Shown: positions 1 to 64,000, counted from the first letter of the stretch. The stretch: 64,000 bases of DNA from Convolutriloba macropyga (GCF_964194025.1 NC_134468.1:83824001-83888000); one strand, 5' to 3'. The notes: generated by a model not told the origin, from the sequence alone. A program made the numbers and translations.

Positions 1-181
1 GCGTTATCTGAATTTTTCACTCTCACAAATGTCAGCAGATGATCTCAATTGCGCCAAAATTGGTGTAATTTTTCCCCAATAAATTTTAGAGTGTTTTAGT
101 TGCTTATAATAATCTCTATTGATGACCCCTTAATTTTTAGTATTGCTAAAAAATTTTGTCTAATTTTTTCAAAAAAATTAG

Positions 182-660
182 AATATTCAAGCCGGGATGC
201 TTCAATTTTAGTCGGAAAGGTGGCCAAAATTGAGAAACTGCGACAACTTCATTCCAATCCATCAGCCTTCAGTCGTGTAGTGGAGCCCGAAAATGCAATC
301 AACTCGAACAAAATTTATACTCCCGGAAATGACGAACCAATTAAACCTGAAGCGGAGACAACTAACGGTGAAGTTTATGAACAAAAAACAAGAATAACAG
401 CCGCTAAGCAGTCAGATTTTGTGTACTTTGACGATGATGCATACAGCGATGCTGAGCCAGATGACGATTACGACGACAATGATGATGGTAGTGATTATGA
501 CGTCACGAAAGATGTGAAGGAAGGTGGCGTCAAGGTCAACAATAGGGTCCAACATAACAGAAGTATAAGTAGTGGGAGGAGTGAGCGGGCGAGGGGAGGG
601 AGGTACATGGTCGACGAGGATTTCTGTGCTGACGAGTTGAGTGACTCAAGACTGAGGTTG
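182..660 (+). CDS. Probable internal exon (acidic, low-complexity loop), likely of the SLC35F5-like gene
   Basis: Open frame within ORF 100..672, more GC-rich than its flanks; AG at 180-181 after a T-rich tract and GTGAAT donor at 661. No diagnostic motif; assigned by position and strand only. Confidence 0.45.
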
Positions 661-825
661 GTGAATCGTTGATTAATTACTCTCGAACGAAGTTTTGAAG
701 CAATTAATGTAAACGTGTGTCTTTTTTATACAAAATTTTTGCTTGGCGTTTTTGTTCTAGAATGTTCTTTGACTTCTTGATCTTTGTCTTTTTGAGTGAC
801 TTTTTCATACTTAAGTTCTTCATTT

Positions 826-3800
826 TTATAGCTGCGAAGCTGTAAGCTGAGCGAAGCTATATTGCGGTGCTCTTGGTTTTTTTACGACTCGAAGAGGAGT
901 ATTGGTTTTCTCTCGGTCTTTTTTTTACAGGAAGTAGATTTGTTCACGCGGCATTTTGACATAAAAGTGAAAGTGAGAAAAGCTGTCTCGGTGAAGAAAT
1001 TTTCGCTAAGCGAGAGAAGTTTTTTGTTCATGTGCTTCGTTTAGTGAAAATAGTTTTTGACTGAATGGCACATATAGATAACCGTTTTTAGCCGTTTTTT
1101 TGGACTACGTGGCCCAATTTTTTTGCTTTCAATTTGGTTTCTTATAGAAATAAAGTTTATTCGATACTATGTTGAAATGTCAACTTCGGAAATTGATTCC
1201 AAAATGTTTTACAGAGCCCGAAAATGCGTTTCAAGTTGAAAATTGGCACATATTTCTTGATTTTTAGTTAATTCTTGGCTTTTTTCTATTAATTTCTTCA
1301 TTTTTGGATCTTTTAACCGTCTTTTTGTCAAAAATCAGTTAATATGGCAACTTCTCTTTGATAATTCATATACTCAATGCCTCTTTCTACTTCGATGTAA
1401 TTTTGTTTTATAAAATTTACATATGCTAATCCGATTTTGATGTTTTTTTCCGATTTTCGTCAGTTTTTTTTGTTTGTATTTTGGTTGTAATTGCTAGAAA
1501 TAGTCTTTTTGTGCATGATGAGGAACTTTAATTTCGTTTCAATAACAATTCAATCATTTTTTGGCGTTAGGTTTTTGAAAAACTTTTTCATAAATGCTGT
1601 CTTAAAAGTTTTTTGACCATTTTTTGCAAAATGTTTCAATTTTTGGTATTTATGAATTCTGCCTTTTCCTATTTTTTGTTTTCTTCAGGAGAATAAATAT
1701 TTGTATCGGATGATTAGTTATCTTTTTTATGTCTGGAAAGCTGAACAATGAAATGTATTCGTTTTTCTTGAATTTTTTAATGATTTTTAACTTTCAAAAG
1801 TCAAGAATGTTTTTATTACGGTGTTCCTTACATTGTGCCCATATTCTTTACATTCTAGTTAGTATCTTTTATCTTTGTCCTGGCACCTAAATTTATTTTC
1901 GGTATATTGATTTTTTCAGTTGCTTAAAAATGAATGATTTTAGCTTTTTCTTAGATTTTCGTCATTTCTTTGGTTTGCATTTGATTTCATTTAACATAAG
2001 GCAGTACTGAGAGTTTGACAGCAAGCCTTCTCCTCAATTTCCACTTAAGACTATTTGTTGCAACTTTCCTCCGGTCTTGGTATTACATTAAAAGATTTTT
2101 TGCCTTCGAATATTCTGCTGCTAATGTCTTTTCTATGATCAATTTAATTTTTGAGTTAGTATGAAATATGTTGTCTATCATATGTACAGCAAGGAACAAT
2201 TGTGTGTTGTTTTTTGTCTTAATTGCAGTGATTAGAAGTGTATTTATAGGTGTTTTCTGAGTCTTAAATTTGAGCTTTCTTTTTTGAAAAGATTTAACTT
2301 AGTTTCTAAGATTATTATCTGCCGCTTGCTTTCGCGATCTTTTTCAGATTAAAATCATGAATTATTTGAGGGCAATTGATAATTTTGTCAGCTTTTTCAG
2401 TCTATCATTTTTTTGACAACTTTAATTATTTCGGATTTTTAACGTTACCAAACGTTTGCAATGATATAAAATTTTGCTGCATTTTGTTTCAGTTGGTGAC
2501 AGTGGTTTAAGTTTCACCAATTTTTAGAGCAGACCTGGAGAGGTAGTGAGTTAATGGTTTAATAAAAAATGTAGTGGCTCCCGCTGCAATTACGGTTTTG
2601 TTAGTGAAGTTTTGATGCTTTGAGTCGCTTCGGGAATTCTTCCGGCTATGTTTTTTGTTTCGTCGTCTGACGCTCTTTTTTCGTTTTACATTTGTTCACA
2701 CAGCAAAGATGAAAGTCATATTTTCTGAATGACTTTTTCCTCTCACTAACGGCATTTGCGCTTGTGGCGTCATTTCTCACTCGCTTTAGCGAAAGTTTTT
2801 CGGTTATTTGCGTGATTAGATTTTGATCATACGTGACTTACCTCACTCAATAAAATGACTTTTGCTGCATTTTGTTTCAGTTGGTGACAGTGGTTTAAGT
2901 TTCACCAATTTTTAGAGCAGACCTGGAGAGGTAGTGAGTTAATGGTTTAATAAAAAATGTAGTGGCTCCCGCTGCAATTACGGTTTTGTTAGTGAAGTTT
3001 TGATGCTTTGAGTCGCTTCCGGAATTCTTCCGGCTATGTTTTTTGTTTCGTCGTCTGACGCTCTTTTTTCGTTTTACATTTGTTCACACAGCAAAGATGA
3101 AAAAGTCATATTTTCTGAATGACTTTTTCCTCTCACTAACGGCATTTGCGCTTGTGGCGTCATTTCTCACTCGCTTTAGCGAAAGTTTTTCGGTTATTTG
3201 CGTGATTAGATTTTGATCATACGTGACTTACCTCACTCAATAAAATGACTTTTGCTGCATTTTGTTTCAGTTGGTGACAGTGGTTTAAGTTTCACCAATT
3301 TTTAGAGCAGACCTGGAGAGGTAGTGAGTTAATGGTTTAATACAAAATGTAGTGGCTCCCGCTGCAATTACGGTTTTGTTAGTGAAATTTTGATGCTTCG
3401 AGTCGCTTCCGGAATTCTTCCGGCTATGTTTTTTGTTTCATCGTCTGACGCTCTTTTTTCGTTTTACATTTGTTCACACAGCAAAGCTGAAAAGGTCAAA
3501 TTTTCTGAATGACTTCTTACTCTCACTAGCGACATTTGCGCGCGTGACGTCATTTCTCACTCGCTTTAGCGAAAGTTTTTCGGTTATTTGCGTGATAAGA
3601 TTTTGATCATACGTGACTTACCTCACTCAATAAAATGACTTTTGCACTTTTAAACTTAACTTTTAATTTGAATTTGTTTAAGGTCAAAGGAACTCAATTG
3701 TGCAGTAAAGGTCCCTAATAAGAGGCTTTTGCGGAATGAATTTTAACAAGCTTTATTAATTTATCGCTGAATGTTTTTTACCCAGATTTTTGAGCGGCGT

Positions 3801-3899
3801 CGATTTTTTTCAATTTAGATCTTTATCTGTTTCTATCTCTATTATATGGCACGCAGGTCTATTCTTCCGCAGCTATTCCGGCAATCTACCGGCTCTGTT
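826..3899 (+). mobile_element. Family B Helentron/HINE-like non-autonomous element
   Basis: 5' TTATAGCTGCGAAG; 3' subterminal inverted copy CTTCCGCAGCTA followed by hairpin CCGGcaatctaCCGG and TT. The same ends recur at 36796-37734. Confidence 0.65.
2472..3645. repeat. Tandem repeat, ~389-bp unit x3, inside the family B element
   Basis: TTTTGCTGCATTTTGTTTCAGTTGGTGACAG recurs at ~2472, 2860 and 3250; units nearly identical. Confidence 0.95.
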
Positions 3900-4107
3900 C
3901 GAGTTATCCAAGTTGCTCTCTTTCGAATTAAAAATTTTGCTTGAAGGAATTGTGAGGGAAACAAAAGCAAAGCCTGTGTAGCTGATTGGTTAATATTGCA
4001 GAGTTCGAACCTCTGAGGGGAAGTTTTTTGCACCCATAAAACATTTCTAAGCTACACCCCCTCTAAATTAAATTTCCCACCTCTGTCGTTCGAGAGAACT
4101 TCGGACG

Positions 4108-4272
4108 TTTTCCGTTTGTGCCCCCCCCCCCCCCGAGCTTAGTGGGCGCATATTATTTGCACCCCCCCAGACACAAGTGGAATATTTTTACAGAATGATT
4201 TACCATGTAATAGCACGTACTGTGTAACTCGGGGGTGCATAAAGTACTGGGGGGGGGGCAAACGGAAAGATC
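4108..4272. mobile_element. Small MITE-like inverted-repeat element
   Basis: TTTCCGTTTG(T)GCCCCC... pairs with ...GGGGGCAAACGGAAA; it sits in the 3' hairpin of the family A copy. Confidence 0.45.
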
Positions 4273-4755
4273 CAGGACGTTAATCGGTTTACGTTTGTCA
4301 AAGAAATAGTTTCAAAGTCTTATCTTTTATTGATGAAGCGTGGCAAGGAGGAAAACTTAGAGCAAAGGAAAACAGTGGAAGCATATATAGCTTCTAACAA
4401 TGATAGTGGCTCGTATAGGTTTAGGTTTGAAAAACTACTGTTCACTTTCGCCAAATGGAATATGACCGTCTATACATGGTATTTATAGACTTTTATTCTT
4501 GTTTATTGTTATTATTGTTAGTCACACCTCTGATTAGGCTGTACAAACCATTAGGAGTGCATAAACACTCGCATTACTTTATTCATGCATGCTAAATTTT
4601 GTTCGCGTGGGAAATGGAATGCATACTTTGAATAATTGTGCAGGACTTTTGCTTTGTACGGGATATTAGTTTTGTTAAATCTCTGAACAGGATGATTTTT
4701 AAAAAAATGTTTAGGAAGTGTTGTGTATATGGATGGTCTGAAGCACGAAGTGTTT

Positions 4756-5519
4756 NNNNNNNNNNNNNNNNNNNNNNNNNNNNNNNNNNNNNNNNNNNNN
4801 NNNNNNNNNNNNNNNNNNNNNNNNNNNNNNNNNNNNNNNNNNNNNNNNNNNNNNNNNNNNNNNNNNNNNNNNNNNNNNNNNNNNNNNNNNNNNNNNNNNN
4901 NNNNNNNNNNNNNNNNNNNNNNNNNNNNNNNNNNNNNNNNNNNNNNNNNNNNNNNNNNNNNNNNNNNNNNNNNNNNNNNNNNNNNNNNNNNNNNNNNNNN
5001 NNNNNNNNNNNNNNNNNNNNNNNNNNNNNNNNNNNNNNNNNNNNNNNNNNNNNNNNNNNNNNNNNNNNNNNNNNNNNNNNNNNNNNNNNNNNNNNNNNNN
5101 NNNNNNNNNNNNNNNNNNNNNNNNNNNNNNNNNNNNNNNNNNNNNNNNNNNNNNNNNNNNNNNNNNNNNNNNNNNNNNNNNNNNNNNNNNNNNNNNNNNN
5201 NNNNNNNNNNNNNNNNNNNNNNNNNNNNNNNNNNNNNNNNNNNNNNNNNNNNNNNNNNNNNNNNNNNNNNNNNNNNNNNNNNNNNNNNNNNNNNNNNNNN
5301 NNNNNNNNNNNNNNNNNNNNNNNNNNNNNNNNNNNNNNNNNNNNNNNNNNNNNNNNNNNNNNNNNNNNNNNNNNNNNNNNNNNNNNNNNNNNNNNNNNNN
5401 NNNNNNNNNNNNNNNNNNNNNNNNNNNNNNNNNNNNNNNNNNNNNNNNNNNNNNNNNNNNNNNNNNNNNNNNNNNNNNNNNNNNNNNNNNNNNNNNNNNN
5501 NNNNNNNNNNNNNNNNNNN
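4756..5519. other. Assembly gap
   Basis: Run of N. Confidence 1.
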
Positions 5520-5660
5520 AAAACGTGAACGAGAAAGAGAAGAAAAAAAACCCCAACCAACACACACACACAGAGACAGAGAGAGAGAAATAGCTAGGAA
5601 AGTTTTCCATGATGAGATTCGACTCTGCAACTTCTATTTTTCTAGCCTTGTAATTAAATC
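5520..5660 (-). repeat. Family C interspersed repeat (inverted partner of 9220-9362)
   Basis: GATTCGACTCTGCAACTTCTA...CTAGCCTTG is the reverse complement of 9247-9280; adjacent (GA)n. Confidence 0.8.
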
Positions 5661-6139
5661 ATATAGAAAAAAACTGAAAAAAGTTCCAGATTTCGCAGTG
5701 AAAAAAGTTCCGAACCATTTTTTTGTCTCTGGAGTTCTTTCATGTTACTCATCTGCAAGACTTGAAAAGTTTCGTTGGCCAGTAATGATCGTTAAACTCA
5801 GTAAAGGACTAAAATATTCAAGAACAATTTCAGATTGTAACAAAATCTTGCTAAAATTCGTTATACTGATATCTTCAGAACCACTTCGTTGTCTCAAGAG
5901 ATTAATCAGTGTCCCTATTTCAAGCCTTAAATGTTTTCACTGGCTCATAAAGATCCATAAACTTGGAACATGATAATAATTGTCCGAAAATTTGGAGAAA
6001 AAAAATATTATCCAAAAATTACTAAAACTGGAGTCATATAAATATTGATCGCCATTCCATTAACTCTAGAAACTATGCAGCAGCTGATTATCAAACCTTG
6101 GAGGGGAGGTCCCAGGGCCCCTGCTGGCGGAAAAGATTC

Positions 6140-6317
6140 AAAAAATTCCAGGGCCTCTAATGAAACTTAATGCCCGCTGGGCGCTACCTGTTTATCCCGT
6201 TTTTAAGGACAAAAGTTCAAATGGGTCAGACGAAAAATCGGTCAAGCAAAAAATCGCATTAAAAAAGACCAACAGGACTAATTTAATTGCTACAAATTTC
6301 GTTTGAGAGCAATTAAA
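6140..6317 (-). mobile_element. Family A element 5' portion, minus strand
   Basis: Reverse complement begins TTAATTGCTCTCAAACGAAATTTGTAGCAATT and matches 7593-7750. Confidence 0.75.
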
Positions 6318-6396
6318 CAATCTCAAGTGACGTTATTTTTATCGCATTAATTGTTTTGAAGGAAATAATTACCCTCTATTGCCAATTACGTTTCAG

Positions 6397-6794
6397 TGCT
6401 GTGGGCGTGGTCTTGGTCACCATGGCTTCCAGTCGGTCTCCACTTCCCCCTTCTCCCCAGCCTCCGAACTCTACAGTGCAGTCGTCCAGTGGTGCCAACT
6501 CCCACAATTCGGTCACGAATCAAACCCAAAGAGGTGCATACTATGTGGTTCTGCCCACAATTCTGGACAATAACGACCAGCATCTGGCATCTGTTGGACC
6601 TGTGAAGAATTCGTGGAAGTCTTTTTTGTCGTTTCCCTCAAATGACGAAGCAGGCTCGACTGAGGGGGGAATTTCGTCAGCACAGTTGGGTGTCATTTGG
6701 GCATTGATGGGCGCATTTGTGTATTCTGTTTACTTGGTCACTTTGAAACACCAAGTTGGAAATGAAGAGAATCTCAATATTGCAATGTTCTATG
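6397..6794 (+). CDS. SLC35F5: SLC35F5-like solute carrier, exon (AVGVVLVTM...GVIWALMGAFVYSVYLVTLK...LNIAMFYG)
   Basis: TTTCAG acceptor and G|GTGAGT donor; transmembrane segments match the SLC35F5 pattern; phase joins the next exon as G|FVG. Confidence 0.85.
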
Positions 6795-7592
6795 GTGAGT
6801 TGTCTGTTTTTACTATCTATACTATGTATACAAATAGAATTTGATAATTATAAATTTTACTTTAAAAAATAAATTCTAATTTGAAAAAAAATAGGTTTTT
6901 GCGTAGTTTTTTTAAACTAGTGTTTTAATGCTTTCATGATTCAGCTCTTAAGTTTTTTTTGCATTAAACCAACTGTTGAGAGCAGTTTAGGAGAAACCTT
7001 TAAATGTATCTTTTTTTCACAACTCTTTTTGTGTTCAGTGCTTCAGTCATTTTAATTTAAAAAATCCATGACATCAGATCATTCATGAGCAGTTGGCTTC
7101 TTTCAGGTAGCACAGATGTTTCATAAAAGAAGGACGCTACTTGCCGGGTGTTTCCTACAATTTTGCTTTTTTGTCCTGGTGTGTTTTCTTGCAGCAAGTT
7201 TTTTAGCCCCGTGGTCTTTTGTTCTGGATCAGATTTTGTCTGACGCTTTTAAATCTTGAAATCAACGGGATAAACAGGCAAAGCACGTTTTTAAGAGATA
7301 AGTAAGTGAAATTCGCAAAGCATGCTTTCATATTTTTGCAGCTCGTGTTCAATTTTTTGCTGTGGTCTCAGCAGTCTTTCACGGCTTCTATCCGGAAATT
7401 ATGTGCAATGTTTTTTATTGTTATCTTTGCACTTGACTATTCTCATTTTGATTAGGGAAAAACTTGGTTTTTGTATTTACTTCTGTTGTATAAAGATAAA
7501 TTTTGTTTTCTGTTTTGTTCAATGAGCTAATTATTTATCATTTGACTGTATTGTTGGCTCCAAAGAAATTGTTAATTAACATGGAACTATTT

Positions 7593-7960
7593 TTAATTGC
7601 TCTCAAACGAAGTTTGTAACAATTATTTTAGTCCTGTCGGTCTTTTTTATGCGGGTCTTTTTGCTTCACCAATTTTTCGTTTGACGCTTATGACTTTTCG
7701 TCCTCAAAAACAGGTAGCGCCCAAGGGGCATTAAGTGCTTTAAGAGCCTTTCAGCTCACTAGTCTTCAAGTATGCGATTCACAAAATCTATTTTGGAAAC
7801 CTATACTAATGGTGTGAAGGGCTGTTCTTAGAGGTTGAAGACCCCTCCACTGTTGACCACCCCAATATTGCACACACCCCGCGCACTGTTTTCCCCACCC
7901 CACTGTTGCCCCCATCAGCCCTCGGTACATCACCCCAGGCTTCTAGCTATTGACGAACAA
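7593..7960 (+). mobile_element. Family A element 5' portion
   Basis: TTAATTGCTCTCAAACGAAGTTTGTAACAATT start; body similar to 9519-9935. Confidence 0.7.
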
Positions 7961-8039
7961 CCGCTATACTGTTTTGCATTTTTTTTCAAGCTTTTCGAAA
8001 ATTTTTGGATTTTTGGATTTTTTGGATTGACGTTTTTGG

Positions 8040-9200
8040 ATTTTTATCATCACTTGGTATCAGGAACCCTCTCTAGGTTTTAAAAAATAATAGGTTACTC
8101 AATAGTTTCTAGTGGTAATGGAATGGTTTCAACATTTTAACATCACGAGTTTTAGCATTTTTTTTTTTACAAAACGTGCAATTTTTTTCCAGCTTTTTTG
8201 ACATTTATTTTTCCTTATTCAGGTCTTTCCAGGTCTTAGGGCAGAAAACATCCTAAGGGGTTTGATAATGAGTTACGGACAATTTTTTTTTGGAATAGTT
8301 CTTCTATTTTTTATTGTTACAAATTTTAGCAATTCTTTGATTGAACTTGCCATTTTTTTAAGTTTTTTGATAATTTTTTAAAATTTTTTTTGGTTTATCC
8401 AGCCTCAAGAGCCAAGGATCCTCTTTTAGGGTTTGAAAATAGGTTACTGTATAATTTCTAGAAGAAGTAGAATGTCTTGCAAGATTTTGACATCACAGAT
8501 TTTAGCATTCATTTGACATATTTCGCCATTTTGGTTTTCAAGTTTTTGACATTTAGTCATTTTTTCAGGTTTTTTGAGCCTCAAGGTTTGATAATAAGTT
8601 ACTGGAAAATTTTAAATGGTCATTGATCAATTTTCAACTTTTCAATATCACAAGTCTTTGCAATTTTTTATAAATTGCAATTTTAAGTTTTCTGAATTTT
8701 TTTTAGGTTTCTCTAGCATCAGGGGCCACGGAACTTCCTCTAAGGTTTGACAATGTTTCTGCATAGTTTATAGAATATAATGGATCGTTTTCTTAAGACT
8801 TTGATATCGCGAATTCCAGCAATTTTTTCATTTTTTTGAAATTTTCTGGCACCAGGGGCCCTGGGACCTCCTCCAAGGTTTGATAATAAGCTGCTACATA
8901 GTTTCTAGAGTTAATGGGATGGTGATCTATATTGTTTTTGACTCAAGTTTTAGTAATTTTTAGATAAAATTTCAAATCAATATGCAAGTTTATGGATCTT
9001 TGAACCAGTGAAACTATTTCAGGCTTGAAACAGGGATACTGGAGATTTTGTTAAAATTTGCAATTGTTTCCAAAGTTTTTCATTATTTTGGTCCTTTTTT
9101 GAGCTTGACAACCATTACTGGCCAACAAAAGTTTCAAGTCTCGGAGATGGGTTACTTGACATAACTTTTGAGAAAAAAAATTGTTTTAAAACTTTTTTTT
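8040..9200. repeat. Degenerate intronic tandem repeat (~130-190 bp units)
   Basis: Core resembling CTAAGGTTTGATAATAAGTTACT...TTTCTAG recurs about 7-8 times with T-rich spacers. Confidence 0.6.
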
Positions 9201-9219
9201 TTAATTTTTTGATATTTCA

Positions 9220-9362
9220 GTTTTTCTGTATGATTTAATTACTAACAAGGCTAGAAAACTAGAAGTTGCAGAGTCGAATCCCCTCATGGAAAATATTCCT
9301 ATCCCTATTTCTCTCTCTCTCTCTGTCGGTTAGGGTATTTTCCTTTTTCTCGTTTACGTTTA
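9220..9362 (+). repeat. Family C interspersed repeat
   Basis: Inverted homolog of 5520-5660. Confidence 0.8.
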
Positions 9363-9518
9363 TACCTCTCTCTCGCTCTCTCTCTCTTTTGTTGATGCCG
9401 CGCTTCAGCTGCTGTTATTTGGCGTAATGTCATCATCTCTCATCCTCATTAACAATGAGTTGTATTAGAAATGTTCTTATCTTAAGTGACTTAACAGGCA
9501 CTTTTTAGGAAATCTTTT

Positions 9519-9935
9519 TTAATTGCTCTCAAAAGGAATTTGTAACAAATATTAATCCTGTTTGTCTCATGCAATTCTTTGCGTGACAGATTTTTTGTCT
9601 GACCCATTTGACATTTCGTCCTCATAAACACGATGAAGATATAGCGCCCAGTCGGCAGTAATTTTTCTCAGAGCTTTTCAGCTCACTAGTCGCCGAGGAT
9701 GCGATTGACAGAAACTTGTTTTGGAGTCGTACAATTATGGTGCGAAGGGCGGTTATTAGAAATTGATTCCACGCCGCCACATCCGTCCGCTCTCAATCCA
9801 CTTTTGCACCCCCGCTTCGGTGCACCCCCGCTGCGCTCATCTTACGCAGCTTCAATTAAATTAAACCGTGGCTACTAAAAAATCCAACCGCTTGCCGGTC
9901 GTTTGAGAGCAGTTTGCCCGACGTTAGTCGGTTAT
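9519..9935 (+). mobile_element. Family A element, complete
   Basis: AATTGCTCTCAAA... 5' end; TCGTTTGAGAGCAGTT plus hairpin CCGACgttaGTCGG at the 3' end. Confidence 0.75.
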
Positions 9936-10897
9936 TTTTTGTTTTGAGATTCTTTTTGGCAGAGACGACTTTTTGAGTCGTTGAATGATTTTTGAAGTCT
10001 ATTTTGGTCAGGACGAAGAATGAAGTGGAGTGAAAAATCGAGAAGTGTTGCGGCGTTAAATATTTCACTCGAATTTGTGTTTAAGCAAATATATGTTGTA
10101 CCAAAATTTGGTTTTCTTGATGGTTGTTTTTTGTTTACATTCGGCAATTTGATTTTGATTTTTTACTGTATTTCAAGTGTTTCAGTTTTTTCCTATAATG
10201 GCTGTTGAAATGCAATCCTAGACATTTTAGGTCTTCATTTTTGTTTAGTCAATAAACACTTTTTGAATTGTAATTCGGTTACTCGTTTTTTACTTTGCTA
10301 GACAAGAATTATTTTCGCTTTACCTCAATTAGCTGACTTCTTTTACATTTAGCGTGAAAGCGTTATCTTTTCTATTCTAGTTATACTCTTCTTGCATTGT
10401 GCTGAAAGTGCTTTTAAACAGCAGTTGCTCAGCAAATCAAACTAAAATGAACACTTACTGTTGAAGAATATCAAAAATGAAAACGGGATAAACCCATACA
10501 TAATTCATTCCAGTTGCCTGATAATAAAATCATTTAGTTGTTGAATATTAAGGAAACGTGTTTTTCAATTGTATTCATTAGTTTATTTTCTTTTTGAAAA
10601 CCGGGGGAAAACAAGCAATTTCAAAAACATTCATATGACAATTCTTAATGACTATTTTATATTTCTGTAATGCATTGAAAGAGGTTTTTGTTTGAAATCT
10701 GGTCCTTTTACATTTTTGTAGCTTCTGGGCTGATCGAGCTATCGCGTAATTTGGATTTTTAAAGTTTATTTGGAATTTTTCCTAGGTAACGCAGAGTACT
10801 GGGCGAGCCCTCTTGTTTTTTATATTATTACTTGACGGCTTCAAAACTCGTCTCTCGAATACGCTTGGTATGTTCCTTAGAGCCTTTTTCTTTTCAG

Positions 10898-11148
10898 GCT
10901 TTGTGGGAGTGTTCAACATGGTGCTGATTGGACCTGGCTTGTATGTTTTCCATGCGCTGGGATGGGAGAAGTTCGAATTGCCTCCTCCGGATACTCTGGG
11001 CTACATTGTTATTAACGGATTAGTTGGCACTGTGTTATCTGAGTTCTTGTGGCTCTGGGGCTGTTTTCTGACATCATCCTTGGCTGCTACTCTTTCACTG
11101 TCTATGACCACACCACTATCTATGTTAACTGACGCAGTGTTTAGACAT
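10898..11148 (+). CDS. SLC35F5: SLC35F5-like exon (FVGVFNM...INGLVGTVLSEFLWLWGCFLTSSLAATLSLSMTTPLSMLTD)
   Basis: Highly conserved SLC35F5 motif GTVLSEFLWLWGCFLTSSL; TTTCAG acceptor and GTAAGC donor. Confidence 0.95.
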
Positions 11149-11598
11149 GTAAGCCACGATGCTAGCTTTTTAGTGTTTTGTTAATTTTTTTCCCAGAGGA
11201 ACGTGACGTTTTGCCTAAATTTTGCAACCCGATTAAAAATAAACTATGAAGTAGTTTTGACGAAGTATGGGTTTTAATGGTTTTATTTTGGCCATATTTT
11301 TCATTGGTTGCTAAATATATAAATTGAAAAATGTTATACGCAGTATAATATTAATCAAATTTTCACATCGTTTGTTGCTTTCGTATTTTTAGCACTAGAA
11401 CGTTTTGCATTAGAAAGTTTCATTTCATTTGTCTTTTGTTAACTTTCAGAATTTTTAAATTTGTTTAGTGAGAGTTGGTTTTCGCTAAGTCAACCAATGT
11501 GGAATTCTTTAAATAATAAAGAAGCAGAAAAGATTTTTTTTGAATGAAAAGACAAATTTTTTCTAATTCGGCTTTTTGCTGAATGCGTTTGGTTTTAG

Positions 11599-11921
11599 CA
11601 ACACTTCTCTTGGCATCTGTACGTCGGAAGCGTCCCAGTGGTGCTGTCCTTCTTCCTTGTCACCATTTTCCAGCAATACAATAACTGGGATCCTCTAGGA
11701 GATCTCTTCTCTAGAATATCATCGAGAACTCATTCCAGAAAACGTCGGTCATCGCCAGGGGGTCCAAAAGACTCACGTGATGATGGATCGGGTGGAAGCA
11801 GAGGCGGTCGAGTGGGAGGAGTGACGGCTGCGGCAACCTGTGGATCTCGGAAGTTGAGACGGGCAGCGAGAGGGGCGACTACGGGATTCTTGAGCAATGT
11901 CATCCCTAAAAAGAAAAAGAA
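11599..11921 (+). CDS. SLC35F5: SLC35F5-like exon (QHFSWHLYVGSVPVVLSFFLVTIFQQYNNWDP...)
   Basis: YNNWDP motif after the last TM helix; phase-0 acceptor TTTTAG; donor GTTAGT at 11922. Confidence 0.9.
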
Positions 11922-12273
11922 GTTAGTTTCAACCTGTACTTAATAAAATTAGAGAAATTTGACTTTCGTTTCAGCTCTCATAGAAATTTCATCTACGTGA
12001 GTTATTGTATATTTCTGACGAGGAAATTTCAATGATATCAGAAAACAGCCATAATTTCAGAGTTCCTTCAATCTGACAGTTAGTCTCCAATCATTGTACA
12101 AGAATTTAGTCACCGACTATCCTTGACAGATATTTTGTATTATAAGTAAGATTTTATCAAGTTCTTTGTTAATAATGGCCAGCTTTGCTATTAAAATGTT
12201 TTCTTTTGAATGGATGCCATCTAGAGCGTGAGCTGTATGTCCAATGTTCATTTTCAAATATACGAATTTCTAG

Positions 12274-12463
12274 ATCCGGAGTGAGGTTGAGTGTGGAGGC
12301 AGACAGTTGTTCATCAGATGAAGACACACGCTGTCTCGTCATCTCCTCTCCATCCTCTCCAAACTCTTCACCAACCCCGTCATCCCCTCCAGATCCACCA
12401 GAGTCCCACCAGGAGACGCTGGACCAAGGCAGCCGTATCCAAGCGAATAATAACTCATCCTAA
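12274..12463 (+). CDS. SLC35F5: SLC35F5-like terminal exon (Ser/Pro-rich tail)
   Basis: TTTCTAG acceptor, phase-2 compatible with the previous donor; ends at TAA 12463. Confidence 0.7.
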
Positions 12464-12999
12464 CTATCATAATCATTATTTTACGTCACTTACGAATGGA
12501 TAATATTGAAGTCGTTAGTACTTGCACGTCTTGTTTGATGTGTTATTGGATCGAACGGAGCTTTGGTCTCTATTAGTTTGGAGCTTTTTATTTTAGCAAT
12601 GCTTTAGAATGAATTTTATGGATGTTTATCATTGCAAATTTATGAATATATTGAGGTTTATTGGATATCTTGCTTTCTGTATTAGTTTTTAATGACTGGG
12701 CGTTTACAACAGCATGCATCAAGTTTTCCAGATCTACGATATTAAAGAAGTCAGATGTCTTCCCTATAATTGACTTGCAGACCCCCAGATAAGTGGGGTT
12801 AGAAATTATCAGACCCTATTTTCCATAGAGCCAAACATATTGTGCAGTTAGGTATACTATGTAGAACCTCAACAAAAACGTGCTCGTGAGAAACTTTTAA
12901 CTTAATTGGTCTCGAACGAAGTTTTATGCAATTTGTTTTCTGCTGGTAAAACAAATTTCCAAAAAGCTGCTTTCGAGAACAGTGGATGCTTTTCTGGAA

Positions 13000-14800
13000 T
13001 GGCCTGCCGAGTTATCTTAGAAACGAACTAAATTACAAAGTGTTCAAGCAGATGCTAAAAACGATGCTTTTTTACCAAGCCTACTGATTCTTATTGATGC
13101 ACTTTTGAGATCAGAAAAAGTGCTAAAGCCTCCATCATAATCATCATTATTGTTCTCCTGTATCTTTTTGTACTCCTGTATGCGTGACCGGTTTCTAGCA
13201 TGTATTTTTGCTCGTTTAAGTGATTTAAGTTTTTGTCAAAAGAAACGGGATAAACTGTTAAAGCTTGAGGGCGATAAGTTGCTGTAGCTGTGGCGTGTAG
13301 CTGGTAAATTTTTCCATTTGATAGCTTTCAAACGTTTTTTGTTCTTCGGTCGGCTGTGATCCATTATCTCATGCAGAAACCAAAATGCTTCTTCTGGTAT
13401 CATAACTGTTTCGGGAAATTGACCAAAAAGCTGACTGCTAATTGGTCCCCATTCAGGATTAAAACTGGAGATAGCATTTTCGTGGTTTGGATAGCGGTTT
13501 GCTGCGTCCTGCAATCTATTGCATGTGCTCTTCCATGTCGCGGCCAAAGTTCTTAAAAATGGGTGAAAAATTGTCAAAGTTAAGATATTGTTCCTCTGGG
13601 ATTTCAAGACTGCTATCAGCAAGTTCAAGAGGGCTCCACTTTTGATTGTTCTGAGATTTTTTCACATTTGGTTGTTGGAAAGAATAACTTGCATTTACGA
13701 AGTCTTTAATCTTGTGCGTTTTCAACATCTTCAAACAGCAGCTGAATTTCTTTTCACAGACAGAAATCTTGTGTCCAGTGGTTCGAAAATCTTGTTAGAA
13801 TGATTACAAAATCTGCTCACCTAAAATCCGACTTTGTGCTTGTGGTTCGTTTTCTACATTGCGAAAGCGTTTTTGAAAGTAATCCTTGATCTGATAGTCG
13901 AATTTACTTCGTCAGTACTTTTGGGTGTGGTTTTTTGAAATAAAAAAGCACCATTTGTTAAGCAGTTAAACCTCTTTTGTGTCGAGTGGTTGAGCCATTA
14001 GATTTGTTAACATTTCCTCGCTGGTCAGTTTGTATTTGATTTTTCCAAATCAGACGAATCCGACGAACTATTGGATCTAAGAAGAAGAGATTGCTTAAAA
14101 ACGTCAGGAGTTCCTGCTCGCTGATTTTAATACAAACTATGCTGCCCGCGTATTTTTATGATACAATCTATCTTGCCTGTGTCCATGGTCTGTACAAATC
14201 AAGACTAATTAACAGCAAGAACAACAACAACAAGACCTACTTGGCTATCTTTAAAATGAAAACAACTATTACATACCGATTAGCAGTGAAGTTTTTAGGT
14301 GGTTTTCAGAACAGAGTAGATTGTAAAACTTTAAGTTGTTATTCAAATACTCTTCCTATCTACTTAGAAATGCATCCGAGTTAATTTTAAAGAGATAATG
14401 AAATAAAAAATTGGACACAAAAAGTTTTATCTACTGGAGTTTGCGCCCTTCTTCGTTCATTCTTTGCGCGCCAGATTTAAGCTTTTTTTGGCTTCACAGC
14501 AGTTTCCCATTTGCTGGACTTTCCTCTCCATCTGAGAAAACATCTAATTTTTAAGCGCATTTCGTCGTCATGAAGCAAACTAAATGGAATGGAGTGTCAA
14601 ATGTAAAGATTTCTCTTCAATGTATTTTGGAATTTTTGTTTTTTTTTTCAAAATGGAAAGCTTTTTTGCAAAACCATCATTGCTGTTGTTCGCGATTATT
14701 TTGTTTTGATACTGCTGTGAAGAATCCAACTCGACAATCTCAGTAGTCTTGTTAACTCTCATTGCTCAAATTATCTTCCTTTAAGTTGATATTAGAGGGA
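13000..14800 (-). pseudogene. Decayed intron-containing coding relic of unknown family (homolog at ~26000-27300)
   Basis: Broken minus-strand ORFs; shares ATCTATCTTGCC..GT.CATGGTCTGT and CATACCGATTA..AGTG blocks, with splice-like sites, with 26645-26830. Confidence 0.35.
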
Positions 14801-16439
14801 CTCATTCTCTTTTTAGTTGTTAGAATATGCAGTATTTCCGGTTTTTCACTCACTTGCGTCGTCCAATTTGTAAATTTTCCCAAATAATCGATTAAAAGTT
14901 GCATTTAGATTCTATCGAAATTGGGTCGGTTATGCAGCCGAAACAGCTGAAAGATCAACATTTTTTGTACGTTCTACTCTGACAACTGAGATGTGGGTTT
15001 CTTCATTGTTATTGTTCCGACCCCTCTTGAGGGGGGAGAAACTATATACTCAAATGGGTTTTTTTGTTCAGACAATTTTGACCGATCGATATATTAATCG
15101 TAGAGAGTTGTGAGCGGTATCATTAAAAAGCCCGTCCAGCGTAGAATATGGAATTAAAAAAGATTTTCATGAATTTTGTTTTCTAACGCGAGTTATCGTG
15201 GTTTAAATTTTTGTAAATATTAGAGCAATTGGTGAATATTAGACCGATTTTTGTTCACCTTTCTCAGAATTTTTGCGTGAAATTTCGTTAATTTTGGTTA
15301 AATATGTAAAAATTGTTAGCAATAATACTGTTGATTTTATTTTGAGAGTCAACATAGTTTTGTTTACTGTTTTTATCGAATTCTTTTAGCTAAAATTTCG
15401 GCTAAAAATCTCAAAATTTAGCAATTTTCAACAAAATTTGTCCGAAGTAAGCTACTGTAGTCCACTCTGATTCAATTTACTGGAAATACACGTCCAAAAA
15501 CACGTAACACAATTCTTGTTAATTCAAAAAAGCCAGTTCTAATTCCACTTTCATTGAGAGTAGTCTGGAATTAAAATTTAGCCGTTTTTTGCTAACTTTA
15601 CTCTATGATTATCAAAAAAGCAGCGTCTATTTTTGATCTTTTAACTAACAACTTATCAGGATCTATGACATTCGAAACAATTGAGTAATCCTAATCGACA
15701 AACAGCAACAGCAAGGCTGGTTTTGGTCAAGTCTTGGACTGTTAACATCGAAAAACATTTCGGATTGTAATCAGTCGGTCTTTTTTTAAATTAAATTAAA
15801 TGTTTTTTATGTCAATTAAATAACAGAACAATTCAAATTAAAGCTCACCTCACTGTTGATAGGTTCAATTGGCTTCCTAAGCAGTTCCAAATTAATGTAT
15901 CTTGTTTTTTAATGGAAAAGTTATGGTTGTTTTGACTTTTAAAAATGTTTTTTTGAATAAACAATGGCTTAATGAAATTTGCCAAATTTTTTTTTACTTT
16001 GGTCGTTTTCTGGCTTAGTGTCAGCAAAGAAAGATTGTTTCCTTTTCATCTTCTGTTCACTGAATTTAATTTTAAGCTTTTTTGCGGTATTATGCGTTAA
16101 GTTATGGTTTTTTGTCTTTGATACAACTAGTTTTCACAATTTTTTTCGATTAGGCCTTGACCCATTTTTCACCTTTTTTCTCGTTTTGTCACATTATCGA
16201 CAGTTCACATATTACCTTACTGGCGGTCAAAAAAGGCACAATGGAACATAGAAAAGTCTTTAAAGACTTAGAGTATGGTTTTAACGCTTCGACACCCCTT
16301 TCTCGAAGAATTTTTGAATTTTTACATTTGTCTTTAACTGTCGTTTTTTTGTCCTTTTTTTTGTATGATATTTGCTGGATAATTACAGGTTTCATCGGAT
16401 TTTTATGGAGGAAGGGATGAGCCAATATTCTGATTTGAG

Positions 16440-17620
16440 TTGATAGCTGATGGCTTCATGACTTAGAAAACAATTGTTTTCAAAAATAAAAAAACCTTTT
16501 TAACTTCGCATTTCAAATCTTTGTGTATGTTACCTAGTCTCGTTAATTACAGGTCCCATATGACATAAGTGTTTTCAGGGGAAGGTGCAAGTGTACCAAT
16601 TTTAATTGTGATTTTACTGGCTACAATACGGATTTTTCGCAGAAAAGAGTAAAGCATTTTTTGATTTTGTCTATTTGATGTTCTTTTTGTAGACGTAAGA
16701 CAAATTCGTTATAATTACAGATCTCAAGCTCTTGGACAAATAGATAAACCTATTTAATCATTTAATATTTTAGCTATTGTCTTTCATGAAAATAATTCTT
16801 CGAAAACTACAAGAGTTTTACTTATTTTTGCCCTTTTTTTCTGTTTTTGTCTACTGGTTACCCATTATCAATAATGAGAGGTTGCATACTGCATAATTAA
16901 GGTTTGAGAAAGGTTCAATTGAACATATTTTGGGGTGCAAAATATGGGTTTACAGCTTCGGAAGCGTTTTCTCGCACTTTTTAGTTTGTTTGTTGTTTTG
17001 TTTGAATTTTTGTTTGTTGTCTCTATTTATTGTTGTTTTTGTAACCGCATACAAAATTGAATAATGACAGTCTAAATGCCCTCCTATAGAATGGTGTGTG
17101 ATCATAAACATGTTGGAGGTTTTCAATTGCGATCTAATGGCTTTCATGACTTTGAGATAATTGTTTTCGAAAAATACAAAAATGTTACTGATTTTTGCCT
17201 CTTTTCTCCTTTTTGTCTACTTGTTAGCTGTACTCACCAATGAGAGGTCACATACCACTTCAACATTATTGGCGTTCGAAGGCTCATTTGAACATATTTT
17301 GAGGGTCAAAATTTGGCTTTACGTCTTCGGAAGTGTTTTCTCGCAAGTTTTAATTGAGTTTTTGTTTGTTGCCTCGATTTGTTGTTCTTTTTGTAACCTT
17401 ATTTGAAAAATGAATATTTACAAGTCCTAATGCTTTTTTAAAGGCGTATGTGATCATAAACATATTGGATGTTTTCAATTGCTATCTAATGGTTTTCATT
17501 ATTCTGAAATTTTTTGTTTTTAAAACAATAAGCCAATTTTAAATTTTTTTGTTCGTTTTTGTCTAATTGTTACCAAGCCTTATTATGGAGTGGTCCTATG
17601 TCTAGTAAAGTACAGGTTAG
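16440..17620. repeat. Degenerate ~340-350 bp tandem repeat, about 3.5 units
   Basis: ATGGCTTTCATGA...AATTGTTTTC.AAAA at ~16449, 16776, 17137 and 17488. Confidence 0.7.
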
Positions 17621-18424
17621 TTTGTTCTTTTTCATTTTTATTTGACGCTATTTTAACCTTATCAATAATCTTTTTTTCTAAAGCGGACATAAATTTTGGA
17701 TGTAATTAATGTTTGTTGTGTTTGTTTGATTTTGCTGATCGTCTTGACTTGCCTTCCTAATAATAGTTGATCTCATCAATCTAATGCAACTTTTTTTTAC
17801 TCCACTGAGTCATTGGCTTCGGAGGCGATCTTTTTGTTCATACATTTTTTGAAGATTACTTGCAAAAAAAACTGAAATACTATCAGTTGTTCATTTGGTA
17901 GACATCTATGCCAAAAATTTGGATGAGCGGTGTCTGAACTTTATGTACAAACGCACATTACCAAGCCTCCTTGGTGGCTCCATTGTCTTTGGTTACTTGG
18001 CAGTGATACAGCTCGCTCCTGCTTGACAGTCGCAATATTTCGATACTTGGGTTGCTCTTGGGGTTTTCTGAAAGGGTTATGGGTTTTCTGACCATGTTTC
18101 CTAAAATGGTTTATTTCTGGTATAGGGTTTGCCAGATTCGGACCAGCATAGGGACAATTTATTTACCAGGAATGGACCCCAGAAACGGACCAGAGATATT
18201 CCTTACCAGAAACGGACCAAGATCGCCCAGAAATGGACCTTGACAAATCCCAGAAACGGACCTGACTATTTAGGGTTAGGGGATGGGTCCAGAAACGGAC
18301 CCTCGTGGAAAAATCCCCCAAAGGCCCTAAAAAGGTGGGAGTTGAACCCCAAACGTCTGAAATAACCACAAAACGCCTTTATAAACCAAAGAAAGTCCAA
18401 AATTGAAAGAATTCGTGGTTCTGT

Positions 18425-18730
18425 ATCATTTTGGTGCCCCTCCTCCTTTTTCATCCTGGGCTTAGGACCAGGCATTGGCGGAGTTACAACCGTTGTTTAA
18501 CAATTTTGAGTTTGGTGTCCCTCTTCCTTTCTCATCCTGGACTTGGGACCAGGCAACGGCGGAGTTGCCACCTTTTGTTTTGAAACTATTTTGGTGTCCC
18601 TCCCCCTTTCTCCTGGAATTGGGACCAGGCAATGGCGGAGTTACCACCTTTTGTTTTGAAACTGTTTTGGTGTCCCTCCTCCTTTCTCAACCTGGACATG
18701 GGACTAGGCAATGGCGGAGTTACCACCCAT
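18425..18730. repeat. ~76-82 bp tandem repeat x4
   Basis: TTTTGGTGTCCCTCCTCCTTTCTCATCCTGGACTTGGGACCAGGCAATGGCGGAGTTACC recurs; only one unit in the other element copy, at ~48544. Confidence 0.9.
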
Positions 18731-18784
18731 CCATATTTAATAGCGATGTCGATTTTTTACACCAATACATCCATTTTTTGCCAA

Positions 18785-19530
18785 GGATGTCGGGTGGCCT
18801 GCCTTCATTTGACAAAGGCAGATTTAGTCACCTGAACCATTTGGCGGGTTCAGAAAACTTTTCAGACCACAACCAGCGTTGTGATCTATTACTAAGCTGA
18901 CGGATGTCGGGTGGCCTGCCTTCATTTGACAAAGTCAGTTTCAGTTATCTGAACCAATTGGCGGGTTCAGAAAACTTTTCAGACCACAACCAGTGTTGTG
19001 ATCTATTACTCAGTTGACAAATGTCGGGTGGCCTGCCTTCATTTGACAAAGGCATTTTTATTCATCGGAACCAATTGGCGGGTTCAGACAACTTATCAGA
19101 TCACAACCAGCGTTGTGGTCTATTACTCTGCTGACGGATGTTGGGTGGCCTGCCTTCATTTGACAAAGGCAGTTTTAGTCATCTGAACCAATTGGCGGGT
19201 TCAGACAACTTTTCAGACCACAACCAGCGTTGTAATCTATTACCCAGCTGGCGGATGTCGGGTGGCCTGCCTTCATTTGACAAAGGCAGCTTCAGTTATC
19301 TGAACCAATTGGCGGATTCAGACAACTTTTCAGACCACAACCAGCGTTGTGATCTATTCCTCAGCTGACGGATGTCGGGTGGCCTGCCTTCATTTGACAA
19401 AGACAGTTTCAGTCATCTGAACCAATTGGCTGGTTCAGACAACTTTTCAGACCACAACCAGCGTTGTAATCTATTACCCAGCTGGCGGATGTCGGGTGGC
19501 CTGCCTTCATTTGACAACCAGAACCAGCGT
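18785..19530. repeat. 117-bp tandem array, 6 full units plus a partial unit, hairpin-rich
   Basis: GGATGTCGGGTGGCC-type starts at 18785, 18902, 19019, 19136, 19253, 19370 and 19487. Confidence 0.95.
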
Positions 19531-19559
19531 TTTTTGACGATGGATGTCGAGTGGCCTGC

Positions 19560-21216
19560 CTCTTTTTAACTGAGGCAATTTTCTCTTGTTTTGCAGCGTT
19601 TGACGATGTTGCCGGTAAGCTTACCAAGCCCTGGGTTGAATTCAGTTCTCCTCCCATCTTCGTCGTGTTTCCTCATCCTCGTCGAAGATCTCCTGGGGAA
19701 CCTGGGTTCCCCTCCTATCTTTGTCGTGTCTCCTCATCCTCGTCGAAGATCTCCTGGGGAACCTGGGTTCCCCTCCTATCTTTGTCGTGTCTCCTCATCC
19801 TCGTCGAAGATCTCCTGGGGAACCTGAGTTCCCCTCCTATCTTTGTCGTGTCTCCTCATCCTCGTCGAAGATCTCCCGGAGAACCTACCGTCGACCACTC
19901 GCTTGGGGTTCACTCACCAATCCATTTTCAGCAAGAGGACATCATAGAGGTTGATGTCGAAACCTCTCTACCAACCTACCTACCTACCTATCTACCTACC
20001 TACCTACCTACCTACCTACCTGCCTACCTACCTGCCTACCTACCTGCCTACCTACCTGCCTAACTACCTGCCTACCTACCTACCTGCCTAACTAACTACC
20101 TACTTATTTATCTAGCAACCTGTTCTCTGTCACTGCTGCCTTTCTTTCTTGCATGCCGTTGCTTTTTTCTTTGCTGTCTATCGCCGATACATGTCGTTGA
20201 TGCCTGTCGTTGCCGTCTGTCAATGTTGTCTGCTGTTGCAGTTTGTCTTTGCTGTCAGTTGTTGCAAGGTGTCGTTGTTGTATATAGTTGCTCTTCGCCG
20301 TTGTTGAATTGCGTTGCTTGCTGTCTTTTATCTATGTGGGTGCGTTCTCTCTCTCTCTCTCTCTCTCTCGGGTTTATGTCGTTGCTACCAGTCATTGCAG
20401 TTTGTTGTTTCTTTAGTTTTCCATGTTACTTAAAATCGATAGCCTGCTTCTTTTGGACTGAAACAGGCTTTATTGCAGCCTTTGACGATGCTGCCGATAA
20501 GCTTACCAAGCCCTGCGTCGAACTCGTTTCTCCTCCTATCTTCTTCGTGTTTCCTCATCCTCGTCGAAGATCTCCTGGGGAACCTGGGTTCCCCTCCTAT
20601 CTTTGTCGTGTCTCCTCATCCTCGTCGAAGATCTCCTAGGGAACCTGAGTTCCCCTCCTATCTTTGTCGTGTCTCCTCATCCTCGTCGAAGATCTCCCGG
20701 AGAACCTACCGTCGACCACTCGCTTGGGGTTCACTCACCAATCGATTTTCAGCAAGAGGACATCATAGAGGTTGATGTNNNNNNNNNNNNNNNNNNNNNN
20801 NNNNNNNNNNNNNNNNNNNNNNNNNNNNNNNNNNNNNNNNNNNNNNNNNNNNNNNNNNNNNNNNNNNNNNNNNNNNNNNNNNNNNNNNNNNNNNNNNNNN
20901 NNNNNNNNNNNNNNNNNNNNNNNNNNNNNNNNNNACCTACTTATTTATCTAGCAACCTGTTCTCTGTCACTGCTGCCTTTCTTTCTTGCATGCCGTTGCT
21001 TTTTTCTTTGCTGTCCGTCATTGCTGTCTATCGCCGATACATGTCGTTGATGCCTGTCGTTGCCGTCTGTCAATGTTGTCTGCTGTTGCAGTTTGTCTTT
21101 GCTGTCAGTTGTTGCAAGGTGTCGTTGTATATAGTTGCTCTTCGCCGTTGTTGAATTGCGTTGCTTGCTGTCTTTTATCTATTTTCGTTGCTTGCTGTCT
21201 TTTATCTATGTGGGTG

Positions 21217-21247
<31 letters not shown>

Positions 21248-21555
21248 GGGTTTATGTCGTTGCTGCCAGTCATTGCAGTTTGTTGTTTCTTTAGTTTTCC
21301 ATGTTACTTAAAATCGATAGCCTGCCTCTTTTGGACTGAAACAGGCTTTATTGCAGCCTTTGACGATGCTGCCGATAAGCTTACCAAGCCCTGCGTCGAA
21401 CTCGGTTCTCCTCCTATCTTCTTCGTGTTTCCTCATCCTCGTCGAAGACCTCCCGGGGAACCGAAGTTCCCCTCCCATCGTCGTGTCTCCTCATCCTCGT
21501 CGAAGATTTCCCGGAGAACCTACCGTCGAACATTCGCTTGGGGTTCACTCACCGT
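19560..21555. repeat. Higher-order ~880-bp triplication containing 61-bp subrepeats, (CCTA)n and (CT)n
   Basis: AAGCTTACCAAGCCCTG at ~19617, 20499 and 21377; 61-bp unit with GGGGAACCTGGGTTCCCC; (CCTA)n at 19970-20103; gap at 20779-20934. Confidence 0.9.
20779..20934. other. Assembly gap (probably a CCTA microsatellite)
   Basis: Run of N at the position equivalent to (CCTA)n in the preceding unit. Confidence 0.95.
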
Positions 21556-24500
21556 ATTCAAATTATCATCTGCAAAATATGCTTGTCCTATCATCACCAA
21601 TTGACAGATGAAGGTAACTGGTGTCGTAGCTGTCGTTGTCTTTGGGAGTTCAAGCTGTGTTCATGTTGAAGTCGTTGCTGTTGCTTCTAATTAGTTGTTG
21701 TCGTCACTGTCTTCGTTGTACTTCATTTGTTGGTGCTGTTCATGACTTTGCTGCTGCTGTTGCTGTATTGTCGCTGTTGCTTTCATATCGCTGTTGTTGT
21801 CGTTGTTGTTTTCGTCGTCGCAGATATCGTACATAGGAGTCCCTCCTCCTTATCTCATCCTGCGCTTGGGAACAGGCAATGGCGGAGTTTCCTCCCTCCC
21901 TCCTTTTTCTGGTTTTTTCTTTTTCTATTTTTTTGTCTTTTGTGGGTTCTATTTTTTCCCTTTTTCTCTTTTCTTTGTGGGTTCTCTTTTTTTGCTTCTC
22001 TTTTTTGGATTTTCTTCTTTTTTCTTTCTTCTTTTGCGGGTTCTATTTTTCCCTTTTTTTTCTTTTTTGTGGTTTCTTTCCCTTTCATTTTGATTGAAAA
22101 GTAAATAAACGTGTTGACAGTTTTATAAAAATTTACAAGTTAATGCGTCGACTATAACTGATCACAAATAACAAATAGTGAGCATTCTTTCCGAAGTAAA
22201 ACATAAAGCAATAAAATTACTGTTGCAAGTAATCAAATAAGATGAGTAAATCCGAAGATTAAATAACCTAGGTATTTTCAAAACTTTTCTTCATCAAGAA
22301 TGCTTACAATTTGCTCCACCAAATAATCATCAGTTTAACAAAATAAAATAAGAAGTTTGAATTTCTGTTTTGAGTTGAGTTTGGTTTTCAATCACTATCT
22401 CTGGTCTGTTTCGCGAAGTGTTTGTCAACTACTTTGTTTAGAGTATTGAGAGCGGCTAGGTGCATCGGTAACCGGAATCTCTGAATAGTTGAGAGAAGTT
22501 AACTCGCTTTGACCTAAATCGTAAGTACAGTCGTGCACATAGATTGTAATCCTCGTTGGACAATTGATATCGTTGTTGACTTGAACGTTAATTTCTTGTT
22601 TTCAATGGCTTTGCTACTTTTTCCTCTGTCAGTTCTTCATCTTCATCCTCCTCGTCTGATGCTGCGAAACTTTGCTGTTCCTGAGTCATCTCAGTTTCAG
22701 AATTTTCGTCGTTACTGTAACTTTCGCAAGTGTATTCAATGGCTGGTTGGTTGTTTTCCGCTATTTCGTCTCGAGATGATCCTTGTGTTGACTCGATGGC
22801 TGGTGTTTTGTCCTTCTCGGTAAGGTTCTCAATCATGAGGCTGGTGAATGCTGCGTTCTCCGCTTTTTGTCGTTCAAGGTTGTTATAGGAGGTTACACAA
22901 AATAAAATTGCACTTTTTCTTTCTAAACTTTTGCTGTAGGAAGCAAATATTCCTAAAGAAACGAATTACTTTCAAGTATTCTGTATTCTGTCCGCCTGAG
23001 GGGTTTATATAGGCATCCAATGTGTTTTTAAAATATATTTTCCAACTCCCCATATTTCCTAAAATTTTGCTGTAGGAAGCTAAAATACCTGGAGAAACTA
23101 AATACTCTCAAGTAATCTATATATTATGGCATCCTGAAAGGTTTATAAACAAGGCGTCTAATATGTATGAAAACTATATTTTCAAACTCCCCTGATATAG
23201 GAGATTATATCAATTTATTAAATTTGCACTTTTTGGTCCAAGATTGGTAAGATAACATGAACAGGTATGATTGTTTTATTCATAAGATAACGAATATTGG
23301 CTCAAAATGCTTTATATATAGCTCATTGTGAAGCTTTTTTTTATAAACTTTGCAGCCATGTTTTTTCCTTATATCAATGTTGTTTGTGAAGGTGCCTAAA
23401 ACGGCATCAAACACACAACAGAAATCGAGTCAATTTTGACTTGATAAACAGTGGCTATTTCCGACACCCTATAATAATGGTACAGGTAAAATTTTGAAAA
23501 GCTATTGATTAGATAAGAGGGCGAGGTTTAAAAAACTAGCACTTTTTGACCGTTTAGGTACGTTTATGGTACCTGTAGTGCTTAGGTCCAAGATTGGTAA
23601 GACACCACTTGTGATTGTTTTACTCATAAGGTAACAAATGTTGGCTTAAAATGGTTCATGTATAGCTCATTTTAAAGCTATATTAATAAGCTTTGCAGCA
23701 GAGTATAATACTCTCAACAGATGTTGGCTGGAAATGTACCTAAAATGGCATCAAGCATAAAAGAAAAATCGAGACAATTATTACTTGGCAAATAGTGGCT
23801 AAGTCCGCCCACTTTTAGGAATGGTACCATAGCCCTATATAAAGTTTTGAAGTCTCCTTGTATAGACAATTGCGCGACATTAAATTTTTTTTATGACCAT
23901 TTGGGTGCGTTTATGCCTTCTAGAAGCACTGGTTACCGAGTTGAATGTCCGACTTTTATTTGATGTGAAATTTCTCCACGAATATTGGCTCAAATGAGTT
24001 GATCGATAGCTCATTTTAAAGCCTGGCATCTCTTTGTAGCCATATAGTTTGTAAGATCTTCGGGTGGATGTAACTATCAATTTTGGGCAGGAACGTCAAT
24101 TTTTAGATATCGCCCTAAAAATTTTTCTAAACACCAGATGAGTTGACCACCTTACCAGGATATTCTAATAACAAATCATATATGGTTGCAAAGCTACTGA
24201 GCTTTAGTTTACGTAGATATACAAAAAATTGACAATAAACACCTGGGAACTACTTCAAATCTAGGCCAGAACGCATATTTCATTTCTTGAAAAGGTGACT
24301 TTGTCTTTCATGGCAAAGTTTATCAACAAATATTGGTCCAAAAGCAACAATATCTAGCTAATTTTAAAGCTTTTGAAACATACTTTGCGCTCATGCAATA
24401 AAAAAAATAGGCTTTTACAAGCTTTTTTGTGGACTTTTCACTCAGTGAGCTGTATGCAATGTTTGCCAAATAAGCGCAGCAACTTTTGGTCATGAACCAT

Positions 24501-25047
24501 TTTTTTGGCTATAATATTGTAGTAATGACCTAGGGGCTGCAAATTTAGAATTTTTCCTGGCCGGAACCGTTGCCTGTTTATCAAAAAGTAGTTTAGAAGT
24601 TGATCTATGACGAATTGTACAAAAAAAAGTCCGAACTCGCGAAAATTTTTTTCGAAGTTGAGCTCCAATAAGTCAACAAATACTGAACCGATTTTGTTGA
24701 TATATAGCTTGTTGTAAAGCTTGATTGAAACTGTACGACGCATTTAAAGGATATTGCTCTATCTTGCAGAGAAGTTAATGAAATGACCTCCAGAACGCGA
24801 AGTGGTCCGATCTCCGCTATACCAGAAACGGACCACAAGAGGGTAACGTTCCCCTAAACCGTAAAAAGTGCAACTTAGCGCCCGAATTTGAAACAAATAG
24901 CATGGCTGAATTCCTCGTCGAAAAACAGTCAGTTATGCCAAATTTCAGAATCGGGGATTTTACTTGTCTTCAAAGTACAATCTGCCTAATAAGGTCAGGT
25001 TGTATTATAACTTCGGATTTTTGAGGTTCAGTGACAAGTGATGTTTT

Positions 25048-25207
25048 NNNNNNNNNNNNNNNNNNNNNNNNNNNNNNNNNNNNNNNNNNNNNNNNNNNNN
25101 NNNNNNNNNNNNNNNNNNNNNNNNNNNNNNNNNNNNNNNNNNNNNNNNNNNNNNNNNNNNNNNNNNNNNNNNNNNNNNNNNNNNNNNNNNNNNNNNNNNN
25201 NNNNNNN
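25048..25207. other. Assembly gap
   Basis: Run of N. Confidence 1.
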
Positions 25208-28205
25208 AAGAAGAACAATGAGCCAAACCCCCAACTCGATCCGTCCACTAGAAGTGGAGATATTAACAAAATTATAACTGACTTTAGGGAAACAAAATTT
25301 TGGTTAATTTGAGGCACTTCCCTTGCGAATTTCTTAATGAAACCGGTACCTGCGTTCTCTCAAGCAACCCTGTTGACTCAAGCTTTAAAAAAGACAGGAA
25401 GTGGTCGAAAATTTTGACATGCAGAAAACCCCACTCCTTTCCAGATTCGGACCATGTTTAGGATTTGAACCCCAAAAATCAATAATCTTCACTTCCCTCA
25501 GCAAGTTTATATCAGTTAGCTATAGCTGGCAAAATTATCAGGCGTCACTGTCCACCGATTTGTTTCCTTCTGACTTTTCTTGCTATTGTCCGTGGTCTGA
25601 AGATAATAAGGAAACATTAACAAAGTTTAACTCAAACTCAGGCAGAAGAGTCAAAAGATACCAAACAACAGAGCATAACTTACTTTTCAGTTTTCAAGGC
25701 AAGACAAAGACAATTATACATAACGTTTAACTGTAATTTTGGAAGAGTTTTTAAAATTTTGTTGAGTAATTGAAATAACTTAATGCTTTTGTTAGAAATG
25801 AGTTCGATTAAAGACTTGAGAGATAAAAACATAAGAAAATGGACACTGACAGTTTTCATGTTGACTCAGTTTTGTATTTTTTGCGCCGTTTTTCGTGTGT
25901 CTCTCTCTCTCTCTCTCGCACCATAAAGTTAAGCTCTGTTTTTTGCTGCAAACAACTTTCCCTTTTTTAGCCCGACCTCCCATTCAATCTGAAAAATCCT
26001 TTGAGTAAGTTCAAAGCCTATTTTGTCAAGCGTCCGATCAAAAGGAATCAGACTCAGTGTCAGAAAATTAACCATTCCCTTTTCATTAGTTATTTTTCGG
26101 TCGGTGTTTTATATCTTTACAAACTAAGAGGTTTTCACTTTTTTATGTAGCTTGTCCGCTACCTTACTGATTTCCACATTTCTGTGGAGCCATCGGCATT
26201 TTTGTCATAATTTGAATGCAGTTATACCTGGGTAGATACTGTTGTCGCGAAACACGCTATCGCTTAATGTAGCAGTCTGGTTAACTCTCAATTTGCCGTT
26301 TTATGTTTGAGCCGATGTTCGACTGGACATCAGTTCTGCCATTAGATTCTCTCGAAATGGGAATTATGCTTTAGTCGAACACCCGCAGCTGCTATCTGAC
26401 AAATATCAACTTTGTATGTTTTTCTCTGGCAACGGTGGGTTTTTCTTAATATATTTGGCTTCACAGTTTTTGGTTAATGGGCTGTGTTCCAGCACACTTT
26501 TGCTTGATTTACCCATATCGGATAATTTTTTGAAAATAACTCGAGATTTTTCCACCCAAGAATTAATCAATTTGTGTTCCCTCATCAAGGCAATATCAGC
26601 AGAAGCTGGCAGAAAATTGTGCTTATACACTGATTTGTATGATAAAATCTATCTTGCCAGCGTTCATGGTCTGTTAAAACAAGGGAAAATTAGCACAATA
26701 ATAAAAAATTAAGGAACAGAAAAATAAAAATACTGTACCAAACAACAGAACAAAACACTTTTTCAATCGTTGAAACGAAGAAACGGAGACAAATGAACAT
26801 TTTTTTCATACCGATTAATAGTGGGGTTGTTAGAAGAGCAAATTTTAATATGAGAAGAGTTAGTTGTTAGAAGAGTTGTGAAAATTTTAATATGCCAATT
26901 TCTCTCATAGCTAAGTTTTGGAAACTTGACTTTTTGACTTCTTGTTTACAAAATTAGAAGTTAGAAGAGAGCATCGGAAGTACGCTCGGTGTTAACCCTA
27001 CAATGGTATTGTAAATGCAAGTTGGTGGAGTTCTCAGCAAGTCTTGTATTTCAATTTATAATTGATCCATTTTTTAAAAGTTGTCAACAATATTTGAGCA
27101 ATTCCGCGCAGTCTGGAATTGTTTACTGTGCCACGAGTGCCTTCTTCTGTTATTTATTTTGTTTTTTTTTCCGCGGAGCAAATGAAACGCAGTCAGTCTA
27201 TGTGAAATTGTGGACTGATTAAAATAAGTGATCGTATATCCCTGCCTGCATTTACGATAAGTTGACAGGTCAATTTTGTGCAGTTTTCGGTACATAATCG
27301 AGTACTGCGTGGAACGAGACTTAATCGATTATTGAAAACTATAAGTAATGATAAAACAGGTAAAATACTCCCCCCTCCCATGTCTTGCTTTAACTATACT
27401 ACTGACAGGAAAGAAGCGGTTAAAAGCAAAATAGAAAAACTTGATTATTTTTCCAGACCAGGACGTGCGGTGAACAGCATTGAGATTTTAGCCGACTCTT
27501 TTGAAATGTCACCGAGGAGTAACCAAGTGCATCAATTTTTTTTATTGACACATTTCTAACTGCCATCTTGAACATAATAGATCAGTTCTAAGTCCACTGC
27601 AAACTAATATTTGCGCGACCTGTTCTTGTATGTGTGTGATAGAGAGATGTTTGAAGTCCTTGTGGATATATCTTAATCCCTCCTTACCCCTACTTGACTT
27701 GCTGTTGTAAGCGCTGAAACCTTTCGTTTGAATTTAATTGACTTGAAACCTTTGCTTTATTTGCTATTGTTCCCGTACAATTGAATATCATATTATTCAT
27801 CGTTCTGCTGTTCGTAATTTCAATAGTTATTAAAATAGATGTAACCTTGTCTTTCAGAGTTGCAATGGTTGTGACAGATTGACAAATGGTCGAATATAAC
27901 CTTGGACATGGTTGACTACTAAGTTATGGTTTGAAATAGTCCGAAATTCTCTTAGGAATTAACAAAATGAAGTACAATTGAAAGGTGACCTTTGGCACGT
28001 CCTGGACGCTCTCTTCTGTCGCTGATTAACTGTCGGCGCTATTTACCCAATCAGTTATGTAATCACCTCTGAACAATAAAAGGTCCCCAATTAAGTTTAC
28101 TCTCTGTTATCGAAGAGGTAGATTTGAGTGTACGTGACCGTGTTTCACACGTGGTAGATTGACTTACACACGAGAGCGGTGTAGACTGTGAGAGAGAAAT
28201 AAATA

Positions 28206-28951
28206 ATGGTGCTCTCAGCTAAAACGAAACAAAGTGGAGTCACAAGTACTACCAATATGGACAAACCAAATAACAGTAAGCGGCCACTTTCACACGCGAC
28301 TGATTCTACAAGAACGAGTGAAAGCTGTGACGTTCTGGTACTAAGTAACAAAATGATGACAAATTTGACGTCGGAGTTCCTAACAGAACAAACTACGCAA
28401 CCTGACGTGATATCAAAAGTTTTGCTGGAGCGGAACAAGTTAAAGGATCTTCCGTTCGAACTTGTAGACTTTATTAACTTGGAAGTTATTAACCTGTCTT
28501 ATAACTGTTTCCATCAATTCCCGTCAGTTATCTGCGAGATGTTGAGTCTGCGTGAAATTATAATGGTGGGGTGTGAAATTGAAGCGTTGCCTTCAAATTT
28601 TGACCAGCTTTCGGGTTTGGAGACCATTATTTTGGATCTGAATCATTTGCGTAAGATTGGGGATACTTTATGCACGCTGAACAAATTGACGACGCTCAGC
28701 TTAGGCATGAACTATTTCTCAGTGTTCTACTCGACGTTGCCAGATCAGATTACAAAGCTAAACTTGGATAACAATCATTTGGCGGTGTTCCCCGATTGCA
28801 TTTTAGCCCTGGCGAATTTGCGCCAGTTGAATTTGAGTTTCAACCGGATCAAAGAGCTGCCGGTGGAAATTGACGGACTGACGGAGCTGGAGGAATTGTT
28901 AATAGTGAAGAACAGACTACACGCATTACCTTCAACTATTTGCAATTTGGT
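28206..28951 (+). CDS. ROCO protein, coding exon 1 (LRR repeats), copy 1
   Basis: Tandem LxxLxLxxNxLxxLP repeats; ATG preceded by an in-frame TAA; donor GT|GTAAGT (phase 2) fits the acceptor at 32412. Confidence 0.9.
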
Positions 28952-29796
28952 GTAAGTTGAAGTGACCTTGTCCTTTTACACTTTGTTTTGTCTACAATTG
29001 CGTCTTGATCAATATTTGAATGTCTTCAGGGCAAAATTTAGCAGTTGGTGTGTACGTTGATAGAGATCTCAGTATTTTATATTTCCAAAATGGCCAATCT
29101 CGAATCTCGGAAACAGCTGTGCGTATTCTTGCCATGATAGCAAAACAGTTGGACTGTTTTATAAAAACATGCTATAAGCAGTAAAAGTCTAAATCAATAA
29201 CAATTACGGTAGAAGTTTCCGTCTTTCCTGTTTCTGTGTAGCATTATTGCCCCGTGGAAGTTTCTTATGCTGTGATTGAAAGTTGTTGATATATAATGAT
29301 CATTTTTTTCTCTACTGGTTGTAACCCTAAGTTTGATTGTCTTTTCGTTTGACCACCGCATTTTCGTGACTCTCGTCTTGAGAAACGGGATAGTGATAGA
29401 ACCCGAGGGCGTTTAGTTGCTACGCAGTTCTGGGATGGCCTTGCTAGTATCTAAGTTTGCAATTCACCGAAACTGCTGAGTAGACATTTATTCATGTTGT
29501 GCAGGGTTTTTCACCCCCCTACACTCCCCATCTGTGATATTTAGGCATAAATTCCCCGTGTAAAGGGAAATTTTATGTGGTTTCGATACCCCTTTTTTAA
29601 GCTCATCCACAATTTTAATCAGGTCTGCTCTATAGATGTAGGAAACAGTTTTCGACTTAAAATTAATTCAAAAGTTCCTTGAAATAGTTCCTTTTTTCAA
29701 TTATGATCATTCAAGTGGTCTTTAATAAGCTGTAATTACATCCATTTAAAACTTTGACTTACACACGAGCGGTGTAGGTTGTGAGAGAAATAAATA

Positions 29797-30542
29797 ATGG
29801 TGCTCTCAGCTAAAACGAAACAAAGTGGAGTCACAAGTACTACCAATATGGACAAACCAAATAACAGTAAGCGGCCACTTTCACACGCGACTGATTCTAC
29901 AAGAACGAGTGAAAGCTGTGACGTTCTGGTACTAAGTAACAAAATGATGACAAATTTGACGTCGGAGTTCCTAACAGAACAAACTACACAACCTGACGTG
30001 ATATCAAAAGTTTTGCTGGAGCGGAACAAGTTAAAAGATCTTCCGTTCGAACTTGTAGACTTTATTAACTTGGAAGTTATTAACCTGTCTTATAACTGTT
30101 TCCATCAATTCCCGTCAGTTATATGCGAGATGTTGAGTCTGCGTGAAATTATAATGGTGGGGTGTGAAATTGAAGCGTTGCCGTCAAATTTTGACCAGCT
30201 TTCGAGTTTGGAGACCATTATTTTGGATCTAAATCATTTGCGTAAGATCGGGGATACTTTATGCACGCTGAACAAATTGACGACGCTCAGCTTAGGCATG
30301 AATTATTTCTCAGTGTTCTACTCGACACTGCCTGATCAGATTACAAAGCTAAACTTGGATAACAACCACTTGGCTGTGTTCCCCGATTGCATTTTAGCCC
30401 TGGCGAATTTGCGCCAGTTGAATTTGAGTTTCAACCGGATCAAAGAGCTGCCGGTGGAAATTGACGGACTGACGGAGCTGGAGGAATTGTTAATAGTGAA
30501 GAACAGACTACACGCATTACCTTCAACTATTTGCAATTTGGT
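29797..30542 (+). CDS. Duplicate of ROCO LRR exon 1 (copy 2, intact)
   Basis: Protein identical except one G>S; same donor; part of a ~1.59-kb tandem unit. Confidence 0.75.
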
Positions 30543-31389
30543 GTAAGTTGAAGTGACCTTGTCCTTTTACACTTTGTTTTGTCTACAATTGCGTCTTGAT
30601 CAATATTTGAATGTCTTCAGGGCAAAATTTAGCAGTTGGTGTGTACGTTGATAGAGATCTCAGTATTTTATATTTCCAAAATGGCCAATCTCGAATCTCG
30701 GAAACAGCTGTGCGTATTCTTGCCATGATAGCAAAACAGTTGGACTGTTTTATAAAAACATGCTATAAGCAGTAAAAGTCTAAATCAATAACAATTACGG
30801 TAGAAGTTTCCGTCTTTCCTGTTTCTGTGTAGCATTATTGCCCCGTGGAAGTTTCTTATGCTGTGATTGAAAGTTGTTGATATATAATGATCATTTTTTT
30901 CTCTACTGGTTGTAACCCTAAGTTTGATTGTCTTTTCGTTTGACCACCGCATTTTCGTGACTCTCGTCTTGAGAAACGGGATAGTGATAGAACCCGAGGG
31001 CGTTTAGTTGCTACGCAGTTCTGGGATGGCCTTGCTAGTATCTAAGTTTGCAATTCACCGAAACTGCTGAGTAGACATTTATTCATGTTGTGCAGGGTTT
31101 TTCACCCCCCTACACTCCCCATCTGTGATATTTAGGCATAAATTCCCCGTGTAAAGGGAAATTTTATGTGGTTTCGATACCCCTTTTTTAAGCTCATCCA
31201 CAATTTTAATCAGGTCTGCTCTATAGATGTAGGAAACAGTTTTCGACTTAAAATTAATTCAAAAGTTCCTTGAAATAGTTCCTTTTTTCAATTATGATCA
31301 TTCAAGTGGTCTTTAATAAGCTGTAATTACATCCATTTAAAACTTTGACTTACACACGAGCGGTGTAGATTGTGAGAGAGAAATAAATA

Positions 31390-31670
31390 ATGGTGCTCTC
31401 AGCTAAAACGAAACAAAATGGAGTCACAAGTACTACCAATATGGACAAACCAAATAACAGTAAGCGGCCACTTTCACACGCGACTGATTCTACAAGAACG
31501 AGTGAAAGCTGTGACGTTCTGGTACTAAGTAACAAAATGATGACAAATTTGACGTCGGAGTTCCTAACAGTTCTGGGATGGCCTTGCTAGTATCTAAGTT
31601 TGCAATTCACCGAAACTGCTGAGTAGACATTTATTCATGTTGTGCAGGGTTTTTCACCCCCCTACACTCC
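31390..31670 (+). pseudogene. Truncated third copy of ROCO exon 1
   Basis: First ~60 codons fused at CAG microhomology (CTAACAG|TTCTGGG) to downstream intron sequence. Confidence 0.85.
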
Positions 31671-32412
31671 CCCTACATTTAAAACCTTCAGTGAATATCT
31701 AAAGCAGGGTACAACCCCCATGCCTCACGCGCCGCTCCCCTGTCGTTCGAGAGCTATTCGTCCGACGTTGATCATCGGTCTAACATATGACGGAAGATGG
31801 AGAAATCTGATATACTGTACAGTTATTCAGACGTTTTAGCGATAATTTTAACCAAAGGTCAAATATAAGTTATGAACTGGCTATTCTGGCATGTATTATG
31901 TCAGCTTTTGGCGGAAAAGTGTATCATTAACTAGTTAGTTGGTTTTTTTAGGAAATAAAATACGCCATTGCTCTCCCATGCTAGTGGTTTCACTTATAGT
32001 TTCTGATAGTACGCAATATCAATTTATCGCATATTTTATTGAAACAATCACTTCTGTTTCAAAGTGTGCTTTTTCGTCTTTTGAAGTGTGAGTGAAGTTG
32101 CATTTGCTTTTAACTGCAAAGTGGGGGACACTATGCATTTTTTAATGTTTGGTCACAAACATTGTTCAAGATCGTATGCGCCTTATCTCAAATTGAGATG
32201 AATACAAGATCACCAGCCGAAGGGAGCAGTTATTCAATTTTTGACACAATGCCCTTAATTTTTCCATGATCTTAGTTTCGTTCATGCAGACAGCGTCCCT
32301 TTACAATTCAAAATTTTACTATGTTTATATATTATTTACTAAGTAAGTATGCTTTACTATGTTTAATTTTGTTAACTAATGCTTGTAGGAAAGGACATTT
32401 GTGATGTTTTAG

Positions 32413-32575
32413 GAAGTTGAGAGCGATAGACCTTAGCAATAACAACCTGGAGGTGTTGCCTGGTAACATTAGCAACATGGTCTCTCTTGAGGAGATCAAT
32501 GTCGTCAACAATCCCATCATACAACCTCCGAAACACATATGTGAGCACGGCATCGATGCCATCAAAGCTTTTCAG
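32413..32575 (+). CDS. ROCO exon 2 (last LRRs and pre-ROC NPIIQPP...GIDAIKAF motif)
   Basis: TTTTAG acceptor; the NPxxxPP motif precedes ROC domains; CAG|GCAAGT donor. Confidence 0.9.
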
Positions 32576-33325
32576 GCAAGTTCCCTCATTGTTTATTAAT
32601 ACCCGCGAAGCGATAGCGAGGCTATTATTGATCTCATCGTTTTTTTACTTCTGCATTCACCTAATGAAGCCCTAAATTTAAGTGCTCTAATTTTGAGGAT
32701 TAGAGGTTTTGAACTTTTCATCTTAAACATCATTTTTTACAGAGCTTTCTTTTATTGCTTTTTCCTACGTTTCATATAACAATTACATCATAAATATAAC
32801 CCGAAGAGTTTTTGAAAAGAACAGATGGTCAATTTATATATGTTTATTCTTTGCTTTTTTCAATTCGAATGAAGGTCAAGGAGGTCTACAGTGGGTCTTT
32901 TATGACAATTTGCAGGATGTTTCATCCATAGCCAATCAGTTTGTGAAACAACGGAACATTAATGAGCTTTTGGAGCTACACAAAAACAGCATCATTTCAA
33001 CTGATTGACAGTTTTCTAGTTAGATTCGTTCGGCAAAACTTGTTCTGAAGTTCGCCGTTAAAATCGATGAGAGTTTTGATTCCGCTAAGATTGTTTTAAT
33101 GGTCATTAAAAAGATTTGCTGCGAAAAGGTATGTAAATTTGTCAATTTTTTCAGGTATGTAAATATGGCCCATTTAAAAAAGCTACAATATGTGTTTCTG
33201 AAACTGTATATCTTTTTATTTATCTCTTTTTATATCTATATATCTTTTTGTATATATCTCTTTATATCTTTTTTATTTAACATAGGATTTTGAATGCTAT
33301 TTGATTATTTGTGCGCAATTTTCAG

Positions 33326-34330
33326 GACTGCCTTAAAAAACAGCTGTACGAGCCTTGTAACCGTGCTATCAAGATATTCATCCTCGGTGCTAGTGGTTCA
33401 GGAAAAACCGACCTGTTCAACTTCTTGTCGGGGCGACAGGGTACCAATGCCGCCCCACCCTCGTCTCCAAGTGCTAATCATTCTACAACAATAAAGAAAA
33501 AATTCGCTCATTATAGCAACAATGTGCTAGACAATCTATCACTGACTGTTTTCAAGTTCAGCGGCAAAGAGGAGTACAGTTTGCTTAGTCAGCTTTTCTT
33601 CACTAGAAATGCGCTCTACATTATTTGTGTTCAGATGGATAGATACAAGTCATCGACGTTTCGGAACTCGGTCCTTGCCTACGTTCAATTAGTGCAAACT
33701 GTCATTCCGGATGCAATCATTTTACTTCTACCTTGTTATGTAGCACGTGGTGCCCGTTCACCAATTACAAAATTGCAATTCGATAAAAATTTTTCAGATT
33801 TACAAAATTTAGCTAAAAATTATATCAGAATTTCTACTAGCAAACTTGTGGAGGAGATTGAGAGGTTGGTGTTATTGCGCAAAGAGCATGGTTTTGAGTT
33901 GTGGACAAGCTACAGAATTAATTTCTTGCAAAATTTATGCAAAAGTCTTCCTAAAATCTTAACAAATTATTCATCAACAGGATCGAATAAAAAGCAAGTT
34001 AGCTGGAAAATTTCCAAAAACGAAAAATGCGGCGAGATATTGCTTGTGTTTCTGAAAGAATTGACTCACAGTGAAGAGTTTTTTGCGTGCAATTTGCAGG
34101 ACGAAATCCAGAGTTCGTGGAAAACATTAGAAAAATTGATCACGAGTTACAGGAAGAAGAATTCGGGAAGATTGTATTTGAATCGGAATGACATAATGGA
34201 GCCAGCTGTGCAGATAGGAGTGAACGGGGCCCAAATGGAAGAAGTTATACAGTACCTGAATATCTACGGAGTCATTTGTGTATTTGACCGAGTGGCTCAT
34301 TTGAGGCAGTGTCTCTTTCATGATCCAAAG
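33326..34330 (+). CDS. ROCO exon 3 (ROC GTPase and COR N-terminal part)
   Basis: P-loop KIFILGASGSGKT; FSGKEEY...QLFFTRNALYIIC; COR motif YLNIYGVICVF...FHDPK; AAG|GTGACC donor. Confidence 0.92.
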
Positions 34331-35272
34331 GTGACCAGAATCCTCCTGACTAATTACTCATGAATTTCTATAATTCAAAATTTGTAGCAAGCTTATGGGT
34401 TATGTTGGTATTTGTATGCGAGTTTAATTTGAGCGTTTTTTTGACCGATCGAACTATTTGTCCTAAAATGGAATAAACCAGCGAAACCCGAGACCTTTAA
34501 TTCTCAGTGTAGCTCTCTTAGATGTTCACTAGTCTATACGCAAACCTTTCACAGAAAATGCTCAAGAGGCTCGCTCAGTTCATGATTTAAATCGTCCATT
34601 TTTGTAGAATTGGAGTATTGGGATAGTGTCACTTTGATTTTTGTTCAATAATTTTGGAGTGAACCTGCAACGGGGATTCCGCGCGTAAAAATAATTGTAG
34701 ATTATCTGTTAAACAAATTTGAAAACAAAAAGAACATCATTATATTTCTTTTTCTGTGACAACTAAAAGTTGTCTTAGCAAAACTTTTTTTGGGTGTTTT
34801 CTGTTGTCTACTTGTAACAATTTTAACTGTTTTTACTATAATAATTCAATTCGTCGATGAGTTATAAATGTCAATCAATTATGTACTCAGTTTGTATATC
34901 AACAAGAACCGAAATTAAAGCACAGCCTTTTATACAAATCTGAATGTTATAAAAATCTGATGAACCTAAATGGTTTGAAACGTTTTTTTTTTAATTTAGA
35001 AGCCAATGACACGTCTGTCGGTTCTTTCTTTTGTAACTTGTTTCCTGTCTGTATTCTGCTGATTTTTGTCAAAAAATTTTCCAAAAATTGATGTCCTTAA
35101 TTTCTCTTAAAACATAGTTTGTAGCAATTATTTTAGACCTGCTGGTCTTTATTCGATTTTTCGTACAATCGGTTTTTTGGCTGACAACTTTTTGGAACAA
35201 CTTTTTCCTCCTTGATCTGATTCACACCAGTCATTCAACCTGAACCGTTTTTACCTTTTACTTCCATTTTAG

Positions 35273-35508
35273 ACTTTGATCGATTTCTTCAACTCGGTGC
35301 TAGACATCCACCTGTTGGAGAGGAAAGACGACCCTTGTCTTCAGCAGTTCTCCCCCTTCGAGATCCACTCCACTAGAGGGGAGTTGAAGCAACACGGAGT
35401 CATTACTGAGGAAATGCTGGTGCAACTGATGAGGGACTCTGTTCCGGAAGCGGATTCAGTGGATTTCAACTATTTCGCAGCTTTGTTGAGGAATTTGCAC
35501 GTCGCAAG
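35273..35508 (+). CDS. ROCO exon 4 (COR)
   Basis: TTTTAG acceptor, phase 0 (DPK|TLIDFF); AG|GTACC donor, phase 2. Confidence 0.85.
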
Positions 35509-35671
35509 GTACCTGAAACCAACTAATGACTAACTACTACCAATCTAAACTATTGCCAGTATTTGAAATTTGCTATATGGAGTATACTCTGGTTAAAGCT
35601 GTTTTAATTTGAAATGAGTAAGTTACTCTAATACACATTGTTAGAAATCACTTTTACATGGTGATTACTTT

Positions 35672-35990
35672 TCATTGCCTTCGAACGACGTTTGAATCAA
35701 ATATTGCCAACGTGTGTGTCTTTTTAATTCAGAATTTTTGTTTTGACTGTTTTTCTATTTCACTTCTCGGTTGGCTTGGCTTCCTGATTTTTGGGTGATC
35801 AAAATTGCTCGCATTCAGAAATTAAATCTTACTAAATGTAAGCGATTGTACCAATGCCTGGACGTCACCAATGCGAACCCCTCCATGGTTGGATTTTTTG
35901 CACCCATCAAAATTTCTTTAGGCTACACCCTCTCTTGAATTGAATTGGCCCGCTTGTCGTTCGAGAGCAATTTTTTGGTTTATGTTTGCT
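35672..35990 (+). mobile_element. Family A element, diverged
   Basis: 5' TTGCCTTCGAACGA; 3' TGTCGTTCGAGAGCAATT. Confidence 0.7.
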
Positions 35991-36017
35991 GCTTCCTAAT
36001 TTGTGCATTTTTTAAAG

Positions 36018-36507
36018 GAAAGTGGATGCAAGTAACATTAAAGAAGTAACCAAGTCTCGCAATGTTCGATCGTCCGCTCTGAATACAAAACAGCTATCAT
36101 CAATTAATCGCAGTAACCACAAATACGTCTCCAAGCAAAGGTCATCACTGTTCCGAAGAGACAAAAACAACAAATTCTCACGCGCCTCATTCATTGGCCG
36201 ATCTAGCAGCCAATCAGATGAAGCGGTTGTTCCTCCATCCAAGAGAAGCAAACACAATCTTCACAAAAGAGTCTTCTCATACACAGCATTACCGGATGAT
36301 GTTTATTACCACGAAGACAATTCGTCCAAAATGAAGTACAAAAGTTCATATTTCTTTCCCTGGTACATTGCCCAGGAGTACAGCCCACAAGAACCCATAC
36401 AAGCGGGGGGTGGTGATAAGTCACGAGTAATGACGCTCTGGCCGGGATACTTGAGGAGTTCGCTATACAAACTGCAAGTGGTCTGCATATTCAAAAATTT
36501 CACTGAT
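36018..36507 (+). CDS. ROCO exon 5 (low-complexity insert, then COR YFFPWY motif)
   Basis: Phase-2 acceptor TTTAAAG; GAT|GTGAGT donor. Confidence 0.85.
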
Positions 36508-36576
36508 GTGAGTTACATTTCATTCTAGTTGCGATTAACCAAAAATGATTATTTGAAGGCATTTGCCAGTTTTTGT

Positions 36577-36790
36577 TAATTGCTCTCAAACGAAAATTGT
36601 AGCAATTATATTTGTCCTGTTGGTATTTTTGTGATATTTCTCGTACTATCTACTGTTCGTCTCACCATTTGCTCATCCTCAAAAACGGGATAAATAGGTA
36701 AAGCCCGCAGGACCTTAAGTATATGTTAGAATGAAATCTTAATCGCCCGTGGGACTTAGTGCCCTGGCACGACCGATCGCTTACAACCGA
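36577..36790 (+). mobile_element. Family A element 5' portion
   Basis: TTAATTGCTCTCAAACGAAAATTGTAGCAATT start; body similar to the 6140-6317 copy. Confidence 0.7.
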
Positions 36791-36795
36791 ATTTA

Positions 36796-37734
36796 TTATA
36801 GCTGCGAAGCAGTAAGCTGAGCGGAGCTATATTGCGGTGCTCTTGGTTTTTTACAATTCAAAGAAGTTGAATTGTATTGGGGCGCTGTCGTTTTTTAAAG
36901 ATCTGTTCACACATTTTCATGATTTTTGAAGTCAAATTGGAGTAGTGATTTTGGTCACGCCAAAACAGGAAGTGGAGCGAAAACGCGAGTGGTTTTGCAG
37001 CGTGAAATTTTTTCGCTCTTAATTTAAAGTAGTGAGAAAACGGTGTTTGAACAAAAATTCGCTTTCTGGCTAGTGGTTTTTTGTTCACATGCGGCATTTT
37101 GACATTGATTTTCAGTTTTTTTCTATTTTATATCTGTCTTTTTTAGAAATGGTTTTTTCCATTTCACTCAAAGTCAGTTCTAGGTCTAGTTTGTTGTTTA
37201 GTCATTGGAAATTCTTTGAATTGTACTTCAGGACTTGTCCTGCTATGTTGTTTTTTTCGTCGTCTGACGCTCTTTTTCGTTTTACATTTGTTCACACAGC
37301 AAAGCTGAAAACGCCCAATTTTCTGACTGACTTCTTCCTCTCACTAACGGCGTTCGCGCGCCTGTTGTCATTTCTCATTCTCATTCTCTCTCTCTCCCTC
37401 TCTCTCTAGCAATGGTTTTAAAAACATTTGTGTGATTAGATTTTGATCATACGTGACTTACCCCACTCAATAAAATGACTTTTGCACTTTAAGACCTAAG
37501 TTTAATTTGAATTAGTTTAAGGTCAAAGGAAGGTGCAGTAAAGGTCCCTAATAAAAGACTTCTGTGGAATGAATTTTAACAAGCTTTATTAATTAATTTG
37601 CTGAAAGTTTTTTACCTCGCTTTTTGAGCGGCGTCGAGTTTTTTTCAATTTAGATCTTCATCTGTTTCTATCTCTATTATACGGCACGCAAGTCTATTCT
37701 TTCGCAGCAATTCCGGCAATCTGACGGCTATGTT
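36796..37734 (+). mobile_element. Family B HINE-like element, second copy
   Basis: Same 5' end (TTATAGCTGCGAAGC) and 3' end (TTCGCAGCAATTCCGGCAATCTGACGG) as 826-3899; contains part of one 389-bp unit. Confidence 0.75.
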
Positions 37735-37850
37735 AGTTTCATATTTTTGTCCACACAAAAGTTGATAGAATCCAATTGAATTAGTTACTTTCAGTCTTCA
37801 TGTTCTTGAATTCGTGTATGGTTTTGGAGAGGTTCGGTCTCTTTCTGTTT

Positions 37851-38248
37851 AATTGCTCTCGAACTAAGTTCGTAGCAATTGTTGTTAACTTGTTGGTATT
37901 TTTATGCAACTTTTTCGCTTGGCTGTTTTTGCCCTTTTGTTCCAGAACATTCTTTGACTTATCAAGTGACTTTTTCACGCTTTCGTGCTTCATTTTTGAG
38001 TGATCGCTATTGTTCTCACTCTGAAATAAAGCTTTGTAAAATCGATTGCAGCATAGAAGAAAGAAGGACCTGATAGCCGAGTGGGCAGTGCTTCAGGTGA
38101 TGGATTGGGAGGTCCATGGTTCGAATCCCGGCGTGGGCAACTATTTTTGCACCCATCAAGAAAATTTTATCTAGGCTACAGCCCCTGAATAAAATTGCCT
38201 CGCCTGTCATTCGAGAGCAATTCTTCCGACAGTGTTCGGTTTGTGTTT
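37851..38248 (+). mobile_element. Family A element with tRNA-like internal segment
   Basis: Inverted ends AATTGCTCTCGAA / TTCGAGAGCAATT; 3' hairpin CCGAcagtgtTCGG; A box TAGCCGAGTGG (38074) and B box GGTTCGAATCC (38118). Confidence 0.8.
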
Positions 38249-38980
38249 TTTCAAGGTGGCCTTTGTTCTTAAATCTTATTTTAGCTAATAAATCATCGTT
38301 TAAATATCATTAATTAACTAGATAATCATAAATAATGTTTTAATTTATAGATGCGTTGATTTTTGTATTCGTAAGCACAGCAGTACTACGATCAAAACTG
38401 GTCATTAACACTGAATATTTCGTCGGCAATCCAGCAAGACAGCTGCTTGATACGTCAACTAATACCAACTTATCTAAACTCTCCAGTAATAGATGACCAG
38501 TTTTGTTCGTCGGACAGCTATATTACTTCATGCGAAGAACACGAAAACTTGTAAATTAAACATATTATACTACTGTCTTCGACACTCGTTATTTATGTTT
38601 TACTCTGTGGCCTTCCGCCTAGTTTCAGTCTAATCATAACTAGCTTCGCCAAAAGGCAGCTGTGCACATTTTTCCCTTAAAATCGCTTTATTTACTTATG
38701 TACATTACTTTAAATCCCTTTTAATGGCCGTATCTGCTAATTGACTTGGATTGTTCAATTTATGGACGCTTTTTTGTCATGTACATCTGTAAATTAAGTT
38801 CATAAGACTACTGCTTTTTGACACTTGTTTTTATTGGTTCTCTTCATGGTGCCCTTCGGCCTCATATCAATCTATTAATAACATCGAAAATCAGTAGTCT
38901 AATATACACAAAGTAAACGGTTGTGATCTCATAAAAAGGTTTTTTAGATTGTTTCAGGTTTTCAGCGACTGTATATCTTT

Positions 38981-39346
38981 TTAATTACTCTTGAACGAAA
39001 TTCATAGCAATTATTGTAAACGTGTTGGTCTTTTTTAATGCAAATGTTTTGTTTGACCATTTTGCGCTTTTCTTCTAGAACATTCTTTGACTTCACCAGT
39101 GACTTTTTCACGCTTTTGTTCTTCATTTTTGAGTGATCTCTATTGCTCTCACTCCGAAGTAAAGCTTGTTGCTAATATAAAGTCTGATGCAGCGCAGCAA
39201 ACATAAGGGCCAAATAGCACAGTCGGCAGTGTAGATGGTTGGTTATGGATCGGGAGGTCAGTGCAAAAAGTCCCGTCGTAGTCAAATGTTTTTTCCACCC
39301 GTCTGTCGTTCGAGAGCAATTCTTACAACATTAGTCGGTTTATGTA
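38981..39346 (+). mobile_element. Family A element with decayed tRNA-like segment
   Basis: Same ends; TAGCACAGTCGG A-box-like sequence at ~39215. Confidence 0.75.
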
Positions 39347-39383
39347 TTTATCTCTCATTAAATGGGTTTCTTCAATGTTGCAG

Positions 39384-39686
39384 GTTCTCTCCATCTTCCA
39401 CCGACTGAGTGTAGCCCTGCATCACTGCGTTGACTTCAGAGACGACTGGCGTGGGCGTCTCTCTGCAACAATGGACTCACTGCCTCTCCTGATTGAAGTG
39501 GACAACATGTCTAAAGTGGCGGAATCGGAGGGGAGTGGGAATAGCTCTGGAAGTAACAAGGAGAATAGTGGGGTGAAGGGTTCTGCTGGTTCGAACAGTA
39601 GTGGGAAGACTGGACTGCCGTGCTTGTCCATTTCTTCAAAGAGTGAAATTGTATACTCTCATGTCATGTGGACTATCATCATCAAG
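39384..39686 (+). CDS. ROCO exon 6 (COR C-terminal part)
   Basis: TTGCAG acceptor, phase 0; IFHRLSVAL...W.G pattern; AAG|GT donor. Confidence 0.85.
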
Positions 39687-40175
39687 GTTCTTATTAATTA
39701 TTCCCCTGACGTTTGCCTTTCTAACATAAGTTATTATTAAGAAGGCGAGCTGGGAAGTTTTTCTAGCTGAGGCTTTGGTTTGCTATCAATTCATGTTAAT
39801 TTGCAAAAGTCAAACTTGCATAATGATACCAACTGAACTGTAAAGTCTTTGATGTGAGTTATTCTTTATTGATGACTTTCCGACGTGCTGGGTTTGAGTA
39901 TACTATTGGCAAACCTTCTGTATCCTGTGCTATTGTACCATAATAGGTAGTTTCCAATAGAGGGGTCCTTAATGTATCGGGGAAGTGCCCAAAGCTCTTC
40001 CGAATACCATTGGTTGGACAACCTCGAAAAATTGTCCCGTAGGCATTTAAACTGAAAAATTTCCAATATATTGGTACCAGAGGTATTGACATCACTGCAT
40101 TTCCTAATTTAAACATAATTGGTTTCTCTAGAGTTGCTCAGTGGCCAATCTGTTATCACGATTCGTTCCTTTCAG

Positions 40176-40877
40176 GTAGTGGAGACGTTACTGAAACTGT
40201 TCCTGGAGTACCCTGGTCTCAACTACGAACTGCAGCTGATTTGTCCACATTGTCTGAAAAGATTCCCAAATAAGCAATTGAACGAAATGCAGCGATATCC
40301 GTGGGAACAGATCTTTTTCAACTTGAAAGACTTCGATACTGCTGATGACATCGATGACCTTGGGTTGAGTTGCCCTTACATGAACACAACTGAGCGACTG
40401 CCGACGTCACTTTTGATCCCTCAGCCAGTGGAGTTTGACCCAACCTTCACTCGCTACTTCGACGAAATTTTGCCGAGTTTGAGTCGCACAAATTGGAGAC
40501 AATTTGCGAAACGATTAGGAATGTCAGATATTCAAATTGACTCAATTCGAGACTCGGTTTCGGCTAGCTATAACTTTGCTCGACAGAAAGAACTGATGTT
40601 GATATTTTGGCATAGACTGTACATTTCTACGGCTTCCACAATCGATTTGGTTGAAGCCTGCAAGTCTCTTGGCTTCACCTTCTTAGTTAACAAGTTGACG
40701 GCATTGCAATCTAAGCTTCGCGTTCCTAGCATAATGAACCGTGGAGCTAACACGAACAGCCAAAGCAGCTTCTCAGCCAATCAAATTACATCTACGAGTT
40801 CGGCGACATCAGAGAGCATGAGTAATGTGTCGGAATCCTGTCAATCGATTTTTGAGGAGTCTACTCCTATCAGCTAA
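40176..40877 (+). CDS. ROCO terminal exon (COR end EYPGL...CPHC, then Death domain)
   Basis: Death-fold pattern NWRQFAKRLGMSDIQIDSI...MLIFW...ASTIDLVEACKSLG; TTTCAG acceptor; stop at 40877. Confidence 0.9.
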   Translation, partial: VVETLLKLFLEYPGLNYELQLICPHCLKRFPNKQLNEMQRYPWEQIFFNLKDFDTADDIDDLGLSCPYMNTTERLPTSLLIPQPVEFDPTFTRYFDEILPSLSRTNWRQFAKRLGMSDIQIDSIRDSVSASYNFARQKELMLIFWHRLYISTASTIDLVEACKSLGFTFLVNKLTALQSKLRVPSIMNRGANTNSQSSFSANQITSTSSATSESMSNVSESCQSIFEESTPIS

Positions 40878-41399
40878 ATTTTGAAGTTTATATTTAGAAA
40901 AAATGGCGACTCATTGGTGCTTATTTGCGTTGAATGACATTTGCTTCAGTGTTTCACCAGCAGATCGTAATTTGAATTCTAATTTTACTTACGGTCAGCT
41001 ATAGCCTTCACTCTCGACAGTTTGATTAAGACACCTTATCGAGACATAATCTAACTAATTGGAGTGCAAGTTTATTTTAAATGGCCGGAGAAAAACGTGC
41101 TTGAAGAGGGAATGATAGGAAAAAACGGCAAAAGATCCTATGGTTTCTGACGGATACAATTTTTTTTTCAAATGTGCGATCGTAGTTCAAATGTACAAAA
41201 TAGGGACTGGAGATGTCAACAATTTGACGCGTTGGACTGGTGTTTTAAGAATGATTATGCGTTTCAAAATCGAAAAAGTTCTATCAGCACTTAAAAGATG
41301 CGGTTATTTCGCGGGACAAAAGCATAAGCTTAAAGTTCAGAAATTAATTCGTCTCTATTGAGTCTACTTTAAAGAAAATGCAATTTTTACTTAACATAT

Positions 41400-42960
41400 G
41401 TATGTTAAACAGCATCCAAAATGAAACATGTATGACGGGATAGAGATTCATTAAATACAGGTAAACCACTCGGTCCTTCAAAAATACCAGCGTGGTCAAT
41501 AAAAGATACTAAAACAGCGCTAGCTGAACCACTTTATCTCATTAATCATTTCATCAAAGAAGGACAATTTAATGGATATCTGAAATAAACCTGTGTAACT
41601 CCTCTTTTAAAAAAGGAAATCCCGAAGACCCATTCCATTATAGACCTATTTCCGTCACTTCCGCTTTGTCAAAAATGTTTGAAATGGCAGATAACAGAGT
41701 TCAAATAATAGATTTTCTCAAATAACACATTTCTTGGAAAGTGAATTATTACTGTCTGTCTGTCAGTCTGGTTTGGTTATAGAAAAACAAATTTTCCAAA
41801 TAACAGATTTCTTGGAAGGTGAATAACAGATTTCTCATAACAGATTTCGTGGAAAGTGAAATATTACTGTCTGTCTGTCAGTCAGGTTATAGAAAAAAGT
41901 TTTCAACAATTGCTGCTAATTTAAAATCTACTGAATGAATTAAATTAGAACTCAACAGGAGAAGAACAGTTACAGGTGTGTTTTAGATCTTTCTAAGGCT
42001 TTTGACTCAAAAAATAGTTTTAATGAGACTGAAATATAGATTTTGACGAACACTCTACCAGTTCAATAGAGAATTATTTGAGTAACAGAACACAGAGTTG
42101 CCCTAAACGGAATTCAATCAGATTGGATAATATTAAAAAAAGGAGTTTCACAAGGTATTATTCTATGTCCTCTGTAATACATTTACGTGAATGATTTAGC
42201 GAAAATTATAGAAGACTACAGTTGCTCAGTATGAAGACGACACTTTTATTTTTACATCCAACATTGATGAAGTATCGTCCAAACTTGAACATATCATCTA
42301 AAATTATCGATTTTATACAAAGTCACAATTAATAGTTAACAAACAAAAGACAGTTTTTAGTGTTCAGCACCAGGAAGAAGTTAACAAAAACCGTTTTGAA
42401 TGTCGACAACGAAAAAATAACAGAATTAACTAGTATGAAGTATCTTTGCGTATTTTTAGATAGCAAGTTTGATGGAGAAATGAAAAACATACTTCATAGA
42501 GTGGCCTGTGGAATAGAAGTTTTGGGTTTTATAAGTAAAAGAATGCCGGAGAAAACAAAAATTATGTTACTTATTGCAAATGTAATGTACATTTTTGGGC
42601 TTTTGTTTGGGTGGGTGTGCCATAAACTTTAATTGCAACGTTGGAAAAACAATTAAATTGGGGAATTAAAACTTGTATAAAACTAGTATAAAACTGTATA
42701 AAACTAGTATAACAATGAAGTTCACTACCATGAGAATAAAGCAATAGACATGTCAAAGAAATTTTTGTTTGATATAAGAAAGAACATTTAGTTTTCAGCT
42801 GATTCTTTTTAGCACAAACCATTCCAATTTACAATAGTTTGCCTGCTAACATCTTGAAACCATTTCGAGAGCGTCTTTTAAAAAGAATTGAAAGAACTTT
42901 TTTGGAATGATTTTTTGAAGAACAAAGTAATTGATATACAAGATGGCGTTGAAAGCATTT
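41400..42960 (+). mobile_element. Decayed non-LTR retrotransposon (CR1/L2-like) reverse transcriptase
   Basis: Frameshifted motifs VTPLLKKGNPEDPFHYRPISVTSALSKMFE (~41595), DLSKAFDS (~41990), GVSQG (~42142), YVNDL, QYEDDT (YADD) and KYLCVFLDSK. Confidence 0.9.
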
Positions 42961-43477
42961 GACTCTAATTGTTAGTTACTTTGCAAGTATTCACGCTGTA
43001 CATTAAATTGTGCAAGAAACTTTAAGCTTGCTTTTGCTGATGTATGGTCCAGTTCTTTAAATAACCTATAAAACGGTTTTTTAAATTTCACATAGTGATT
43101 CATTCATAACTGTACATCGCCTATATACCATTTCTTATTTGTAATAAATGAATTAATGTTTTTATTGTGAGTCGCGTGACTAATATTGATATAGCATAAG
43201 TTTAAACAGTCTAAAGTTACTTTCTAAGCTAGATAGGTATTTGAGGTCAGTAGTAGTGAAAATGCCAGCTTTTTAATGGGGGATGGCGGGGCACATACCC
43301 CCGCGATAATGCCAGCTTGACTTTTTAGGTACCCTTGTTCAAAAAACAGTTTTAAAAATGGCTTTTGGCTAGGAAAAATTGTAATCAGACTAATTAGGGA
43401 CTGAAAAACCAAAAGCGACTAAACTGATAGAGTTCTGAGGGAATGGTAAAAGAATATGGTCCAAATTTGATCTGTTT

Positions 43478-43990
43478 TAATTGCTCTTGAACGCAGTTTG
43501 AGGCAATTATTGTAAATGTGCGTGTCGTTCCGCAATTTTTTTGCTCGACCTTTTTAAAATTTTTGTTCTAGTACATCCTTCGATTTCTCATGTGACTTTC
43601 CCACGCGTCACTTCATTTTAAGTGATCTCAATTGCTGTCATAGTTTTTTGGTAATATAAAAGAAATTGTTAGCGGCGGAGGATCAAAGCCATTGTAGCTT
43701 AGTATTTAAGCTGTCCAACTGCTATCCTGTAGTTCGCTGGTTCGAACCCCGGTGAGCTTCGAGTGTTTGCAGCCATAACGAATTTTCTAAGCTGCACCCT
43801 CAATCAAATTGCCCCCACCTGTCGTTCGAGAGCTTCTCTTAGTTGTTAAGATGTAAAACTGCTGTCCTGCATCTCGCTGGTTGGAACCCCGATGAAGGTG
43901 TTTGCAGTCGTTATTACTTTTATAAGCTGCTCCCTAAATTAAAATTGACTCGCCTGTCGTTCGAGAGCAGTTCATCTGCGGGTAGTTGTA
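43478..43990 (+). mobile_element. Family A element with tRNA-like segment and duplicated 3' end
   Basis: A-box-like TAGCTTAGT at ~43695; B box GGTTCGAACCC at 43739; 3' module CCTGTCGTTCGAGAGC present twice (~43818 and ~43952). Confidence 0.8.
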
Positions 43991-44499
43991 TGTGTAGGTG
44001 TATGTTTGTTCCAATGTAAGAAATTTCATAGTTTTGTGAGTCTGAGACCACAAAAGTGGAAATAATATTTGGGGTTTGAATGCCCATATGTTTGAATTAA
44101 GTCAGCGATAAAATTGAAAACTCTTTATATTTCCAACTTAGACGTTTCAATAAAGGTTTCGAACTACTAAAACGGTGAAAGAGTTGATAGGGGACAAAAT
44201 GACGTGAAAATTATAAAAAATTAAAGAATCTGTGGTCAAACATTTGTCTGAAAATTCGTTCGTGATTTTATGTACTCAGTACTGTGTGGGGAAATGTGTG
44301 TTATGGGTTTAATCTAACGTTTACAAAATTAATGATGAAAAAAGTTGGAGTTGAGCGTCCAAGGTATTTTTGGGTCATTAAATTTTGTCAAAAACTTAAG
44401 GTGTTTTTTTGTATTGGAGTTTTTGATGATAAAAAAGTCGAGTTTTCCTCGATCAAAATGTAAATCTCTGAAAATTTTAGACATTTGGAACTGTGATAG

Positions 44500-47400
44500 T
44501 GAAATTATTGCTGATGAATCGGTTGTTGATTAAAGTAATATTTGGTGTTATTTTTACTCAATTTGCATTTTTTGATGCAAAATCTTTTGTTTTCGAGGTA
44601 AAAAAATGTAGACTAAAGCGGTTTTTCTTTTTCAAAAAGGAATTTACAAGAAAGATGTTAAGTGAAACAAGTATACTTGAGTAATTTGTTGTTGAGTGTA
44701 TTTTCTGTTAGTTCTTTGACAAAAATTGAAAATATGTTCATTAAGGCAAACCCTGCTGTATTGAACAGTGTTTCAGCATGAAACCTCTTCCCTATTTGTG
44801 TCACATTAGTTGAAGCTTTAGTTGAAATTTATTAGAGTTAAAAACAGCATGTTTTGACGTTTTCACCGGCCATTAAAACATTTCAACTTCTGTTAAAGAT
44901 CGCTTTGAATTGGTATGTAGAACTTCTGTGCAAGGTAGACATGACAAGCGTGGGGCACCAAATAAACTTGCCTAAGTCTGAATTTGAGTTCTCTTTTTTG
45001 GACATAGGTTCTTTTTCTGAGCTATGGATACTTCAAAAAGTCAACTATTGAACTGAAAATGAAATAACTAATTGATTTGCAATGAAAAATCTTAGCTTTA
45101 CAGAAGAATGTTGAGGGTGTAGAGGGAAAATGTGATGTATCATTCACCGTAGCAGGTTTTAGTGGTTCGCTTACCGCGCAAGGACTTGTTGGTTGGCAAT
45201 TAAGTTGGTTCCAAATAAGTGGACGAGTTCAAGATCTCCCCAGTAGCCTTCTCGATTTTCATGCAGTGGATTTTTGTTACGTCTTAATCGTAAAATGTTT
45301 TTACCACATCGTCTAATGGAACTGGGTCGAATACAAACTCTGACGAAAGAGGTTACAAAATCCATTATGTACTGAGCTCCTTTCATGAGACCCTTATCAA
45401 TTAAAATTGACTGAATCCATCCAAACATGACAACAGGAAATGCCTGGTAATTTACTGTGACCCAGTCATCCATGTGATGATCTTGCTGAAAACTGTTAGC
45501 AGTCAGTTTTCTGTTCGTTGCATAAGCAATTCTTCTATCATGCGTTGACTCAGCCTTCAGAATAATGGCGGCCAGAGGAGGCATTTGCAGTATGGTCTTT
45601 GGTTGTTCAATAATTTTGATGACACACCAAACAAAAGGAGTTGATCGAAGTAATTTGAAAATTTTATGCTGTCATTTTGTTTTAAACATAGTCACTCGTG
45701 TTAAGAGAGACTGGGAAAATTTTCTTATGAACTGCGATCCTGTCACCTGGTGTCGACAAGTAATATTTGGTGTTAATTTACTCTATTTTATGCAAAAGGT
45801 CATTATTGTGAAGTTGTTTTTAGAAGTAAGAATGTAGAATAAAGCAGTTTTTCGTTGCCAAAAAGGAATTTACAAGAAAGATATCAGATAGCAGTTTGGT
45901 AAAAACAAATATATATGTGTAATCCTTGTTGAGTATATAATTTGTTAGCTCTCCGTCAAAATTTTAAAACAAGTTTATTCCGGCAAATGCTGCTGTATTG
46001 AACATTGTTTCAGCGTGAAAACTCGTTTTCCTTATTTGTTTCACATTGGTTGAGACTTTGAGTGAAAAAAAATTGGAGATCAAAACAGTATTTTTTGACA
46101 TTTTCAACGGCATTTAAAACAATTTAATTTCTGTAGAAATCTCTTTGAACTGTTATGTAGAACTTCTGCGTGGTAGACATGACAAGCGTGGGGCACCCAT
46201 CAATTTTGCTTAAGTTTGATTTTGAGTTCTCTCTTTAGCACATTTGTCTAAAAGTAAAACTTGAAGTTCCTTTTCTTAACTCTCGATACTTCAAAAAAAG
46301 AAAGTTTTTTGAAGTATCAAGAGGAGAAATTGACATTTGAAGTAAGGTCTTTGGTTGTACAATAATTTTGATGACACACAAGGAACATTGAAATCATATG
46401 CTATGATTTTGTTTTGAGCATAGTCCCTGGTGTTCTAGAAGAGACCGGCAACATTTTCTTTTAAACTACGTTCTTGTCACCTGGTGTCGACAAATAATTT
46501 TGTGTTAATTTTTACTCAATTTTTTTAAATCAAATGGTCAATATTGTGAAGCTGTTGTCTTTCGGAGGTAAGAATTTAGAATAAAGCAGTTTTTCGTTGT
46601 CAAAAAGGAATTTACAAGAAAGATATCAGATAGCAGTCTGGTTAAATCAAATAAAACTCGTTTCTCTTTTGTGTCACATTAGTTAAAGCTTCTGGTAAAA
46701 AGTTATTGGAGATCAAAACAGCATGTTTTGACTTTTTTACAGGCTATTAAAGCAATTTATTTTCTGTAAAGATCTTTTGAATTTTTATATGGAACTTCAG
46801 TAAATGGTAGACATGACAAGGGTGGGGCACCCATAAAAATTGCGTAAGTTTGATTTTGAGTTTTTCTTAGCACAGTTGTTTAAAAGTAAAACTTGAGGTT
46901 CTATTTCCTAGCCCTTTATACTTCAAAAAATGAACTTCGTGAACTGAAATTAAAATTACAAATTCATTTGCAATGGAAATGTTAGCTTGGCAGAAGAAAA
47001 ACACACGCACAAGAAAATCCAGAAAGGAATAATGCTCGGAAGATCAACTGGCTTGTTTTGAGATGTGCATGGAAATTGTGATGTCTCATTGACCGTAGCA
47101 GGAGTTAGTGCTTCGCTTACCGAGCTAGAACTTGGTTCGCAAAAATTTTGGGCTCTTTTTTTCGGATTTCCAAATACTTTGGACGAGTTCAAGATCTCTG
47201 CCGTAGCCTTCTCGATTTGCATGCAGCGGATTCTTGCTACGTCATAATCGTAAGAAAGCTTTTACCCTATCGTCTAATGGAACTGAGTCGAATACAAACT
47301 CTGACGTAAGAGGTTACAAAATCCAGTATGTACTGAGCTCCTTTCATGTGACCTTTCTCAAATGAAAGTGACTGAATCCTTTCAAACATGACAATAGGAA

Positions 47401-47545
47401 CAGCCATGTGATTAACTGTGACCCACTCATCCAGCTGATGATCTTGCTGCACAATGATTGCGGCCAGTTTTCTACGTGTCATAAGGAATTCTGCTATCAG
47501 GCGTTTACGCAGCATTCAGAATGATGGCCAGAGGAGGCATTAAAA
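44500..47545 (-). pseudogene. Tandemly rearranged decayed coding relic of unknown family
   Basis: Paralogous ORFs 45171-45584 and 47267-47515 (DxWVTVNxxAxPxVMF...MKGAQYIxDFVTSxVRVCIR); GTAGACATGACAAG.GTGGGGCACC block present three times. Confidence 0.5.
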
Positions 47546-48844
47546 AAATTTGTAATGAAGTTTTTGGATCGATTTCTATAAGCACTTAATAAATTACCTT
47601 CAATGGTGACTTGAAATTAAATTGTCTAATATGTATCCTTTAAAACATATTACGATCATTTGAACCTTGCATTTCTGTGGTGTGGAAGTTAAGGATTACT
47701 GTTCACAGTAGGTAGAAAAACGTCAACTACTTAGATTAATAAGTAAACACTTGTGAAGAACACCACCCGTTAGAGTCTGCAATACTGATTTCATCATAGT
47801 TTTAGAGGCAACACAAAAGTGGCGAGTCCAGTCTTTGGCATTCTATACAAAATGACGTGATTGCATCTCTTTCCGCTTCTTTTTGTCCAATACGAACAGC
47901 TCTGTCAATTTTTTCATCCCGTTATTAAAAAACTTTGTCGTTGAGTTGCTCTTATTTTTTTATGTCTTCAGCAGAAATCGGCCACTGCGCCATCAAATTG
48001 AGCAACAACCTGCTTTGTTCATTTAGCATTATGATCAAATGTTGAAGGGAATTTCATGCTTAAAATTTCATGCTAAAATCAACGTGGCCGAAGAGATATA
48101 TGTCAGTACTGGGCACAGACGAAAGTCGATAGTTATCACCGTTCGCCAATACGTGTACTACGTCTCATAGTCGCACTCCTTTTTAAATCCATAGCCGATC
48201 AAGCTTAAGGGTTAGGGTAAACATGGTTCGTTTCTGATATAGCGGCCCTCGGATTCGGACCTGCCTAGGAACGATCTCTAGCATCAGGAATGGACCTCGA
48301 AACGGACCGGGAATTCCTAATCAGAAATGGACCACAAATCCTCAGAAATGGACCTTGACAGATTTTCAGATACGGACATCACTTTTGGGCTCAGGGGAAC
48401 GGATCGAAAACGGACCCTCGTAGAAAAATCCCCAAAAGCCCTAAAAAAGTGGGAATTGAATCCCAAACGTGTGAAATGATCACAAAAGGCTTTTACAAAC
48501 CAAAGTAAGTCCGATAATGAAAGAATTTGTGGTTCTTGTATCATTTTGGTAGCCCTCCTCCTTTCTCATCCTGGACTTGGGACCAGGCAATGGCGGAGTT
48601 ACCACCCATCGACATTTAATGGCGATGTCGATATTCTACCCCAAGACATCCCTATTTTGCGAAGGATGTCGTGTGGCCTGCCCTTTTAGACAAAGGCAGT
48701 TTCAGTCATCTGAACCAGTTAGCGGGTTCAGACAACTCTTGAGACCACAACAAGCGTCTGTTTTTGATGTTTGTCGATGTGTATCGGTGCTCTTTGTTGT
48801 TCTTGCATTTTGTTGCTTGCTGTGTTTGATGTTTTTGAGTGCGC

Positions 48845-48882
<38 letters not shown>

Positions 48883-50299
48883 GTATGTCGTTGCTGTATG
48901 CCATTGCCGTTTGATAAGCATTTAGTTTTCCTTGTCAATTAATGTCGATTAGCCTGCATCTTTCTGACTGAAACAGGCTTTTTGCAGCCTTTGACGATGC
49001 TGCCGGTGAGCTTACCAAGCCCTGGGTCGAACTCGGTTCTCCTCCCATCTTCGTCGCGTTTCCTCATCCTCGTGGAAGACCTCCCGGGGAACAGAAATTC
49101 CCCTCCCATCTTCGTCGGGTCTCCTCATCCCCGTTGAAGATCTCCCGGAGAACCTACCGTCGATTACTCGCTTGGGGTTCACTCACCGTATCCAAATTGT
49201 TTTCTGCGAAATGTGTTTGTCCTATCTGCACCAATTGACAGATACAGATTACTTTTGTTGTAGTTTTCGTTGTCTTTGGGAGTCCAAGCTCTGTTCATGC
49301 TGAAGTTGTTGATGTTGCTTTGAATTCGTTGTTGTTGTCGTCGTTGTATTTCATTTATTGGTGCTGTTCATAACGTTGCTGCTGCTGTTCTTGTTGTCGT
49401 TGTCGCTTTGAAGTCGTTGTTGTTGTCTCGTCGGTCGAATAAATCGTACATGGAAGTCCCACCTCCTTATCTCATCCTGCGCTTGAGAGAAGGCAATGGC
49501 AGAGTTCCCTCCCGTCCTCCCGTTTTTTTTTCGTTTTTTCATCTTTTTTATTTTTCTTTTGTGGGTTCTTTTTTCCTTTCTCTTTTTTTGGATTTTCTTT
49601 TTTCTCTTTTTTTTTTCTCTTTTTTTGGAATTTCTTTTTTCTCTTTTTTTGCGGGTTCTATCTTTTCCCCTTTTTTTCTTTCTTCTTTCGTGGGTTCTCT
49701 CTTTTCCCTTTCATTTTGATTGAATTACTGCATTGACTATAACTGTTTACAAATAACAAATAGTGAGCATTCCTTCCGAAGTAATACATAAAACAATAAA
49801 ATTAATGTTGCAAGTAATCAAATAGGAATGACTAAAACCAAAAATGCAAATTTTTTTGTCAAGAATGCTTACAATTTGTTCCAAATTATCATCAGCTTAG
49901 CAAAATGAAATTAGAAGTTTGAATTTTTGTTTCGATTTTATTTCCCAAGCACAATCTCCTCCGTTCGGGTTCTGGAAATGCTTGTCAACTACTTTGAAAA
50001 GAGTTTTGAGAGCGACTGGGTTCATCGGTAATCCGGAATCTCTGAATAGTTGAGAGACGTTGCAACGAGAGTCGTGCACATAGATTGTAATCTTCGTTGG
50101 ACAATTGATATCGTTGTTGAGAAGAACGCTGTTTTCTTGTTCTCAAGAACTTTGCAGCGGTTTCCTCTGTCAGTTCTTCATCTTCCTCTGATCCATCGTC
50201 GTCGTCGTCAAATTTTCGCAACTTTTTTGTTCCTCAGGCCTCTGTGTCAGAATTATTGTCATTACTGTCACTTTCCCAAGAGTATTCAATGGCTGGCTG

Positions 50300-51480
50300 G
50301 TTGTTATCCACTATTTCGTCTCGCGATGTCCTTGAGTTGACTCGATGACTGGTGCTTCGTCTTTCTCGGCAAAGTTCTCAATCATCAGGGTGGTAAAAGC
50401 TGCGTTTTCCGCTTTCTGACGTTTAAGATTGTAATGCGCTTGGGCTGTCTCGGCCCGGTGTCCCAAGTGTTGATGTGCTCGCTCACGGTCAATTGGGTTA
50501 CTTACCTTCTCGCAGATTTGTTATAAGCTTTCGATAGATGGTCGAATTGAACATCAGTTTTTGAAATCCGTGCTGGATTAGGATGCTGGCATGAAATCGG
50601 CTACAAAATTGTTTTCGATAATCATATGATAGGTTTTCTTTGGCGTCGAATGGCGCAAATAGAAAAATGTGTTCTTTCTCCATTTTTGTTCTGACGTCTT
50701 TGAACTTCAGAATTAATTTCAGCTCCGATTTTTTCACTACTTGGAATCTTATTCCATCACAAAAAAGTTTGAATGTGATTTTTCGAGCAAATTCACTATT
50801 TTTTGCCGTCTCTCTCTTTCAGCGGGTCATTTTCTTACCGACATTTTAGATTTCGGTGCGAATTGAATAGCGAAACGGTCGGTTGCTGCCGAATAGATAA
50901 GATTAGATTCATCAAGATATTCAGTTCGAATTGTTGTGACGGTTCCACTTCTGGATGCGTTTCGGAAAATGATCATGGCAACCAGGTTAATAATAACTAG
51001 AGTAAAATCTTTTCTGTCCAGTTCTTGCACCTCGTTCTTCAATTTGTTTTACAAGTACGCAACTACGGCTTTGTTCAGTTTTTTTACTTCCTCCATGGTT
51101 GGTAACATGTTTGCTGTTGCCCTCTTTGCGATTCGTTGCCTCGCTTTTTCCCCTTTTTGTTCGCGTCTAATGAGCTGGTCAATTTGTCCAATAAAGACTG
51201 GAAAATTTACTAAATTTGAATTAGAGGCTATTGATGGGCACAAAAATTCGTTAAGGAACACTTTCAAAAGATGCAAACTATTTCGCCTTGTTGTAGCTGC
51301 TCTCATTTGAGGGTACGAATCTAACCATTGTGAAATTTTGGTTGCATTTTGCAGCTCTTTTGTTGGAATAATGGCTTCACGAAGTCTTTTAGTACGTTCG
51401 TTGACATTTGATAACTTCCAGTCATGTTGCTTTCCTTCAATTATATCTTTTCGCATTTGCTGTTCGTATTCTGTAAACAA
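50300..51480 (-). pseudogene. Tyrosine recombinase, frameshifted
   Basis: Catalytic motifs in the expected order: MIIFRNASRSGTV (first Arg), FNSTIYRKLIT (xxR), and after a frameshift HQHLGHRAETAQAHY (His...Tyr) at ~50430-50475. Confidence 0.85.
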
Positions 51481-54455
51481 TGAATTGAAATCACCCTTCC
51501 TTCTGGAATCTTTTAACGTTTGAGGTATCTACTCTATTGAGAGGTATCTACTCTAGCTTGATCAAAAATGAAGTTTGGGAGATCGGAAATTGTGATGATT
51601 GGTTTTTCAAACAAAATCGGCTCGTGATTATTTGATGCCCGGTTGCATTTGTGTCGGAATTTCTGGTCGCATAGTTCATTACACTGCACACAAAGATAGT
51701 ATTTGTTTCGATTTTTACCAGGATGTGTCCTTTTTGAATGACTTTTAGAATTTTTGGATCATTCAAGGAATGAACTCAGTCCTAATGTCTTTTCATTGTG
51801 TGTTTGTTAAACCAAGTCCTTCATAAAAAAAGTGACATTTGAACATTTTTTCACAGTCGTCAGACTCCTGGCTTGGTGCACTTTCAGTTTGGGTTTCATT
51901 TTCGTCCGTTTCTGATTGTGTTGATCGCTCTGAACTGCTAGATCTCATATCTCTCATGCGTTTTCGATCACGACAAATCTCGAATAAGGTAGGGCTTCTG
52001 TTTACACCTTTAAACATCGATTTAGACGGTCCAGGAATATCAGAAGGCTGTTTTGCATTTTGTTGAAGTCTTTTCAGTTTCTTCTTTGTCTTCTGGGTAT
52101 ATAGTATGGATAAAATACTGATTGAATGTGATGAACTGATTGAATGTGATGTCGCATATCAATGAAATAATGTTTTTTTGAAATTTTGACGCAATGCATG
52201 CAGCCAATCAGAAAAGGTATTCGTTTACCGTTTTTAAAGAACGGTTTCACTTTGAATGCTTTGTTGGGGCAGCATAGTTGATGATCGATAAATTCTTCAA
52301 GAAAGTACAATGGCATTTCACAGTAGAGGCAAAATCCCTGAAGATTTCCAAATTCGTCCGGTACAGCATCTCTTTCATGTCTGGTTTCCTGAATCTTCCG
52401 CTGAATCTTCGTTTCCATTTTCTCATACAACTGTTGATAACGCTGCTTGGTTTTTCCAGGTTTCAGGTTTTTCTTGCTCCTTGACTCGTTTCCGGGGTGA
52501 TGGTCCTCATCGTCGTCATCTGCCTTGTTGTGTTTTTTGCTTTCCTTATTTCGTGGGTTTTTTAAATCAAAAGCAATCAAAAGGTGACCATCTTTATCAC
52601 ACTTCGGTTGTCTCCAGATTACAGAACTTGAAGTCGGAATTGTTTGCATCTCGCTCGTTTCTTGGTTTTGTGGTAGGGTCGTGGTTGAAGTCTTTGACCA
52701 AAAAGTTGATGGCTTTTTCGTTAACTCTGGCATACTGATAGGTTAACTATTAATCGTTGCTGTTGGTTTTCGTGTAAGCTCTGTTAAGTTGCCTTGAACA
52801 TTTGTTTTCGTCACATCGACATTCTGATTGTTGCATCGCCATGGAAGATCGTTCCCACCGTAATCATAAACCAATTCCTCGTCCTTTTGGATCTCGGTTA
52901 AGGCAATGAATTTTAGCTTGATCAAAAATGAAGTTTGGGAGATCGGAAATTGTGATGCTGCTTTCCTTCAATTATATCCTTTCGCATTTGCTGTTCGTAT
53001 TCTGTAAACAATGAATTGAAATCATCCTTCCTTCTGGAATCTTTTACACTTTTGAGGTATCTACTCGTTTGAGAGGTATCTACTCTAGCTTGATCAAAAA
53101 TGAAGTTTGGGAGATCGGAAATTGTGATGATTGGTTTTTCAAACCAAATCGGCTCGTGATTATTTGATGCCCGGTTGTATTTGTGTCGGAATTTCTGGTC
53201 GCATAGTTCATTACACCGCACACAAAGATAGTAATTGTTTTTGTTTCGATTTTTTAGCAGGATGTGCCCTTTTTGAATGACTTTTAGAATTTTTGGATCA
53301 TTCAAAGAATGAACTCAGTCCTAATGTCTTTTCATTGTGTTTGTTAAACCAAGTCCTTCATAAAAAAGTGACATTTGAACATTTTTTCACAGTCGTCAGA
53401 CTCCTGGCTTGGAGCACTTTCAGTTTGGGTTTCATTTTCGTCCGTTTCTGATTGTGTTGATCGCTCTGAACTGCTAGATCTCATATCTCTCATGCGTTTT
53501 CGATCACGACAAATCTCGAATAAGGTAGGGCTTCTGTTTACACCTTTAAACATCGATTTAGACGGTCCAGGAATATCAGAAGGCTGGTTTGCATTTTGTT
53601 GAAGTCTTTTTTCAGTTTCTTCTTTGTCTTCTGGGTATATAGTATAGATAAAATACTGATTGAATGTGATGAACTGATTGAATGTGATGTCGCATATCAA
53701 TGAAATAATGTTTTTTTTTTGAAATTTTGACGCAATGCATGCAGCCAATCAGAAAAGGTATTCGTTTACCGTTTTTAAAGAACGGTTTCACTTTGAATGC
53801 TTTGTTGGGGCAGCATGGTTGATGATCGATAAATTCTTCAAGAAAGTACAATGGCATTTCACAGTAGAGGCAAAATACCTGAAGATTTCCAAATTCGTCC
53901 GGTACAGCATCTCTTTCATGTCTGGTTTCCTGAATCTTCCGCTGAATCTTCGTTTCCATTTTCTCATACAACTGTTGATAACGCTGCTTGGTTTTTCCAG
54001 GTTTCAGGTTTTTCTTGCTCCTTAACTCGTTTCCGGGGTGATGGTCCTCATCGTCGTCATCTGCCTCGTTGTGTTTTTTGCTTTCCTTATTTCGTGGGTT
54101 TTTTAAATCAAAAGCAATCAAAACGTGACCATCTTTATCACACTTCGGTTGTCTCCAGATTACAGAACTTGAAGTCGGAATTGTTTGCATCTCGCTCGTT
54201 TCTTGGTTTTGTGGTAGGGTCGTGGTTGAAGTCTTTGACCCAAAAGTTGATGGCTTTTTCGTTAACTCTGGCATACTGATAGGTTGACTATTAATCGTTG
54301 CTGTTGGTTTTCGTGTAAGCTCTGTTAAGTTGCCTTGAACATTTGTTTTCGTCACATCGACATTCTTATTGTTGCATCGCCATGGAAGATCGTTCCCACC
54401 GTAATCATAAAACAATTCCTCGTCCTTTTGGATCTCGGTTAAGGCAATGAATTTT
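51425..54455. repeat. ~1.53-kb direct tandem duplication inside the element (Zn-finger/linker region)
   Basis: ORF pairs 52074-52733 / 53612-54415 and 51793-52017 / 53344-53748 are nearly identical over their shared parts. Confidence 0.95.
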
Positions 54456-54790
54456 CTGTTTTTGTTTCAATTTATCGGTATGAATTCTAGGCGCAATGTT
54501 GGGTCTTCTCCCAATTCCACAATCGTTTATGAGTCTTGCAAACCCCTCTGAGTTTTTTCCGTCGATGTAAAATTTCCACGACTTGTTGAAGAAGATGTAA
54601 TCGATGTCGTTTTGACTTGACTTTGCTTGAAATTGCGCGAGGATAAAAAAAACGAGCATTTTTTGTCCATTTAGGTGCGTTTATGCCTTCTAGAAGCACT
54701 GGCCCTAAAAATTTTTGTGAACACCAGATGAGTTGACCACCTTACCAGGATATTCTAATAACAAATCATATATGGTTGCAAAGCTACTGA
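54385..54790 (-). pseudogene. SET domain (lysine methyltransferase-like), frameshifted
   Basis: LLLEYPGKVV, YIDGKNSEGFARLINDC...PN and FIALTEIQKDEELxYDYGGNDLPWR; the last segment is repeated at 52835-52915. Confidence 0.88.
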
Positions 54791-56137
54791 GCTGTAGTTT
54801 ACGTAGATATAAAAAAATTGACAATAAACTGGGCACTATTTCAAATCTAGGCCAGAACTCATTTTTTGGAAAGGTGACTTTGTCTTTCATGGCAAATTTT
54901 CTCAACAAATATGGGTCCAAAAGCAACAATATATAGCTCATTTTAAAGATTATGAAACATACTTGGCTCTCGTGCAATAAAAAATAGGTTTTTACAAGCT
55001 TTTTTGTGGACTTTCCACTTAGTGAGCTGTATGCAATGTTTGCCAAATAAACGCAGCAACTTGTGGTCATGAACAATTTTTTTGGCTATAATAATGTAGT
55101 AATGACCTAGGGGGCTGCAAATTGGAATTTTTCCTGACCCGAACCGTTGCCTGTTTATCAAAAAGTGGCTTAAAAGTTGATCTATGACGAATTTTAAAAA
55201 AAGTCCGAACTCCCCGAAATTTTTTCGAAGTTGAGCTCCAATAAGTCAACAAATACTGAACCCATTTTGTTGATATATAGATTGTTGTAAAGCTTGATTA
55301 AAACTCTACGACAGATTCAAAGGATTTTGCTCTTTCTTGCAGAGAAGTTATTGAAATGACCTCCAGAACGCGAAGTGGTCCGATCTTCGCTATACCAGAA
55401 ACGGACCACGAGGGTAACGTTCCCCTAAACCGTAAAAAGTGCAACTTATCGCCCGAATTTGTTAAAACAAATAGCATGGTTGAATTCCTCGTCGAAAAAT
55501 AGCCAGATATGCCAAGTTTCAGTATCGGGGATTTGCTCCTTGTTATCAAAGTACAATCTGCGTAATTAGGTCAGGTCGCATTGTAACTTCGGATTTTTGG
55601 GGTTCAGTGAGAAGTGATATTTTTTTAGGGGGAACCGATATAATGATATATATGGCTGTAAAGCTCTGTTCAAAAGAAGAACAATGAGCCAAACCCTAAC
55701 TCGATCCGTCCACTAGAAGTGGAGATATGAACAAAAAAGTTACCGGTTTTAGGGGAGCAAAATTTTGGCTAATTTGAGGCACTTCCCGTGCGATTTTCTT
55801 AAATGAAACCGGTATCTGCGTTCTCCTCTCAAGCAACCCTGTAGAACCTGCTAACAAAAGCACAAATTTATTAGTTAGTTTTTGAGAAAAACGTTCCCCT
55901 AAAGTGGCTCGAATTCGGACCCTCGCGAAATCGGATGACCAAATATCGTCATCTAATGCTCCCTTCGTCCTGGGAAAGTGGAGGGTAGGCTTATTTTTCA
56001 ATGCTGAGTTGACCGAAGGTAGGTTCAGCTCACAGAACCCACAGGAAGTGGTCGAAAACTTTGACATGCAGAAATTCCCGACCCTACTCAGTTTCGGACC
56101 ATGTTTAGGATTTAGATGCTAATTTTTTCTATCACGG

Positions 56138-57013
56138 TCATGTGAAATTGCTCCAAAAATTGAATAAGTTTGATGTCAGTGACTTGGAAAGGATGTTCAA
56201 AAGTGCATGCATGTTTTCACTCCCTAGATGAACCGAACCTCTGGCAGAAGACTCGTTAGGAAACATTTCATATCGTTGAAAGGAGCGTAAGTCAACGCAA
56301 CTCTGCATGTATTGCTCTTTCCAGATTCCAGTGGGGCCAATACTACTCATTTTACCCAATCCATTGTCATTTAGCACGTTTGTTTTCTTTTTAACCTTCT
56401 CTGCAATCAATGTATTCGGTGGAAGACGTTGCTGGATGATTGCGGGTCTCAAAATCGATTTTGGTATCCGATGTATACCCCGAACGTCCTGCAACGATAG
56501 AGGCAGGTTGTTCAAATTGAGTCGGCGAAGTTGATCATACATGGATTCCTGAGAGCCAAGAGCAATAGAGCTAGAAAGTGGAGAAAAGAACAGTGGCATC
56601 TTGTATCACTAGTAAATTTGAAACGCGCCAAAGTATTCACAGAAGCAAGCAATTTCGCTGAAAAGGTATAAGTTCTATCTGGCAAAACGAGCTCTCTGTC
56701 AGCGTAAAGCTCATTAAATTTTAGAACAGATATTTGTGAATAGATCTGCAGGTCTTAAAAACTAGCAAAATTGATTATGAAGAAATTTTATAACATTTAT
56801 TGCAGAGCTACTTTTGAATACAACTTCAGGAAACTTGATAACAATCTGAAGATAACCACGTCTCGCATAAGGGAAAGCGTTCATTGGAGCTCTCGAGAAT
56901 TTGTCGTAGATTAACCGCTTTAGGAGTGATGGCTTTTCCAGTCGGAAAAACTTCCAGCTCAGACAATGCTCCAGCTCTTAGTTTGACTTTCTTCCCTAGT
57001 TTGACTTCTTCTG
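56138..57013 (-). CDS. Putative spliced gene of unknown function (exons ~57013-56860 and 56570-56138)
   Basis: Two open segments joined in phase 2 across a GT...TTTCTAG intron; no recognisable domain. Confidence 0.4.
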
Positions 57014-60000
57014 CTGGTTACAAAATAAAGTAACGACCGTTTTTTTCTCTGTATCTAAATAATTAGCTGGAAAATTGAAGACTTCAGCCAATTTAGATCT
57101 CTCAAAATAGCATAAATCAATTTTGAAAATGTGAAACTAAAAGCAGAAAAGAGTATTCTGCAGTTGTTTTTGCAAGCAATTTTTTTATTTCAACATAGCT
57201 AAATAATTTAATATTCTCAAAATTTTGGAGACTTAAAAAACCAGTTTCATGAAATGAACAAATCAACCAAAAACATTACTAAAAGGTATGATGGCATTCT
57301 TTTCTTATCTTTTCATTTGTATTCTTTATGTCAGAGCAGATTGCGTTAATTTCCATAATCTTAATTTCCATAAGTTTCAGTTTAAGGCGTTCTTTTCTGG
57401 ATTTTCAATTGAATAATTTTGTTAGGTTACCTAGGTACCTTGTGTGATGTGTAAACCAAAAATTATGGAACTAACTTCAAAGCTGACCGTCCGTAAAATT
57501 TTTCGTGTTGTGAACGTTTCTCATTTAAAAGTGCTTCATTCTTTGCTTCGAGGGAGTGCTATAAAATTTATTCTTTGGTTATAAACAAATTCTTTTGTTT
57601 TTTTTTATTTTAGTAAATTGTCACAGCGAGATATGAAAAATTACATTTGTATGTGAAGATTGAATTATTTTATGTGCTGAATGATATTTAATTGTTTCCA
57701 TAATTTTCTCATTAAATAGTTTAGAATTGAATTATTTAAAAGCTAATCTTTTTCAGAAACTCTCTGTGTCTTCAAATCTTAGCTCAAGCATCTCAGATGT
57801 CAGTAGTATTTATTGAAGGTCATTACCTGATGTGGCTTGTAAATGCCGTCTAGATAAGAGGATTTTGGTTTAGAAACGGTTGACCATTCAATATTGAGGG
57901 ATCTTTTCTGCTATGGTTTGAAAGTATAGTATTTCAACAAAACTTTGTTGCATATAATGTACTCATCAATAAAAATTTCTGTGCTCGATCATTTTTGATG
58001 TTATCAGCTAGCTACATTAAGAGCTCGGCAATTTCCGATTTTTTTTTAAAAAAAAGTTCTAAAAGTGCCTTAAATCTACCCAGACGCTCTTGTTGCTATG
58101 AAATGCAATTATCGCTTTGCATTCCGCGAAAACTTTTGGGGGTGCAAAAATAACGGCTATATAGGGCGGGGTGGGGGGGGCAGAAAAGGTCCATTATTTT
58201 ACTCTGTTGTTAAAAGACTATTTAGAATAAAATATATTTTCCAAGTTTTAATTGAAAAATTACTTCATTTGGCCATGCCTCGGTAGATTGTGGGACATAA
58301 ATATTAGTGGATTTGGTATTAAAATATCGTAACCGAACATGAGAGCAAGTTATAAAACATGGTTGTAGTACCAACTGCTAATTTGTAATCGAATAATTGA
58401 ACGAAAAGATCAAAAGGAATACATTGGGTATGATTGTACATTGGGTATTCTGGCAGCGGGTAAATTGTCATGTAACCAGTTTTAAGCTTTTAAAATTTTC
58501 TGTATGCAAACAAATAATAGCAGAAAATACTGTTCCTCATAGATGTGTTTTAATCAAGATAGATGTTCAATAATGAAAGGAATTTGGATCAAGTCGACAG
58601 TTGCTTGAAGCGATGCTGAGCTTTTTCGGGTAATTTTCAATATTTTCAGGTTGGGTTTTGTTGTGGACTTCTGGTTGACGATTATGAGTATCTAAGTGAC
58701 CAATCCGGACTGCAGCATTGGCTAAGGAGAGTTTACAACGCCTGAATATCTAGCTGAACTAATTCTTGAGAATTAATTACTGCAGACATTTTACAGGTAA
58801 GGCATTTGCTCTGTTTAATAGCTCCGATTGCGATTCCGATTGCGGTAAGGGAGCTAGCTATTATTGGCCTTCTCTTTTTGTTATAATCAAAGATTTAATC
58901 ATAATTCAAAGCATCAGTGCACTGTCTGATTGTCTCGAAGGCGAGTATTGTTTTTTTTACAGGAAGCATTGGTTTTCTTTACCCCAACACGAGAATTATC
59001 AATAGTTTCAATGCTACTACAGCTCCTTAGTTGCTTTTAAAGTTTACTACTTTTTCTTAGTGCTTTTTCACGGCATTTAAATTCTTACAATTATTCATTA
59101 TTGAACTACTCTTTGGATTATGTTACTAAGTGAAGACAATGGAGCTTTCGATGTACCATTTTTGCTGAAATAAGTTTAAAATATCTTTTACTAGTTTTAT
59201 TCTGGTTTAACATTTCTACTAAATAAAAGTACTCAATTATTGCCGTCTTGTGTGCCGTATATGTCAACTCTTGCATGAGTTATTTGATTTTTTAAGGTCG
59301 TCTTCGACCTTGACTTCGCAACATTTGGCAGCTGAGCGTAATCTGCGGCATTTCACTAATAAAAAAGAACAAGGAGGCTCGGCAATGAGCATTAGCACAT
59401 AATGTTCCTAACCCGCTCGGTCACGTTTATGACTGAATTGACCACCAAATGAGATCGAAAACTTTCAAAAATTCGTTTGTTCGGAAACAATCGTTTTACA
59501 CTTAAGAAACGCTTTAGCTCTAACCACTATACAAATGAAACAAAAATTCCTTATATAGGGCCGATAATAACTGCCATTAAGGAGCCTAAGAGACAAGACA
59601 AACAACAAAATCAAATAAAAACAACAAGAATTACTTACGACCAAATCCGTGTCTGTCCATTATTGAACCAAACCGAATGAATTGCGTTCCACCAGAAAAG
59701 ATATGGGACCTGTCTTTATTGAGAATAATTAACAAGTAGACAGAAAACAAAAAGGGGCAAAGTTAGAAAATCCGTTTGCTCTTTTGAAAATAATTAATTT
59801 CAAAGTCAGGAAAGGAATTAGCTATCAGCTGAAATCATTCAGTGGCTGCATCTATAATTCGAACAAAACCATTGAGAGCTGTCATAATCCAGAATTTCAT
59901 ACGGCTACGAAAACAAGGAAAGACCAAAATCAAAAAGTCATTTCAATTTTGCGAGGAAAAGGTGTCAAAACATCAGACCAAAATCTGTTCACTAACAATA

Positions 60001-61202
60001 ATGAAATTAATCAATTGCGCCCTATTTCGAAGAAGCAATTGTGATGTGCAACTTTTCATTAATGGGCCATTAAATTGATAATCGGTCAAGACAGCAAAAG
60101 AAAACCTCAAAAATTGGAGAGCCTCAAAAAATGTAAAAATGAAAACTCGTTGTATCAACCAAAAAACTTCATTTAATGAAAAAAACACCAATTAGAACTA
60201 CATTATAATTCAGTTGATAAAGAACGAGGGCTCTATCTTTATTGAGTCTACGCTAAAAGGTTACCGAAATAAAAATGGAAAAAAATGACAACGATTTTTA
60301 AAACCTTAAGACATTACAATCGTAAGCTTTCAACTACAAAATGGTAAAAGTTTAAATTTTAACTGCTCTGGAAACCAATTGTACATGTAATTAGTGAGAC
60401 TAAGTCAAAAGACCACACATTAACACAGTACAGGCAGAATTCAAATATTCTTGAATAATTTTATGCAAACGGTGTTGAAGCCAAAATCACATATGCTTTT
60501 TACTGAAATTGTTTTTTATGCTCGTCGGCCTCCCCAAACACGTAAATTCGACTTTTCAATTACTGAGGTTTGATTTGAAATCATTCTGGTCTTTAACTAA
60601 CATAAAAAAACAAAAATCAAAGGTTTCAAAAAATGTATACAACAACCCATTAAAATCAAAATAGTTTTGAACTGTTAAATTCCGCAACTAGTCCAAAACT
60701 AGCCTAGCCTTTGCTGCTTCTCATTTAAACAGAAAAATTGTTAATTTCATCGAAATGGCTAATCTGACCAAAAAGTCATTATATCAAAAAAGGTAGATTT
60801 ATATCCAGTTATTTTTACATAAGTATTATGTATCAACTGAAGTCATTATATAGTTTCTTTAATAGCTCCCTAGCTCAGAAATTCTTTTTTCAAAAATTAA
60901 GGTTACTGTTTGTCAAGCCATAAAAACCATGAGCTTTGCTCGTAAAACACTCTTGTTTCATTGGACCTTATTGCAAAATCAGAGGAACTTTTATTAATTG
61001 AACCTTTAATTGAAAAAAAGACTCGCTTTTTATTGGGATGAAAGACAATTCTAAGTGATCTGTAGAAGGGATCTATTCCGTGCCAGCAACGACTCTCAGT
61101 ATCAAGGTGGCTCTAAACTAAATCGCAATGTAGAATTTAGCGCGTCAACATTTATCTGATCAATTATCCTTATTTTCAGCGTGATTTGTGTCACAATAAT
61201 AT

Positions 61203-61398
61203 ATGAAAATGGATGGACAGCTCGAAGTAGATTGTCTAAATGATCAAAGTGAGACATCAAGTAGAAAGAGAAGGTTGCCTGAACAGTACCCAGCCTTCGC
61301 TGCCATCCTGTCTTTCCTGACAAACTACTCTCTCCTCCTGGGCTGTGTGGGTGAAATCAACTTCACAAGGCTATCTGAGTGGTTCCAATCCCATTCAC
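61203..61398 (+). CDS. RSF1: Remodeling and spacing factor 1, coding exon 1 (DDT region)
   Basis: YPAFAAILSFLTNYSLLLG resembles the RSF1 N-terminus; C|GTAAGG donor. Confidence 0.8.
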
Positions 61399-61500
61399 GT
61401 AAGGAATGATGCATGGATTGTTTTATCCATCCTTGTTAACAGAAATCAGTTTGGTTCAGCCGAAACCTCTCGTTACTAAATCCTGGTCAAGGCAAAAAAA

Positions 61501-61800
61501 AATCTTGTGATATCTTTCATAAAAGTTCTTGCAGAAATATTGTTATATCGTGCATAAAAGTTTGCATAAATCTTGTGATATCTTGCATAGAAGTTCTTGC
61601 AGAAATATTGTTATATCGTGCATAAAAGTTTGCATAAATCTTGTGATATCTTGCATAGAAGTTCTTGCAGAAATATTGTTATATCGTGCATAAAAGTTTG
61701 CATAAATCTTGTGATATCTTGCATAGAAGTTCTTGCAGAAATATTGTTATATCGTGCATAAAAGTTTGCATAAATCTTGTGATATCTTGCATAAAAGTTA
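61501..61800. repeat. 68-bp minisatellite, about 4.4 units, in RSF1 intron 1
   Basis: AATCTTGTGATATCTT recurs every 68 bp from 61501. Confidence 0.95.
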
Positions 61801-62059
61801 AGCGCACAAAAAGTTCACCATGATTGTTGTTGTGGAAAAGTTTATCTTGCAAAGTTCTTGAAAACCAACCTTAAATAATTGTATGCAAATCAACGTCTGA
61901 ATTCTAGACTTACTCTGTAGTTCCGTGTGTCGTGAATTGTACAAGCTACAGTAGGAATTTTTCATGAATCTCAACTTTGCAATCGTGAAAAGGGACTCAT
62001 GAAACTCAAATGGACTAAAAATTTATTTGAGTTGATCAGAGCTGATTTAAATGCTTTAG

Positions 62060-62247
62060 CTATTGGGGATGACTTCATCGACTTTTGTGTGAATCTTCTA
62101 AAGCGGCTGAACAGACGAGCGAATAAAGACAACTGGCAGGAACAGCTGTCCGTCATTTTCAGCCGACACTCCGAAGTGGACTCTTGGATTCTTAGATGCT
62201 CAGGGTTTCGCAAACTCAATCTACAAAGCCGACTTAATGTATTTAAG
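62060..62247 (+). CDS. RSF1: RSF1 exon 2
   Basis: FIDFCVNLLKRLNRRANKDNWQEQL...SRLNVFK aligns by eye to RSF1 DDT/WHIM1; phase-1 acceptor CTTTAG; AAG|GTGCGT donor. Confidence 0.8.
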
Positions 62248-63362
62248 GTGCGTAATCAGTGCATATGCTAAATGAGAACAGCTGGTATCCAATCATAGGA
62301 AATATTTTGAATATACCGAGCGGACATATTGTTCAAGTTCGGAAAGCTTCTTCGAATCTGTATTTGCAGTGTTTGTGGAGCCTGTGTTGTACACATCAGC
62401 GCCTTGTTCTTGACCTATCAACGCTTTAATAATACTGATATCTATTTTTCTTTGTAGATAGAATTTTTTTCGCATAATGATAATGCTAAAATGTTGCTCA
62501 ATCGGAAAAAACTCGAAAAATCATTAAAGGGCAATCTAGCGAAGCCAAATAAATTTAAACCATTTTATATTTCGCCGCTTTTGATTGGTTGCAAACATAA
62601 ACACTGAAAAATATCTAACCTTGACCTTTTTTGTATTGCTTAGTTTACAATATACATTGTCATAGCTACTTTAATCGGATTTTAATAATACGATATTATT
62701 GCCTAAATTAAGTTTCCATAACTATACTAGTGGTGATATTAGTGGCCGACAATACTAATATATATAAGTACATTATATTCTAACTACATCGTAGGATTTT
62801 TGATAATTGTGATTTCTGCGTATTAGCAGCGGAACAGCATTTCCCCACATTTCAGACTGTTCTTTTCATTAGCAGAATTGCTCTTTTTTGGTGCCCTTAA
62901 ATTGCCCCTTTTTACGTCTAAGACTTTCACGTAGTAAGATTATTGCAACCAAAATTGGTCAGGCTATGGTCAACGTGAAGGTTCACGGAGGCGGGGAATT
63001 TATATTTCAATCACTGGCGAGTGAATCGAACAACTTACCTCTTGGCTATCACGCCTTCGAATACTGAAAGTACTGAATGGGAAATATTGAAGTAATAATT
63101 TAAATGAGACCTGTGTTTTAAGGTATATTTTCCAGTTCTATTATTCTACTACACCTCCTTTGAAAAGAAAAGAATTTATATCTTGGACATGATTGCACAT
63201 ATACAAATATTAGATATATGTACCATGTCACAAGTGGACTCGCACGGAATCATGTTGATTCTCTATTGCAGCAAGCCCAATTTTCAACTCAGAATTTGAG
63301 TTAAATAGCGTCACTTGTCGTTCGAGAGCGATTTGTGCGACATTAGTTGGTTTGTGTTTTAG

Positions 63363-63568
63363 TATGTACTTGAAAAGCAGTTCGACAGCAATGAGAAGTT
63401 CCGCCAGTTGGTCGAGACTCTGCCATGTGAGGACATGCGAGTGTTACCTGTGGGGAGTGACGAGAGGGGACATATCTACTGGTACTTCCAAGACTCAAAG
63501 TTAAATCTCCTCTTGTACAGGGAAGAACAGGAAGACGAAGGAGAGACCAGCTTCACTCTACTCGCAAG
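63363..63568 (+). CDS. RSF1: RSF1 exon 3 (WHIM/WSD region); the gene continues beyond the window
   Basis: YVLEKQFDSNEKF...MRVLPVGSDERGHIYWY...LYREEQEDE matches the RSF1 QFDxNxKF / RxxPxGxDxxGxxYWY pattern. Not in the supplied ORF track. Confidence 0.88.
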
Positions 63569-64000
63569 GTTAATTTTCTAGTTATGAGTTATTAGTGCCA
63601 GAGCAGCTGTTACCCACGTCAAGGGCATTCAAGAGATAGGATTCCCCGCATCTTTTCTAATTTGGTGCAACGCCCTGGATTACTTACCACAGTGCATTTT
63701 TTTGCAAAGATTTCAGTACGACCCTGTATGGAGATTTTCAAAGCCCTCGCTTTTTCTGATTTGGTGCAATAACACTCAAAATGGTTTAGGTTTTTAATTT
63801 TTAATTTGAATTGTATTGGGGCGCTGTCTTTTTAAGACTCTAATAGGCTTTATGGTCTTTTTTTTTGATAAGAAAGCAGGAAGTTCAGGGAGAACATAAA
63901 GTTTGAAAAAGTTGCTTAGGTAAACAATATTGAAGAGCGGAGAAAATAGAGTGGTTCTTTTGTTCATGCCTTCTTTTGAAACAGATCGAGAAGTTTAGGT

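Follow-up and report, generated by a model that had tools for sequence, protein, structure and literature searches.

A broken repeat unit in the window

The window, a 64,000-nt stretch of Convolutriloba macropyga DNA, carries on its minus strand a repeat unit of ~7.9 kb (48218 to 56113; copy 1), which is delimited by sharp ends of similarity to a second copy and is collinear with intact relatives from other assemblies and with a decayed copy at locus L003. The original prediction had placed a mobile element at 48215-56112, and these coordinates match the boundaries obtained from the copy comparison. Its reading of the minus strand also held: SET pieces, Cys/His fingers, a helical domain, and tyrosine recombinase (YR) pieces follow one another in the predicted order, and all of the motifs quoted were found, far beyond chance expectation.

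The coding features of copy 1, all on the minus strand, are preceded by a 5' non-coding part (55086 to 56087), which is common to copy 2 and holds a single ORF without a domain recognised by Pfam. The LLEYPG motif was seen in the translated window pieces (55085 to 54708), and alignment to relatives gives the N-terminal piece of the SET domain (..DLLLEYPGKVV..) at 54708 to 54860, where the GxG region found in relatives is missing. When the break after LLEYPG was considered as a possible intron, a good GTAAGG donor was found, but no AG that could serve as acceptor lies ahead of the next conserved residues. The middle piece of the SET domain (YIDGKN..GFARLINDCGIGRRPN), with ARLINDC..RPN, aligns at 54408 to 54680. 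In a different frame, alignment and tblastn place the SET C-terminus (EELFYDYGGNDLPWR / DEELFYDYGGNDLPWR), a low-complexity linker, and the first Cys/His finger block (CLYC..H..C, C..C..H...H) at 53615 to 54466, and tblastn places an acidic and Ser-rich stretch and the second finger block, in two frames and running into the start of the recombinase, at 52925 to 53748. Both of these segments belong to the upstream copy of a 1.5-kb internal tandem duplication, recovered by self-comparison (51421-52914 against 52952-54455; 97.3% identity over 1,507 bp); copy 1 therefore has two each of the SET C-terminus, linker, and fingers, and without the duplication it would measure ~6.4 kb.

The recombinase is broken in a similar manner. 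Its N-terminal helical domain, of the core-binding type, is open over 159 aa (51052 to 51528), as placed by relatives search, alignment, and structure prediction, and is split by an in-frame stop at 51049-51051 from the first catalytic piece (50830 to 51048), where the first catalytic Arg motif (FRNASRSGT, NASRSG) aligns. Alignment and tblastn locate the second, frameshifted piece, with the beta-hairpin region and TxxR (STIYRK), at 50501 to 50818, where the family-invariant HKNF..GxK is changed, and the third, frameshifted back, at 50314 to 50520, with GH-x8-Y (LGHRAETAQAHY) including the nucleophile Tyr. An acidic stretch and a conserved C-terminal tail, a small helical domain, follow in two frames (49900 to 50233; tblastn), and repeat analysis assigns the remainder (48238 to 49899) to a 3' non-coding part made up of Lys/Glu-rich low-complexity DNA and 61-bp and other satellites, with subterminal GAAA(C/T)GGACC repeats at 48238-48420. 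With its stops, frameshifts, and internal duplication, copy 1 is dead; it is a relic of which no function is expected and, to judge by its sequence, a decayed copy of the autonomous type.

Several searches with single window pieces gave nothing of use: Pfam returned nothing relevant for ten pieces, sequence searches of the PDB returned nothing, and a word-index protein search with a 284-aa piece found nothing within its length range. The identity of the domains rests on the intact relatives.

Intact relatives and the architecture of the protein

A search with the helical recombinase piece of copy 1 retrieved 13 relatives (best E 7.5e-33). The prediction had held that SET, zinc fingers, and YR were originally parts of a single long mobile-element protein and had advised looking for intact copies, and five uninterrupted ORFs with these domains in one frame were indeed found in other assemblies (P0007, P0014, P0015, P0016, and P0017). 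The intact relatives are single-ORF proteins of 1,070-1,190 aa. When they were searched against the window by tblastn, the YR part matched in frames -2/-1/-2 with E values of 1e-53 to 1e-65; for the fingers, E was 1e-9 to 1e-13. The expectation of similar SET and recombinase ORFs in other animals was also borne out, as pipefish proteins have the SET and YR layout of the acoel-type relatives; they are annotated as ordinary spliced genes and labelled NCK2a isoforms.

The annotation of the pipefish homologues, together with the heavily broken state of copy 1 and the lack of a Pfam match to any of its pieces singly, could be taken to mean that the locus is not a transposon in its own right, but the decayed remains of a host gene (a domesticated SET-recombinase fusion) or a SET pseudogene lying by chance beside an unrelated recombinase element. 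We consider this highly improbable: five relatives and pipefish have the same domain order within a single ORF, the window itself has two copies with defined ends, and each assembly has multiple copies and deletion derivatives. The relative subfamilies are mosaics that arose by recombination.

Pfam SET (PF00856) is detected in the intact relatives at E 3.6e-14, with 53.5 bits for P0007 (cut-off 22.4) and 70.2 bits for the pipefish protein P0025; the window SET pieces align to the SET domains of both and are too fragmented to score alone. Among solved structures, the closest to the SET domain of the relatives is KMT5A/SETD8 (E 1e-8). KMT5A, also known as SETD8 or PR-Set7, is an H4K20 monomethyltransferase and shares with the family a compact SET domain ending in ELxYDYG, and it is the best sequence match with a solved structure. 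It differs in that identity is only ~25-30%, the family has Asp in place of the NHS His, and the family SET domain is fused to a recombinase. The replacement of NHS by NDC, which the prediction had pointed out, proved to be a conserved trait: NDC and ELxYDY are retained across lineages, E-E-[LI]-x-Y-D-Y keeps its Tyr, and all lineages, the window included, have Asp (INDC / VND) at the His of the cofactor-pocket NHS motif, so that the substitution is a family trait and not a product of decay. Since the NHS His is replaced, activity of the SET domain is doubtful a priori, and by its sequence it may be kept, altered, or lost.

The C-terminal half of the relatives is, on predicted structure, a two-domain tyrosine recombinase of the Cre/Xer type. 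An AlphaFold2 model of the recombinase of a relative (pLDDT 78.7) gave only tyrosine recombinases, one protelomerase among them, as its best 50 Foldseek matches, and the predicted-fold matches of the relatives' recombinase were all tyrosine recombinases or type IB topoisomerases. VIA-align superposed the model on Cre, XerA, and XerH at Z 10-11 and on the XerD catalytic domain at Z 9.8 (rmsd 3.7 A over 159 residues). Nine aligned proteins share R, K, TxxR, GH, and Y without exception, and the last three of these motifs are spaced as in Cre. The HxxR box is TxxR in all nine, in copy 1 (STIYRK), and in pipefish (STQLRK), so that the family departs from the canonical R-H-R-Y tetrad.

Profile searches were less generous. 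The recombinase of the acoel-type proteins had no recombinase match in Pfam (E up to 10), PHROGs, or a PDB profile search, and neither PF12012 (DUF3504) nor PF00589 (Phage_integrase) matched any of six acoel-type catalytic regions at E up to 10. Of the two profiles with which the prediction was to be checked, PF00856 is thus found in the relatives, and PF00589 is absent from the acoel type and reaches E 3.7e-5 in the pipefish homologue, below the curated cut-off, with the same motifs aligned to the acoel profile. For the acoel-type proteins, the assignment as a tyrosine recombinase rests on predicted fold and motifs, and a distant kinship to Crypton YR or DUF3504 may still exist.

Taken together, the product of the gene is a protein of ~1,100-1,200 aa for which sequence and modelling indicate a KMT5A/SETD8-like SET domain, two Cys/His finger blocks, a Cre/Xer-type YR, and a helical tail. 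The idea that the tail is a telomere-binding Myb/telobox domain found nothing in Foldseek (best E 2.7); in VIA-align, three-helix folds of the homeodomain, SANT, and Myb kinds scored only Z 5-6 with the tail, alongside helical proteins of unrelated function. Comparisons between subfamilies (pS ~0.9 and pN ~0.30 in SET; pS 0.87 and pN 0.23 in the recombinase) show that the coding sequences of both domains are under purifying selection in the relatives. The SET domain, being maintained by selection, serves the element.

Ends of the element and the second copy

The 5' terminal inverted repeat of copy 1 (TAAACATGGTCCGAAACTGA, minus strand, 56088 to 56107) was found by comparison of the ends, and copy 2 also has the six bases that lie just beyond it (AAATCC in sense; 56108-56113). 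The 3' repeat (48218 to 48237) reads TAAACATGGTTCGTTTCTGA on the plus strand and matches the 5' repeat at 16/20 positions. Terminal inverted repeats are 20 bp in the window and 20-27 bp across the window and three relative subfamilies; a convincing match to the window-type end repeat was not found in L003-L010. Copy 2 (18102 to 25466) lies in the same orientation as copy 1 and retains both ends, which are 78-90% identical to those of copy 1, together with the LLEYPG piece and the C-terminal tail. It is internally deleted: ~1 kb of unrelated DNA stands in place of the SET C-terminus, fingers, and recombinase. The satellites of copy 2 have expanded, and two N runs lie inside it. As there are only two copies in the window, and AAATCC lies outside the 5' repeat in both, there is uncertainty over where exactly the element ends and over any target duplication. 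The tandem duplication, the second copy (18102-25466), the 20-bp inverted repeats, and the association with telomere repeats had not featured in the original prediction.

Both window copies have ~20-bp inverted repeats that end outermost in TA on each side, and a Crypton within an element with terminal inverted repeats and TA is on record (PMC3212892). An element moved through its inverted repeats by a DDE transposase, with duplication of a TA target and with the YR as passenger or resolvase, was considered; the recorded case, MarCry-1_FO, is a Mariner-Crypton composite in which the DDE transposase does the moving (PMC3212892). MarCry-1_FO resembles the present family in having a Crypton recombinase inside an element bounded by inverted repeats, and differs in carrying a DDE transposase. 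No reverse transcriptase or DDE transposase domain, nor that of any other transposase, was found in the intact elements, whose sole recognisable gene is the SET-finger-recombinase gene and whose other called ORFs have no Pfam match. The inverted repeats of other subfamilies (GCCTAGCC.., CCTTAGCC.., TCCTAGTT..) are flanked by CCCTAA units and not by TA, and the recombinase is under purifying selection. We regard movement by a DDE enzyme as quite improbable, and a TA-duplicating DDE element was rejected, there being no DDE domain and the ends of the relatives lying at CCCTAA. RVT matches in L003 and L010 fall outside the elements, and the combination of RT and RNase H that is the hallmark of DIRS, Ngaro, and PAT elements was found neither in the window element nor in the intact relatives.

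Association with telomere repeats

The most informative feature of the family is its association with telomere repeats. At six relative loci, five of them with an intact ORF, a terminus adjoins (CCCTAA)n in one orientation and phase. The tracts that adjoin termini range from 18 bp to 1.8 kb (L001, L002/L011, L005, L006, L007, and L009), and in L008 short tracts lie 7-25 bp from both inverted repeats; the orientation of the tract relative to the ORF is constant across L001, L002/L011, and L005-L009. At ends of the L001, L002, and L005 types, the downstream tract opens with a whole CCCTAA unit, and in L002/L011, every tract lies between the 3' inverted repeat of one element and the 5' inverted repeat of its neighbour. 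In the window, a telomere-like flank (TTAAGGGTTAGGG, plus strand, 48205 to 48217) adjoins the 3' end of copy 1 and gives the sense junction ...CCATGTTTA/CCCTAACCCTTAA. The 3' end retains CCCTAACCCT, and ...TTTA/CCCTAACCCT is in phase with the relatives. The sequence AGGGTTAGGG occurs only twice in the 64-kb window, where 0.02 occurrences would be expected, and on each occasion it lies at an element copy's 3' end; the 3' flank of copy 2 is a 13-nt fragment of an inverted repeat and not a clean telomere unit.

A YR transposon could also have come to lie beside telomere repeats secondarily, and not through site-specific integration into the hexamer, if its copies accumulated in subtelomeres and were multiplied there through homologous recombination or break-induced replication, as in the yeast Y' element. 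Y' codes for a helicase, lacks both a recombinase and inverted repeats, and relies on homologous recombination to spread; tandem copies with short telomere-repeat tracts between them at chromosome ends are common to both systems, and the recombinase and inverted repeats set the present family apart from it. Arrays of full and deleted copies with telomere tracts between them do occur within 33 kb of contig ends, and such arrays could also grow via homologous recombination at chromosome ends; the mosaic subfamilies fit this too, as does the finding that no telomeric repeats were present in the fetched flanks of L003, L004, L010, and the pipefish locus L012. This account is nonetheless unlikely, because the junction between inverted repeat and CCCTAA is exact and in phase in three different subfamilies and because interstitial copies, too, lie at telomere-like sequences of 10-96 bp (1.7 units in the window, 3 units in L006, and likewise L008 and L009). 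In addition, the outermost CCTA of the end repeats is common to five end types, as would be expected of a crossover core.

We therefore favour, at a probability of roughly 0.7, the reading that copy 1 is a dead single-gene DNA transposon whose SET-finger-YR-tail protein would have integrated it at telomere hexamers. The family as a whole is probably a Crypton-like YR DNA transposon that targets telomeric repeats.

Relation to known elements

The label "Crypton" given in the prediction was not established. As in Cryptons (Goodwin 2003; Kojima and Jurka 2011, PMC3212892), there is no RT and a tyrosine recombinase is the sole mobility enzyme, and circular excision with site-specific integration via short common sequences has been proposed. 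Cryptons are described as lacking terminal inverted repeats and having short (4-6 bp) direct repeats at their termini (PMC3212892), whereas the present family has inverted repeats of 20-27 bp (20 bp in the window); the direct telomere units that flank its elements are indistinguishable from short terminal direct repeats inside a repeat array. The family also differs in having no detectable similarity to the Crypton-derived DUF3504, in the Thr that replaces the first His of the tetrad, and in its N-terminal SET domain. CryptonV families are reported to insert specifically into microsatellites (Kapitonov and Jurka, Repbase Reports 2012, cited in PMC8869645). A telomeric hexamer array being a microsatellite, insertion next to (CCCTAA)n fits such targeting. 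Membership of Crypton or CryptonV is unproven. In the literature searched, there was no description of a Crypton or other tyrosine recombinase with a SET domain or with telomeric repeats, and only the CryptonV citation surfaced.

Other comparisons are more distant. SETMAR is a primate fusion of SET to a mariner (DDE) transposase; both it and the present protein join SET and a transposition enzyme in one chain, but SETMAR is a host gene, present in a single copy and derived from a DDE transposase, whereas in the present family the fusion is encoded by the only gene of the element itself and a DDE enzyme is absent. SART1/TRAS1 of Bombyx are telomere-repeat-specific non-LTR retrotransposons, and HeT-A/TART and the rotifer Terminons are terminal elements. 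These share with the family a fixed position and orientation in the telomeric repeat and arrays of elements and tracts near chromosome ends. However, they are retroelements, which use endonuclease and RT or end attachment, in contrast to a DNA element with a recombinase and no RT. A class of telomere-repeat-targeting retroelements is mentioned in PMC8869645. New here are the 20-bp terminal inverted repeats, the link to (CCCTAA)n, and the SET and YR layout in pipefish.

Proposed mechanism and significance

In the proposed cycle, the recombinase would excise the element as a circle, the joined ends forming an inverted-arm site around a short overlap. The circle would then integrate, in one orientation, into telomeric hexamer repeats, with the common CCTA/CCCTAA bases as the probable crossover region. 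Repeated integration may build the arrays of elements and telomere tracts at chromosome ends, and occasional copies might be seeded at short internal telomere-like sequences, as in the window. Neither an empty site nor a circle junction or other intermediate of transposition was observed. The SET domain would most likely bind or methylate a histone tail (H4K20-type) at the chromatin that is entered; the prediction's suggestions, to counter silencing or to mark targets, are candidate roles. More speculatively, and on balance doubtfully, a transposon with a Cre-like recombinase would integrate at one position and in one orientation into TTAGGG repeats and so build the arrays at chromosome ends, while its selected, H4K20-methyltransferase-like SET domain acted on the chromatin of these sites, the element thereby helping to shape telomeric heterochromatin or hiding in it.

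In animal genomes, the family accounts for a class of gene models that have been wrongly annotated, whether as "uncharacterized" or as chimeras, such as the NCK2a isoforms of pipefish. To our knowledge, transposons with a chromatin-modifying enzyme of their own are rare, and we know of telomeric-repeat homing only among retroelements. If telomere targeting is true, this would be the first DNA (non-retro) transposon family that homes to telomeric repeats, a DNA-transposon counterpart of SART/TRAS or HeT-A. It would also provide a recombinase of natural origin whose target is a defined repeat of 6 bp, and it would become testable whether a mobile element writes a histone mark at its landing site.

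Architecture and decay of the SET-recombinase element

Three-frame translation of the minus strand of the window, from about 56113 to 48218, recovered every fragment quoted in the original prediction of a Crypton-like SET, zinc finger, and tyrosine recombinase polyprotein, and in the order proposed there: SET pieces (LLEYPG, then ARLINDC..RPN, then EELFYDYGGNDLPWR), two Cys/His finger blocks, an open helical stretch of 159 aa, three recombinase pieces (FRNASRSGT, STIYRK, and LGHRAETAQAHY), and finally an acidic stretch with a short tail. This copy (copy 1) is not intact. It carries an in-frame stop at 51049-51051 and frame changes near 50760, 50515, and 54440 as well as within the tail, and its SET domain no longer includes the GxG region; the SET C-terminus and the fingers are doubled by a 1.5-kb tandem duplication (51421-52914 and 52952-54455, 97.3% identical). 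When its broken pieces were searched separately, no single piece obtained a Pfam score and those compared with PDB sequences gave no match.

Self-comparison of the window revealed a second, internally deleted copy in the same orientation (copy 2, 18102-25466), which matches copy 1 over its two terminal regions (78-90% identity), over the LLEYPG piece, and over the tail; it contains N runs, and in place of the expected SET C-terminus, fingers, and recombinase it has unrelated sequence, about 1 kb long. The similarity starts and stops sharply, and at these limits lies a 20-bp inverted repeat, TAAACATGGTyCGwwwCTGA (48218-48237, 56107-56088, and 25460-25441), with subterminal GAAA(C/T)GGACC repeats inside the 3′ end. 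The abrupt ends, the inverted repeats, and the existence of a deletion derivative mark a mobile element, not a host pseudogene. A DDE-driven TIR/TA element such as MarCry-1_FO is unlikely, since no such gene is present and other subfamilies lack TA flanks.

Copy 2 lies 30 kb upstream of copy 1, with a ROCO gene between them, and its 3′-side satellites are strongly expanded (18.5-21.5 kb). At its 3′ end (18088-18120), 1-2 bases separate the copy's own end from a 13-nt stretch similar to the repeat of the opposite end (CTGACCATGTTTC), and GGGTTA-like sequence follows just beyond this stretch; the arrangement resembles a remnant of a head-to-tail or circle junction.

Intact relatives

Searched with HMMER against all 1.84 billion representatives, the 159-aa piece matched only 13 proteins, all from ENA assemblies, and close kin were added by word and profile searches. 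Five relatives (P0007, P0014, P0015, P0016, and P0017; 1,068-1,193 aa) are each encoded by one uninterrupted ORF on its contig, with an N-terminal Pfam SET domain (E = 3.6e-14), the same finger blocks, and a region homologous to the helical and recombinase pieces of copy 1, so that SET and recombinase do occur in one frame. In the more distant lineages of P0012 and P0018, a SET-like ORF lies immediately upstream of the recombinase ORF. The intact proteins match the window collinearly from the SET C-terminus to the tail (tblastn; E = 1e-53 to 1e-65 for the recombinase part), and DNA comparison shows a decayed copy from another assembly (locus L003) to be collinear with the window element. The proposal of one long polyprotein was therefore right.

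Satellites in copy 1 (48544-48606 and 48979-49207), which are non-coding, are 87-97% identical to L003 arrays (12703-12925 and 16299-16790), against only 65-70% identity between the coding regions of the two elements; the shared satellites may be either constrained, as possible protein-binding sites, or independently spread. P0014 is a mosaic, with a SET region identical to that of P0015 and the recombinase of P0007 (dS 0.008), and P0007 and P0017 share the SET region and not the remainder. Such mosaic subfamilies (ORFs of L001, L002, L005, L006, and L007) point to frequent recombination between co-resident elements. At L008, a double-jelly-roll capsid domain gene and a weak Pox_A32 ATPase match (1740-7392) beside the SET-less P0009 probably represent a Polinton-like or virophage-like insert.

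SET domain

The SET domain finds its best solved-structure matches exclusively in KMT5A/SETD8 (E about 1e-8), and the MLL, ASH1L, and EZH2 types rank lower. The Asn-Asp-Cys noted earlier in place of the canonical Asn-His-Ser recurs across all lineages, even the very distant one of L009, where it reads VND, and the Tyr of ELxYDY is retained. The domain, a predicted methyltransferase or binder, is maintained by selection as a component of the element, because between subfamilies pN is about 0.30 while synonymous sites are saturated (pS about 0.9).

Tyrosine recombinase

The acoel-type recombinase region gave no profile match in Pfam (E up to 10) or PHROGs, nor did the family profile among PDB sequences; the predicted fold and the motifs agree on the assignment. 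An AlphaFold2 model of P0007 residues 560-950, built with the family alignment (mean pLDDT 78.7), retrieved only tyrosine recombinases and a protelomerase among its best 50 Foldseek matches, including Cre, XerA, XerH, lambda Int, Flp, Tn1549 Int, and TelA. VIA-align gave Z = 10-11 over both recombinase domains and, for the catalytic domain alone against XerD, Z = 9.8 (rmsd 3.7 Å over 159 residues), with type IB topoisomerases ranking after tyrosine recombinases. Among nine proteins, R (RNxxRxGT), K (KNF..GxKxQ), TxxR, GH, and Y are invariant, and the R-(25)-H-(8)-Y spacing is that of R292, W315, and Y324 in Cre; Thr stands everywhere at the first His of the classical tetrad. The tail domain matches homeodomain/SANT/Myb-like folds at Z = 5-6, within noise.

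As the original prediction had suggested for other animals, similar proteins were found by profile search in the pipefish Vanacampus margaritifer (multi-copy, ~1,090 aa; SET E = 2e-19; Pfam Phage_integrase E = 3.7e-5, below the curated cut-off). They match the acoel recombinase profile (hhalign E = 7.7e-4), have the same RxGG/E, TxxR, and GH..YY motifs, and give independent sequence-level support to the recombinase assignment. One pipefish gene model (L012; GCA_051991255.1, CM124230.1 1747598-1778927), antisense within a host gene intron, is spliced and has internal 24-aa tandem repeats. Some of these models are annotated as NCK2a isoforms, presumably through gene-model fusion or chimeric annotation.

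Telomeric repeats at the element ends

Beyond the original prediction, in loci with intact ORFs (CCCTAA)n lies directly 3′ of the element on the ORF sense strand. The tracts measure 173 and 815 bp in L001, 654, 405, 318, and more than 490 bp in L002/L011, more than 1.1 kb in L005, 1.8 kb in L007, 96 bp in L009, and 3 units in L006; L008 has 48 and 36 bp near both ends, separated from the inverted repeat by 7-25 bp of telomere-like sequence. Short (CCCTAA)n CTATAACTCAG sequence flanks the P0009 element of L008 on both sides. In the flanks covered, no telomeric repeats were found at L003, L004, L010, or pipefish L012.

The first 33 kb of the 905-kb L002/L011 contig form an array of element, tract, element, tract, with one intact copy and deleted copies; each tract consists of whole CCCTAA units between a 3′ inverted repeat (..TGGCTAGGC) and the 5′ repeat of the next element (GCCTAGCCA..). 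L001-type and L005-type ends meet the tract in the same phase, and five end types, among them the window 5′ end when the two shared bases outside its inverted repeat are counted, start with CCTA, which belongs to the telomere unit. The main rival explanation is amplification of the arrays by homologous recombination at chromosome ends, as in yeast Y′ elements; the precision of the junctions, seen in several subfamilies, and the existence of interstitial cases argue against this as the sole cause.

The copy 1 3′ junction, ..CCATGTTTA / CCCTAACCCTTAA, fits the telomere-repeat pattern. The 64-kb window contains just two occurrences of AGGGTTAGGG (0.02 expected), one at this junction and one, a telomere-like dimer, at 18272-18281, about 170 bp inside the copy 2 3′ end. 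The homologous spot in copy 1 (48380-48400) is degenerate (TTTGGGCTCAGGGG).

Relation to Cryptons and proposed mechanism

The Crypton comparison stands in part: the element would work like a Crypton, but it (i) has inverted repeats, which Cryptons by definition do not, (ii) lacks the R-H-R-Y tetrad that defines them, and (iii) lacks their DUF3504-type sequence. In the literature searched, neither a SET domain nor telomeric repeats were linked with a tyrosine recombinase element. As cited in PMC8869645, CryptonV (Repbase) comprises "target-site specific" cnidarian elements inserting into microsatellites, the only published hint of a similar element.

The sequences show an element with one gene and inverted repeats, whose protein joins a Cre-like recombinase to a SET domain under selection; its ends lie against telomeric hexamers in fixed orientation and phase. 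Excision, if it proceeds as in Cryptons and bacterial recombinase elements (PMC3212892), would yield a circle with a short overlap between the two inverted repeats. An L002-type circle junction would read ..TGGCTAGGC / CCCTAA / GCCTAGCCA... This would match the geometry of classical recombination sites, inverted arms around a 6-8-bp asymmetric core. The circle would then integrate into any telomere unit with a matching core, and integration at a shared core would account for the constant orientation, for junctions that stay in phase, and for the arrays, as well as for the occasional copy at an internal site with short telomere-like sequence, such as copy 1.
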